A stretch of 64,000 bases of DNA, taken from Callorhinchus milii (taxonomy: Eukaryota). How positions within the stretch are numbered: the first letter of the stretch is position 1; every line of letters starts with the position of its first letter. The notes under the pieces are model-generated. The model was not told the DNA's origin. It was given only the letters and a program-made list of their open reading frames with translations, and ran no database searches. The translations under genes and the position numbers were made by a program. Shown in pieces: positions 1-64,000 of the stretch. The stretch covers positions 87,298,001 through 87,362,000 of the forward strand of contig NW_024704742.1 in assembly GCF_018977255.1 (NCBI RefSeq). The letters run 5' to 3'.

Positions 1-3000
1 TGACCGAAGGCACGGTCAAAGAGGAGGATCTTGAAATGGTTTTGAAGGAGGCAGGGGAGGGAGCGAGACGAAAGGTCTGTGGGATGGAGTTCCAAAGGGT
101 AGGAGCAGAGAGGCTAAAGGTCTGACCGCTGATGGCGTAGTGGGCCAGGTAGGGGACAGGGCATATACAATACAAAATTACATTTGTATAGCGGCTTTCA
201 CGTTGGGAGGATGATATAAAGATTCATGGCAAAAGGCAAGTTCTTGATCCCTCAAAGATGGAATATTTTGGCTGTTTTGGGATATTGGATTATTTCTATT
301 GACCGTTTCCACTCCCAAACACCCATCGATCCCCTCCCGACAGCACAGGTTCCCAGTCAATTGTTTGAAGCACTTAGAGATGTCCTCCCAATATGAATAT
401 AACTGTAAATTGTTGTTGTCTGCTATCTCATTTGAAAAATGGTGGATGGCACAGGAGTGACGGAGCCTTCAACAACATGCAACTATCTTCCAAAGCTACT
501 TTTCCTTGTGATCGTTCCTCTCTCCCCCTCTCTTCAAGAATCTCCTTTATGAAAAATCTTTTCCACCAGACCTTTAGTTAAATATCTAAATCACTTCTAT
601 CCTTGCTCGCTGTCCACCAGTGTATATGTCAAGCACCTTGAGGTGTTCTTTCATGTGAAAGATAGATTAATAATCCTTACATTTGATGTAGCACTTTTCA
701 TGTCGGGAATACATCCCAAAAGCACTTCACAGGATTTACTGTAAAGTACAGAACTGTGTGTGTGTATGTGTTTTTGGGTGAATTCAGTAGCCAATTTGCA
801 CATCACAATGTTCCACAAACAGCAATGAAGTGAATGACCATTGATGTCAAAGAAATGCAAGCTGTTGTTGAATGATAGGGAGAGAATAAAAACAGAAATG
901 CTGGAAATAAACAGCATCCGATACAGAAAAATAGGTCAACACCTTGGGTACGGCTGTTCATTAAACTGCACAGCAGTGCAAGGCAGTGTGCAATTGTCTG
1001 CCGTATTTCGCCAACAGATCCAAAATCTCAAAACAGAGATGATTTCAATGTTCTGATGAACCTTCGAAAGAAGGTTTGGAGCCAAATTGGTAACCTGTCA
1101 TTCTCTTTCAGATGTTGAATGCCTTGATTTCCAGAGTGCATTTCCAGAGCTTCTGATTAGATTTCAAGCAATCCATTTCTTTCATTCTTTAGAATATCTT
1201 TTTCAGCTATTTTTGTCTGAGTTTCATTTCAGTCTTAAATATCTTATGTAAATTAAGTTTTTATGCAGTTTAGCTTCATTACCGAACCACCTTTCCATAG
1301 GTTAACAATTCTCCGTTAACGCAAAGTAGTTTCTCTTGTGTTAAACAAAATGAGTAATAATAATAATGATCTTTGCATTTGATGTAGCACCTTTTCACAT
1401 CGTTGAGACATCTCAAAGTGCTTCACAGAATTTAAGTTCATTGACTGTGTATTTTGTAGGTGAATGTGGCAGGCAATTTGTGCTCAGCAATGTCTCACAA
1501 ACAGCCATGAAGTTAAAGTTCAATTTTATCTGGGGATGGTTGACCAAGACACAAGGAGAAACTCCCTACTATTTTCGATTAGTGCCATGAGATGTTTCAT
1601 GTGCACCTGAAAAGGCCTGATTTAACATCTCACTCGAAGAACGTTGGCACCTCCAACGTGCACTGCAGCACTGAGGAACTTGTGTGTGTCTGTATGAAAT
1701 GGGTGAAAGATTGGTGGGTGGGGGAGGAAAGACAATCTATCTAACATTTAAACGATTGTATTTCTGAAATTATGGAATTTGCTTGCATTTCCTGAATGAT
1801 TCATCACATTGAAATCCAAATCATCAGTATAATTGTTAGCATATTTGGTCATCATCTTACCTATGTTACACACCACTAAAACTCTGCTGTTGAAAACACT
1901 GTGATTCATTTGTCCTTAAACCAGTTCTTAAACCTTTGACAGAATCTGGTACAATTCACTTCCAAATGGCTATCCAGTTTCATCTGAAATCACTCTATCT
2001 CTGCTGTGGTTGATGGTTCATTCTCTAACTAATTCCATCACATTAACGTCAAGGCTGTTTGTGGGACATTGCTGCAGTAATTGCAGTGTAAAAGCAAATG
2101 TTGCCAAATGCAGTAAATTACTTTGTATCACACTCTAATTTTGAATCCAACATTTGTCCGAAATGGCTCAACATGTTTCAGTGGAAGAAACCATACAGAT
2201 TATTAATAATAAATAATTCTTGCGTTTGATATAGTGCCTTATCACAGGGTCAAATTCTAAAAGAGCTTCTCAGGAATTATTGTAAAGTATTGTGACTGTG
2301 TATTGTTGACGAACACAGAAGCCAAATTGTGCACTGCCCCTGTATCCTGCAATACTTCTCAAGCAGATATTTATACAGTTATTTTGGTTATTTGGCACTA
2401 ACTGATGTATAATCAAGAGCTCTTGTTGAGTCCATTGAATACTAGAGGGGAAAATAAATGTTCAGCACATCAGAGGGAAGCAAACTACTATGCTTGGTGA
2501 GTGCTTCAGCAACTGAGGAGATGTGAGAAATAGATTTGAGATCTGAGGAAATACTGAGGCTATAAGTATCAATGCATGATTAACACTTAATAATCGGATC
2601 AGTGAAGCTTAAGAAGTGATAGCTGTTGCTCAGACTAACTGGAGACAAGAGAAACTGTGGGCAACAAATTTCTCTTGCAAGTAATGGCAATGATTTTGAC
2701 AGATCCCATTCTAACAACAACTTGCATTTATACAGAGTCCCTCATGCAGGGTAGTGTCTTAAAAAAATCCATAAACATTGCTAGCATTCATTGCAAAAGA
2801 AATCTATCATATTTATGAGGAATTGGGGTAAAAAAACAAGAATATCATTGTCTCATCAAAGGACACAGAAGAGATCACGATTTAGTGATTCACCTACTGC
2901 ACTGTGAGGACTGAAAGTTGTGCAGCCAATCTGGGGATGTTGCTGAATGTTGAGTGATATCACAAGAAAAGGATTGTATAGGATTGCAAGATAAGTGGAA

Positions 3001-3522
3001 GAGGCCATCGATGTGGAGAAGAAACAAAGTGAGAGAGAGAATAGGGCCCTGGAGCGCAGTAGGGTTGATGGAATTAGTCAGAGAATGAACCATCAACCAC
3101 AGCAGAGATAGAGTGATTTCAGATGAAATTGGATAGCATTGAATGTGATCCGTTTGGAAGGTCATTGTACCAGATCCGGTCAGAGGTTTAAGAACTGTCG
3201 AACAGAAGGACAAATGAATCAGTGTTTTCAACAGCAGAGTGTTAGTGGTGTGAAACATAGGCAAGATGATCACCAAGGGTATGCCCACAATTATACTGAT
3301 GCTTTGGGCCAGAGCTTTCAATATGATAGATCATTTAGGAGATGACAGCAAATTCCATAATTTCTGAAGTACAATCATTTGAAAGAAGAGATAGATTGTC
3401 TTTCCTACCCCACCCACCAAATTGTCACTTCCAATTTTGCACCATTGATTTTTCTTCTCCCTCCTACTGGAGTAAGGTTCTAATCTTCTCTGATACCTAA
3501 CCTAAGTGGCCATCATAAAATA

Positions 3523-4242
3523 CAGTGGAAGCCGGTTAAGCCGGACACACTGGAGACAACCATTTTGTCCGCCATAAGAGGTGTCCGAGATTAACCGAAA
3601 TACCATTCACTCTCAGCAGAGGAGCCCTGCCGACACTGTATAAAAATATATAATAATGTTGTTTCACTTGAAGTAACGTTAACTAACCAAAGAGGACAGG
3701 AAGTATTTTAACCTGGGTGTTAAAGTTAAAATATTCTTAAAGAATTCAGTAAAATATGTTTTGGCTGCAAAATATCTTCCCGCTCAGCAGAGGAATGTCA
3801 GCGCTTCCTCCTTCCCAATACCATTCCCATTAATTGGGAAGGGGACAATTTAGCAGCGGCGTTGAGGTGATTGACAGCCTGCAACCGCGTGTGAATGGAT
3901 GGGCACTCAACCATTCACAGACAGCTCCAGCTGTCATTGAATCGCAATTTGACTCCTCCCATTCCCTCCCTTGCTCTTCCCTGTTCCTCCGCCCCCTAAC
4001 TGATTGACAGCACAACTCCAGCCACTTGTTAATGGCTGGAGTCCGCTGTCAATCAATCTTAGACTCCTCCCATCTCTAAATGAGTACATTCAGCGGTGAC
4101 CAGCGCAGTTTTGACCATTAACTGGATTTTTGTCCGGCATATTTAGAACTAGTAAGAATACAAATGAATCAGGACTGGGTGTTTTGCTCTATTTACCTGG
4201 TGTCCAGGGTTAACTGGCGTCCATCTAAAGTGGATTCCACTG
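3523..4242. mobile_element. Non-autonomous Tc1/mariner (pogo/Tigger-like) DNA transposon remnant
   Basis: TA followed by CAGTGGAAGCCGGTTAAGCCGGACAC at left; reverse complement of the right end is CAGTGGAATCCACTTTAGATGGACGC; no transposase ORF. Confidence 0.7.
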
Positions 4243-6789
4243 GAATAATAATAATCCTTGCATTTGATATAGGGTTGTATTGTGTTGTAAATATGTCTCA
4301 AAGCATTTCACTGGATTGACTGTGTATTTTGTGTTTGTGAGACAATGCTGTGCAAAACACGGTTTGCACACAACAACTTGCATTTATATAGTGCCCCTCT
4401 GTAAGGTCCCACAAACAGCCATGAAATGAGTGACCACTTTTTTTTATTTGGGCAATTGTTGACGAGGACACCAGGAGAAACTCCCTTTTTCTGAATTGTG
4501 CCATGGGATCTTTAATGTCCACCTGAACATGCAGACGGGACCTCGGTTTAACATCTCATTCGAAGGACGGCACCTCTGATGATACAACACCCCCAGCACT
4601 GTATTGGAGTGTCAGCTTAGACAATGTGATTCCAAATCCCAACGTGGGGCTTGAACCCATAACTTCTGACTCAGAAGCGAGAGCGCGACTACTGTGCCAG
4701 GCTGGCACATTATTCATGTGTGAGCATCAACTGTTAGCATTACAGCCGTTTCCGATCCTGCACCCACCAGCTATCCACATAGACCCATAGACTATTTTTG
4801 CAGAGGTCTCTGGATAGCAATCAAGAGTGGTTAAACTGTGGGGTTGCACATCAGTTGTAGTGTCCACAGCTGATGCCCTGGTGAAATGAGGTATCAAAAC
4901 TCGGTTTGGGATTTAAAACTGCACCTTTCTGATCTATGAAGTTCAGTACTGTCATTGGCAGTGCATTTACCAGCTACTGGAAAATGTTGGGGGAGTTGAG
5001 ATTCCCATTCTTACACATAAGATGTAAGGTGAGCATGGAGTAGGATATGCCTGCGAAGACCATGAGAGCACATCTTTTAAGCTCTATGGGACGGATACAA
5101 TTGGGAATAGAGGCCTTATTTGACAACAGGTAAAGCAGCATCCGATTGACATGGTGGAGATGAATCATTGTCAGTGACAGTGATGGGATAGACTGGAGCA
5201 ATTGTGCCAAAATCATTAAGATTAGAGTTGCAGGAGAAAGGTGAAGTAGAGCTGGCATCTAAACCTCAGAATCGATTGACAAGTGGTGCAAAGCAAAACT
5301 TATGCATGTTTTACCCAAGGAACTAAAAGGAACAACTGGCAGAGAGGTGGGAAGGGAATGGTTAATCTCTTTCATCAAGTCACAACTGGGCAGTGGACAG
5401 TATACACAAACGTTTCATGTCATTGGATCGGCATCTTTAAAATTACAGATCACTGAAGGACATAAAAATAGCTCAGGCTGTTGGTACAGGAAGTGTGCTT
5501 TGATGTGTTTAATATAATGAAGTAATAGCCTGCCTGGAACATTTTGCTCTTCATTTTAACCGGTTTCTTGCTAACAACATTTCAACAGTAATACAGAACC
5601 TTGAGTGCAGCATGAATTTTTCTTTTTTAATAGATATATATATTATATATATGCATTATATGTACGCAGTTGGTGTATCAGCCTGACTCAGTTGGTAGCA
5701 CTCTCACCTCTGAGTCAGAAGGTTGTGGGTTCAAGCTCCATGTCGGGACCTGCATCCCATATAGTCCATTGCTGACATTCCAGTGCAGTGTTGGGAACAC
5801 TGCATTGAATGCAGACAGCGCTACTGACTTAATAGTTGTCCATACGATGTTGCCGGGTTACCAGCAAGTAGCATAACACCATAACCATAATAGTAACTGA
5901 AATAACCATAATAACCTTGATATTATTTGCAGAGAAATTTGAAGAAGTATTAATGATTTTGTCTTTGGTTGCATGAAGCGGAACTGGAGCAAGCGTTTAT
6001 CTATTTCTGCACTTGGTGTTCGTGTCTGACCTCCCGAGGTCTCTGAGGGGCACAGGAAAGGAAGCAGGCCGATAGCACTGCCAAATCTCCTGAAGAAAAC
6101 CTGCAAAATGTCAAATGATTTGAAATGGCTTTGAATATTTACAGATTTCTGCACCCTGCCTAGTGCAGCTTGTCTGTCCACTAAGAAATAATTAGTTGTC
6201 CAAAAACAGCATTGCTGCAATGGGCAGTATAGAAACAATCAAAGTTCGATAACTTCAGCCCCCATTCGGTATTAAACACCTTGAGTTAGGGTATTAAATT
6301 TGATCAGTACATTGATTGTTGATTTAACTCAGGATTAACCTTAGGTAAGTTTCTTTACTTCACACCCTCTGTTTACCTAGCAGTACGTTTAAGTGCTACG
6401 GGACTTTACCCCACGTGAAGGACGCAATATAAATGCAATTTGTTGTGGTGGTTGTTGTAAGTAGGAACCCAGTTGTTCGTCAATTGGTGGATTGTTTACT
6501 CAAAAAAACAAATTTGGTCACTCAATCCACAACTGTTTGTGGGGTGCTGCCTTGCGCAGTTAGCTGCTGCATTTCACCCACAAAATGCACAGTTAATCCA
6601 CTTTACTATATATTCTGCGCTGGACTTTGACATGTCTCAACAGCATGATAAGGTACTATAGCAAATGTAAGGATTATTATTATTAATAACCAAAAGCTAT
6701 TTTACTTTTGGTTATTAATAATAATTTTAGTGATGAAGAATCACCCTTTATGGATGCATGAATGCACTCTACACCTCATGGAGCCAATA

Positions 6790-7472
6790 CGGAACATCTG
6801 TTTGACCCTCAACTATCCTTCATCCCCCACATCCGTGCCATGATCCGCTCTGCTTTTCCCCACCTCCGCAAAATTGCCCAGCTCTGCCACTGTCTCTCAC
6901 CTCAGGCCACCAAGACCCTCATCCACGCATTCATCACATCCAGGCTCGACTACACCAACTCCTTATTTGTCGGCCTCCCAAATTCCTTCCTCCACAGCAC
7001 CAGGCTCCGCGATCCTATCACCCTTATCCTCGCCTGGCTTCACTGGCTCCCCATCACTCAGAGGATACAATTTAAGATCCTGGTCCTTGCCTTCAAAGCT
7101 CTCCATTACCTTGATCCTACTCACGTCTGTGACCTCCAACCTGTCCGCTCCCTCTGTTCAGCGGGCTCTGGCCTGCTTCACATCCCCCTCCTTGCCCGCC
7201 CCACCATTGGCAGGCAGGCCTTCAGCCTCTCTGCACCCACTTTCTGGAACTCCATCCCACAATCCCTCCACCTCACCCCCTTCCTTGCCTCCTTCAAGAC
7301 CCTTTTCAAGACTCTCCTCTTCAACCTTGCTTTCAGTCACCCTCCTACACCTGCCCTCCCTCCACCCCTCCTGATTCTAACTACCAGCTTGGGTGTGGAT
7401 CCCTGACTGTCCAATGCCTTGGGACGTCCTCCTGACATGAAAGGCCCTATACAAATGTAAGTTGTTGTTGTT
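6790..7472 (+). mobile_element. L2-clade LINE 3' fragment
   Basis: ORF 6762..7406: HAFITSRLDYTNSL.GLP, LHWLPI.QRI.FKIL, FS..APTFWNS; (TTG)n tail. Confidence 0.9.
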
Positions 7473-8474
7473 TACGCTGGAGTAAGAGTTTTATTTTCAA
7501 ATGATTAACTGCATAGCTTTAAAATCCAACGTACAAGCAAATAACTGTTATGAACCGGACAGGGTTTTCTCAAAAATGTCACACATGCTTGTTTTCTTCT
7601 TCTTTCTGTCCAAGCTCTCCAGCATTATGCTTTTTTTTCGGTGGTGGCGGGGGCGGGTGGGGGCGGGACCTTTATTTACAGATCTGGCAGCTTAGTCTGA
7701 CACAGCTTGCAAGACAATACTGCAAAGGTTTGGCGCCCAGGAAGGTTCTGCATCTGTGCAGTTTTTCCATGGAGTAATCTGTGATCTGACTGTAATTTGC
7801 ATAGTTGTGTGTGTGTTCCTCAGTGCAGTCAATAAATGACCTGGGAGGGAGGGAGGTAACATTCCAAACCAGCTATTTTAAGCATTGTTGCTGTTTGTGC
7901 ATTTTCTTGGAGGAGCAACTTAGCGACAGGAAACGCCAGCCTAAATACAGTACTATCGTTGGTCTTTAATTGATTTCTTCCAGAGCTTGTCTCATTTATG
8001 ACTAACATTGCAGCCATCTCAATACGGTAGTGCAAGAAAAATCCTGGGAAAAATAAATCTGAAGGATTTATTTGCTTTGTGAGCTAGCTGCAACAACAAC
8101 AGTAGATTCTTGCATTTATATCGTGTCTTTCACTCAGGATTGTGTCTCAGAATGCTGGTAATTACTAATATTTTACTGATTTTTTCCCACATAAAAACAA
8201 GGCTTTGAGCAAAATAGGTCAAATGATCTATGTCATCTGAGGTGGTAGATTTTGGTAGAACGAATAAGGAAGTCACATACATCCTGGAAAATAAAAACCT
8301 AAATGGGGTAGAGGAACAAAGGGATTTTACAGTACAAATAGACTGTAATCCTTGGTTAGTATGAAAGCCAGTCTATTGATGAGATAACAAACTGGTCATC
8401 AGGCGTTGTGGATGGTTTAATAAACTGTTCAATGTATGCTGTGTAGATTGTGTTACAGTACAAATACTGTCATA

Positions 8475-9275
8475 GGAAGATACATTTGAATATACAGCAC
8501 AGAAACAGACCATTCGGCTCAACTGGTCTATGCCGGTGTTTATGCTCCACATGAGCCTCCTCCTGCTCTCCCTCAACTAAGCCTTCAAGCATAACCTTCA
8601 ATTCCTTTCTCCCTCATGTACCTATCTAGCTTTCTCTTAAATACATCTGTGCTATTTGCCTCAACAACCCCTTGTGGTAGCGTGTTCCATATTCCCACTA
8701 CTCTCTGTGTGAAGAAATTTCTTCTAATTTCCCTATTTGATCTATTTGTGACTATTTTATATTGATGGCCCCTGGTTTTGGTCTCCCCCACAAGTGGAAA
8801 CATCTTCCCTATATCTACCCTATCAAAACCTTTCATAATCCTGAAGACCTCTACCAGGTCACCCCTTACCCTCCTCTTTTGAAGAGAAAAGAGTCCAAGC
8901 ATGTTCAGCCTTTCCTGATGGGTATAACCTCTCAGTTCTGGGATCATCTTTGTGAATCTCCTTTGCACCCTCTCCAGTGCCTCTACATCTCTTCTGTAAT
9001 GTGGGGACCAGAACTGCACACAGTATTCTAAGTGTGGTCTAACCGAGGTTCTATAGAAGTTTACCATAACTTCCCTGTTTTTCATTTCTATCCCTCTAGA
9101 AATGAACCCCAATGCCTGGTTTGCCTTTTTTATGGCCTTATTAACCTGCGTTGCTACTCTTAGTGAATTGTGTATGTGTACCCCTAGGACCCTTTGCTCC
9201 TCTACCCCTTTTAGATTTTTATTTTCCAGGATGTATGTGACTTCCTTATTCGTTCTACCAACATCTACCACCTCA
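8475..9275 (-). mobile_element. CR1 LINE, 5'-truncated 3' end
   Basis: ORF 8585..9283: [43 protein letters not shown], followed by CR1-type 3' UTR. Confidence 0.93.
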
Positions 9276-10907
9276 GATGACATAGATCAGCAGAGCATCA
9301 TCACAAAGGGCAAGGTGTCCTGGTGAGACATTGTTTAACCAAATACCAATCTAATGAAGAAATAAAATCATGCTCAGATCCTCAGACAAAAAAACTCAAT
9401 TCTGAAACTCAATCATGTTCTTGTTGATACTGCACTGGCCTGATAGAACCACCAATGGCAAGTTGGGCAGTTCAAAGAAAAGGGAATTCTCTGAATTTTC
9501 CCTGCGCGCATTCATTTTCAGAAATGTCACAGTGCTGAAAAAATCAGAGCTTCAGAGCTGAATTCCAGCTCCGCCACTGTTAAGCACCCCGTAAGAAGGA
9601 TGCTATATAAATGTAAGTTGTTGTTGTTGAACATTTTAAATACCTGTAGTTTACAGAAGCACTTGTCTTTGAGGTGTATGCCTGCTGGGCAAGAAGTGAT
9701 GCTTGTGACGATCTAATCACCTGGATGTCAACTATTTTGGTTTCTTGCGCCCTAAAAATGTCTGACTTCCTGATAATGAGGTCACTGGCTACGACATGTC
9801 CTGCACAGTTAACATGATCCAGAACTCAGCCACATTTTCAGTGCGTGGGAGCTGGGCGGCAGTGGAAAGTAATCACCTGATTGTACACAAGTGCAGGGAA
9901 CCTGGCTATTGCGGTCCTGTTATAGCACTGGTTGGGATTTATTTTGATTCCAAACATTACCTTATAACCTGTATACTGTATTAAAAATATCTACAGGAGG
10001 ATCTGTCTATTTTTTAAAGAAGAAAGGTTGAATTAAATTAGGTCAATTTAATGGTATATTCAAATTTACCATCTGGGAGGGAAACTGCTTGAGTCATATT
10101 TGACGTAAATATTTTTAATTTACTTAAATATGATTAAGCTGGTTTCTGGCCTAACCCTTTCTTCTCAAACTTTCACCCACAAAATATACAATCAATTCAC
10201 TTTACAGTGTATTCTGTGAAGCGCTTTGAGATGTCTTGAAGATGTGATAAAGCGCTATATCAAATGCAATGATTATTATTATTAACCTTCTCAATGGGAT
10301 CAACCATAAAGCCAGGTCAGAGGTCTGAAGTTGTAAATCACGCCTACCAGACAGTGGGATCACTTTTTTTACTCTGAGGTTTTTAGTTTAAAAAACGCCA
10401 GCAACCTACAAGCAGAATGCTGATCTTGGCTCCATGGACATGACCTCAGACATACATCCATCTACCTTCTGATGTGAGCAATTTTGAATCCATCATTAAA
10501 ATTGATCCCATTGTGATAGTGTAAATCGTATTGAAATGCAATCCCTCACTTGAATTACATTCAATACATACATCTGAAAAAATGCTGTACTCTGTCCAGC
10601 GCCTTGGGAAGTCCTCCCAACGTGAAAGGCGCTATTACAAATGTAATCTTGTTGTTGTTGTACATGCCTGATTATGATAAAAGGAATTACAGTCACTTCT
10701 CCCTCCACTCCTTCCAAAACAACTACAAACAATTTGCCAGATATATCCTTCAGGATCTCTCTGTGAAATGCACTACACAGTTCACCAACAAAATACACAG
10801 TCAGCATACTTTACAGTAAATCCTGTGAAGCACTTTGAGACATCCTCCCAGTGGGAAGGGCACTACTTCAAATGCAAGTATTGATATTAATCTGATTATA
10901 TGCAATA

Positions 10908-11405
10908 CAACAACAACAACAAGATTCCATTTATAAAGCGCCTTTCACGTCAGGAGGACGTCCCAAGGCGCTGCACAGTTGGGTCATGACCCGAGCAGGG
11001 GGGAAATGGTCAGGGTGAGGGGAGGGAAGGGAGGGAGCGAGGAGGGGGGAAATGGTCAGGGTAAGGGGAGGGAAGGGAGGGAGCGAGGAGGGGGAAGAGA
11101 GTCGAGAGGGGAGCTGAAGACTCGGTCAAAGAGAAAGGTTTTGAGACCGGCCTTGAAGGAGGAAAGGGAGGAAGCGGCGAAGGCACTGGGGGATAGAGTT
11201 CCAGAGCCTGGGGGCTGAGAGGCTGAAGGCCCGACCACCGATGGTAGGGCGATTGGGGCGGGGGACGTGGAGCAGACCGGAGCCAGAGGAACGGAGGGTA
11301 CGGGCAGGTAGGTAGGGGGATAGTAGGTCGGAGAGGTAGGAGGGAGCAAGGCCATGAATGGCCTTGTAGGTGAGGATGAGGATCTTGAAATCAATCCTCT
11401 GGGGG
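10908..11405 (-). mobile_element. L2-clade LINE 3' end with an internal ~46-bp tandem duplication (10998-11089)
   Basis: SFKAGLKTFLFDR frame, (CAA)n tail, duplicated GGGGGAAATGGTCAGGGT(G/A)AGGGGAGGGAAGGGAGGGAGCGAGGA. Confidence 0.85.
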
Positions 11406-11689
11406 ATTCACATATACAATTCACATTTATATAGAGTATAAGAATTTATTCACCCTGGGACTCCATTCTGACGTTGGAAGAGTCCTGCTTCAATCACATA
11501 AAAGGGAGTGGAATTTAATACTCCATAAAGTACAGTAAAAGAAACTTCTGTTTAGCTCCTCAGTACTCTTCACATGCAATTTACTCTGTCATATTCAGTA
11601 TCTTGGTAAATTGTGCTTTTATTCTATGTATTCATTAGCTTGGCCCTGTTGGTGTCACTCTTACCTCCACATCTAGCTCTACATACGAA

Positions 11690-12090
11690 TAAACGCAAGG
11701 GTTCTACAAAAAAGAAGTAAGAATAGAAAACACATGTACTCCATGGATGGAATTGAATTCGTCAAAGGGGAAGCTAAAAGAGAACTGGGGGTGTTAGTTG
11801 ACTCATCAATCACCATGTCAAAACAATGTGAGGCAACAATAAACAAGGAAAAGAGAATGCAGGGCTATGTTACGAAATCAGTTGAGTTTAGATCTCCAGA
11901 TGTCACAGTCAGGCTGCAAAATGCTCTGGTCAGGCCTCACCAAGAGTATAGCATACAGTTCTGGTCACTGCTACATAAGGGGGCTCTCCAGTCCAAGAGA
12001 GAGTGTAGAGGAGAGCAATGAGGATCACCCCACTGTGAGAGGAATGAGCTATGAGCAACAAATGTTGCTCATAGCTCAGGACAAGCTAGT
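11690..12090 (+). mobile_element. Degenerate CR1 ORF2 fragment
   Basis: ORF 11734..12021: RELGVLVD, ALVRPHQEYSIQFWS. Confidence 0.8.
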
Positions 12091-12124
12091 GCTCTTCAGT
12101 CGTGAGGGGATGTTAAAACGGTGT

Positions 12125-13858
12125 AATAATAATAATCCTTGTATTTGATATAGCTTTTTTCACGTCTTCTAGACGTCTCAAAGCGCTTCACACAATATAC
12201 TATAAGGTGAATTGACTGTAAATTTTGTTGGCGAAATGCAACAGCCAATTGCCCATAGCAGTGTCCTACAGACAGTCGTGGATTGAAGTGACTAATTTTT
12301 TTTGAAGGAATTATTAGCCCTGGAAAAGCGATCTGACAATCAATCAAAAAATGGGTTCCTACTTACTGCTAGGTAAACAGTGACGTGTGGAGTAAGGAAA
12401 CTTGCTGGGAATCAAACCCAGGTCTAGAGAGAGTGCTCTAACCACTGAGCTACAGGTCTCCACTTTGATACTTCAGATCAGACAAAACTTTCTTTGAACC
12501 TGTGACTTAAATAAGAAGCTGGATTTGCTATGACAACAGAGCATCGGGAGTTACAATGACCTGCCCTGATTTACATAAAGGGCCCACAGGGACACAATGG
12601 ATTTTAATATGATTTTGACCTTGGACAGATGGTTTCTATCTAAAGTCAAATTTACTAATAAAGCTAGTGAAACACTATTTTACACCACATGGTCATTGAG
12701 TGCAAATCAAAATGAGTTAGTCTAACTTTGGGGGTGAGAAACGTAATGTTAAAATAAGAGTTCCAAAATGAGTCAATAATTATTGAAAAGCCAATCTTTA
12801 ACAACAAGTTGCATTTGTTTCACCCCTTCCCTCCTTCAAGGCCCATCTCAAGACTTTCCCCTTTGACCACGCCTTAGGTTATCTTCCTACCATTATCCCC
12901 TTTCCCCCACCCTTCTTGAATCCAGCCCCCAACTTGGGTTCAAATCCTAGACTGTCCAGAGCCTTGAGACATCCTCCCAATGTGAAATAATAATCCTTGC
13001 ATTTGATATGGCGCTTTTCACGTCAGGAGGACGTCCCAAAGCGCTTCACAGAACACACTGTAAAGTGAATTGACTGTATATTTGTGGGCGAACGCGGCAG
13101 CCAATTGCGCACAGCAATGTCCCACAAACAGTCGTAGATTGAAAATGACCAATTTTTTTTTATTATTGTTTTTGGTTTTGGAGGGCACCATATAAATGTA
13201 ATTTGTTGTTGTTGTTGTTGTACAAAAGATAATGGCAATACACAGCATTTGGCCCACAAAACATGTTGTACAATGAGTTAGTACAATCCAGGTCACTCTG
13301 AGATTACCAAAGATACTGAATGAAAATGAAGTTCTTCCCCAGACAGAAGGAAAAATGATCTGATGGCAAATCAAGTTATCCTAAACCTTTGCATTTCCTG
13401 TCACCTGGTTTCAGACTTCCAATGTTAGATAATGTGGAGGGAATAACCTCCAAATGCAAATAAATTATCTCCCCCTCCCCAGCAAAGTTTTTCTTATTTT
13501 ATTTATCATATTTTTATTTCATTTATTTAACTCTTGGATTGACTATATGTACCGCAACATTCTTCCCTCGTTCTGTGCAAACTGGGCAGGGACCATAAAG
13601 AAAAAATATAGAAGAATTCTATAAAACACATAAAATCAAAAGAATAGTTAAAGAAAAAGTATGACTAGTTAGAAATGAAATGGGAAATTCAGTCATAGAA
13701 AATTAACGTATGCAGGGATACAGAATGAGTATTTCTCCTTAATTTTTACAGAAGTGAGTGGTACTGAGACATTTTGTGTATCAGAGGGGTGTGTGCAGCA
13801 ATTAGAATGGATCGCTGTAGAAAAGGAAGGGATGCTTAATAAACTGATGAAACTCAAA
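12125..13858. repeat. Inverted duplication, left arm (partner 24715-26260)
   Basis: Reverse complement aligns to 24715-26260 across non-TE, SINE, L2 and CR1 pieces; ORFs 13018..13374(-) and 25166..25489(+) share near-identical text. Confidence 0.95.
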
Positions 13859-14749
13859 TTATTACTCCCGGAAAAGCAATCCGCCAATCGACTAACAACC
13901 GGTTCCTACTTACTGCTAGGTAAACAGAGGCGTGTGGGGTAAGGAAACTTGCCCAACATTTCGCCCTGACGGGAATCAAATCCAGGTCTTTCGCTTGCGA
14001 GGCGAGTGCTCTAACCACTGAGCAACAGGACTCCACACAGGTGTATATTTAAAATGAAATTGAAAAAGTAAACCCAGAACAATACTTAAGGATGTACAGT
14101 AGAATAAGAAGACACAGATTTAAAGTTTTTCTTTACTGGGAGGGTAATTAATGACTGGGACAGGTTGTCAGGAAGAGTGGTTGAAGCCAGGCCACTGAAT
14201 TCATTTAAAAAACAAGTTGATGCAGTGATGGGGGGACGGTAGGGTGGGTGTTCTGGAAGGAGGAGATTAGATGGGTTGAAGGGCCTTCTTCATCCAAACT
14301 GATCTTGTGATCTCTGCTATAACTATGAACTCAAAGTTCAGGTTGGTAGTCCAGGGAGGAAACCATTGTATTGTCGTAACTACCGTACTTTGGACGAGAT
14401 ATAAAACTGAGATCCCAACTGTTCATGAGAACATTAAATATACGTGTTCATAACATGGGCTGTCATTGTATCAATGTCCATTGTATTCAGTTGTCTGACA
14501 ATTACATTGACATTAGCAGACAATCCGACAGAAAAATTGGTATTCACTTCTTTGCTATTTGTGAGACACAGCTGTGACTACTGATCCGCTGATGTTCTGT
14601 CAGCTTGTTTATCAGACATTAAGGCCTGGATGAGTGCAAACTTGCTGCAGCAAGTTGAAGCTGTAGTCCTAGGCTCCCATCGATGGCTTCTCTCCTGCTG
14701 CTCTTATTTCCTCAACCTTCCCTGCTTATCCATAAGACTTACCGAACCT

Positions 14750-15400
14750 GTACGTTGATCCCCAGCTCTCCTTCCTACTCCACATCCGGTCCCTGACTAG
14801 GACCACTTTCCTCCACCTCCGTCACGTTGCCCATCTCTGACCGTACCGTACACCCAACGCAGCTGAAATCCTTGCCTTCATCACTTACTGCCTCGACTAT
14901 TGCAATGTCCTCCTCGCTGGTATCCCCAACTCCACAATCCATAAGATCCAACTAGTTCAAACTTTTTAATTAAACATCTGTATACTCACCTGCACTAAAC
15001 TCCGTACCCCTATCACAGCAGTCCTCACCAGGCTCCACTGACTCTCTATCCAGATGGATTGACTTCAAGAACCTCACACTCGTCTACAAATCCCTTCACG
15101 CCCTGGTATCTCCCTACCTCTCCGAGCTGCTTACTCCCCACTCCATCACCTGACCCCTCTGCTTGGCTGAATCCGGCTTCCTGCTTATCCCTTGTCCCCT
15201 CCGCTCCACCAATGATGGATGTGCTTTCAAACGCCTCCGTCCAAATCTTTGGAACTCTCTCCCTCAAACCTTCTGCCTAAAGGCTTTCCTCTTCAACTGT
15301 GCTTATGGTCGCCTCCCCTCTTCCAGCTCGGCATCAGACTCTGCTGCTGTTAAGTGCTTTGAGACGCTACCTCATGTGAAGGTTGCAAGCTGTTGTTGAC
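14750..15400 (+). mobile_element. Degenerate L2 LINE 3' fragment
   Basis: Similar to 6790-7472; LDYCN..LAG and PNLWNSLP remnants; TTG tail. Confidence 0.8.
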
Positions 15401-15904
15401 ACATTTGCCTTCAAATACAACATTTGACAGCAATTACATGTGAAACGCTTGAAGACATTTCAGCATTCTAGGCACTATTTCAAATGCAAGAGTAATATTT
15501 TTGCCTGCTGGCATGATGCAGACATTGGTGTTGTATTCATTTTTTTCTGTTCAACATGTTGTCATATGTCACATGAAACATATTCATAAAACCATCTTAG
15601 TTACATAAGACACCTCTGATGAGTTCATATCCATATCATATCCATCCTTCAAATGAGACATAAAACCTGCCTGTTCACCAAATAAAATAAAATAGATCAT
15701 TCACTTTATAGCTGTTTATGGGACATTTGTGTACACAAATTTGCTGCTGCATTTGCACAAAACACAATCGCTATACTTTACATAGCACCTATGAAGCACT
15801 TAGAGATGTCCTCCCAATTTGAAAGATGCTGTATCAAATGCAAGGATTATGATTATTATCTAATTGTAATATATTGTAACATATAATTAACTTTGTATTT
15901 GCAG

Positions 15905-16010
15905 ATGTTCTTCAGCTGAAGTTAGAAGACAATGTTTGCAACAGCCCAATTCTACAGTCATCCATTACAAGCGCTCTCCAAGCATGTGTGGCTCTTCTAT
16001 GTTTCACATT
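15905..16010 (+). CDS. DOCK8: DOCK8 coding exon 2 ((R)CSSAEVRRQCLQQPNSTVIHYKRSPSMCGSSMFHI)
   Basis: tttgcag|...|gtaagt; 106 nt, phase 2 to 0, joins exon 3 in frame; SSAEVRRQ resembles recalled DOCK8 N-terminal YSSAEIRKQ. Confidence 0.85.
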
Positions 16011-17975
16011 GTAAGTGCAGAATATGCTGTGGATCAACAGCTGCAACCATTTAGGATAAAAAGTACCTGATGGAAGTTCAGATGAAGAAAGTCCCTTGCT
16101 CCATTGACCTTGTGACCTTGTGATTCCCATGTTTCCAGGATACCTTAGGATCTTACAGTTACAATACCATACACATTTAGATGTATACAGCGCCTTTCAT
16201 GTTGGGAGGATGTCACAAAGCACTTGACACCACTGGCTGGGCACTCAAGCTGGGGTTGGGAGCCAAGGGGGTGGTGAGCGGAAACATGACCAAAGGTGTG
16301 GTTAAAGACCTTTCAAGATGAATGATATAGCTTTAAGTTGTTTCTTAAGGAGTCTTGTCCTCTGATCTGTACCACTCTCCAGTAACCCATACCCCACTGT
16401 GTAAAGAAACATTCTCTGTCCAAGATGTCTCTTTGCGTTTGATTTAATGCCTATAATTTCAAAGTCTTAAAGTAATTGATAGGAAATTGCTGTCAAGAGT
16501 AGTAAATACAGGCAACCAATCTACACAAAATAATGTTCATGAAGTGAACAGCCATGTGGTGAATGTCCAATTAATCTGGAGAACTTGTTGGCCAGGACAC
16601 ATGGAGAAACTCCCTTCTTGTTTTGAGTGTTGTCTTTACCAATTAACAGGAACAAGAAGCTGCAGGCGAAAATTCTGCAAGATTTCCCAACGAGTTCAGT
16701 GCTGTGAGAGTGAAACTAAAACACAAGAGACAGATAATAGGAAGTTTACCCAGTGCCAAAGAACATGCAGCAATGTAATGAACTATGTTTGGGACCTCAT
16801 TTGTCCTGGGCCTCTGGCTGTGCTGTGAGCAACACTCGAGTGTTGACACTTGGACATTACTCTCAGGGTAGGGTGACCACACTTAGGGTAAACTAGGTAG
16901 TTTATCAGGTAAACTAGGTAGGGTAAACTAGATCCAGGGACGTATATTTTCAAACTCACCAGAATTCTGATGCTGTCAGTTACTGGAAAAGCTTGTTGGA
17001 TTAAATGGCTGTATTTCTCTGATGAGTGTATCTGTTTTAGAATGCTATTATTATTGCTCAGTTTGTTGTTGGACTCAAGACGGGGCAAATTTGGCCAGGG
17101 ACTATCCCAGGAAATGGGGACATATGGTCATTCTATTCTTAGGGTAGCTCCAATCACGGTAGTTAATTACTGTATGCATGAGTAATCTACGATGCCACCA
17201 CATCCTAAACACATGCAGAATCTTTGATATGATAATTCCTGCTATTGACATAAAGTAAACGCCTGATACCTCGCTGCTCCGTGAGAAAAGGGTTCAGTGA
17301 CGAGTTATCTGGAGTAGGGAGCTAGGCATTTGTATAAATACGTAAATAAATGTGCCCGGGATATTGACAGCATGACGACTTAAGTGGTTGTCACAAGTTA
17401 AGCCAGGATCCAGTTATCAGAGTTCACAGAATAACTTAAGATGCTTCACCGGATTTAAAGTGCAGTTTCTGTGTATTTTGTAGGAGAAAGCAGCAGCCAG
17501 CTTTGCGCACAGCACAGTCTCACAAACAGCCGTGTGGAGTGAGTGACGGTTTTCTGTGAGGGATTGTCGGCCGGGACACAGATGCTGGAATATTGAAATT
17601 TGAAATTGATAAATTCTAGAATGAGGTACAAGTGATTATAAAAAGGTGACGATCTGGTCATGTGGGCAGTTGGTGAACCCAGATTTACAGGGAGGGCCAC
17701 GAGAGAATGAAGACAAAGGCAAAAGGTTTGAGTTTGGGGAATATTTTAGTGGGGGACGGAGAACAAAATTGAGAGACCAAAAATAGAGCATCTGAAATCG
17801 ATCCAAGAAAAAAATAATATGAAAAGAGTCCAGAGAAAGCTATAAGGAAGACTGATGATCCTGGCAGATGGAGAGAGTAATAATAATCCTTGCATTTTGT
17901 GTAGCCGCCTTATCATGTGTCAGTGCCTCTGAGCGCTTCACAACATTTGACTGTAAATTGTAGTGACTGTGTATT

Positions 17976-18345
17976 TGTAGCTTAGTGGTTTAGAGCACTC
18001 GCCTCGCAAGCGAGAGACCTGGGTTTGATTCCCGTTAGGGCGAAATGTTGGGCACGTTTCCTTACTCCACAATGCCTGTTTACCTAGCAGTAAGTAAGAA
18101 CCTGGTTGTTAGTCGTTTGGCGGATTACTTTTCTGGGGGTAATAATTGCTTCAAAAAAATAATAATGAATTGGTCACTTCAATCCACGACTGTTTGTGGG
18201 ACACTGCTGTACACAATTGGCTGCTGCATTTCACCCACAAAATATACAGTCGATTCACTTTTCAGCATATTCTGTGAAGCGTTTTAGGACGTCTCAAAGA
18301 CGCGATGAGGCGTTACATCAAATGCAAGGATTATTCTTATTATTT
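17976..18345 (+). mobile_element. tRNA-derived SINE, longer/older form (similar copies at ~12125-12463-, 20516-20862-, 25905-26260+, 32505-32872-, 13860-14036-; shorter forms at 21010-21292-, 51596-51875+, 57095-57405+, 62918-63133+)
   Basis: Same head and tail plus internal segment GTTTACCTAGCAGTAAGTAGGAACC. Confidence 0.88.
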
Positions 18346-21300
18346 GTAGGTGAATGGGCATCACTGAGCTTAAGTAAATCAATTTAGAGTTAAAAAATTT
18401 AAAATCTTCGCATTTAATATAGCATCTTATCACATCATGGAAACTTTTCAAAGTGACTGTGTATTTTGTGGGTAAATGCTGCATAAAATTTGCACACAGA
18501 GTCATCCCACAAACGAGCCATGTAATGAATGAGGTGACTATTGAAAGGGGAAGGAAAGTCTAGGGAAGCATTTTCTTTTCAACGTATTCAACGCATGTCT
18601 GTGCGTGTTTGTGGGAAAAAATCTAAATATTTGAAATACCTGTATTGAAATTATGACAGATTTTCCTGCTTCAGACAAAGCTTTGGTACAACACCAGTAA
18701 TAATTATCACATTGTATCCCAACAAATTTCCTAGCATTTTTTAAGCAAACCTCACATTACAGTGACTCGTAATATATAACTGCCATGTCCTTCGCTACTG
18801 AGATGTTGCTTATCTACCCTCCCTCCCCCATCCCCCGACAGTTGGTTGAAAGAATACTGCTTCCCAAATATAGGAACTTCCCCAGAGAATCAATGTTCAA
18901 CTTTGGCTGCGAGAATTGTTGTGTCTCTGCCCAGGCTCTGCCCATCTCAGGCAAGGACCACTGGAAAGGCAAATCTCACGCTCAGTTGGCAAGATTTCCA
19001 TGTCTTGAGGTTGTTTTATCAGATGGCAAAAGCAAAAGTCATTTTAAAGTGAGCTGGTGTCATTCCTTGTTGCGCACCATTTGTTGTGTGTGTTTTAAAA
19101 AAGTAATTTCCTCTTCCACATTCTTCAAATGTGAATCTAGACCGTGAATCTTGGTGAGCTCTTCAATGGTGGCAACCCTCCTCTATCTCCGAGGGACTTG
19201 AATTCTTTTTCACCCAGTTCAGTGAAGCCTGTCCTGTAACCAGTGCTCTGGCTCTTCTTTGACTCCCTCTTGTGGCGGTTCTCCGGACGCCCCAACTGTG
19301 GCCAACCGTCTCGCACTCTCTCCCTATGGTCCTAGTTTCTGAATCTTCTCCCATTCCCAGTCTGTGGGGGGGTGACTCTCATTTAGAGGCCCCACGTCAT
19401 ATTGCTGCATGTGTGGGGTAAGAGTAGAAAAAATGGTAAAGACAACCTTGCACTGTGTATGAAAATGCAAGCAGGTATCTGCCTACCCAAACAATCTAAT
19501 GCCTGTTAATTGCCTGTACTGCAGATTGGCAAAGTTCTAACACTGTATCACTGTTTCTATGCTGAAAGCAAGTGTTTAAATTATGTAGAGTTACGGCAGA
19601 CTGATCCACATGTAGGAAGGGGTACAGACTATACAACATGTATATAGTTTATAAATAGACCTAATATTTGTTAGGTCAGAGTATTAAGGGATTTGAGACA
19701 AGGGCAGATAATTGGTCTTGAGGTATACATCAGCCATGATTTTATGGAATGGCGGAATGGGCTTGAGGGGCTGAATGGCCTACTCCTGCTTCTATGTTTT
19801 TATAGAAGACATGTGGAAAGCAAGCTGAATGCCAGGTTTGAGGATGGGGATGTTTACAGTGCATTCTCCTTTCAAATCCTCGTCTGATTGTCCACCACTA
19901 TTCCCGACTGGATGTGGCAGCACTGCAGAGTTTTTCTCTGATGCTTTGGTTGTGGGCTCGCTAAGTGTGTTGGTTTTGGTGTTTGATATTCAGGCAGCCC
20001 TGTATTGCTGCATTACAAGGTTGGCGCCTCAGTCTAAGGTATGGCCGCTGCTGCTCCCAGGATGCCCTCCTACTCTCTTCACTGAACTAGGGTTGGTCTC
20101 CTGGCTTGATGGGAGTAAAGGATGTGCAGGCTATGAGTTTACAGGCTATAGTGGTGTACAGTTCTGCTACTGATTATGATCTATGGCCCTTCAAGCATGC
20201 CAAAAGGCACGTATGCATATATGTGTTTGTGTGTGTGTGTGTGTGTATGTATGTGGTGTGCGTCTGTGTGCTGAGCACCTGTGTGCATTTGTATGTGGCA
20301 AAAATTAATCCCTATATTTGGTATAGCACCTTTCACGTCAGGAGGATGTCTCAAAGCTCTTCACAGGATATACTGTAAAATGCAGTAACAGTGTTTTTTG
20401 TGGGCGAACGAGGAAGCCAATTTGCCCACAGCAATGTCCCATAAATAGCCATAAAGTGAATGACCAATTTGTTTTTATGCTGTGGTGCTACATGAATAGA
20501 GTAAATCTGGTGGTTTAATAATAATCCTTGTATTTGATATAGCGCTTTTCGTCTTCTAGACTTCTCAAAGTGCTTCACAGAATACACTGTAAAGTGAATT
20601 GACTGCTTATTTGTGGGTGAAATGCAGCAGCCAGTTGTATACAGCAGTGTCCCACAAGCAGTTATGGATTGAGTGACCAAATTATTATTACTTTTTTTTA
20701 AGGATTATTATCCCCAGAAAAGCGATCTGCCAATCGACTAACAACCATGTTCCTACTTACTGCTAGATAAACAGAGGCATGTGGAGTAAGGAAATTTGCT
20801 CAACATTTCGCCTTGCCGGGAATAGAACCCAGGTCTTTCGCTTGTGAGGCGTGTGCTCTAACATATGAGGTAATTCAAGTGGTGAATCATCTAAAAATGT
20901 TTTTAAAGCAACTTATTCCTCATATTTCTTAGTTCTCTACTCCTCCGGTACATTTCTGCTGTAGGTTAGTCATTGTGTGACGTGGATATTGAATAATAAT
21001 AATGTAAAATAGTAATCCTTGCATTTGATATAGTGCTTTTCACGTTTTCTAGACGTCTCAAAGCGCTTCACAGAATATAATGTAAAGTGAATTAACTGTA
21101 TATTTGTGGGCAAAACACTGCAGCCAATTGCGCATAGCAGTGTCCCACAAACAGTTGTGGATTTAGTAACCAAATTATTATTCTATTTTGTTTTTTTACT
21201 TGAGGGATTATTATCAGGCGTGTGGAGTAAGGAAACTCGCCGTCCTGGGAATCGAACCCAGCAATTGCTCTAACCACTGAGCTACAGGATTCCATAATAG

Positions 21301-22669
21301 AATAAACAGAACTTGTGTCCTCAAATTAATGCTCCCAAATGAAATTTAACTATATAGAATGAGAAGGCTTTTAAAGTGAGACTCACACTTACTTCCTGCT
21401 GCTTGCTTGTCAAACTATCAGTGACCTCAGTTCCGGAAAGTGCAACTGCCTGGTTTAGACATCTGTACCTCACTTTTGCAACTTAGTGTGTAGTTTGCAT
21501 GTAAGCAGGAAGACGGTCGAGTAACCACTTCTCCTTTTGCAAATTCGGTTGCATAGCTTTGTCCTCTCCTCTTTTTGCAAAGACGCCATTTTAAGAGCCA
21601 GGACTTTTCATCCATCCTCAACAGGTAGGAAAATTTCGCAAGTTAATGCCGAATGGATGCTGACATTTAGTGAGAGGTTTAAATGTGTTGGACTTTGCTT
21701 TACCGCTGCATATTTTGATAAGAATCTGCACAATATGCAAATTGTTTTTTGTTCTGACACAAAAATGAAGCATTTGATTAATTTCACATAGTTAGATCTA
21801 GTTTTAACCAATGTCCTGATGTTGTTATGATCTCACACAAGTGTTGGTAGGGGCTTGATATGCCAGCATTCAGGTGCACTAACCAGTATTTGTGAACAAT
21901 TAGGATTTGCAAACATCTAAGCAGTTCGCTGCCTTGAAGCATTTTATTCTGTGAAGGGCCTAGGTTAACAGGAAGCTGGTTAATGCACCCTGGATGTGTA
22001 TCAGTACAATTTACCAACTAATAAGAGATATTGGTGCAATAATGACGAGTGTAATCCTGCAAATGAGGGTGGACGAAAACTTTGTCGGAGAAGAGGGTTT
22101 CATAATGCTGCTTTTTTATTGAGACATGGAGGAACTACATTTGTCGGGGGTGCTGTGAATTTGTGTTTCCAGAGTCTCATGTTGCTAGCATCTTAATAAG
22201 TAATTGGCTTGAGTGCAATTCTAAACAGTATTTTGCGGCTATTCTTCCCAGTGTAGCGCAGTCAAAAATATTGAGAAAAGGTTAAAATCTATGTTATTCA
22301 GTATTATATTGGATTGTTGTTGGAAATCACTGCTGCTGATGATGTGACAAGTACATAGAATGTTACAGTGGAAATGAGCCATACTAATCCCTAATGGTGT
22401 TTATACTCCACAGACACCTCAACCCCTCCTATTCCCCTCTCCTATACCCCTCTATTGCCTTCTGTCTCATGCATGAATTAAGTTTCTTAAATACGTTGAC
22501 GTTTTTTTCTTCAACCACAGCTTCCGGCAGCACTTGCAGTGTTTGTTGTACTGTGCCAGCTTGTGGTCAGAGAGAGAGGGCTAGGAAGTCAGGACGGGAA
22601 GAGAATGCAAAGTGAGAGAATATGACGGGGCCCACAAGCTAAGGCTTATCATTGTCATTTGTTAGGAAT

Positions 22670-24990
22670 AGAACCATAGCAATTTACGGCACAGAAGAAG
22701 TCCATTCAGTCCATTGTGTCTGTGCCAGCTCCCTCAAGAGCAATCCTTTCTATCCTACTTACTAGCTATTTCCCCACACCACTTTAGCTGACTCTTTTTA
22801 AGGTATTTATCTAGATCCCTCTTGAAGGCCAATTTGGATTCTGCCTCAACCACTACTCCCGGCAGAACATTCCATATCCTAACTAGTGTGTGTGTGAAAC
22901 AAATTCTCCTAACTTGCCCATTTGCTCATTTACTAACCATCTTAAATTGGTTGCCCTCTTGTTACTGAACTAACCGACCAGTGCAAATAATTTTTACCTA
23001 TTGACTCTATCAAAACCCCTCATCATTTTAAAGACTCTGTCAGGTCACCCTCAACATTCTGTTTTCCAGAGGAAAGAGTCCCAGTTTTTCCAGTCTCCGC
23101 TTGTAAGTCAAACCCCTCATCCTTGGTATTATTCCCAGTAAATCTCTTCTGCACCCTCTATTGCCCTGACGCATTTCCTAAAGTGTAATGACCAAAACTG
23201 GACACAATATTCTAACTGTGGTCTAACTAAGAATATAATAGCAATATAACTAATGATAAGTAAAATGTAAAATGCAGTTGTGTTTCGTGCAGACATAGTT
23301 GAAGCATCCAGCCAAGATGGATGAAAGAGTGTGCTTATTTTAGTATTCTAATAATAACTTGGTCATTCAATCCACGACTGTTTGTGGGACGCTGCTGTGC
23401 ACAATTGGCTGTGATGTTTCGCACGCAGAATATACAGTCAATTCACTTTACACTATATTCTGTGAAGCGCTTTGAGACGTCTCAACAATGTGTCAAGATG
23501 CAATATCAAATGCAAGGATTATTATTATATTATTATAGAAGTTTAGCATTACCTCTGCTTTTATATTGTATACCCCCATTTACAAAAGAACTACTTGCAC
23601 TTATATAGAGCCCTCTACACAGGGTAGCATCTCAGAGTGCTTAACAGTGGCAGAGCCTGACACCGAACTGAGGTGAGGAGGTGGCCATAAGCATGATCGT
23701 AGAGGAAAGTTTTCAGGCGGGACTTGAAAAAGGAGAGAGAGGAGGCATATAGAGGGATTGAGGGAGTGTGTTCCAGAGTTTCGGGGCATTGTGGCTGAAA
23801 GCCCGACCTCCAATGGTGGGGTGGATGGTCCAAGGGCCAAGTAGGAGGCCAGTGCCAGTCGAGTGGAGGTGCTGGGTGGTGGATTGGGGAGTGAAGAGGT
23901 TGGAGAGGTAGGGAGGTACCAGAAGGGAAGAAACCTAAGATTCCATATTGAATATCATTTGCTATTTCTCTGCCCAATCAACTAATTGGCCTATGTCCCC
24001 CTGAAGTTGTTTATAATCTTCATTGTTAACTATACTGCCTAGTTTTTGGTCATCTGCAAATTTAGAAATGGTGCCACTTATGCTAGAATAATTTACATAA
24101 ATGGAGAAAAGCAACGGTCCTAACACTGACCATGGGGCACACCACCTATCTCCACTTTAAATAACAACCCTTTATTCTTACCATGTTTTCTATCCTTTAA
24201 CCAACCTTCTATCCATGCTGTTACCTCCCATTATTCGTATGCACCTTAATTTTGTTTTTACAAGCCTCCTATGCGACACCTCATCAAAAGCTTTCTGAAA
24301 ATCCATATATGCCACATTCACAGCATTCTCATCATCTATTTTCTCAATTATTTCTTAAGAAAAATAAAAAAATTAGACTTGCCAGGTAAGACTTGCCTTT
24401 ATCCATGCTGACTGTTAAGTGATCCATGATACTATCCCGCATGAAGGGCACTATATAAATACAAGTTGTTGTTTGTTGTCTTTAGTCAACCCATGTATTT
24501 CCAAGTGGTTATTAATATGCTGTATTATAGCTTCTAAAGGTTTTCTCGCTTGCTCCTGTTCTCCCTTTTAAAACAGAGGTGATACATTAGCTACTCTCCA
24601 ATCTCCTGGCACAACTTTGAACTGCAAAGATGTTTGCCAGAGCATCTACTATTTCCTCCCTGAATTCCCTCAACATTCTCAAGTGCTGCCATCAGGGCCT
24701 TGTGACGTGTTCCCTTTGAGTTCATTATTTTATTAAGCATCCCTTCCTTTCTATAACGATCTATTCTAATTGTTGCACACACCCCTCTGATACACACAAT
24801 GTCTCAGTACCATTCTCTTCTGTAAAAACTAAGAAGAACTACTCATTCTGTATCCCTGCATACTTTCATTTTCTTGACTGGATTTCCCAGTTCATTTCTA
24901 ATTAGCCATACTTTTTTTTTAACTATTCTTTTGATTTTTATGTGTTTTATAGAATCCTTCTATATTTTTCTTTATGTTCCCTGCCCAGAG
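22670..24990 (-). mobile_element. Old CR1 LINE (RT region plus 3' end) interrupted by a SINE (~23335-23535) and an L2 3' end (~23600-23935)
   Basis: - strand reads IYMDFQKAFDEVSHRRL (~24265-24312) and ISKFADD (~24050-24070); CR1 3' end at 22670-23230. Confidence 0.8.
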
Positions 24991-26260
24991 TGCACAGAAC
25001 TAGAGAAAAATGTTGCGGTACATATGGTCAATCCAAGAGTTAAATAAATGAAATAAAGATATGATAAATAAAATAAGAAAAACTTTGCTGGGGAGGGGGA
25101 GATAATTTATTTGCATTTGGAGGTTATTCCCTCCACATTATCTAACATTGGAGGTCTGAAACCAGGTGACAGGAAATGCAAAGGGTCAGGATGACTCGAT
25201 TTGCCATCAGATCATTTTTCCTTCTGTCTGGGGAAGAACTTCATTTTCGTTCAGTATCTTTGGTAATTTCAGAGTGACCTGGATTGTAATAACTCATCGT
25301 ACAACATGTTTTGTGGGCCAAATGATGTGCATTGCCATTATCTTTTGTACAACAACAACAAATTGGATTTATATAGTGCCTTTCACATTGGGAGGATGTC
25401 TCAAGGCTCTGGACAGTCTAGGATTTGCACCCAAGTTGGGGGCTGGATTCAAGAAGGGTGGGGGAAAGGGGATAATGGTAGGAAGATAACCTAAGGCGTG
25501 GTCAAAGGGGAAAGTCTTGAGATGGGCCTTGAAGGAGGGAAGGGGTGAAACAAATGCAAGTTGTTGTTGAGGATTGGCTATTCAATAATTATTGACTCAT
25601 TTTGGAACTCTTATTTTAACATTAAGTTTCTCACCCCCAAAGTTAGACTAACTCATTTTGATTTGCACTCAATGACCACTTGGTGTAAAATAGTGTTTCA
25701 CTAGCTTTATTAGTAAATTTGACTTTAGATAGAAACCATCTGTCCAAGGTCAAAATCACATTCAAATCCATTGTGTCCCTGTGGGCCCTTTATGTAAATC
25801 AGGGCAGGTCATTGTAACTCCCGATGCTCTGTTGTCATAGCAAATCCAGCTTCTTATTTAAGTCACAGGTTCAAAGAAAGTTTTGTCTGATCTGAAGTAT
25901 CAAAGTGGAGACCTGTAGCTCAGTGGTTAGAGCACTCACTCTAGACCTGGGTTTGATTCCCAGCAAGTTTCCTTACTCCACACGTCTCTGGTTTACGTAG
26001 CAGTAAGTAGGAACCCATTTTTTGATTGATTGGTCGATTGGCAGATCGCTTTTCCAGGGGTAATAATTCCTTCAAAAAAAAAAGATTGGTCACTTCAATC
26101 CATGACTGTTTGTAGGACACTGTTGTGGGCAATTGGCTGTTGCATTTTGCCAACAAAATATACAGTCAATTCGCTTTACAGTGTATTCTGTGAAGCGCTT
26201 TGAGATATCTCGACGACGTGATAAGGTGCTACATCAAATGCAAGGATTATTTTTATTATT
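24715..26260. repeat. Inverted duplication, right arm (partner 12125-13858)
   Basis: As for the left arm; lacks the SINE fragment present at 12988-13183. Confidence 0.95.
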
Positions 26261-27469
26261 TTGTCAGGAAACGAAGGCCCGAAGATATGATTTGTTGCCT
26301 TCACCATAATTTCAGGCACAAAGTCCCAGAGTCCTACCAGGAGTCAAAAGTAATCTTTATTCACTTGGGTTAATGCCATAAACTAGAGATGAGAATGGCT
26401 GTGACTCAGACTTGTTTTTCTAGGTGCCAAACTTTTCAGTTGAAATAAAAGATCCCACCCTTCACTTTTTCAAAATCAAATAGCGATAGAGAACTTAATT
26501 CTGATAAAAAATTCTAAATCATTGAACTAAAGAATCTTGCTACTGGATTTGTTTTTATCCAACACAATTGGTACATATTTTTCAATACCTGTTTGACCAG
26601 AAAAAAAATGATTTTATCTCAGGGGCACCACAAACCACAAGGCCATCATTCTAAATGTTAAAAAGTATGTATCAAGCAATGTAGTGGAATCAGTAACTTG
26701 GATACAATCAAACTGAGAAGTGCATCAGCCTGGCTCAGTTGGTGGCCCTCTTGCCTCAGTCTGGGACTCATACGTTTTAAGATGGCAATACAGAGCTGGG
26801 GATATGCTACATTATCAGAGGTGAGACATTAAACCGATTCACATCTGTCTGTCCAGGTGGACATTAAAAATCCCATGTCACTATTTGAGGAGAGAAAGGA
26901 ATTTCTCCCAGTGTCCTGGACAACAATCCTCCAGACAAAATTTGTCATTGATTCATGGCTGTTTGTGTGACATTGCTATGTGCAAGTTGGCTGCCATGTT
27001 TGCCCACAAATACACAGTCACTCCACTTTACAGTATACCCTGTGAAGCCCTTTGAAACAGCTCGACGATATGATAAAGCGCTATACCAACATCAACAACA
27101 ACAAGATTTCATTTATAGAGCGCCTTTCACCTTGGGAGGACGTCCCAAGGCGCTGGACAGTTGGGTCGGGACCCAAGCAGGCGGGAAATGTTCAGGATGA
27201 GGGGAGGGAAGGGAGGGAGCGAGGAGGGGGTAGAGAGTCGAAAGGGGAGCTGAAGGCACAGTTGAAGAGAAGATGTATGATATCAAATGTAAGGATTTAT
27301 TATAAGTGCTAAACTGCACAATCTCAATATTTAATTTACATATAACAGACGATGTAACAAGACAGATTAGTCACACACCGACCATAGTTTCTCTCCTCAG
27401 TACACAAATGAAAGATACAGAAATGTATACCATAAGGTGAAATGCACCTCTCCTTATTGCACCCCACAT

Positions 27470-27908
27470 ACTTACCCGGACCAAACTCCGTATCCACATC
27501 TCACCCATTCTGGCCAGGCACCACTGGCTCCCGATTACTGAACGGATCGATTCCAAGATCCTCACACTCGTATTCAAATCCCTTCACTCTCTGGCACTTC
27601 CCTATCTCTCCAACCTCCTCACTCCCTAATCCACGACCCGGCGCCTCCGCTCGACTGGCACCGGCCTCCTGCTCATCCCTTGCACCTTCCACCTTACCAT
27701 CGGAGGTCGGGCTTTCAGCCACTACACTCCAAAACTCTGGAACGCTCTCCCTCAATCCCTCCGCCTTGCCCCCTCTCCCCTTTTTCAAATCCCGCCTGAA
27801 AACCTTCTTCTTTGACCACCTCCCTCCCCCAGCTTGGAATCAGGCTCTGCCACTGTTAAGCGATCTGAGACGCTATTCTGCGTGGAGGACGCTATATAGT
27901 TGTTGTTA
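27470..27908 (+). mobile_element. L2 LINE 3' fragment
   Basis: HWLPITERIDSKIL-like frame, FFKSRLKTFFFD, TTG tail. Confidence 0.8.
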
Positions 27909-29024
27909 TTATACAAATTGTAATCAAACTCAAATATAGTAATGAACAATGTAACAAAGTGTACTCAGCACTGTGCTTCCAGTTTGATATCGAACTGTCT
28001 TGAAGAAGGAAATGAAATGAAAGTTACGTGGATGTGTGGATAAATCTTAAAGGGTCACGGAAATCACAGGATGTTGCGCGAGTATTTTTCTTTGTGTGAA
28101 CACTATTTGAATCTCACTCTCCAGATCACTCCCCATACCTTTTTATGTACTGTTTCCCTTTTTTTTAGCATCTATCTGATTCCATTGAAAATAATTCATG
28201 GATTCTGCCTCAACAACACATTATTGTTAAACTTAGAACTTTGGCGCTTACAGATTCGAAACAATAAATGAGACTAACTCTTGACTTGTCTGAATTAGAA
28301 GTAGGTGTAAATCAGTGAATTCATCCCAATTTATCCTACATGGATCAGTTAAATGTAAGCCAAGAGACTACATCCTTAAAATCTTCAACTGGTTCATAGT
28401 CTGCTTTGAAAGTTTGGTTGAAATACTTAAATGGTTCAATTTCTACTTCTTTAGCAATAATGTAGATAACAATCTTGGGGTTAACAGTGTAGAATTCTTG
28501 CATCCTGTGTTGTGTTCTCTAGGGTGAGGTCTTTGAACAGTAACAACTAATTGTGCCCCTACCGATGATCCAGAAATAAATCTGAGCCTTGGCTTGCTGA
28601 AGACTAAGACACACACTGTAATACTTGTAAATATGAATAAGAAAACACTAGAATGGGATAAAATTGTCATGTTAATGCTCCGAGACACTTCCCCTGCATG
28701 AAAGGCACTATATTATAATGATATAGTTAAAATTATATAAACGCAAGTTGTTGTCATAGGATCATCTTCCTCATATAATAATAATCCTTGCATTTGATAT
28801 AACGGTTTTCACGTCTTCTAGATGTCTCAAAGCACTTCACAGAATATATTGTAAAGTGAATTGACTGTATAATTGTGGGCAAAACGCAGCAGCCAATTGG
28901 TATATAAAACACTGTTAGTGCAAAAGTAAGTTTTGTTTTATTCAAAGCGTGGAATATTTTGGAACTGAATCATACAGTATGATTGAAAAATCAATTGACT
29001 TCAGCATTCTTAAAAGCTTCTACT

Positions 29025-29365
29025 CTGGTGCTCAGTGGTAGCGCTCTCATCTCTAAGTCAGAAGGTTGTGGGTTCAAGTCCCACGTTGAGACTTGGAATC
29101 ACATTGTCTAAAATGACACTCCAATGTGGTGCTGAGGGTGTGCTACATTGTTGGAGGTGCTGTCCTTCAGATGATACGTTAAACCGAAGTCCCGTCTACC
29201 TATTCAGGTGGACATTAAAGATCCCATGATGTTATTCAAACAAAGAAGGGAGTTTTTACTGGTGTCCTGGACAACAATCCCCCAAATAAAATTGGTCACT
29301 CACTCCACGGTTGTTTGTGGGACATTGCTGGGTGCAACTGGCTGCTGTGTTTCGCCCACAAACTA
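29025..29365 (+). mobile_element. SacSINE1/DeuSINE-like element (other decayed copies at ~1355-1680-, 4245-4710-, 26725-27090+, 31030-31330+, 35790-36200+, 38130-38460+, 43550-43960-, 51975-52320+, 60685-60970+)
   Basis: tRNA-like head GTGGTAGCGCTCTC..CTAAGTCAGAAGGTTGTGGGTTCAAGTCCCAC; Deu-type core GATGA.ACGTTAAACCGA.GTCCCGTCT...AAAGATCCCATG (family assignment from memory). Confidence 0.75.
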
Positions 29366-32300
29366 CTTTTCTTGATGACATGCTCTCCTTCCCCTCCCCC
29401 ACCCCCACATCTGCTCTACTCTTGATGGAACAGTATGCGATAGGAAACTCTCAAGGCAGGGAGTTGTCAGCATAAACCCATATCTTGTTGTTTCATGTTG
29501 TGCTGGGCTACTTGGCAATAATGTATTTTAATGTTTGTGCAAGAAATGGATATAGAATAATTCTAAATGTGTTGGAAGGTCTCCTGTAAGATACTGCCTT
29601 CATTAAACAAACAACTAGTCTATGAACATGATATGCATTAAATCAAACCATCTCATCGAAGTTTTCTGATGCATAGTATACATTGGTAGTGGGGTGCCCA
29701 TTGGTTTTTGGACGTCCATTTGCCAAAGTTCCTGATATGAGGACCTGGATTAATCAGCTGATTTGTGGCACTGGACTTGAACATTCAGCCCATCAAGGTG
29801 GCTGTCATTGAACCGATTTGAGGAATATAACAACCCAGAGTAACTGAAGGGGGGATAAAAATATAATCCTTGTATTTGATTTAGCATTTCTCATATCAGA
29901 AGAGTGTCTCAAAGCACTTCATATGATTTACTTTAAAGAGTAATGAGTATTTTGTAGCTGAAAACAACATCCAGTTAGGTATTCAATAGTTAATTAGGTG
30001 ATTGGCGGATTGCGTTTCTGGGGATAATAATCCCTTCAAAAAAAAAATGATTTGGTCACTCAATCCATAGTTTGTAGTACACTGCTGTGCAAAATTGGCT
30101 GCCGTGTTTTGCCCATGTAATATACAGTCAATTCAGTTCACAATATATTACCCCACCGTTTGAAACTCCATCCCAAATTCCCTTCATTTCGCTCCCTCCC
30201 TTGCCTCCTTCAAGGCACATCTCAAAACCCTCCTCTTCGACCGAGCCTTCGCAACCCTCCTACCCTACCCTCCACCTTCCCCGAACCCAACCCCAGCTTG
30301 GGTCCAAATCCCTGACTATCCAGTGCCTTGGGACATCCTCCCAATGTGAAAGGCGCTATACAAATGTAATTTTATATTGTATTGTACACATACCAAATAG
30401 CTCCTGGATAATACACTAGTAATGGTCTGTTTTCATATCTAAGTAAGTACTATACTATCCAGTATATGTCCCGACACTGCCCACAGTTATGTGTAAATAA
30501 TAGGAACATTCAATTTAATTAACTTCAGACTGACTCTTCCAAATTGAATTGAATTTTCAGCAGCTTGATGGCTAAGTTAGTAAACTCACTGCTTAGATTG
30601 AATCACATACCAGTGTCTTCCGGAGAGGAAGGAGAACAGTATTTTTTAAAAAAACCTATCAAAGTGTGGGCGTGTGTAAAAGCAGGAAGCCAGTCAAAGT
30701 GAGGGCGGTCCTGATGTTGAAAGCATCCGATGTAGAAAGCAGGCCCAAACCCAATATGTCCATTACTCATCAAACAAAAGTAAAAGCACAGAAATATATA
30801 GCATGGAAGAAGGTCATTCAGCCCATTGAGTCTGTGCTGGCTCTGTGAAAGAGCAATTCATTTAGCTCCATTGACCTTTTCCCCAAATCTCTACAAATTA
30901 CTGCCTTTTAGATAACTGTCTAGATCCCTCTTAAAACCTAATATGAATGTTGCCTCAACCACCACATCCAACAGGGCATTCCACTTTCCACATCCCAACA
31001 AGTCCGTGTAAGAATAATTCCACCTAAACTCATGTCGGAGGTGCCATCCTTTACGATTGAGACATTAAACTGAGGTCCCGTAGAACTACTCAAAAAGAGA
31101 AGGGAGTTTCTCCCGGTGTCCTGGCCAACAATGCCCCAGATAAAATGGATCATTCATTTGTCCATTGCTCATCAAACAAAAGTAAAAGCTGTTTGTGAGA
31201 TACTACTGTGCACAAATTGACTGCCAATTTATCTACAAAGTTCACAGTGACACACTTAACAGTATAAACCTGTGAAGCACTTTGAAATGTCTTCCTGACA
31301 AGAAAGGTGCTATATCAATTGTGAGTATTCTATTTAAATTGATGCCCTCTAGTCACAAATAAAACTTAGTCACTGCAAGTGAGAAGTAGCCATAGTCTAA
31401 TAAATCTGCCCTTGTCTAAATATGGGCCAAATATTGTTTTGCATTTGCAAAATCAGTTTTCAATTCAAGGACATTCTTAATTTTAATAAAAATAAAGTTG
31501 TATTCTGTTGTATAATGTCACACATACTCCATTATGTTGATGCAAAGAACCAGCACAGATTGCCAGTCTCTCTCCCTCTCTCTCTCCTTGCATCAGTGTA
31601 GAAAGTGTTCTGCAACAGAGATCGTAATGTCCCTGATACTTTGGGTTATTTTGTGCAGGCTCCCGTAGCCTGTACAGGAGTGATAAGAACTGTTTAATAC
31701 TGATGCAGCAAAAAAGCTCAGCGCCATAGCTTACCACGTGGTGTGATGCCAATCTTGCCAGGTCACCACGGATCTTGTAATGTGGGCGGTAAAATCTGTG
31801 AGTGATGCATTGCAGGCCCATTTGCACCCACTTCCTAGCATCTAGTGCCGACATGAGGTTGCCAAACATCTCTGAACTTATCATGGGTCTCGCAAGTGTA
31901 AAGCATTTATAATCAGGATTAAAGGGCAACAGAGTGAGGGACAATATGGTGTAGGTTGCAGATCAATACTCGGTGTGTTTCCAGTTTTGCCTGTACTGCT
32001 CAGGTTAAAGGCTAAAGGGGAACTTCCCATGCTGCAAATTAGTTGGTGACTAATGATGACAGACAGAATGTGAATTTTTGCAGAATTTTTGGGGAGAAAA
32101 ATGCAACACGTGCTGTAATTTGCCTGAAGAAATCCATCAGTGTTTCAGTTGTTGTCCCATCCCAAAGCTGGCTCTGAGGATCATTGATGTTACTGCCAGT
32201 GTCCGGGTTCCCATCTTATCTTAATTTGTACTTTTAAAGCCACCAAAAAGATGGAATTTTTAACATTCTGATAATAGCATTTGTCATCATTGCCTCATCA

Positions 32301-33060
32301 GGTCATTTTTTCAGCCCATTATTTTAGTGCTGGTTTTGTTGGAAAATTACTTATTTTACTGATTTTGGTAAAAGGGGTAGTCATTCTAACAGTAACCCTA
32401 CCCCTCACTACAACCACCACCATTGTACACTTGCTTGTGAGTCACTCAAATATATTGTCACTACACTTTACCAAAAAAAAAGCACTTGGAGATGTTTCAA
32501 CGTGATAATGATAATAATCCTTGCATTTGATATAGCGCCTTATCACATTGTTGAGACATCTCAAAGCGCTACACAGAATATATTGTAAAGGGAATTGATT
32601 GTGTATTTTGTGGGTGAAACGCGCCAGCCGATTGGGCACAGCAGTGTCCCACAAACAGCCGTGGATTGAATGATCGAATTCTTATTTTTTTAAGGGTTTA
32701 TTACCCCGGGAAAGCGATCCACCAATCGAATAACAACCGGGTTTCTACTTATTGCTGGGTAAACAGAGGTGTGTGGAGTAAGGAAATTTGCCTAAGCTTT
32801 CACCCCGCCCAGAAAATGAACCTGGGTCCTCTTGCTTGCGAGACAAGTGAGGTAACCACTGCGCTACTGGACTTTACTGCTATATGTACTATAAAGTGCT
32901 GTATATACTATAGGTTGCTATATGTACAATTAGTATTATTATAGTACAGTAAATTTAGTTCATGTTTGATTTATGTAAAAGCTGCTTTTAAATGGGTAAG
33001 TTTCCCATTTACATCCTGAATACATATTAATCAGCGGTTCCTTCCCTTCATGTTCCGCAG

Positions 33061-33236
33061 CCTTCATTTTATGAACCGGTAGTGCCATTGGACTATGAAG
33101 ACTTCATGATGGCACATTTCAGCCTTACAGATTCTGAGCTCCAGCAGGACTTGGGGGACTTCCCGGATGATGACCTGGAGATTACTTTTGTTCCCAGAGA
33201 ATGTCATACGCTACAGCCTTCCATGCCAGAAGAAGG
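33061..33236 (+). CDS. DOCK8: DOCK8 exon 3 (PSFYEPVVPLDYEDFMMAHF...DLGDFPDDDLEITFVPRECHTLQPSMPEEG)
   Basis: ccgcag|...GG|gtaaag; 176 nt; LGDFxDDDL and TLQPSxPEEG match recalled DOCK8 better than DOCK6/7. Confidence 0.95.
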
Positions 33237-33920
33237 GTAAAGCAGCCATTCTCCAAATCTAGTCTTGTTTAATACACCAGTGCGATGATTCATGGACTGG
33301 ATGGACTAAACGGTCCCACCCTGATCCTCGGTTCCTATGTATTTCTATGTGACCAAGTAATACATGCATACTTATCGCATTGTGTGGCATTCTTTATCTG
33401 GTGATACACCAGCCAATGACTGAACACCCATCTCATCTCATCTTATCTCACCTTCAGCTCTCCTCTCGACTCTCTACCCCCTACTCGCTCCCTCCCTTCC
33501 CTCCCCTCACCTTGACCATTTCCCCCCTGCTCGGGTCCCGATCCAACTGTCCAGCGCCTTGGGACCTCTTCCCGACGTGAAAGGCGCTCTATAAATGCAA
33601 TCTTGTTGTTGTTGTTATTGTTCAGATGGTTGCATATGAACCTGAGCAAGTCTTCCTCAAACTGGCACTGATATCGTGGGCTGTGGGTTGTAGCAGCTCA
33701 GTGGGCACAACCATTTGAAGACAGTCAGGTGGTTCTGATCGGTAATACCCTAAACCAACTCACAAGGAAGTATGCAGTTGATACTCGTTGTCTAGCTGCT
33801 ACATGAAGACCACTTGGGCAGAGTACCAGAAGACTCCATTGCCTTCAGCATGGCTCAAAATTGTTTCTAAAGAGTTCACATGATCAAAGGCTGGGAACTA
33901 TTCTTGACAAAAGCCATTTA

Positions 33921-34160
33921 ATGTGTGTGTGTGTGTGTACCTTTGGGTATGTGTGTTTGTTTGTGTGGGTTTGTGTTTGAGTCTGTGGGGGTTTGTACGT
34001 TTGTGTGTGGGGGGGGGAGGGTGTGTGTGTGTGTTTGGGTCTGGGAGGGTTTTATATGTTTGTGTGTGAGGGGGGTAGGTTTGTTTGTGTGTGTGGGGGG
34101 AGGTTTATTTGTGTGTGGGTGTTTGTATGGATGTGTGTGTTTGTGGTGGGAGTTGGTGTT
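33921..34160. repeat. Degenerate (GT)-rich microsatellite / low-complexity tract
   Basis: Visible TG/TTTG/GGG iterations. Confidence 0.9.
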
Positions 34161-34634
34161 TTCACCTCCACTCTGTTCCTCTATTTGACTCTCCTCGACT
34201 TCTGTAGACTGTGAGCACCTCAAGGTGAAAGCTTGCTCTCTGAAACCTGCTCTTCCCACATACCACACCACAATGCCACCAGGGTGAAATATTATGTAAT
34301 TATGTTTGATCAACAAGCGGGCGCAGAATTACAACAGCAACGCTACCCATTTGAGAATCCGAGAAGGAGAATCTAGGATCCTTTATCCCAGTAGATGTGT
34401 TTAGAGGAATGATGACTATTTTCCACTGATGATTCTCAAACCGCACAGATCAAAGACAACTCCAGCCTCTTAACTTGCAATGATTCACTTCAATGTGATT
34501 CTTTTTAACTATTTTAAACTGTGTTTATAGCAGGTCCCGTTATATTTATGCATTTTGTAACAAATATTTTCATGAAGCAAGCTGGGACATTTTATAAGCA
34601 TTTTGTTAGCCTTTTTGTTTGCTTTTATTCCTAG

Positions 34635-34706
34635 GGTTGATCTAGATCCACATGTCCGAGACTGTGTTCAAACTTACACTCAGGAATGGCTCATCGTGAA
34701 CAGAAA
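34635..34706 (+). CDS. DOCK8: DOCK8 exon 4 ([24 protein letters not shown])
   Basis: ttcctag|...|gtaagt; 72 nt; [14 protein letters not shown] is DOCK8-type. Confidence 0.95.
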
Positions 34707-35149
34707 GTAAGTAACACAATACGTACCCATGATCTCTCTCATTTTATACACCTATTTGAAAGTGCCAGCATAGACAGAATAGGTTGAATGGTCTTTTTCT
34801 GTGCTATAATCTTAATGTGCTTTTCACTCTGAAAAAGCATTATTTGTGGATCATACCGTTCAGTATCCAAGTATAAGATAGCTGTACATCATACTCAAAA
34901 AGAACCTTCTTAGCGATATATATTTACCAGGGCATTTCCCCCACTTTTAACAAAAACATCATTTTGCTATATGCTTATTAGCTAACCACCAATGAGCATG
35001 AGTGAAATAGCCAGCCCATATTTCCTCTGAGTCCCCTAATGAGTCACGCTGTTATTCACACCCTGCATTTTGCATAGCCAGTGTGGAGTTGTCAACATCC
35101 TCAAGGCAAATTCATGTACAAGGTAACCCACAACTCATTTTTGATGACT

Positions 35150-35730
35150 ACAACAGCAACAACAAAACAGGAGGACGTCCCTAAGCACTGAATAGTCAAG
35201 GATCAGGACCTGAACGCGGGTGGGGGTGAGGCAGGGTTGGGATGAGGGAGGGCAGAGGGGGTAGGAGGGCGGCTGAAGTCACGGTCAAAAAGGAGGGTCT
35301 TGAGTCGTGCCTTGAAGGAGGCAAGAGAGGGAGCAAGGCAAAGGGATTGTGGGATGGAGTTCCAAAGAGTGGGAGCAGAGGCTGAAAGCCCGGCCACCGA
35401 TGGTTGGGCGGGAGAGCTGGAGCAGGCTGGAGCCTGCTGAGCGGAGGGAGCGGGCAGGTTAATTGGGGGTCAGCAGGTCAGAGATGTAGGAGGGGGCAAG
35501 GCCATGGAGGGTCTTGAAAGTGAGGACGAGGATTTTGAACTCTATCCACTGGGGGTATAGGGAGCCAGTGGAGCCGGGCGAGGGTTGGGGTAATGTTGTG
35601 ACAGAGCCTGGTGCAGGAGAGGCCACGAGCTGCAGACTTCTTGATCTGCAGCTTGTGGAGGGAAGAGTTGGGGAGGCTGACAAGGAGGGAGTTTCCGTAG
35701 TCGAGCCTTGAGATGATGAGTGCATGTATG
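35150..35730 (-). mobile_element. L2 LINE 3' fragment
   Basis: ORFs 35203..35397 and 35459..35734: IEFKILVLTFKTLHGLAPSY, APTLWNSIP. Confidence 0.85.
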
Positions 35731-36221
35731 ACATAGAAAATAGACTAATAGAAACACTGCATTATGGATTATTTCAGTGTCAATCTGCCATTTTAGTTGC
35801 ACTCTCGCCTCTGAGTCAGAAAGTTGTGGGTTCAAGTCTGAGCTCACATAGTTTAGGCTGACACTCCAAACTCAGTGCTGGGGGTTTATTGCATTGTTGG
35901 AGGTTCGGTCTTTTAGATGAAGTAATAAACTGAAATTCCACTGCCTATTCAGAATGAAGTTAAAGATCCCATGGCAGTATTTGAAAACAGAAGGGAGTTT
36001 CTCAGGTATCCTGGCTAACAGTCCTCCATATAAGTTTGACCCTTTACTTCAAGGCTGTTTGTGGGACATTTCTATTTGCAAATTGGCTGCCATGTTTGCC
36101 AACAAAACATACACTCACTGCACATTCCAGTAAATCCTGTGATGTTCTCCTCTCAACACGAAAAGCTCTATATCAAATGGAAGAATTATTATACTTATTG
36201 ATTCTAACGCCTGTTATTCAG

Positions 36222-36348
36222 GAACCAAGGTAGCAGTGGAACTTTGAACTCAAGCAGACCTGGATCAAGGAAAGATCTGCACAAAACTCTCCAGAAGCAA
36301 ATCTTCGAATCGGAGGAAACTGTTGATTTGTCCAGTCAAGAAATCAAG
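36222..36348 (+). CDS. DOCK8: DOCK8 exon 5 (NQGSSGTLNSSRPGSRKDLHKTLQKQIFESEETVDLSSQEIK)
   Basis: ttcag|...AAG|gtatct; 127 nt; frame continuous with exons 4 and 6. Confidence 0.93.
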
Positions 36349-37151
36349 GTATCTATTCATTTCATTCACTATGTTAGCCTTTCCTTCATGTCAATTGTCT
36401 GCCTCACTTCCTTTACTCTCTAATAAAGCCCACTTCGAAAAAGTGTACCATAATAAGAGTTGGTGATGTGTTTTTCTGCTGTTAAATGACATGTCCTCAA
36501 CCAATCTAAGGGCTTATTGCTGTCCTTTCCTTCACTTGTTTATAGTTTAAATTGTCCAAAACGCTACTGCACATGAAGGGGCCTATATAAACGCAACTTG
36601 TTGTTGTTATTGTTGTTTTTCAATGGTAGTGTCTGAAGATCCTCAAGTATCTATCCAGAGCTGACAGCCAGTGGCTTTTTTTTCTCCATCGTGTGTTTTT
36701 ATAGGGATGGTCTGGAGTTCAGCTTCTCATTTAAGTGCAGGAAGCTGGTTATGTCTGACTTCCAAGTGGCCAGGATAACACAGGAACAGTTCAAGGACCA
36801 CTTCCCTCTTTGCACAGCAAATAAGTTCCCCATTGGCCATTTTAGTGTAAATGCCAGCTGGCAAGCAGGTGTAATAGAATTCACATTATAAAGAAGTACG
36901 TTATAACAGGCCCGCATTGTAATTGAATTTCCTATTGAAACACATGATGATTACCGTTTACAATTGCTTTGTGATGAACCCCATTGCCATTGTTCTCCAG
37001 CCAGGTTTATATTGAGAAATAAAGATTGAAGGCCCTTGGTTAAGATGCTGGCCCACAGCTTTATAGAGCTCTGATCCAAGGGGCATACATCACTAAGGTA
37101 TTATATGGTTTTTAACATGGTTTGTAAAGCTGCAATGACTTATTTCCACAG

Positions 37152-37358
37152 GACAAATCCAGACCAACTCTATGTGGGCAACCTGGGCAGGGAACATTGA
37201 CGTCAACCGACTTTGACCTCCAGAGTCTGCAGCCGGAGCCCCGCCTCCAAAATGTCCTTCAGACCCTCAACCCTGAGGAGCTCGACAAACAAAACGAAGA
37301 GGCACGAAAAGCCGACAGACAAATGGAACTGTTTGCTCTCTTTCCATCAGCAGAGGAG
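37152..37358 (+). CDS. DOCK8: DOCK8 exon 6 (DKSRPTLCG...DFDLQSLQPEPRLQNVLQ...QNEEARKADRQMELFALFPSAEE)
   Basis: ccacag|...GAG|gtatga; 207 nt, phase 0-0. Confidence 0.95.
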
Positions 37359-37972
37359 GTATGACATTCATATTTCATACATGAGCAATTATAAAAACGG
37401 CACAATTCGCTCTTCCAATGGACTAGTGAGTAAAGGTGTAACATTAGGGTATACAGGTTCGGAAGTTGCAGGTTCAAATCCTAGTCCTCTTTTGTATTCA
37501 TTGATCTCAGTATTTAAGGTGCTACAGATGGTCTCAGCCCCACTGGGTTAGGAAAGATGAATTTATCCAGGGTTAATGCTCCCGATTGCTGGCTGGAGAC
37601 GATACTGGGAAATGTGGATGTGGCGCTGAGTGAGTAGGGCTTGCATTTGGCTGCAGTGCTCCCTGGTGTCAAACAATCTGCCAAGACTTACAGTCAAGTT
37701 TCTCACATGATTCTCATCATTTACACTTTTGCTTTCCAAAGTTAACTCACTATATCAAATGAAAGGATTATTATTATTATTGTTTTGTTCACAATGTTAC
37801 TTTCAACATGATTTACATTATTGACAGCTACCTTTGGCTGAAGACTTTTTGATGCCTTTGACTTGGTTAAAAAATGACACACAACTGGTGTACAAAGTGG
37901 TGTGTGCTGCACAGTTTTATAATGAGTCTGTTTATCAGAAAATACCTTAACGCTTCCCTTTCTGTTACTTAG

Positions 37973-38058
37973 GAGGATGCTGTGGAAATCCGTCCTGCTC
38001 CTGATTGTCCGAAGGAACACTTGGGTTACAGGATCCTTGTGAAATGCCAAACCATAAA
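37973..38058 (+). CDS. DOCK8: DOCK8 exon 7 (EDAVEIRPAPDCPKEHLGYRILVKCQTIK)
   Basis: acttag|...AA|gtaatt; 86 nt. Confidence 0.95.
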
Positions 38059-39293
38059 GTAATTTTACAATTGATCACCTAACTTCTTTCTGTTCAAGTT
38101 TTGGTTTCACTTTGAATCTGCCTGAAATGGGGTCTGACTCAGTTGAGTCAAAAGGCTGTAGGTTCAAAGCTCACTTTGGGGCTGATACTCCAATGCAGTC
38201 CGTTGCACGTGGGATGTACCATCCTTTGGATGAGACATTAAAGTGAGGTCCTGTCTGTTTATTCAGGTGGACGTTAAAGATCCCATGGCACTATTTGAAA
38301 AGAGTAGGGAGTTTCTCCCAGCGTCCTGATCAGCAATTCCCCAGATAAAATTGGTCATTCACTTCATTCCTGTACGCAAATTATCTGTAGCATTTGGGTA
38401 TAAAACACACAGTCACTACACTTTACAGTAAATCCTGACACGTACTCCCAACATGAAAGGCTCAAAAATATTATTTTATTGTTATTATTTGCAAAACCTA
38501 ACTGAGAGGTATCAAAAATAGTAACTGCTCAGCAGCACAAAAAAGTAAAGGTATTTATCAAGGACTAAATGTCTCTGATGAATCACTTGGCAGGTTGAAC
38601 GCTGGCGTGTTTAAACTGATCCTGAAGCGTGTGGATGCGCACTTTGTGCATTTGATATTGTAGTAATGTGATGTGCCTCTGTCTGCTCACGATGGCTTCA
38701 ATCAGTATGTCCTTTTCTTTTTAAACTCTCCATGGGATCCAGCAACTAGCTCCCCTCCCCTCACCACCCCCACCCCAGTTAATTATATTTGAAGAAAAGT
38801 TTGAATTATGACAATTATAATAATCCTTCCATTTTATACAAAATCTTGCACATCGGGAGGATTTCTCAAAGCGCTTCGCAGGATTTACTGTTGTGGATTT
38901 GTAGGTGAAAACAGCAGCTAATCTGTTTTCACCTACAAGTCAAACCACTTTACAGTATATCCTGTGAAGCGCTTTGAGATGTCTCAACTATGTGATAAGG
39001 CGCTATATCAAATGCAAGGATTATTATTATAAAAGTTTATTGCATAAAATGAATGCATTGACACTTTATAATTTGATGAGATAGTTTAACACGAGTAGTG
39101 ACTATAGTACCTCCCATTGATCTTTCACTGTATACTTGGAGCACATGCCGGCACTGGGTTTTCTAGTGGAGACTTGTCCTTATGGCTGCAAGGAATGTTT
39201 TAATATCTGTCTGCTTTAAAACTCATCACGCGTTGGAGTGTGCCAAAATGCAGCCCTTCTTGTAGCCCAATTCTTCGTTTCTTTATTTGACAG

Positions 39294-39360
39294 GTTTGAA
39301 ATTGAAGTGGAGCCAATGTTCGCCAGTTTAGCCCTGTATGACTTAAAAGAGAAGAAAAAG
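39294..39360 (+). CDS. DOCK8: DOCK8 exon 8 ([22 protein letters not shown])
   Basis: tgacag|...AAG|gtattt; 67 nt; DOCK-C family motif. Confidence 0.96.
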
Positions 39361-40532
39361 GTATTTTGTCACGTATATTTGTGATTAGTAAAGTGCACTT
39401 AAGTTATCTGAATATGTTACACCTCCTTGGGACATTTTCCCAACGTGAAAGGTGCCATACAAATGTAAGTTGTTTCATGTGCAATACATATGTATTTTGC
39501 AAATTCACAGACTGCCTTTGCTTATATACTTCAATGAAAGGCATGGGCAACTTTTTGGATTTTGTTTTAACATACACTGAGGCTGAAATGGAATTATTAA
39601 AGGAAACGGGATCACTAAGCAATTCTTAAAGAGCCACGTCAAGGCATAGTGTCGTCTTGTTAACCAAAAGCAGTGGATGATACAATCAGCAGTGGAATTA
39701 TTTCATTGTCCTGAAATCCTGTGTGCCTCTAGCAAATGTATTATGTGTTTTATTTTGTTTTACCTCTTATCTATCCATTTTAAGGGATATTCAAATAGTT
39801 TATCATTCATTGGCTTTATTTGTAGCCTTCGTTCTGCCTGTAGTCAATGGCTTCCATTGCTCTCTGGTGCTAGGAGATGTAGGAGACCATGCCGACATGT
39901 TCGTTCCTCTTCTCCCCCCTCACCCACCCCCGGGAGTTTTCTTAAAGTCTGCCTCTATTCAATGTAAGGATTATTATTGTTGTACAATATGATAGATTAT
40001 ATAATAGTATCATTATATAATATGATATATAATAGTGTTATATAATAATCAATGCAAGGATTAATATTATTACTCCATGCGACCGAGTTAGCACACTAAC
40101 TAACCCTCAAAGACCTTTGCCTTAACTGTAATAATAACAACGATTCCTAGAAAAATACTAACTAAATTCAGCAACCTGGCCACTCAGCAACTCAATTTCC
40201 GGAGCAGGAATGTCTGACTGTAGCCTCTCTGAAAATTCTTCCCTGCAATAATAATCCTCTCTTAGATCATAGAAACTAAAACACTGAAAAATTGCATGTT
40301 TAAGTGGGTTTGGAGTCCTCAGCATCGTTAGCCCAAATCCTTATCATTCTTAACCATCCAGTTTGAAAAAAGTGGCAGATCTATCCTGCAGAATGTTAGA
40401 ATGCAGAACAGTGCTGTACCGTGACCTAATTGAAATGGAATGGGTTAGCATACAACTTGGTCACCACTCTCAGGATGTGTTCTCAGTGGATTATGAATTC
40501 TAAATGTATTTTTTGTCATTATTTTTCTTCAG

Positions 40533-40682
40533 ATTTCAGAAAACTTTTACTGTGATTTGAACACTGACCAGATAAAAGCATTTCTTCGTCCACACACACC
40601 TCAAATCAAGACATCCAGTCTGGCCAGATCAGCTATCTTCTCCGTAACCTATCCCTCACCAGACATTTATCTGGTCATCAAG
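40533..40682 (+). CDS. DOCK8: DOCK8 exon 9 ([23 protein letters not shown]...[20 protein letters not shown])
   Basis: cttcag|...AAG|gtacag; 150 nt. Confidence 0.96.
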
Positions 40683-40861
40683 GTACAGTGCTCCTGTGTT
40701 TGTATGTGTGTGTGTGTGTGTTGTGTGTGTGAGTGAGTGAATGAGTGCATTTAAAAAGCTGCTTGATGGTGTGATAGGAGGATGATAGGATGATCCTATT
40801 CTGGAAGGATAGGATTAGATGGGTTAAAGGGGCTTCTTCATCCAGACCAATCTTGTGATTT

Positions 40862-40893
<32 letters not shown>

Positions 40894-41891
40894 TTTTCTC
40901 TGTGTGCGTGAAAGTATGCCTATATGTCAGTGTGTCTGTTTTTTTTAAATGTGTATGATCCTTACATGTATGCATGTATACACGTGTACGTGTATAAATT
41001 CTGTGCTCTGAGAATGTGGGACCAGTGTATGAAAGTACAGAATTTCTAAAGTGTAGGAATTTGTTAAGCTGCTTGAAATGTAAGCAGTTCATTCTCCAGG
41101 TCAATGCATAATTATCTCAGTCATTTTGCAGTATTAATTCAACTGTTTAACACACTCTCATCTTTGTTCCTTGTGAGTTATTGAACTGACAAGCATCAAT
41201 AAATAAATCAAAGTCAAATCTTTCCCATATCAAAGGAAATTATTCTCTTGTTTGGTTCAAAGTTGTAGGCTTGTGGTTTGTGGATGACCAGAGCACTGAC
41301 TAATGTTCCAGATCAGGGCTGTTTCTCAATGACCTCACAAGATTCACAAGATCACAAGGTTCCATCAGCTGTATGGTTAATGCAACACGGGAAACCGGAC
41401 CACATGTATCTTGGGACCTGTGGTGATGCAAGTTTGGCATCCATAACTGCGCACGTGAAACACAGCTTGGGCCGAGCATAAGAATGACAACAAGAGGCAT
41501 AAGATTGAATAAAACGTATTGAAAGTGCAGCCAAAAGGTTAAATCATGAAAAGGAAGTCTGGCCCAACTTCTCAGTACAAAATACAATAATGTATCTCCT
41601 ACTTGCTTGTCTGCAGCGTCACCCAGTGGATGTTTGTGGAATGATTTGCAGAGCTAATGTCGTCCAAAACTTGACGACTGTCATCAGTACAAGTACCCGA
41701 TCAGCACACAGTTAATGAAAATGAAACCCAATTTTTCGCTGAACAGTGCTCGGATGGAACACCAGTGTGAAACTGTAATCACCACACAAACCCCCACACT
41801 CGTGGCAGAGATTACCTGTAAGGTGGTTCAGTTTGATAAGCGAGGTTTGTGTTTCAGTCATTTACTTATATCATAATTTATTCTCTTTAAG

Positions 41892-41972
41892 ATTGAAAAA
41901 GTCCTTCAGCAGGGAGACATTGGAGAATGTGCTGAACCGTATCTTGTGATGAAAGAGAGTGATTCTGCAAAG
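41892..41972 (+). CDS. DOCK8: DOCK8 exon 10 ([27 protein letters not shown])
   Basis: tttaag|...AAG|gtaact; 81 nt. Confidence 0.96.
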
Positions 41973-42584
41973 GTAACTTATTTCTGTAAATCTCTTTCCG
42001 CTTTCTGGTAAATGTTCAGTTTTCTCAATCCTTCCCTCTGCCTTTCCTCTTGACAGAGAGTGTGTAACCCCCTAGCCATTCTCAGTCATTTATATTTATC
42101 TTGCTCCGAAAGCCAGTGTGGGCTGAATGTCCTCTATCTGTGCTGTAAATTTCTGTGATTCAATGATGTTTTTTCTCACAGGTCAATGCCCTGAACTTTA
42201 CGCATCTCTGAGGTCCCTTGCTTAGGTGCTTAGGTGCCTGCCAGTGTGCAGAGGGCAGACTCCTGAGAGTTGCATGTTCACTTCCAGAACTTCACACAAT
42301 GCTTCAAGTGATTGATGCTTAACTTCCTCAGAAACACTGGATAGATTTATCAGGCATGGCAAAAGCCTGCCTTCACTAAATCTATCTGCACACTTGTATC
42401 ATATTCCCCAAATGTCTTTTAGTTGCCTTATTGAGGACGTTTTTTTTCCTCCTGTATTGTTTGCTAGTAAAGTCAGCTTTTGGTCCTGTAATTTCCAGGG
42501 CCGTGTGTATTGACTCTAATACAACCATAGATTGATTAAGCACACTAATGCATTCTGTTCTAAATGTTACTTGGTATTTTTCAG

Positions 42585-42744
42585 AACAAGGATAAAATTG
42601 AGAAGCTGAAAAGTCAGGCTGAGTCATTCTGCCAACGCCTGGGGAAGTACCGCATGCCCTTTGCCTGGGCTAACATAAACCTGATGAATCTGGTCTCTAC
42701 AGCAACGGTTGACCGGGATTCACCAGAGGTTGAGAACAACAATG
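42585..42744 (+). CDS. DOCK8: DOCK8 exon 11 ([53 protein letters not shown])
   Basis: tttcag|...G|gtaata; 160 nt; visible in ORF 42564..43097. Confidence 0.96.
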
Positions 42745-42915
42745 GTAATATTGTCCTAAATATATTCTGGTATATACATTTGAATCAGATTTTTTTGGCA
42801 ATTTCCCTCTTCCCTCCACCCCACCCATCGCTCCCCCCCCCCCCCCCCCCCGCCCCCAACACACACACTTCAATAACTTGCCTTTTATTTTTCCTCTTTT
42901 ATGTAATGCTCAAAG

Positions 42916-43052
42916 GTAAAGGGAATTTAGGAGATCGAAAATATCTCTTGCAAGCGAGACGACTTTCTGAGAGGTCAGGAGGTACAGAGGACCAGTGCAA
43001 TCTGCCCTATTTCAAAACAACCCCCTATACCGTCAACACCTTCTATAAGCAG
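42916..43052 (+). CDS. DOCK8: DOCK8 exon 12 ([46 protein letters not shown])
   Basis: caaag|...CAG|gtatgc; 137 nt; RRLSER and F.KQ motifs. Confidence 0.93.
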
Positions 43053-44195
43053 GTATGCATCACTGTGTGTGCCCACTTGTATGTTTTACTAGTGTAAAGG
43101 TTCTTATTAAAATAATAATAATAATTATTGAGAGTAAAGAGTGTTTCCTCCTTTTGAGCAACACTGAATTACATTGGGATATTGTCCCATGGTGGCTCAG
43201 TCGGTCGTACTCTCGTCTCTAGGTCAAGAAGATTGGATTGCAAGCATCTTGTCAGGACTTTGAGCTCACAGTTGAGGGAAATGCTGGATTGTCTGAATAA
43301 ACAACTGTTTGAACCCCCCCCCCAAATAATGTCTAGAAAATTGTGAGGTGAAATCCTGTACACCCTCCTATCTCCACCCTCCCTGCCCTCCACCCCTCCT
43401 GATCCCAACCACCAGCTCAGGTGTAGATCCCTGACTGTCCAGCTCCTTGGGATGTCGTCCTGACGTGAAGTGCACTATACAAATGTGATTTGTTGTTGTG
43501 GTTGCTCCTAATTACACAGATGTTCCAAGAGAAATATATTTAATAATAATAATACAATAATAATCTTTGTATTTGATATAGCACTTTATCATGTCATTGA
43601 GATGTCTCAAAGCGCTTCACAGGATATACTGTAAAGTAATTTGTATATTCTGTGGACAAAATGCAACAGCCAGTTTGCACACTGCAATGTCCCACAAGTG
43701 GGTAATGAATTTGATTTGAAGGATTGTTGGCTAAGACACTGAGAGAAACTCTTTTCGCATCATGCTATAGGATCTTTAACCTTTAACCGGACCAGGCAGA
43801 CAAGACCTTGGGTTAACATCTCATCCCGAAGAATAGCATCTCCAAGAATGCATCCCCCCACCCCTCTCCAGCACTGCATTGGAGTGTCAGCTTAGACTAT
43901 GTGATTCTACGTCCCAAAGCGGGGCTTGAGCCCACAACCTTCTGACTCTGAGGCGAGAGAGTTAAATAGTAGTGTGTATCCTGTTAACGCCAGAAGCAAT
44001 TTAGCACTGGTGTTAAAAGCTTCAGACCTGGGTGAACTCTGCTTCAGGAAAAACTGTGCTGCCTTAGGTCAGCATGAGATTCAAGAGTTTGGCTGGAAAA
44101 TTACACTTTTTAAACCTCATTCCACATTTTGTCCCATTGTTCAGATATCCTCAGCTAGGCCAAGGGTGTTGAGTTTGTCTTCTTAATGTTTGCAG

Positions 44196-44289
44196 GAAGG
44201 TGAGAAGCTAAGCGACGAAGATTTGCTGAAGTTTTTGGCTGAACTGAAGAGATCTAGTGCTTCACTGAGACGGCTGCGATTGATATCAG
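44196..44289 (+). CDS. DOCK8: DOCK8 exon 13 (EGEKLSDEDLLKFLAELKRSSASLRRLRLIS)
   Basis: ttgcag|...G|gtaaga; 94 nt. Confidence 0.96.
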
Positions 44290-45286
44290 GTAAGAGTTCT
44301 GTTTTGTTCAGGTTTTAAGATTATTTTAAGAACAAACCTAGAGAATATATTAAATACAGGTGATAGGGGTGAATGAATTCACAACTTGGTTGGATTAACT
44401 TACTTGATGATTTGATTCACTACCAATATTTTGGTTTCCCTTCAAAAACACAACTGGCGACCAACAACAACAACTTGCATTTATATAGCGTCTTCACATG
44501 GGGTAGCTTCTCGGAGCTACCATATGTAGAGCAGCACTTCTCACTCACTCACATCGATGTTCTCACTTTTGTAACATCTGGAGAGATGTTTGTGCAGTCT
44601 CAGGGGGTTTGGGGTGGGGTGGGGGCAATGGGACAGGAAGGGGAAGATAGTATCCATAGTGTCCCTTATGCCCTGCAATTTGACTTTGTAGTGGTGATGG
44701 TACAAACAATCAATCATTCAGCAAGCTCCTTACCATAGTTGAAACAGCTCTGCTCATTTAGTTTCTTATTCTAATAATTTATTTTATATATTAATCTAAA
44801 TTATATATGCTTGGCAGGCACTGGCCTGCTTCACGTCTCTCTCCTTGCCCGCTCCACCATCAGCGGTCAGGCATTCAGCCTCTCTGTCCCCACTCTCTGG
44901 AGCTCCATCCCTGAGTCCCTTCGCCTCACCACTTCCCTCACTTCCTTCTCAAGACCTTCCACTTTGACTGCACCTTTGGTCAAACTTCCGTTACCCCCCC
45001 CCACACACACACTTCTGCCTCAATTAGCCCTCACCCCTCCCAAATCCAACCCCAGCTGTGGTTCAAACCCTCAACTGTCCAGCCCTTCGGGAGGTCCTCT
45101 CAACATGAAAGGGACCATGTAAATCCAATTTGCTGTTGTGGTTGTTGTTGTTGTCAATCCCTCCCTCTGATTTTTCTCACCATATACCATGTGTGATACG
45201 CAGTGTATCAGGTATATCTACGGTTGACTTGCTTGCAACCTGTGTGTTCTTTGTCGTCCTATCTGATTTTGCCGACTGTGTTTCAG

Positions 45287-45449
45287 GTCAAGTAAAGCTG
45301 GAAATCTCTCCGGCTCCAGAGAACCCTACATTCTGCCTTACACCTGAACTGTTACCCGTCAACCAGCAACCTGAAAACCGTAGCCGAGTAATAAAAGAAA
45401 TCCTGGAGTTCCCCTCTCGAGAAGTCTACGTTCCTCACACCTCCTACAG
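45287..45449 (+). CDS. DOCK8: DOCK8 exon 14 ([25 protein letters not shown]...[19 protein letters not shown])
   Basis: tttcag|...AG|gtaagt; 163 nt; ends just before the DHR-1 NLLYVYP exon, which I did not find in the window. Confidence 0.96.
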
Positions 45450-46095
45450 GTAAGTGGTCAATGTGAAACGGTTTGAAGAGACTTTGAAAATAGCTTTATT
45501 ATAAAAAAATAGACATAGAACTTGTCCAGCGGCTAGGAATTTCTGCCTGTGACTGCACGGAGGGTGAAGCTGCACAGTTAATTCTAAGCTTCTAATTGCT
45601 ACAGATAGGCAGTGATGATACTTATTGTACAGTACGATGTCAGCTCTGGCTCTCAGTGGTGTGAAGCCTAAAGTATGTGATGGATTAAACGTGATTCAGC
45701 ACAGAATCCTGAGGCAGATGGAATTTTTTTCTTTCGCTGTGTTGCCTTCCAGTCAATCATCGTGCTTGATGTGTGCACTTACAGATGTAACCACAAGAGG
45801 GAGCGTTTATCCTATTTGCAGTTGTACATTTTATGGACCCTTGGATTTGGCTGTGGTGGTAACTTACATTGTGAAGCAATAATAATAATAATAAAATAAT
45901 AATGATAAGAATCCTTGCATTTGATAAAGCACCTTATTGCATCTCAAAGCACTTCACAGGATAAACTGTAAAGTGCAGTGATTTTGTATATTGAGAGAAG
46001 GTATGAAATCTTTAAAGAAGGTGACATTTCACCCATCGAGTTAGTTATTAGTTCTAGTTATTACATCTTTATCTTTCTAATCATTTCTAATTTCT

Positions 46096-46101
46096 TTTAT
46101 T
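46096..46101 (-). promoter_or_regulatory. Candidate polyadenylation signal (AATAAA) of the nested ANGPTL-like gene
   Basis: First AATAAA I noticed on the - strand, about 480 nt after the stop; motif only. Confidence 0.3.
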
Positions 46102-46580
46102 TCTCAATACAAAATACAAGGATTATTAACATCCTTACTTTCAAGTACCCATTTACTCTTAAACCCATTTACATCTCTCTTAAACCCCTCCATTGATGTT
46201 TCTTCCAATGGGGCAGCTCATCCACAATTGAAAGCAATAACTGTAAAAAGGAAGGCCTCACAGTGAGTGGCTTAACAGATAATAAGTGGCAATGTGTATA
46301 GCTATCCCTGTTGGAGGAATGATAATGGAAGCTGACTTTTTATATAAAAAAATTAGATAATCTTGTGCCTGTTTAAATATTGACAAAAGCGACATAAGCA
46401 TGGTGTGTAGATATGAAGTAAACATTGGGCTTTTCAAATAGGGGCAATCTTATTGTAGTGTGGCCAATAGCAGGAACAGAGTAAAGCTCAAGGACTGTAA
46501 CTGTATGCACACCCACTTGTGTTTTTGTCCGTAAGGTCGTGAAATGCTTTGTCAGTTTCATTAAAGTACAGGACGTGCTT

Positions 46581-46756
46581 TTAGTTCAGACTTGTGGCCG
46601 GCCTGACCATTAGTAATGTGGATTTGAAAGAGTAATAACTGCTTTTCCAAGTCTTCCATAATATTCCTTTCTTCCGATCTGGTCTCCGTGCAATTCTAGT
46701 GCTAAAATATTTCCCGTTCAGGTTGGCTTCTCCACAGGCGCTGAACCACCACCCTC
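46581..46756 (-). CDS. Nested ANGPTL-like gene, last exon 7 (GGWWFSACGEANLNGKYFSTRIARRPDRKKGILWKTWKSSYYSFKSTLLMVRPATSLN*)
   Basis: ttttcatag|GA GGG TGG TGG; TAA at 46581-46583; GGWW...C...NLNG.Y terminus of the fibrinogen-like domain. Confidence 0.95.
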
Positions 46757-47347
46757 CTATGAAAAGAGAATGGTACAATAGGTTTCACAACAAAATAATA
46801 CGATACAAATTTACATATACACAGCGGCTTTCACACCTGGAGGATGTCCCAAGGTGCTTAATAGCCTTGGCATGTACTTGAGCTGAGGGTGGGAGCTTTT
46901 GAGATGAGGAGTGGAAGGATGACCAAAAGCAAGCTCAAGGTGGTAGGTATTGAATGAGGTGAGTGAGGGAAAGAGTGGGAGGGACCGTGAGATGGAGTTT
47001 CAGTGAGTGGGGGCAGATAGGCTGGAAACCCGACTGCCTATGGTGGGCGGGTAGGCAGGGGGGCAGACGGAGGCTGGTGCCCGCTGAGCAAAGCAAGCAG
47101 CTGGGTTGAGGAGGTCACAGAAGTAAGGTTAGGCAAGACTGTAGAAGGATTTAAAAGTGATAACAAAGTGTGTCAGTGTGACCTATAAGTTCAAGTCCCA
47201 GTGTGTTTGAATACTGAGATGCAACGAACGCTGATGAGATCTCTACTCAGCAAGAAAGAAATGAAAAACCTCCCACACACTGATTATGCCAGAGTTGCTG
47301 TTGGTATCAATGGCTACTGGTATTGTTTGTAGTTTACAGTAGAATAC

Positions 47348-47623
47348 CTGAATGTTTCTGGGCGCAGTTTATGGCACTGTGGAGGTCATTGTCTCGATCA
47401 CTGGTGCTGAAGGGGACGTCTTTACACTCGCTCATGGCTGATGGAAGATCTCCCGTTACCATCTGACCAATTTGTAGAGTGTAGCCGTTGTCCTCACCGC
47501 TCAGTCTAAAGGTGTACTCAATCCAGCTTGTGTTGTTCTTCCAATCCTGCAGTTTTATCTGCAGCAGGTATTTGCCCTGGCGAGCAATCTGGTAGAAATT
47601 TTCTAAACCCAGCCAGAATTCAC
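47348..47623 (-). CDS. Nested ANGPTL-like gene, exon 6 (GEFWLGLENFYQIARQGKYLLQIKLQDWKNNTSWIEYTFRLSGEDNGYTLQ...PFSTSDRDNDLHSAINCAQKHS)
   Basis: gtccag|...G|gtattc; 276 nt, open frame, phase 1-1. Confidence 0.95.
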
Positions 47624-47805
47624 CTGGACAGAAAGAGTTGATTTTATTTTGGTCAACTAAGTATCTGACACAATCGGAAACCCATCACCATGCTTAAGAG
47701 TATCCTAACCAAACAGTTCCATAATAATAATAATCCTTGCATTTGATATAGTGCCTTATCACATCTTCAAGACGTCTCAAAGCGCTTCACAGAATATACT
47801 GTAAA

Positions 47806-48121
47806 TAAATAATAATCCTTGCATTTGATATAGCGCTTTTCACGTCGGGAGGACGTCCCAAAGCGCTTCACAGAATATACTGTAAAGTGAATTGACTGTA
47901 TATTTGTGGGCGAACGCGGCAGCCAATTGCGCACAGCAATGTCCCACAAACAGTCGTAGATTGAAAATGACCAATTTATTATTGTTTTGGGTTTTTTGGA
48001 GGGATTATTATTAGGCGTGTGGAGTAAGGAAACTTGCCCAAGGTTTCGCCCTGCCTGGAATTGAACCCAGGTGTCTTGCTTGCAAAGCAAGTGCTCTAAC
48101 CACTGAGCTACAGGACTCCAC
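47806..48121 (-). mobile_element. Young tRNA-derived SINE nested in an older SINE (47722-48355), with ~28-bp target-site duplication
   Basis: Near-identical to 49945-50272; CAAAGCGCTTCACAGAATATACTGTAAA at both 47778-47805 and 48121-48148. Confidence 0.9.
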
Positions 48122-49944
48122 AAAGCGCTTCACAGAATATACTGTAAAGTGAATTGACTATACTTTGTGGGCGAAATACAGCAGCTAATTACACCCAGCA
48201 TTGTCCCACAAACAATCGTGGATTGAGTGACCAATTTATTATTTTTTTTAAACAATTATTACCCCTGGAAAAGCCAATCGACTAACAACCTGGTTCCAAC
48301 TTACTGCTATGTAAACAGAGGCGTGTGGAATAAGGAAATTTGCCCAACGTTTTGCATAGGTTTCTATGAAGAGCACTGCCTGGCAAGCTTTCCTGTTGCT
48401 TGTCCAGCTAGGACCACCTATCTGTTGGGTCTTAAGCTTGCAGGGTTAACATAATTAATTAAAGATGGAGGAGGGACAGGAATTCCATTTTGTTTTCTTT
48501 TCATCCATTTGTGCAGTTATTCAAATGTGCTTGTGAAATACTTCCATCTGGAAATGGAAGTTTCAACGAGAGGACATCAATTTAAGAGCCAAGAGAAAGG
48601 TTTTTTTTACACAGAGAGTTGTTAAGGATGTGGAAAGCACTTCTGGATGCAGCGGTTGAGGCAGAATCCATATTAGCTTTCAAGAGGGAATGGGATATAT
48701 ATTTAAAGAGGATCAATCTCCACGGGTATTTGGAAAAGGCAGGTAAATGGAACTGAATGGATAGCTCTTTCAAAGGACCAGCAAATGGGCTGAATGGCCT
48801 TCTGTACTGCAGATTTCTGTGGTTCTAAACCGCCTTATTTTTGTGTGGAAAATTTAGTCTGCTGCCAGAACTAGCAGTAATATCTGGTGTGTGTGTCCAA
48901 CTGGAGGATTCTGATCAACAAAAAAAATCATATAATCTATGTCATATAAGTTACTCATGCCACAAGCCCATGAGAGTAACTTTGCTGCAGGAGTTTTAAT
49001 AAATTATTTTGGCCACCGTGTATTTTGTTCATTGGATCTATTTTTGCTGCACTGTGCATTATCATAATAATCATCAACATCATAATTCTTTTAATTGATA
49101 TAGTGCCTTCTCATGTCGTCAAAACAGCTCATAGGGCTTCACATGATTTACTATAAAGTGTAATGACTGTAGGCAAATCAGAAATTAATGCATTAGAATG
49201 CAGGTTGCCATAATTATTGATGTTACGTGATATGTTCCATCAGATATGTTCCTTTGCTGCTGTGGTGCAAAGTGTGTCCCTTCAGTGTGTTATTCCAACT
49301 CATGCTGGCATTTGTCAAACCCTTGTTGGTGGCTTCATCTCCCTTATAAGGTGTTAAAAGTAGTTCTAGCAGTCGTATAAACCACTGAAATAATTGGATG
49401 ACATGTCGAACAGTTACATTGTACATGATGCTATTACTTCAGAGTTTTCTGTGGTGGAATTAAACCATGGAATAAAACTATGTTAAAAGAAGCCATGTGT
49501 GAATAACGAGCTGCATTAGTAACAGACTGAGGTAAAGCTTGACAAAGGCCCTCATGGCCTCTGGCATGGTGGTGCAGTTTAAGCATGGAGATTATAGTCT
49601 CCCTATTGGTAGGTCTCCCTATTGATTTAGGATGGAATTTAAACCTCTGTGTGCATTGACGGCACTGTTTATTCATTCATTCAGTCTGTGTACACTTCCT
49701 TTGATCATCACACATTTTGACGGTATAACTTTTCACTTTTCTTTAATTTGCCACTACTCCCCAAAACTCTGGAACACTCTCCCTCAATGCCACTGCCTTA
49801 GTCCCTCTCTCCCCTTTTTCAAGTCCCACCTAAAAAACCTTCCTCTTCGACCGTGCTTACGGCCAACTCCCCCTGCCCCCAGCTTGGAGTCAGGCTCCAC
49901 CACTTTTAAGCTCTCTGCGTGGAGGGCGTTATATAAGTGCAAGT

Positions 49945-50272
49945 GTGGAGTCCTGTAGCTCAGTGGTTAGAGCACTCGCTTTGCAAGCGAGAGACCTGAG
50001 TTCAATTCCAGGCAGGTCAGGGCGAAACCTTGGGCAAGTTTCCTTACTCCACACGCCTAATAATAATCCCTCCAAAAACAAAAACAATAATAAATTGGTC
50101 ATTTTCAATCTACGACTACTTGTGGGACATTGCTGTGCGCAATTGGCTGCCGCGTTCGCCCACAAATATACAGTCAATTCACTTTACAGTGTGTTCTGTG
50201 AAGCACTTTGGGACGTCCTCTCGTCGTGAAAAGCGCTATATCAAATGCAAGGATTATTATTTTTATTATTTT
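49945..50272 (+). mobile_element. Full-length young tRNA-derived SINE (internal-deletion subfamily)
   Basis: Head GTGGAGTCCTGTAGCTCAGTGGTTAGAGCAC (A box)...GTTCAATTCC (B box); L2-like 3' end AAGCGCTATATCAAATGCAAGG(ATT)n. Confidence 0.92.
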
Positions 50273-50709
50273 AAGTTGTTGTTGTTGATTGGGGGACATC
50301 TACAGTTAGTTGCTGGTGAAAGATGAAGATTCCAGCAGTGAGAAAGAGGTTTGCAATTGATGAAACAGCAATCTCTCACTAGAATTCCTATCTCCAATTT
50401 CTAGGAGGGTCCAGTTTCAAATGCTTTTTACTGAACTCTGACACCAGGTGCCGAGAGTACAATCAGTTTATAGCAAGTGGTGAGCACTCCCATGATAGTT
50501 ATTAAATCATAATTATGACTGAGGAGCTGACAATGAAGGGCCTGTTTTAAGAAGGTGATCAATTCGCTAATCTCATTTTACTTTTAGCCATATATTTAAT
50601 GAGGAAACCTTTAGAAATAAAATTTATTAAAATAAAATTGTCTTGTTAATAGTTGAACGTTATGAAAGTAAAATTACAGTACCCGGTGTGTTTAGTGCCA
50701 GAGTCTTAC

Positions 50710-50805
50710 CACTTAAGTCTCCAAATCCAGTTTTATAATCCAGCCACGGTCGATCAAAGTCCTCAGAGCCATCAATTCGCCGCTGGATCATAGTCCATCC
50801 AGACT
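50710..50805 (-). CDS. Nested ANGPTL-like gene, exon 5 (ESGWTMIQRRIDGSEDFDRPWLDYKTGFGDLS)
   Basis: tcacag|...G|gtaaga; 96 nt as recalled for ANGPTL3/4 exon 5; GWT.IQRR.DGS.DF motif. Confidence 0.95.
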
Positions 50806-52357
50806 CTGTGAGAGTGAGAGAAATCAGCACATGCTTTAGACCAGAGATTGTAGAGTGGCTGTTCACAACTGTTCTATTTTTGGTCAGCTGAATGCCTGAG
50901 ACATGCAGAACCCCATCGCCATGCTTAAGAATATCCAAACCAAACTGAGAATTACATGCATCCAACCTACACAAACTGCTCTTAGAAGATTATATTAATT
51001 AATAAATAATTAATAATAAACCTTACATTTGATGCAGGGCCTTTCACATCAAGAGGCAGCTTCACAAGATTTACTGTAAAATGCAGTGACTGGGTTTTAG
51101 GAAAAACTGAGCAGCAAAAATTATGTAATTATTTTACTTTTAAGTTGCTTGTAAATGCTCATGATACAAGTCTTCAGTCTACGTAGGTCTCATTCTTTCC
51201 ACTGCTTTACTACTTCCAAATCCATTTGACCTCTGAGTAACTGTCGATAGGTTTTGTTCCAGTCATTCTCTCATACTCACGCAAGTCACAATTCTGCTGT
51301 CTTAAAATAATTTTTCATTCATTTCATTCAGATCATCCCATTAAAACAACTGCTCTTCAATGTGCAGCCAATTACTGTTAGCCCATCCGATCTCATCCTT
51401 CCCTGCCATCCCCACATCACAGCATCAAGCTGATTTTTAAATGAGTCCAGTGACTTGGCCTCTACCATCCTTCCTGCCAACCTGTTTCAGTCATTAATTA
51501 CTCTGGGTAAAGAAAAACTTCCTGGTGTCTGTCCTGAAATGGCCCTTTACAACTCTAAACTATGTCCTCTTGTTCTACTGTCTTGATGCAACTTTGTGGA
51601 GTCCTGTAGCTCAGTGGTGAGAGCACTTGCTTTGCAAGCGAGAGACCTGGGTTCGATTCCCGGCAGGGTGAAAATAATAATCCCTCAAAAATGTTTTCTT
51701 TGTCATTTTCAATCCACGACTGTTTGTGGGACACTGCTGAGCGCAATTGGCTGCTGCATCTCGCCCACACATATATACAGTCAATTCACTTTACAGTCTA
51801 TTCTGTGAAGCTCTTTGAGACGTCTAGAAGACGTGAAAAGCGCTATATCAAATGCAAGGATTATCATTACTATTGTAGTATTGATCTGGTTTTACGTTTT
51901 AAACCCTATTTAAAAATAGGGGAGTAGTCTTCTCTCAAGAATGAAGAGCCCTGGGGTAATTTGTGCTCTGTGTAAGAACAGGTTTCAAGCCCCACATCAG
52001 GAATTTGAGCTGACAGTCCAGGCTGACACGCCAATGCTGGGAGAGCACAGCTTTGTTGAACAGGTAGACACTAAACTGAGGTCCTGTCTGCCTGTTCAGT
52101 GGATATTAAAGAGCCTATGGCACTAGTCAAAAGGGAGTTTCTCCCAATGTTCTGGCCAAATTCTGCCAATGGTTTTTCACTTCATGGCTGTTTGTGGGAT
52201 ATTGTTGCGTGCAAATTGGCTGCTGCATTCACCTACAATTTCAAAGTCACTAATCTCTGGATCACTTTGAGATGTTTTGATGTGATAAGGAGGTATATCA
52301 AATGCAAGAATTGTCATAATATTATTTCCAACTTTGCGATGACATATTGAAACTAAC

Positions 52358-52462
52358 CTGGAGTCATTTGGCAATAGGTTTTAAAAGGCTGCGATCCTTT
52401 TGGCTGTATGCTGTAAATGCCACTAGTTCTTTCGCCCCTCCTGAAAATCTGTTGGCAGTCAC
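52358..52462 (-). CDS. Nested ANGPTL-like gene, exon 4 (DCQQIFRRGERTSGIYSIQPKGSQPFKTYCQMTP)
   Basis: gtacag|...G|gttagt; 105 nt, phase 1-1; start of fibrinogen C-terminal domain (DC...G..SG.Y.I.P...F..YC.M). Confidence 0.93.
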
Positions 52463-52805
52463 CTGTACCATGTGAAAATATTTAAATGGTATAATTGAAC
52501 CAGTCTCTGAAGTAATACTTAATCAGCTGTTAAACTATCTCTTTGTTTTGTTACCCTATTTGCAGCTCTGGAGGCTGGGGGGGGGGGGGGGGCGGAATTG
52601 GTGTAACTGAGGGTGTCTCTGGTGTGGGCTGCCTGTGCTACACACACCTTGTGTTGCCCCGGTGCTGTTTTTTTAGTGCAATGACTTATTGGATACAACT
52701 GTGTTGCCAACATGGTGCTGCTATTCACATATGCTAACCCAATGAAAATACCCATCGTTGCACGAGTGCTCTGCTGAAAACTGCACGGAATCAGGGCAAC
52801 AGCAA

Positions 52806-53853
52806 ACCAAACTTTTTTGTAAGCAAAATAGAAGCCCACGGTATTAAAGGGACAGTGGCAGCATGGATACAGAACTGTCTGGGAGATAGAAAGCAGAGAG
52901 TGGTGGTGAACGGTTGTTTTTCTGACTGGACGGAAATGTGCAGGGGTGTCCCCCAGGGGTCAGTATTGGGATCACTCCTGTTTTTGATCGATATAAATGA
53001 CCTGGACTTGGGTATAGGAAGTATAATTTCCAAGTTTGCAGATGATACTAAGCTAGGAAAAGTAGTAAACAGTGAGGAGGCTAGTAGCAGACTGCAAGGG
53101 GACATAGACAGACTGGTAAAATGGGCACACACATGGCAGATGAAGTTTAATGTGGAAAAATGTGAAGTGATGCACTTGGGGAGGAAAAATGAGAAGAGGA
53201 AATATAAACTAGATGATACGATCTTAAAGGGTGTGAAGGAACAGAGAGACCTGGGGGTTCATATAAGTAAATCTTTGAAGGTGGCAGGACAGATAGATAA
53301 AGCTGTTTTAAAAATATACAAGATACTAGTTTGTAAATAGGGGCATAGAATACTTTGTAAATAGGAAGTTATGATGAGCCTTTATAAAACACTGGTTAGG
53401 CCTCAGCTAGAGTACTGTGTTCAGTTCTGGGCACCACACTTTAGGAAGGATGTCAAGGCATTGGAGAGGCTGCAAAGGAGATTTACCAGGAATGAGGGAC
53501 TTCATGTTATCAGGAGAGGTTAGAGAAGCTAGGATTATTCTTAGAGCAGAGAAGGTTAAGAGGAGACTTAAGAGAAGTTTTCAAAATTATGAAGGGGATT
53601 CTTCACACAGGGAATTTTTTCACACAGCGAGTTGTTCGGATCTGGAATGCATTGCTTGAAAGGGTTGGAAGCCGATTCAATAAGAGATTTTAAGAGAGAA
53701 GTACATAATTATTTGGGGAGGATAAGTTTGCAGGGCTATGGGGAGAGAGCGGGGGAGTGGGATTGAATTGGACAGCTCTTTTCAAAGAGCAGGCACAGAC
53801 ACGATGGCCTGAATGGCCTCTTTTTGTGCTGTATAATTCTATGATTCTATGAT
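52806..53853 (+). mobile_element. CR1 LINE fragment (RT C-terminus plus 3' UTR) in intron 3 of the ANGPTL-like gene
   Basis: ORF 52855..53340: GVPQGSVLGSLLFLIDINDL...ISKFADDTKL...WQMKFNVEKC; (ATTCTATG)n tail. Confidence 0.93.
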
Positions 53854-56800
53854 TAAATGCAGGCAGAGGCCGGAGAGGACCACATGATTGTCTGGCAGCT
53901 TTGTGTTTGTGATGTACCTCCGTCAGGTTTAATTTGCCCATTTTTCCACCTTTGTGGAAGGTGCAGAAAGAAAAGTGTCTAACTCCCACTTCCTTTGTGG
54001 CATGTCGGTGTTGCATAAGTTGTTGTGTAAGACGGGAAACCGTCCTGCCCATTCCAGGTTGTGTTGTTGGAATGTGTGTAGCCTCATCAAGTTTACAACG
54101 ATGCTGTGTTTATAATGTCCTTGAAGAACAAACAGCTGGCAGAACAGCTGTGGTGCAGAATGGGATTGAAGGATTCGGATTCGTACAATCACGCAGAATT
54201 AAAGTCTCTAACCACAAGAAAATAAGAATAAACTTTGATGCCCTGACTTGGCCTTGTGGAATTGCTCTATTGAAAAATTACTATTTCAACTTTCTTTTTG
54301 TTTGAAAAAAAATCTGAATTGCTCAGACTCTGCTGGGTGAACAGCAAATATAGTCTTGAGTTAGTTTGGTTATGGGGATGTAGCTCACTTTCATTTTTTN
54401 AAAGGTGCTTGTTTGAATTCCTGCCATCGATCACGTGATGGGAATGGGACCCTGCCTTCTGGCTGTATGGGAGCCATGTTGACTTCTGTCCAATTGGAGT
54501 TTCTACAAAGCTTATTGCACGACAGCCGGAAGCAAACATCTAACTTTAACATTGTCCATAATTTCCTTTGGATAAAGGGCAAGGCTGTTTGTGTTTTTCC
54601 CCTCTATAAGTTCTTGACAATGAGCCTGTTGTAGAGTCTTATCCTGGAGAATCCCTTTGAACCTTCAATACAGTCCTAGCTTTGTACTTTGTATTTATAT
54701 ATTTATTAAGATTTATACAATTTGTAGTCACTATCATACTATTATTAAAAATAATATTTTAATGACATTCAATATTTATATATAATATTTATTATAAGCA
54801 ATCTTGGAAGCTACCCTGCATAAGGGAGGCTATATAAATGCAAGTTGTTGTTGCAGGGCTATAAAATAATATTTGTGCACTGTATTTCTTGTTATGCTCT
54901 TGATTCTGCCATCTCATGGCATTGCCGGTTGGAGGATTTTGGTGGTTTTGCATCACCAAATGGTATATAAGCATTGCTTCAAGCTGTGGATTAAACAGTT
55001 TCTTACCCCCACTGCCTATCCGCTGACTCTGCTGCCTCCGCTCAGCAGGCTCTGGCCTCCTGGTTCATCCCTTACCCCCTGCGCTCCACCATCGGTGGCC
55101 GTGCTTTCAGCCACTACGCCCCAAACTCTGGAACTTTCTCCCTCAATCTCTCTGCCTTGCCCCCTCCCTCCCCACTTTTAAATCCTAGCTAAAGACCTTT
55201 CTTTTTGATTGTGCTTACGGTTATCTCCCTCTCCCCGTGGCTCGGGGTCAGACTCCACCATTGTCAAGCGCTCCAGGACTCTATCCCGTGTGAAGAGGGC
55301 TATTTAAATGCAAGTTGTTATTGTTGTTCTTCAGACACTGAAGAAGCCCAAATGGATTCTTCACCCAAAAAGCCTCATGTTTCACACACACATGCTCACT
55401 GCAACGTGTTATCCTTTAATGGTAGGATGAACTGATGGACACTCGATAAAGAGGGTAGTTTAAGCAGGATGACTTTAAGATGCCTTGAAGGACTTTCATG
55501 ATACAATTGAAAGTGTAAGCTGTTAGCAGCAGTGTGCCCATCAACAATTAGTGTCCGCACACATAGCATCCTGTTTATTGATGTCTACATACACCAGTGG
55601 AATACTACATTGCTGATGTAAGAAATAGCATTGTAGCCAGTAGAGAACTTACTCAGTTCTCCATGAAGCCATAGAAATATATGTTTTAGGAACTTTTATG
55701 CCAGTTGTCCCTTTTACTAATTTCTCCTGATTTCCCTCCATCTGCGACAAGAAGAGACAAATGCTCTGCAACCAAGGTCACAAGTGCCACTTTTTGTTGC
55801 CTGTCTAGAAATTCTTAAAAGCCATCTGATTTATCCCTTCTCCCTGTTAGAGAAGAGCTTGACATCCACTCAGTGCCTCCTCACAGTAGGGATGGTTGTA
55901 GTGGCCTGGGTATTGAATCCGTGTTGTTCCCCTCTGTTGTGCAACTCGCTGGTGCTCAGATACACTGCACCACTGTTTTGCTTGCAACACAGGGAGCATA
56001 TTTGCCTTGCACTACATCGTCATCCAAAAGAATTACAACTTGCATTACCTGGCATCGCTTCAAATGCTATTCAGGAAGCCAATGTCTGAATAGATTTGTT
56101 TTATGCCTTTAATCCCTGTGTAGCATTTATATTTGCTTCCTGTCCACTTAGTCACCCCTTTGCCTTTCACCTACTTGGAGCTTGGCCAGGGACTGAGCTC
56201 CCTAGTGAGTAGACGATCTGGATTGCATTATGTACAGAGTGAAAAGTACAGCGCTCTCGGCCTTCGTTAGCAGCACTCTGGCTATTCAGTTGATATTTTT
56301 ACAACCAGATTTTCCATTCACTGAAAGTTGAAAGATCAGGTTGCGCTTGTTCATATCTTTCCTCTCGCTCCAGATGCCGCTGTGCATCGCATCAACAGCA
56401 GTACAGAGCTTGTAGCCGTCCATTTGCCTCAGACTGTTCAGTAATCAGAGCCATGTGTATGCCCTTTGTTCCAGTTATGTCCTGCAATATTAAGCACTGT
56501 CACTTTTCAAGATCATTACTTTAGACAAAAGTTTCTTGAAAATGTTCTTTGCGTCAGAAGCTTGTTTCTAAAAAAATCTCTCAAAAGCAATTGGCAAAAT
56601 GTATTTTGGCCATATTCCGAATAAAGTTTCATTCTCTCCTTGCTGGTCCCCTTGTTTTCCCCTCTACTCCTCTGTCCACAGTATGTAGATAAAGCCCCTA
56701 TCTTCTCCTCTTTACCTGGATATTGGAGTCTGACAGCCCCACAGTTTGGATACCCTCTGGTCAATCACAGGCCCTCAAGCCATGGGGCTTGGATATAGCT

Positions 56801-57805
56801 TGGACCCATCTCTGCAAACAGGAGTTGCCCTGAATGTCACAATCTTGGTTCAAAACTGTCCCTGAAAAGAATAAATACGCTCATTCTGGAGCTGGATCTG
56901 AAGAATTTTAGAGGAAAGTGAGCAGAGTGTGATGTGCACAAAAAATTGCGGTTAGAGTTTCTCTGGTCAAAGTCAGAGCATACCTCCTCCTAAAATGGAG
57001 AAACTCGCAGATATGAGTGGAGGTTTTGTTGCAGCTTTTGAAGCATTGGTATGGAACTTAGAAAAGGATGAAAGGAAAGGAGTTTGTGTTTACAGTGGAG
57101 TCCTGTAGCTCAGTGGTTAGAGCACTCACCTCGTAGGTGAGAGACCTGGGTTCATTTCCGGGCAGAGCAAAACCATAGGCAAGTTTCTTTACTCTACACA
57201 CCTGATAATAATCCTTCAAGAAAAAAAACAGTAATGAATTGGTCACTTCAATCCACGACTGTTTGTGGGACACTGCTGTGCACAACTGGCTGCCACGTTT
57301 CGCCCACAAAATATACAGTCAATTAATTTTACAGTATATTCTGTGAAGTGCTTTGAGACATCTAGAAGACGTGAAAAGCACTATATCAAATGCAAGGATT
57401 ATTTATAGGATTATTACAGTGACCATCCAGCAGCACCTTGAAGCTAACCCATAGTTCTGACACCAGGAGGATTAGGAAATGTAGCAAAATGTCATCCATC
57501 ACAACTTGAAGCTCAATGAGCATTTCCTCAAACCATCAGGTGGTAGTTAGGTGTAGAAGATAGTCATCATGCATAGAAATTGATTTGCAGTCTGTAGAGC
57601 CTGCAGTTTATCTTTTCACTTTCCTTAACAAGAAGTCGCTGGTTGTAGTTATTAATCTAAAATCTTTCAGTAATTTAAAGTTGGTAAACTTGTTAAAGCT
57701 TCCCTAAGATTTTTGATATTCAAATGAGGAGAATAAATTCCTTCATCTGAATATCTGTGTCTGCAGCACTTCAATCAGGATTAATATAAACAAAACCATA
57801 CTCAC

Positions 57806-57911
57806 TGTCAGCTCGGGCTGCCTCTCGTGGATTCTGTTGATCAGCGGAACTGTTGTTTCCCTTCAGTTTCTTTCTCAACTTTACATGCTCCCTGGCCTCC
57901 CTATTTAAAAC
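57806..57911 (-). CDS. Nested ANGPTL-like gene, exon 3, linker (VLNREAREHVKLRKKLKGNNSSADQQNPREAARAD)
   Basis: Pyrimidine tract ctttcttttctctgtctggag| ...A|gtgagt; 106 nt, phase 0 to 1, links exon 2 to exon 4 in frame; acceptor is a rare GAG. Confidence 0.7.
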
Positions 57912-57989
57912 CTCCAGACAGAGAAAAGAAAGGTGACCACATATCTCCTTTTAGAAAGTGTTTGAGTATGCATGGCATCCAACAGAGCC

Positions 57990-58450
57990 CACAGCGTCCT
58001 CTCTCAAAATGTGAAGCAGGCCGGAGCCTGCTGAGTGAAGGGAGCGGGCAAGTTGGTAGGGGGTTAGGAGGTCGCAGAGATAGGAAGGAGCAAGGTTACG
58101 AAGAGTTTTGAAGGTGGGGACCAGGATTTTGAATCCTGTGCGTGATAGGAAGTCAGTGGAGTCGGGCAAGGATGGGTTGTGGAGCCTGGGGAGGGAGAGG
58201 ACATGGGCTGCAGAGTTCTGGATGATCTGCAACCTATGGAGGAGTTGGGGAAGCCGACAAGCAGGGAGTTTGCATAGTCGAATCTGGATGTTATGAATGG
58301 GTGTATGAGTGTCTCTGTGGCCTGCGGTGTGAGATAGTGGCGGAGCTGAGTGATGTAGTAAGGTGGCCGAAGGCGCAGTTGAAGAGGAAAGTCTTGAGAC
58401 AATGGAGCGAGCGAGGCAAAGGGAATGTGGGATGGAGTTCCATAGGGTGT
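57990..58450 (-). mobile_element. L2 LINE fragments
   Basis: ORFs 57951..58232 and 58064..58483: ETLIHPFITSRFDYANSLL, FKILVPTFKTL. Confidence 0.85.
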
Positions 58451-58817
58451 GGCGGTGGGAGGGGGATTTAACTCCAAACCCATAATTGGGGACTGTTTTT
58501 TAATGTGATCTCTCTACTGTTTCGTAATTATCGCCAGTGATGCTGTTGAGAATTGAAGCTGTTTTGAACCTCAAATAAAAACACTCCCCTGGACAGTGCG
58601 ACACCAGATACATCAAAAACATAAAACTTCAAAACCTTCTCCTATACAATCTGACAGAAAACACAGGGGGTCATTGCAGGAAATATCTTCAATTCTTCAC
58701 TCATCACCCTTCCCTGCTCCTCAAAATATTCAGTTACTTTATAAAGGGCTTTTGGTGAGAACAATCTGCTGTTAATGAGCACACGCGAGAAGTTCACTGA
58801 GAGTGAGGGGCACACAC

Positions 58818-58928
58818 CTTGCCAAGCAAGTGTTGAATCTGTTCGCTCTGCTCATTGATTTGCTGCTGCTGTTCCTCCACCAGTGCCAGAAGTTCATCTG
58901 CACTCAGTCTGTGAGCCTCCGCCGCAGC
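58818..58928 (-). CDS. Nested ANGPTL3/4-like gene, exon 2, coiled coil (AAAEAHRLSADELLALVEEQQQQINEQSEQIQHLLGK)
   Basis: ttatag|...AAG|gtgtgt; 111 nt, phase 0-0, same size and phase as recalled ANGPTL3/4 exon 2; heptad pattern. Confidence 0.88.
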
Positions 58929-59525
58929 CTATAATAACAATAATTAATAATAATAATAATCCTTGCATTTGATATTGCACCTTATCATATTGTTGAGACT
59001 CAAAGCGCTTCACAGAATATACTGTAAAGTGGATTGACTCTATATTCTGTGGGTGAAACGTCCGAATCACTTCTTGAAGGTGATGGGCTGTAAATGAGCC
59101 CCACACTGCTGGTGAACATGAGATTCTTTACTCTGATCCTGAAAGGGTTCAGCTTTTAAAGAGTTTGCATTTTCAGACTCTCAGTTCACCCTGCTACATC
59201 TTTGTCAGATGCATAGTTTTGTGTTCTATGTGTGTGGTGTGTGTGCATACATACGTGTAAACTTTCATAAGAACATAAATTATACCCAAACTGTTTTTGT
59301 GCTGTTTACTGGTGCTATGCAGAGTATAGCACATGTTTTATTCCCAAAACATTTTGACCCAAAACTCGGGGTTCATGTTATACTCACGTGGAGACTATTC
59401 TGGTCTAGCTCCTGCCCTGCTCAGGATCAGTTGCTCTCTCTTCCCCCACCACCCCCGTTCTTATGAATACAAATCTTTCTTAATGTCACTATCTCACATC
59501 CCGGCCCGGAAATCTTTACTGCTTA

Positions 59526-59852
59526 AATAATAATAATAATAATAATAATCCTTGCATTTGATATAGCGCTTTTCACGTCGGGAGGACGTCCCAAAGCGCT
59601 TCACAGAACACACTGTAAAGTGAATTGACTGTATATTTGTGGGCGAACGTGGCAGCCAATTGCGCACAGCAATGTCCCACAAACAGTCATAGATTGAAAA
59701 TGACCAATTTATTATTGTTTTTAGTTTCGGAGGGATTATTATTAGGCGTGTGGAGTAAGGAAACTTGCCCAAGGTTTCGCCCTGCCTGGAATTGAACTCA
59801 GGTCGCTCACTTGCAAAGCGAGTGCTCTAACCACTGAGCTACAGGACTCCAC
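59526..59852 (-). mobile_element. Full-length young tRNA-derived SINE
   Basis: Near-identical to the 47806-48121 and 49945-50272 copies. Confidence 0.92.
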
Positions 59853-62800
59853 GATAATAGTGAGAAGAGAATAAACTAGTATCTGTTTGAAACAAAATGC
59901 AGATGAAAGCTCTTTGCAAGACAATGTATTGGTTTTACTGTGGTGTTTCTCTGCTGGCCTTCTTGATCCTTTCACAAGTCTGATGAATTGCATAATAACG
60001 GCATTTGGTATAGCGCCTTTCTCTTCTGGAGGATATCCCAAAATGTTTCACAAGATAAAGTGCAGTGACAGTGTTTATAAGGGCAGTGAAATGGCAGTCC
60101 ATGCTCTAAAAATGCTAATAAAGAAAGCGCCAATCTAACACCCACTAACCTGGCTCCCATGTATGATTGTGTTTTTTTGAAGAGGAAGCAAACTCCAGTC
60201 CCCATCCCCCTCCAGCTCAGACTTTAGGTTTAGGCCTCTGCTGCAGTTCTGCTAGACACCGGCCTGCTTCATGTCCCCCCACCCTAATTTTACTCTAAAC
60301 CTGCAGGATGCTTGCTACACAAGGAATAGATTTCCTAGACAATGTTGGTATGTGTTTACACAGTCTGCATCCTGGAATGCTGAGCTTGCACAAAATGCCA
60401 AAAGGCATGTCGAGGCTCGCAGGCGTGTACCAGTTTATTAATTATAGACCTGACAGTTCTCCTGCTCTGTGTGCGTGACTCTCAGATCTCCAATCCTGTG
60501 GCACACACACGTGGATATTGACAGTGTTGTCTGCACTTGCCTGAGTTACGCTTGTGAGAGACTGCCTAGTGCATATGCTCTGAAATCAGGTGTTGCCTAA
60601 GGGGAGCTGGAATATCCATTGTCTAATGTTTTAGGGTGTAATGATTTTCCTTTTGAATGAGACGATTATGAAATTTGTGCTCATGTTCAGGGAGCGCTGC
60701 ATTGCCGGAGGTGCCGTCCTTGGGATGGAACATTAAGCCGAGGTCCCGATTGACTGCTTGAGTAAACTTTAAAGACCCGATTCAAAAAGAGAAGAGAGTT
60801 TCTGGCCAACAATCAGTTCTGGCCAACTGACTTTGTTGGACATTTGGTCTGGGAAATTGCTTCCCTATTAACCTATAAGTAAATAGTCACTGCACTTCTC
60901 AGCAATTATCTATGAAACACTTTGAGATAGTTCAACATTCGGTCCTGCATCACCTGCAAGGATTATCATCATTTGTCCAATGACAAAAATCAATTCTTTT
61001 GCATCGGGATCATTGTTTTGAAAAAAAATTAAGCCTCGCCTAGAATTATAGATATTCAAATTGAAATTTCTCACTTTTCCCCCTAGGAGTCTATTAATAA
61101 TTTATTATAACAAATGTTTTCCCTCAAAAACACTTGACACAACTCGTGCTGTGGTAACTACTCACAGTAGTTATCAAGTACAAGGTAAACATCGAGAGCA
61201 GACTGCTTAATGTCAACCAGAATATACACAGCTGGGCAGTGTTACCCCTGTCGGGAGCCCCTCAGTGTGGAGTGTTATATGAACAGATGCAGATCAGAAG
61301 TATTTTAATTGAAAGTTCCACTTCAGCGGTATTTAGACAAAGTGGGGAAAAAATGCCTGAGAGGGCGTTCTTGTTCAAAAAATAACCTATTGTTATAACT
61401 CAGCATTTTTTAGCAAGGGAAACTCGTGCTTCAGTATCCCAGCTCAGGTACCAAGCCAGGACTGTTAAGCCCCTTGGGATACCCTCCCATTGTGAAAGGT
61501 GTTATATAATATATGTATATAAATGTATGTATGTCATTTTTTTATTGTGCTGCACATACACAGGACCTTTTACTCCTGCACTTGGCTGCTCTGAAGTTTG
61601 TTGTGCAGAGGAATCAGAGATATTCTGTTGTGTTTAGGGAGAGGGCTGATGCTTTGCGTGAAAATGGATCCAGATCTCCCCGACCTCAGGAAAGTTCAGC
61701 ACCAGCGAGTACACAGTACATAGGTGGACCAAAGCTCTTGTCACACTAGATACAATGGAACACACCTAGCTTCTCTCCACCATAGATATTACCGGACTTG
61801 CAGAGGCCAGGAGATGGGTTCCTCACTCACGGGGAAGTACTGGTTTATATATAAAATATATTAGGGAACAATTTGAGCCTCTTTTGAAGACTATGAGGTT
61901 GGGTTTCAGGGTGGCCCACGTCACCTTGACATATGCTACAGGACATTCACTGTGTGGCAATCCTTGTCAGCACAAGGAGAATACTTGGTTCCTGACTTGG
62001 AGGTGATTCACAAAAAATGTTAGATAAACTGGTATAGCCTGCTGACCCACTGGTAAACACAATCTCTGGTCCGGAAAGTTAACTTTGTTTGTTTGCCTAC
62101 TATAACAAACAGTCACTAGACCTCCCAGTAATTACCATGAACTGCTTTGAGATGTTAAGACATGATAAGGCTCTATAAAAATGCAATAGCTTTTTTTCTT
62201 CTTTCATTCAGCTGAGATAAAAACCTGAAAGTTGGGTTTACAGTTTTTTTTGGGTCAGCCGGGCGTCTGATCACATGCGGAAACCCATGCTTAAGAGAAT
62301 TCCAAACCAAGCTGAGATTTCTATATATCCCACCTAGACATGGAAATCCCAGAGATAGACTGTTGGAATGGAATGCGCACTCATCCTGGAGGGATTCATT
62401 CTGCTTACCTAATTCCAGAAAGTATTAGGTCAGGTTGGCAAGAGCCAAGTCTTGGGGACCCCAGAGTGTGCGTTATGGGTACTGCTGGAGTCTAACCAGC
62501 TAAAACCACATAGCTTGCCATTGATATTGTTGTCCGGCAAGCTTTCCCACTGCTTGTCCAGCTAGGACCACCATACCCACTAGGGCTTTGGCTTGAAGGG
62601 CTAAAAGGAGTTGACTAGTCTGCCCTTCCAGGTCCTGCCAGTGATCAGGCTGCCTGTGCTGTCATCAGCAGTGCCCTGGAACACTGCGGACCCGCCTGGC
62701 TCAGGAGCCAGGCTACCAAGTCCGTCACAGAGTGCTGGCCCGATTCTGACATTCCATTACTGGGCATCTCACCTTGGAGCCAGTTCAGTCCCAAGGAGAC

Positions 62801-64000
62801 CCCGCGTCACTTTTATGTTGACATGAACATGTTCAAAGACATTTTGCACAGTTCTGGAGCCACCACACCCACCTGCACATGCCAGGTGTCCCTTGAGGAC
62901 GAACGACAAGGCCTAATATAATAATCCCTCCAAAACAAAAAAAACAATAATAAATTGGTCATTTTCAATCTACGACTGTTTGTGGGACATTGCTGTGCGC
63001 AATTGGCTGCCGCGTTCGCCCTCAAATATACAGTCAATTCACTTTACAGTGTGTTCTGTGAAGCGCTTTGGGACGTCCTCCCGACATGAAAAGCGCTATA
63101 TCAAATGCAAGGATTATTATTATTATTATTATAAGGCGCTCTATCAAATATATAAAGGATTGTTATTATCTCAGGATCTCATTCGTAACATGTACTGTAT
63201 TTTTTCAAATTAAGTTCAAGCAAATGAATATATCAGAAATGTGAATAGATGTTTGGTCACATATAAAAATAGTCCAGAGGCCGACATTCCACCTAACCTA
63301 AGATAATTTTCTTGAAAAGATTAAGATTCCTACAGAATTAGTAGGAAATTTAGAAGCTGACTTTCCTTCAGTTCTCAAAGCAACCGCTTCCAAATTAGGA
63401 CTGAATTTGAGAATTTACAATAGTGCTGAACTATTCTCTTTGAGCGCAGAATCTTACAAGAACACGAAAAAGTGTGAAACAATGAAAAGCGATCAGCACA
63501 TCAAGCCCGGCCCTTATCTAAAAACAATCACGTCAAGGTCTTAATGCCATGGACTCTAGCTCCCAGCCCGAAAATTAATCATTCAATGACATCACCTAAC
63601 CCTATGATCAGAGCAGCTTCTTGAAATCACACCAGTGATGTATACTTATGGAGTATAAACATCAGCATGGACTAGTTGAGCAAAATAGCTTGTTTCTGTG
63701 CCCTATCACTCTGTGTAATTCTATGTCAAAGTGGGTCTAATATAAACACGGTCATTTTCTAACTAACTAAGGCAGCTGGAAGCAAGTCGTGCTGACTAAA
63801 TATGAACTTTGCTCCAGTCTACAGCGCAGCAGAGCTCCTGCAGGTCACCATGAATGTACAGGATGCATGTTCTGGTTTCTGGAAGGCGTCTCTGAAGAAA
63901 CCACTTTAGATATTGTTGACAACAGCAACTTATATCGTGCCCTTCACTCTGGTAACATCTTTAAGCACTTATAAGACCCCATCATAAACTTCAAATCCAG

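What the first reader, a model, noticed from the sequence alone, without database searches (positions are those of the whole stretch)
12125..26260. ~1.6 kb inverted duplication bracketing DOCK8 exon 2
Seen: 12125-13858 is the reverse complement of 24715-26260. It includes non-TE sequence and shared private SINE deletions, so it is a segmental copy and not two independent insertions. The ~10.9 kb spacer holds exactly one identified DOCK8 exon (exon 2, 106 nt, not a multiple of 3). The centre looks almost identical and the ends more diverged, consistent with arm-to-arm gene conversion. A CR1 remnant continues past the right arm's edge (24715) but stops at 13858, suggesting the right arm is ancestral. 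Inference: the pre-mRNA could form a long stem that loops out exon 2 (skipping, back-splicing, A-to-I editing), and recombination between arms would invert exon 2.
Basis: partly seen in the sequence, partly recalled or inferred. Interest (0 to 1): 0.7.

Follow-up and report, generated by a model that had tools for sequence, protein, structure and literature searches.

The report
Repair-copied inverted repeat around DOCK8 exon
In the elephant shark, a 1.4-kb piece of DOCK8 intron 2 also sits backwards in intron 1, where it splits a short repeat in two, likely because a DNA break was repaired from a nearby look-alike repeat; this is a known kind of repair scar, and the predicted effect on exon 2 splicing is only hinted at.

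Summary
The inverted pair is real, in Callorhinchus milii DOCK8. The true copy is shorter than stated: 12223-13858 versus 24715-26158, 63 substitutions in 1430 columns. The outer 100 nt belong to two unrelated SINE copies, so their divergence is not conversion. The left arm splits one SINE: tail at 12124-12222, tailless head resuming at 13857 after a 2-nt microhomology. A LINE remnant runs across 24715, so the right arm is the donor. Best reading: a break in SINE A was repaired from inverted SINE B 14 kb away, copying 1.4 kb (DDSA/SDSA type). One later conversion tract is likely (1.8% versus 6.3%; permutation p=0.012). Exon 2 is spliced in normally in RNA contigs of two studies. Contig lengths in one run hint at an exon 1-3 junction; this is indirect, and no cause is shown. 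The spacer probably also holds an alternative first exon. Editing, back-splicing and inversion were not shown. The scan noted similar repair copies elsewhere in this genome. Known kind, probably neutral.

The parts
12124..12222 (-). 3' tail part of SINE A, native to the acceptor site; not duplicated
   Evidence: 16 of 99 columns differ from the right SINE, 0 shared private variants; 91.1% to the copy at 20516 vs 84.5% to the right SINE
12223..12310 (-). Template-switch zone: SINE A letters replaced by SINE B letters (chimeric SINE)
   Evidence: First shared private variants at 12229, 12241, 12253, 12267 and a shared gap at 12298, against 8 other copies
12223..13858 (+). Left arm: inserted inverted copy in intron 1 (about 1430 copied nt plus a later 196-nt SINE insert)
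   Evidence: 63 substitutions in 1430 columns against 24715-26158
12383..12986 (+). Low-divergence tract, likely later gene conversion; longest identical runs 174 nt (12431) and 131 nt (12809)
   Evidence: Best interval 12383-13189, 11 of 610 vs 52 of 820, permutation p=0.012; runs
12987..13183 (-). Young 5'-truncated SINE inserted in the left arm only, after the duplication
   Evidence: 196-nt gap in the right arm; 95.8-97.4% to four young copies in the window
13857..14032 (-). Tailless head half of SINE A; resumes right after the arm, 2-nt (AA) microhomology at 13857-13858
   Evidence: Starts at position about 201-204 of the reference copy; the only tailless head piece among 41 SINE hits; tRNA-like head 13961-14032
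15905..16010 (+). DOCK8 exon 2, 106 nt, conserved coding exon
   Evidence: Matches full-length C. milii DOCK8 P0130; covered end to end by RNA contigs in X6 and X8
21501..21624 (+). Candidate alternative non-coding first exon, donor CAG|GTAGGA; 5' limit uncertain
   Evidence: X5 contig starts at 21595, exactly 30 nt before the donor; X6 contig covers 21501-21621 plus 26 unplaced letters
23950..24900 (-). Decayed LINE reverse-transcriptase remnant (CR1-like by recalled motifs) running across the inner edge of the right arm
   Evidence: Translation continuous across 24715; 62.6% to another remnant at 52821-53157; Pfam RVT_1 only weak, E=0.17
24715..26158 (+). Right arm: donor segment in intron 2
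   Evidence: Continuous with its flanks on both sides: LINE remnant inside, SINE B tail outside
25909..26260 (+). SINE B, the homeologous template for the first switch
   Evidence: Full-length hit to the reference SINE; tRNA-like head 25909-25971
33061..33236 (+). DOCK8 exon 3; holds the start of the annotated short isoform at 33106
   Evidence: 100% to C. milii DOCK8

Best explanation
A 1.4-kb piece of DOCK8 intron 2 is present as an inverted second copy inside a SINE in intron 1, likely made when a break in that SINE was repaired from an inverted sister SINE 14 kb away, and it is probably neutral. Shown: the two halves of SINE A flank the copy; the copy begins in a chimeric SINE and ends at a 2-nt microhomology; the right arm is continuous with its flanks. 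Inferred: the left broken end paired with SINE B, synthesis ran through SINE B's head and 1.2 kb of neighbouring intron, and the new strand rejoined the other broken end, without inverting the spacer. Later a young SINE landed in the left arm and one non-crossover conversion tract likely re-homogenised about 600 nt up to that insert. The arms would pair strongly in the long pre-mRNA, but exon 2 is included in the transcripts seen, and any skipping would be a side effect.
For: Split SINE: tail part 12124-12222 has 0 shared private variants with the right SINE, while 12223-12460 has 12 plus shared gaps. The head half at 13857 starts at the consensus position where the left SINE had reached (alignment) and is the only tailless head among 41 hits. 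Tail and head of SINE A both fit one intact copy at 20516 (91.1% and 88.6%). Donor direction: the LINE frame crosses 24715. No new tail or target duplication at either junction. One 8-nt gap in the new copy at 12336 lies between short repeated letters, as the DDSA model predicts. Two more small inverted local copies lie in the same window, so such events are frequent here. Conversion. Neutrality: G-U lean not significant and shared by controls; exon 2 already bracketed by 46 other inverted repeat hits (48 in all); exon 2 included in X6 and X8; the short isoform is also annotated in two sharks.
Against: No independent read or outgroup check of the left junctions or of an empty site. Genome-wide copy number is untested (no genome held). 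The length of one X6 contig (147 nt) equals the value predicted if an exon 1-3 junction exists and exon 1's Ile codon is ATC, which speaks against pure neutrality. The duplex is by far the strongest around any of the 13 exons examined. The low-divergence tract could reflect constraint rather than conversion.
Confidence: 0.75

Rival explanations
1. Same origin, but the arms now pair in the pre-mRNA and cause measurable exon 2 skipping, as in TBXT. An exon 1-3 transcript would read a 24-codon upstream frame that stops 23 nt before the short-isoform start, so it could feed the 2038-aa form or be degraded.
For: In X6 the exon 2 contig starts 30 nt inside exon 1 (a fork at exon 1's end), the exon 3 contig starts exactly at 33061 (paths converge; depth 25.9 vs 11.8 for exon 2), and the 147-nt contig of the alternative exon fits a merge with a path sharing 7 final letters. 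Duplex energy -280 to -375 kcal/mol per 165-200-nt block. Non-Alu inverted copies induced skipping in mouse Tbxt (PMC10901737, passages).
Against: The junction letters were never read; the 26 loose letters and exon 1's codon are assumed. X8 has the same fork at exon 1's end but an unbroken exon 2-3 contig, so that fork has another cause there. The arms are 10.9 kb apart, the right one 8.7 kb past the exon 2 donor; in TBXT the 1,448-bp pair won over the 4,188-bp pair. A skip, if real, could predate the duplication.
Confidence: 0.15
2. The copy was templated by RNA: the broken end primed on SINE B in the nascent DOCK8 transcript, or a LINE enzyme reverse-transcribed intron RNA from SINE B's tail.
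For: The new top strand is complementary to the sense pre-mRNA, so the orientation allows it (sequence). Transcription-coupled insertions with a DNA/RNA hybrid are reported (10.1101/2022.09.30.509517, abstract).
Against: Retrotransposition from SINE B's tail would have copied that tail, but the left tail is a different SINE copy, and it would not explain the tailless head at 13857. An RNA-primed repair variant cannot be told from DNA-templated repair here, as the copy holds no spliced junction.
Confidence: 0.06
3. The pair marks an inversion: breakpoint duplications of a past inversion, or a spacer that flips in the population.
For: Arms with identical runs of 174 and 131 nt. Among the 10 members of the C. 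milii cluster, the two newer RefSeq forms start in exon 3, while the 2014 round had forms with exons 1-2. Human inversions between inverted repeats recur (PMC3961182, passages).
Against: In the window both inner flanks are collinear with their ancestral neighbours and exon 2 is in sense orientation. The UniRef gene models seen also lack exons 1-2, so the annotation gap is weak evidence. An inversion would remove exon 2 and the alternative first exon from a conserved immune gene (role recalled).
Confidence: 0.03
4. Assembly artefact, or two insertions of a composite mobile element.
For: The left junctions were not seen in independent reads; genome-wide copy number is unknown.
Against: 63 substitutions, several indels and a private SINE insert separate the arms; the left arm keeps two bases of the LINE frame that the right arm lost; the donor is fused to its flanks on both sides.
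Confidence: 0.02

Closest known systems
Duplication-dependent strand annealing (DDSA; Fiston-Lavier et al. 2007, not seen; described in PMC3276153, passages)
   Same: A break inside a repeat is repaired from another copy of that repeat, duplicating the DNA next to it; repeat at one end; a gap between short repeats in the new copy.
   Different: Described in Drosophila, there for a 37.5-kb tandem duplication; here a 1.4-kb inverted intronic copy in a cartilaginous fish, with both halves of the broken repeat still readable.
Repair-mediated duplications (Pace, Sen, Batzer, Feschotte 2009; PMC2671141, parts 1-3 of 8 read)
   Same: A transposable element interrupted by a copy of nearby DNA; microhomology, no poly(A), no target duplication; mostly intronic and neutral.
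   Different: Their confident class is within 5 kb and at most 619 bp; this one is 1.4 kb, 10.9 kb away (their 'distant' group), and starts by long repeat-to-repeat homology.
TBXT AluY-AluSx1 pair that loops out exon 6 (PMC10901737, passages)
   Same: Inverted sequences in both introns around one exon.
   Different: There the pair is 1,448 bp apart, the skip is in frame and was proven by deletion; here the arms are five times longer, 10.9 kb apart, the skip would shift frame and is not shown.
Exonic circular RNAs with reverse-complementary flanks (PMC6376117, passages)
   Same: Exon 2, long flanking introns, reverse-complementary matches.
   Different: Single-exon circles come from long exons (medians 169-253 nt); this exon is 106 nt, and no back-splice break was seen in the two runs whose exon 2 contigs were listed.

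Membership tests
DDSA-type duplication | Same repeat family at one end of both donor and new copy, giving a chimeric repeat | tested here: met
   Switch from 0 to many shared private variants at 12223-12229
DDSA-type duplication | Break lay inside the repeat; its other half flanks the far end of the copy | tested here: met
   Tailless head at 13857, in register
DDSA-type duplication | Re-invasion traces (gaps bounded by microhomology, short tandem repeats) in the new copy | tested here: inconclusive
   One 8-nt gap at 12336 fits, but later slippage would look the same
Repair-mediated duplication (Pace 2009) | Insertion interrupts a transposable element whose halves are collinear | tested here: met
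Repair-mediated duplication (Pace 2009) | Microhomology, deletion or filler at the breakpoints; no poly(A), no target duplication | tested here: met
   2-nt AA at 13857-13858; about 88 nt of SINE A replaced
Repair-mediated duplication (Pace 2009) | Donor within 5 kb (their working cut-off for the confident class) | tested here: not met
   Arms 10.9 kb apart; so not filed in their proximal class
Repair-mediated duplication (Pace 2009) | Only one other copy in the genome; empty site in an outgroup | not testable with these tools
   No genome held; two copies within the 64-kb window
Inverted repeat under gene conversion | Patchy identity beyond chance | tested here: met
   Permutation p=0.012, run-length p=0.003
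Inverted repeat under gene conversion | Arm-specific variants exchanged between arms among haplotypes or species | not tested
   Needs phased reads or a second species
TBXT-like exon-looping pair | Exon-skipped transcript exists | tested here: inconclusive
   Indirect contig-length hint in X6; none in X8
TBXT-like exon-looping pair | Removing one arm abolishes skipping | not testable with these tools
   Needs a minigene

The most novel reading that the evidence does not exclude
A single repair accident built a 1.4-kb RNA stem around DOCK8 exon 2 that diverts part of the long transcripts into an exon 1-3 form, whose short upstream frame stops 23 nt before the short-isoform start; gene conversion keeps the stem tight. 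It would be a natural, non-transposon counterpart of the TBXT switch in the immune gene of a cartilaginous fish.
Probability: 0.15. Interest if true: 0.62.

Novelty: new member of a known kind. Interest (0 to 1): 0.3.

Why it matters
As it stands it is a clean, readable example of repeat-primed repair copying in a cartilaginous fish: both halves of the broken SINE, the switch point and the microhomology survive. It adds to signs that such copies are common in this genome. It would matter more if the stem shifts DOCK8 isoforms, since that would show repair copies, not only transposon pairs, creating splicing changes in nature. I found no paper on this locus in two searches (15 of 38 listed; 12 of 775 listed; titles and abstract starts only).

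Tried and rejected
Own-genome search: no genome held, so copy number is known only for the window. Exon 1 is not in the window. Run search: 24 listed, none on record as RNA; X5, X6, X8 are RNA by guess only. I laid 4 of the 24 (X5, X6, X8, X1) on 14100-34000. The output was swamped by repeats (18,712 joints and 238,209 pieces not shown), so only the 32 listed piece rows were usable; none of X1's 8 listed pieces crosses an arm junction, and the left arm was outside the stretch. Change counts (A>G 28-35 and T>C 42-50 in X5, X6, X8; 37 and 55 in X1) come mostly from other SINE copies and say nothing on editing. The letters at the junctions into exon 3 were not obtained, so the exon 1-3 join and the partner of the alternative exon stay open. 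Selection for RNA pairing: G-U vs A-C mismatch types 23 vs 14 (p=0.19), 8 vs 2 in the outer half (p=0.11); 8 control pairs 135 vs 103; rejected as evidence. CpG decay does not explain the two halves (2 of 21 and 3 of 42 differences). Rfam found only four tRNA-like SINE heads; no tandem array but a TG run. The LINE remnant's family name could not be confirmed by library: Atlas no hit, Pfam RVT_1 E=0.17 in 1 of 4 pieces; 'CR1' rests on recalled motifs. No usable substitution rate came from the search listing, so no date in years is given. Retrotransposition from SINE B's tail and staggered-break inversion were considered and rejected (see rivals).

Full report
What is there. Self-comparison of the window gives one dominant inverted pair: 12124-12987 against 26258-25381 and 13184-13858 against 25380-24715. 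The alignment has 79 substitutions in 1529 columns and a 196-nt piece only in the left arm. The translation of exon 3 (33061-33236) is 100% identical to Callorhinchus milii DOCK8. The full-length RefSeq protein of 2014 (P0130, 2106 aa) places exon 2 at 15905-16010, 106 nt, and exon 1 outside the window. The left arm ends 2046 nt before exon 2; the right arm starts 8704 nt after it.

The real boundaries. Both arms seem to start at a SINE tail, but the first 99 columns are two different SINE copies. They differ at 16 sites, share no private variant against 8 other copies, and several other SINE copies in the window match the left tail better. The copy is therefore 12223-13858 against 24715-26158, 63 substitutions in 1430 columns, 4.4%.

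The split SINE. Directly after the left arm, at 13857, a SINE head half begins. It starts at the consensus position that the left SINE has reached at about 12310 (alignment). It is the only tailless head among 41 SINE hits in the window. The left tail and this head both fit one intact copy at 20516, at 91.1% and 88.6%. The junction has a 2-nt AA overlap between donor and SINE. On the right, a decayed LINE reading frame runs across 24715, and the left arm keeps two bases of that frame which the right later lost. Its CR1 label is from recalled motifs; Pfam support is weak. So the right arm is the donor, and the spacer is not inverted in this haplotype.

Mechanism (inferred). A break in SINE A was repaired by pairing with inverted SINE B, 14 kb away. 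Synthesis replaced about 88 nt of A with B, ran through B's head and 1.2 kb of intron, and rejoined A's other half by microhomology. This is the DDSA model as described in PMC3276153 (passages; the original 2007 paper was not seen) and is close to the repair-mediated duplications of PMC2671141 (parts 1-3 of 8), though longer and more distant than their confident class. The orientation also allows the nascent transcript as template (10.1101/2022.09.30.509517, abstract and one section); this locus cannot decide it. Two smaller inverted local copies lie in the same window.

Later history. A young SINE, 95.8-97.4% like four sister copies, inserted in the left arm. Divergence is 15 of 676 outside that insert and 42 of 665 inside it (Fisher p=2e-4, split chosen after looking). 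With the split searched freely, the best low interval is 11 of 610 against 52 of 820, permutation p=0.012; a run-length test gives p=0.003. One conversion tract ending at the insert is the simplest reading. Constraint is not excluded, but mismatch types give no significant sign of selection for RNA pairing (23 vs 14, p=0.19; controls 135 vs 103).

RNA. I laid three runs guessed to be RNA and one of unknown kind, 4 of 24 listed, on 14100-34000. Repeats swamped most tables, so only listed contig pieces were used. In X8 one contig joins exon 2 to exon 3. In X6 one contig holds exon 2 with 27+3 letters upstream and 30 downstream. Neither breaks at exon 2's ends, as a retained back-splice path would make it; contigs drop rare forms, so this is no proof of absence. 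Single-exon circles also favour longer exons (PMC6376117, passages). An X5 contig starts at 21595, exactly 30 nt before a donor at 21624 that I had flagged from the sequence beforehand (note), and an X6 contig covers 21501-21621 with 26 loose letters. This points to an alternative first exon inside the spacer. A short form starting in exon 3 is annotated in C. milii and in two sharks, so it likely predates the duplication.

Against my reading. The X6 contig is 147 nt long. Under 31-mer graph logic (my inference, checked on three other contig ends), that is the length expected if it merges with a path sharing its last 7 letters. Exon 1, which ends Ile-Asn-Arg, would do so if its Ile codon is ATC; other cases give 149, 151 or 154. 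With the fork at exon 1's end and the convergence at 33061, this hints at an exon 1-3 junction in X6. The letters were never read, a dead end could give the same length, and X8 shows the fork without the convergence. I put the skip's existence near even odds and its being caused by the arms lower. Such a join would stop 23 nt before the short-form start (sequence; P0130). The duplex is the strongest around any of 13 exons; 46 other inverted hits also bracket exon 2. In TBXT the nearer pair, 1,448 bp apart, dominated over one 4,188 bp apart (PMC10901737, passages).

Inversion. The longest identical runs are 174 and 131 nt. No data here test polymorphism. The newer RefSeq forms in the cluster lack exons 1-2, which could reflect a flipped or misassembled spacer in that assembly, but the UniRef models seen lack them too. 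Human precedent: PMC3961182 (passages).

Verdict. A real, well-resolved repair copy with likely later conversion; a new member of a known kind; function not shown. Earlier notes of this scan describe like events elsewhere in this genome and led me to the Pace and TBXT papers; I did not test their loci. No supplements were read. Interest 0.3.

Noticed in passing
window 21380-21624 (+): Candidate alternative promoter and non-coding first exon of DOCK8 inside the spacer, with several GGAA (ETS-like, recalled) motifs; contig ends in X5 and X6 fit a used donor at 21624.
   Followed up: partly
window 1703-2040 vs 3066-3428: Another inverted local copy, 81% over 365 columns, two copies in the window; looks like an older repair copy.
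   Followed up: partly
window 8224-8323 vs 9190-9289: A 100-nt inverted copy, 96%, at the ends of a LINE remnant; two copies in the window.
   Followed up: partly
proteins P0126, P0127 vs P0130, P0134: The newer RefSeq DOCK8 forms of C. milii in the cluster start in exon 3, while the 2014 round had exons 1-2; cause unknown.
   Followed up: no
protein P0002 residues 1972-1989; window 59774-59827 and other SINEs: The C-terminus of this UniRef gene model matches SINE translation, likely an annotation error.
   Followed up: no
   Followed up: no
window 47721-48355: A young SINE appears nested in an older SINE, with repeated letters at both sides of the insert.
   Followed up: no

Follow-up and report, generated by a model that had tools for sequence, protein, structure and literature searches.

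The nested gene and its host

The feature found in the analysed window, a stretch of 64,000 nucleotides of the Callorhinchus milii genome (NW_024704742.1, positions 87,298,001 to 87,362,000 of the forward strand), is a real, intact paralog gene of the ANGPTL3/4 type, here called X. It is made of seven exons and lies, in antisense orientation, wholly within one intron of a gene assigned to DOCK8.

Eleven coding exons of the host, all on the plus strand, were delimited within 33034-45450 by tblastn of P0122 and P0123 and from the flanking bases, with limits good to a few bases: 33034-33237, 34636-34707, 36220-about 36345, 37128-37358, 37973-38059, 39292-39378, 40530-40682, 41877-about 41972, 42582-42728, about 44190-44291 and, just 5' of the nest, 45280-45450. 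This last exon ends with VPHTSYR, at residue 484 of P0122 and C1:87343450, and is followed by gtaagt; the next one is found at C1:87369999-87370127. The intervening intron (C1:87343451-87369998, 26.5 kb), whose first 18.5 kb (45451-64000) fall within the window and which runs on to window-equivalent 71998, is located directly before the DHR-1 domain, after about 12-14 counted host exons, and holds all seven exons of X on the opposite strand. This nesting was shown for one species, Callorhinchus milii.

The initial annotation had proposed DOCK8 as the host, and this assignment is sustained by several signs. Host motifs recognized on the plus strand are LGDFPDDDL at 33151, DCVQTY at 34660 and VPHTSYR at 45430, along with one of 12 residues straddling a splice junction. 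The UniRef name is 'Dedicator of cytokinesis 8', the DHR-1 domain matches DOCK8 with 336 bits, and among solved structures matching the DHR-2 domain mouse DOCK8 (529 bits over 280 residues) is the top one per residue, the others being DOCK7 (507 over 283) and DOCK6 (528 over 347). In addition, the host has a KN-motif (KANK-type) gene as a neighbour, at about 130 kb past its 3' end. Taken together, name, structure matches and neighbour point to DOCK8; the genome features three DOCK-C loci, the other two being assigned to DOCK7 and DOCK6.

The exon model of X was obtained by trying all pairings of AG acceptors and GT donors up to 15 nt from the tblastn limits. One full solution resulted, with six minus-strand exons in the window, all with AG/GT ends and exactly of the sizes initially annotated; a second one differs solely in its first exon, which starts at 58916 and measures 99 nt. 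Exon 2 (58928-58818, 111 nt, an exact match to P0001) encodes coiled-coil residues 164-200 and exon 3 (57911-57806, 106 nt) contains, according to the linker alignment, the basic linker KLRKKLKG. The fibrinogen-like domain starts in exon 4 (52462-52358, 105 nt), continues through exons 5 (50805-50710, 96 nt) and 6 (47623-47348, 276 nt) and ends in the coding part of exon 7 (46756-46581, 176 nt including the TAA stop). The splice product of the six exons coincides, letter by letter, with residues 164-452 of P0001, the 452-amino acid protein XP_007890824.2 / V9KRY7. Exon 1, rightly expected beyond the window, was located at window-equivalent 64863-65352 (C1:87363352-87362863, minus strand); its ATG lies at C1:87363352, 1.35 kb past the window end, and the coding part, 163 codons and one further nucleotide, is followed by a GTAAGG donor. 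The coding sequence thus spans C1:87344581-87363352 on the minus strand, opposite to DOCK8, and a genome search found the exons of X at this one locus only.

X is transcribed, as indicated by spliced contigs of exons 6 and 7 from public sequencing runs, which are presumed to be RNA. The junction 46755|47347, with the 591-nt intron removed, occurs in contigs of X2 and X8, runs that belong to two studies. The minus-strand 3' untranslated region was traced (45944-46580) as far as the contigs of runs X1 and X2 reach: record 1 of run X1 covers 45944-46755 and record 10 of run X2 covers 46370-46755. A 1313-nt contig of run X1 ends within the untranslated region.

The suspicion that the gene might already be auto-annotated, its origin having passed unnoticed, proved well founded. 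The protein is called 'angiopoietin-related protein 3' by NCBI and 'angiopoietin-related protein 4-like' by UniRef, no paper describing the paralog was found in our literature search, and its nature has apparently gone unrecognised.

The initial annotation had named findings that would speak against a nested paralog (a host of the DOCK6 or DOCK7 type, identity with the sole ANGPTL3 or ANGPTL4 ortholog of the species, a gene lacking both exon 1 and transcripts); all of them were checked, and none went against the idea.

ANGPTL3 and ANGPTL4 in the same genome

Separate ANGPTL3 and ANGPTL4 loci, whose presence the initial annotation had asked to confirm, were both identified. ANGPTL3 (C5:4068014-4075434, minus strand) is antisense within an intron (4065970-4078253) of a gene recognized as DOCK7 by its top solved-structure match (166 bits) and, 9 kb downstream, by an exon of USP1. 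The nesting introns of DOCK7 and DOCK8 are homologous, both lying between exons that align to DOCK8 residues ..484 / 482.., so that the two ANGPTL genes do occupy equivalent introns. ANGPTL4 maps to a locus of its own (C21:210-14311). The homologous intron of DOCK6 in Callorhinchus milii is 1033 bp long and contains no ANGPTL-like reading frame. X, ANGPTL3 and ANGPTL4 are all present in Pristiophorus japonicus as well, and X and ANGPTL3 lie on different chromosomes in Scyliorhinus torazame.

Phylogenetic position

Protein comparison was based on the best 120 of 261 matches. Ten of them, all from cartilaginous fishes (chimaera, sharks and skates), form a clade X separate from the ANGPTL3 and ANGPTL4 clades, each of which includes cartilaginous fishes; none of the remaining 110 joins clade X, and no X was seen outside cartilaginous fishes among these best 120 of 261 matches. 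FastTree analysis of 126 ingroup rows recovered exactly the same 10 rows. In a careful maximum likelihood (ML) tree of 40 rows, support is 82/100 for X, 99/99 for ANGPTL3 and 99/100 for ANGPTL4, and the three together are split at 100/100 from the outgroups, three long-branched invertebrate proteins; X, ANGPTL3 and ANGPTL4 were the only vertebrate ANGPTLs in the trees. When the genomic loci were added, the C5 gene fell within cartilaginous-fish ANGPTL3 (98), the C21 gene within cartilaginous-fish ANGPTL4 (99) and the window gene within X (100).

AU tests, on groups defined after seeing a first quick tree, rejected the grouping of X with cartilaginous-fish ANGPTL4 (delta lnL 24.1, p 0.00037) and with cartilaginous-fish ANGPTL3 (delta lnL 65.7, p 0.00011). 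On sequence grounds, X is a separate paralog group, orthologous to neither, and the possibility that it might be the sole ANGPTL3 or ANGPTL4 ortholog, which the initial annotation had taken care to raise, was countered by trees, AU tests and three loci in one genome. The identification of X as Callorhinchus milii ANGPTL3 was discarded because the real ANGPTL3 lies in DOCK7 on C5 and X forms its own clade, and that as ANGPTL4 because the real one is on C21. We consider it extremely improbable that X is a plain elephant shark ortholog of either, as its two database names would have it; the table of Costa et al. 2017, which has one angptl3 and one angptl4 for Callorhinchus milii, would agree with such a reading, which is refuted by the coexistence of the three loci and by the grouping of the C5 and C21 genes with cartilaginous-fish orthologs. 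On host and domain content, X was likewise rejected as an ANGPTL8 ortholog, its host being DOCK8 and its fibrinogen-like domain complete.

X could also be a fast-diverged duplicate of ANGPTL4 or ANGPTL3, arisen within cartilaginous fishes and inserted or copied into DOCK8 by chance. Its restriction to this group among the best 120 of 261 matches, and its long stem branch (0.5 changes per column in the ML tree), would fit such an event, which we judge very unlikely since both AU groupings were rejected and an independent insertion into the very intron homologous to that of ANGPTL3 needs chance.

The trees do not fix how X, ANGPTL3 and ANGPTL4 branched from one another: the pairing of X with ANGPTL4 is weak (43/22 in the ML tree, 68 in FastTree), and AU tests reject neither X with ANGPTL3 (p 0.265) nor ANGPTL3 with ANGPTL4 (p 0.475).

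Protein features and possible function

X begins with a hydrophobic N-terminus and an N-terminal coiled-coil region that carries an SE1-like motif; a short linker of basic character then leads to a fibrinogen-like domain. The claim that the latter is complete was upheld by Pfam: the whole protein matches Fibrinogen_C at residues 236-447 (E 4e-59, complete), and four exons match it individually (E 2.8e-6 to 4.9e-14; profile positions 4-37, 31-71, 73-166 and 171-220 of 221). Solved-structure matches rank ANGPTL4 first (236 bits), followed by ANGPTL3 (230), angiopoietin-2 (183), ANGPTL2 (159) and ANGPTL6 (144). Alignments of X to proteins named ANGPTL4 or ANGPTL3 run from end to end (92-100% of the query, 36-44% identity), and its N-terminal region is alignable with both over its full length. 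Within X, fibrinogen-like domains of chimaera, sharks and skates are 70-92% identical, which is consistent with constraint; mean identity is 79.5% in this domain vs 61.8% in the N-terminal part.

An SE1-type motif (LxxGLLQLGxGL) is found near the N-terminus, within exon 1, where the initial annotation had recommended looking for it, and the region aligns with ANGPTL3/4. The SE1 stretch reads FATSDDVNLIAYGLLQLGQALKHHVD in Callorhinchus milii and GLLQLGQGLKQH in Heptranchias and Rhinoraja, the motif itself being LIAYGLLQLGQALKHH in Callorhinchus milii and LAHGLLQLGQGLKQH in Heptranchias. Galeomorph sharks feature a variant, GLYLLGKGLKEH, whose core is altered to GLYLLG or GLYLVG. In the linker alignment a basic patch is present, and a canonical R-x-K/R-R convertase site was not found.

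By domain layout, closeness to ANGPTL3/4, SE1 motif and antisense nesting in a DOCK-C gene, X would belong to the ANGPTL3/4/8 subfamily. According to Lee et al. 2009, as cited by Costa et al., the SE1 motif is what defines lipase binding. By analogy with ANGPTL3 and ANGPTL4, the N-terminal domain may bind and inhibit lipoprotein lipase and/or endothelial lipase; this is the most likely function, to which we give about an even chance. If so, X would be a third regulator of triglyceride partitioning. Somewhat less probable, and still to be taken seriously, is a role unrelated to lipases, exerted mainly through the fibrinogen-like domain in signalling at the cell surface or in the matrix, for which the C-terminal parts of ANGPTL4 and ANGPTL3 offer a described example, or otherwise. 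Such a role would fit the better conservation of this domain, the changed SE1 core of galeomorph sharks and the missing canonical site at which the N-terminal domain could be freed; it is at odds with the nearly canonical SE1-like stretch of chimaera, Heptranchias and Rhinoraja and with the full-length N-terminal alignment to ANGPTL3 and ANGPTL4.

Origin of the nested arrangement

The antisense location of X in DOCK8, like that of ANGPTL3 in DOCK7, suggests that the gene-within-gene arrangement predates jawed vertebrates. Human ANGPTL3 and ANGPTL8 are reported to lie antisense within DOCK7 and DOCK6, respectively, in each case in intron 14 (PMC6371847). Linkage has been reported for DOCK8 and KANK1 (PMC4306731), for KANK4, USP1, DOCK7 and ANGPTL3 (PMC4422726), and for KANK3 with ANGPTL4 and KANK2 with DOCK6, the four KANKs being ascribed to 2R (PMC4904190).

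Most likely, an ancestral ANGPTL gene would have been already nested in a lone DOCK-C gene, and the two early vertebrate genome duplications would have copied the whole block, leading to DOCK7 with ANGPTL3, DOCK6 with ANGPTL8, DOCK8 with X, and an ANGPTL4 that lies beside a KANK gene and lost its DOCK host. X would then have been lost in bony vertebrates and kept in cartilaginous fishes. The best explanation as a whole, namely that X is a gene and a separate paralog, encodes a secreted ANGPTL3/4-type protein, predates the split between cartilaginous and bony vertebrates and derives from a duplicated block, with a whole-genome duplication as the origin suggested by linkage, appears highly probable.

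In Callorhinchus milii, KN-motif genes were found near only two of the four blocks: besides the one near DOCK8, a second KANK-type gene lies on C21, 0.6 Mb from ANGPTL4. A genome-wide search found none on C5 or C29, and the first 30 kb downstream of DOCK7 and of DOCK6 contain none either. The empty intron of DOCK6 requires, under the block model, one more loss. Over 1326 columns, DOCK7 and DOCK6 are 74.7% identical, and their identities to DOCK8 are 64.0% and 62.0%, respectively; this closer relationship agrees with whole blocks having been duplicated in two steps.

It is unlikely, in our opinion, that X is old but reached DOCK8 differently, for instance if the ANGPTL gene by itself had moved between paralogous introns, as a tandem copy preceding 2R or as a segmental copy made later. 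The unsettled order of X, ANGPTL3 and ANGPTL4, and a KANK linkage seen for just two blocks, leave room for it; the same orientation in a homologous intron of two DOCK-C paralogs of one genome, the same arrangement in human DOCK6 and DOCK7 and the DOCK identities all argue for duplication of whole blocks instead.

Under the latter, the four blocks may be read as KANK1-DOCK8[X], KANK4-DOCK7[ANGPTL3], KANK2-DOCK6[ANGPTL8] and KANK3-(DOCK lost)-ANGPTL4, with an ancestral antisense pair next to a KANK gene and with X as the 'missing' fourth member, kept by cartilaginous fishes; taken together with the consequences that follow, this is a reading that we slightly favour. Since DOCK6 and DOCK7 are paired to the exclusion of DOCK8, X would probably be the sister of ANGPTL4. 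If this is true, ANGPTL8 would be an ancient copy devoid of the fibrinogen-like domain, rather than a mammalian novelty, and cartilaginous fishes, which store lipids in the liver, would run a lipase-control system with three inhibitors.

Comparison with ANGPTL4, ANGPTL3 and ANGPTL8

ANGPTL4, the top structure match of X at 236 bits, shares its domain order, has the highest mean identity to it in the fibrinogen-like domain (53.7%) and features an SE1 of the same type, FAS.D(E/D).N.(I/L)AHGLLQLG.GLK.H.D; its KRR/RRKR site aligns with the basic patch of the X linker. It differs in being an unnested gene (PMC4172915), with its own C21 locus in Callorhinchus milii, and in forming a separate clade, the cartilaginous-fish members of which are kept apart from X by the AU test. 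ANGPTL3 (230 bits), like X, is a seven-exon type of gene, antisense in the homologous DOCK-C intron, but its host is DOCK7 instead of DOCK8, its SE1 is FAMLDDVRILANGLLQLGHGLKDFVH, its identity to X amounts to only 47.8% for the fibrinogen-like domain and 29.6% for the N-terminal part, and a union of its cartilaginous-fish members with X is rejected by the AU test. ANGPTL8, compared by description only, is also antisense in a DOCK-C intron, that of DOCK6 (PMC6371847; PMC4172915); in contrast to X, which has the full domain, it has no fibrinogen-like domain and is described in the literature as restricted to mammals (PMC4172915).

The nested gene and its product

The minus strand of the window carries a gene of the ANGPTL3/4 type, here called X, for which the initial annotation had claimed six exons of 111, 106, 105, 96, 276 and 176 nt between 46581 and 58928. 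All AG acceptors and GT donors up to 15 nt from the tblastn limits were enumerated, and one full splice combination only (58928-58818, 57911-57806, 52462-52358, 50805-50710, 47623-47348 and 46756-46581, in the same order of sizes) gave an exact match to a database protein, reproducing residues 164-452 of the 452-aa C. milii protein P0001, so that both number and sizes of the exons were borne out. A second solution has a shorter first exon and is otherwise identical. Four of the exons match Pfam Fibrinogen_C, in profile order, and the whole protein matches the same profile with an E value of 4e-59.

Exon 1, expected past position 64000, was indeed found there by genome search: on the minus strand of contig C1, where the window occupies 87298001-87362000, an ATG at C1:87363352 (window-equivalent 65352) opens 163 codons plus one base, followed by a GTAAGG donor. 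The exon codes for a hydrophobic N-terminus, read straight from MKTFYFAMMICFVNPACVLG, and for the stretch FATSDDVNLIAYGLLQLGQALKHHVD. Compared with solved structures, this N-terminal domain returned chance coiled-coil matches only, with E 0.28 or worse. The assembly has a single N at window position 54400.

P0001 (XP_007890824.2, UniProt V9KRY7, Callorhinchus milii) is named 'angiopoietin-related protein 3' by NCBI, '3-like' in an older version and '4-like' by UniRef; X was thus already auto-annotated, as had been suspected, and under three different names.

The host gene

The plus-strand host of X corresponds to the UniRef 'Dedicator of cytokinesis 8'. Eleven host coding exons were located at window 33034-45450 (+), the last one ending ...VPHTSYR at 45450, and the next DOCK8 exon (NLLYVYPQRLNF..., where the DHR-1 domain starts) lies at C1:87369999-87370127, which results in an intron of 26.5 kb. 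All seven exons of X (C1:87344581-87363352) fall within this intron, on the opposite strand. A motif search of the window for host exon 1 found none; the host exon number is approximate, and at least one or two exons must lie upstream of the 11 or have been overlooked.

The claimed identity of the host as DOCK8 is upheld by its UniRef name, by matches of both domains to solved structures and by its neighbour. The DHR-2 domain scores 529 bits over 280 residues to mouse DOCK8, 507 over 283 to DOCK7 and 528 over 347 to DOCK6, and the solved DOCK8 DHR-1 domain matches the host with 336 bits. In alignments, the C-terminal stretch of the host is visibly DOCK8-like, while DOCK6 and DOCK7 have a different, common version. 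About 130 kb past the host 3' end lies a KN-motif (KANK-type) gene with an 897-residue open exon, in the same order as human DOCK8-KANK1 (PMC4306731).

The UniRef DOCK8 model, P0122, seems to include non-coding sequence: its last 18 residues correspond to a repeat copy at window 59774-59827, inside the intron, and residues about 373-398 derive from window 44088-44165, after which the genome has an in-frame stop. Its first residue is M where the genome has S, and it is devoid of the N-terminal exon(s) of DOCK8.

The intron is also populated by a repeat, some 200-330 nt long, of which at least six interspersed copies, in either orientation, were recognised (47808-48121, 50018-50277, 51681-51882, 57090-57228, 59525-59857 and 62918-63135), most pairs being 82-98% identical. 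When contigs from sequencing runs were placed on the window, depth at the repeat bins reached tens to hundreds of thousands, which fits a very abundant SINE-type element. A 200-residue open frame at window 52738-53340 (+), between exons 3 and 4 of X, matches Pfam RVT_1 (reverse transcriptase, E 1.5e-12) and is probably a LINE fragment.

Transcripts

The stretch occurs in 13 listed public sequencing runs, none recorded as RNA and nine guessed to be so; four were placed on the window. A 762-nt contig from one run (X2) joins 46755 to 47347 across the 591-nt intron of X, and a 289-nt contig from a run of another study (X8) does likewise, so that one of the junctions looked for, between exons 6 and 7, is present in contigs from two studies. 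A processed copy could also yield such bridging contigs, and was ruled out because the genome search found the X exons at one locus only; the skipped intron and the single locus together show that X has spliced transcripts. A 1313-nt contig from a third run (X1) covers 45944-46755, and 504 further letters of it map elsewhere.

Three loci in one genome

X might simply be the sole ANGPTL3 or ANGPTL4 ortholog of C. milii. Separate loci for both, which the initial annotation had proposed to look for, were identified with Pristiophorus proteins as queries: a six-HSP ANGPTL3 gene at C5:4068014-4075434 (-), 48-82% identical to its query, and ANGPTL4 at C21:210-14311 (+), 44-67% identical. Projected onto their queries and placed in a tree, the former joins cartilaginous-fish ANGPTL3 (support 98) and the latter cartilaginous-fish ANGPTL4 (99), while the window gene joins a third group, X (100). 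With three loci in the same genome, the sole-ortholog explanation is rejected. All three genes are likewise present in Pristiophorus japonicus, and in Scyliorhinus torazame X and ANGPTL3 lie on different contigs.

C. milii ANGPTL4 lies at the edge of its contig, 210 bases from the start, and 324 of 461 query positions are covered. This may account for the absence of a C. milii ANGPTL4 among the 120 matches listed, as well as for the only 26% identity to human reported for elephant-shark angptl4 by Costa et al. 2017 (PMC5237311).

Homologous introns

Exon boundaries at the two further DOCK-C (DOCK6/DOCK7/DOCK8) loci of the genome were located by using DOCK8 as a ruler. At the DOCK8 locus, the exon reaching ruler residue 484 ends at C1:87343450 and the one starting from residue 482 begins at 87369999, with all seven X exons antisense in between. 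The corresponding boundaries are 4065969 and 4078254 on C5 (DOCK7), enclosing ANGPTL3, antisense in a 12.3-kb intron, and 2741833 and 2742867 on C29 (DOCK6), enclosing 1033 bp of repeats. No ANGPTL-like reading frame was found in the latter intron (C29:2741834-2742866), only repeat-like frames. By these boundaries, X and ANGPTL3 thus lie in homologous introns of two paralogous hosts within one genome.

The C5 locus was identified as DOCK7 from its DHR-2 exon, which has 166 bits to DOCK7, compared with 138 to DOCK8 and 136 to DOCK6, and from an open frame of 263 residues located 9 kb downstream, at C5:4114277-4115065 (-), which gives a 130-bit match (E 1e-36) to solved structures of USP1, in agreement with the published order KANK4-USP1-DOCK7-ANGPTL3 (PMC4422726). 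The same frame has no Pfam match at E 0.001. The C29 locus is assigned to DOCK6 with less certainty, being the sole remaining DOCK-C locus and having one exon with 100.5 bits to human DOCK6, where its C5 counterpart has 84.9; its DHR-2 exon is nearer human DOCK7.

Phylogenetic position

Ten proteins among the matches listed form group X: one from C. milii, seven from sharks and two from skates. In a FastTree analysis of 129 rows (the 120 matches listed, six extra sequences, named or unnamed, and three outgroups) exactly these ten rows group together with support 100, and no bony-vertebrate protein of these rows falls among them. A maximum-likelihood tree of 40 rows (LG+C20), from which mostly birds and teleosts had been dropped for speed, recovers X (82/100), ANGPTL3 (99/99) and ANGPTL4 (99/100). 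The outgroups, three long invertebrate branches only, and the few named mammalian sequences came from a representative-library search, the matches of which were mostly multi-domain invertebrate fibrinogen proteins.

A copy arisen from ANGPTL3 or ANGPTL4 within the shark lineage would also be confined to cartilaginous fishes. Forcing X together with cartilaginous-fish ANGPTL4 is 24.1 lnL worse (AU p 0.00037) and with cartilaginous-fish ANGPTL3 65.7 lnL worse (AU p 0.00011), the groups tested having been named after a quick tree had been seen. Both such origins are rejected, and X is older than the divergence of cartilaginous from bony vertebrates.

As to its closest relative, the protein data lean towards ANGPTL4: the fibrinogen-like domain of X is 53.7% identical to that of ANGPTL4 vs 47.8% to ANGPTL3, and its stretch aligned with SE1, the N-terminal lipase-binding motif, is ANGPTL4-like. 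The pairing receives support of 43/22 in the maximum-likelihood tree, and neither alternative to it, X with ANGPTL3 or ANGPTL3 with ANGPTL4, is rejected (AU p 0.265 and 0.475, respectively).

Putative function

Every part of an ANGPTL3/4-type protein is present in X. The SE1-aligned stretch is near-canonical (GLLQLG) in chimaera, Heptranchias and Rhinoraja. In galeomorph sharks (P0003, P0005, P0008, P0009) the otherwise invariant core reads GLYLLG or GLYLVG, a change that may mark a functional shift within X. In the alignment, the ANGPTL4 cleavage region falls opposite a basic patch that is conserved in the linker of X; no canonical convertase site is seen there. X proteins are 70-92% identical to one another over the fibrinogen-like domain, and their N-terminal parts are 42-82% identical, values that fit constraint on X since the divergence of chimaera and sharks. 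Lipase inhibition is its putative main role, a proposal to which we would give even chances.

Origin of X

KANK genes offer a further reference for these loci. KANK3 is linked with ANGPTL4 and KANK2 with DOCK6, the four KANK genes being attributed to two early genome duplications (PMC4904190), and KANK4 is linked with DOCK7/ANGPTL3 (PMC4422726). C. milii KN-motif genes adjoin DOCK8 and lie on the ANGPTL4 contig, 0.6 Mb from ANGPTL4; the genome-wide search with KN_motif gave two matches out of 10 candidates, and that with a KANK1 exon two out of four. No KANK gene was detected by tblastn in the 30 kb downstream of either DOCK7 or DOCK6.

The simplest reading would be that a KANK-DOCK-C[ANGPTL] block became four through two early genome duplications, and that the DOCK host beside ANGPTL4, X in bony vertebrates and the guest of DOCK6 in C. 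milii were subsequently lost. ANGPTL8 is reported only from mammals by Costa et al. 2017 (PMC5237311). Over 1326 shared columns, identity within C. milii is 74.7% between DOCK7 and DOCK6, compared with 64.0% and 62.0%, respectively, between these two and DOCK8. If rates were similar, DOCK6 would pair with DOCK7, and X would be predicted to pair with ANGPTL4.

Relation to known ANGPTL genes

The proteins that chiefly restrain the clearance of plasma triglycerides are ANGPTL3, ANGPTL4 and ANGPTL8, of which two are targets of drugs. The origin of the trio has been loosely described, ANGPTL8 being said to have arisen 'by duplication' and ANGPTL4 to be 'not in an intron' (PMC4172915). In the literature covered, which excludes subscription journals, no paper was found that reports DOCK8 as host to an ANGPTL gene, or cartilaginous fishes as having a third paralog of the ANGPTL3/4 type, and a family-wide study credits C. 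milii with one angptl3 and one angptl4 (Costa et al. 2017, PMC5237311). X is an annotated gene, the separate identity and meaning of which appear to have gone unrecognised so far.

The automatic names '3', '3-like' and '4-like' mask a distinct orthology group and are corrected by its recognition, which also yields a concrete four-block model, testable with existing chromosome-scale genomes. X also provides a natural variant of the lipase-binding N-terminal domain, usable for comparative biochemistry. In human, intron 14 of DOCK7 houses ANGPTL3 and that of DOCK6 houses ANGPTL8, both antisense (PMC6371847); X, full-length and in the homologous intron of the third DOCK-C paralog, shows that the nesting is older than the divergence of cartilaginous and bony vertebrates.
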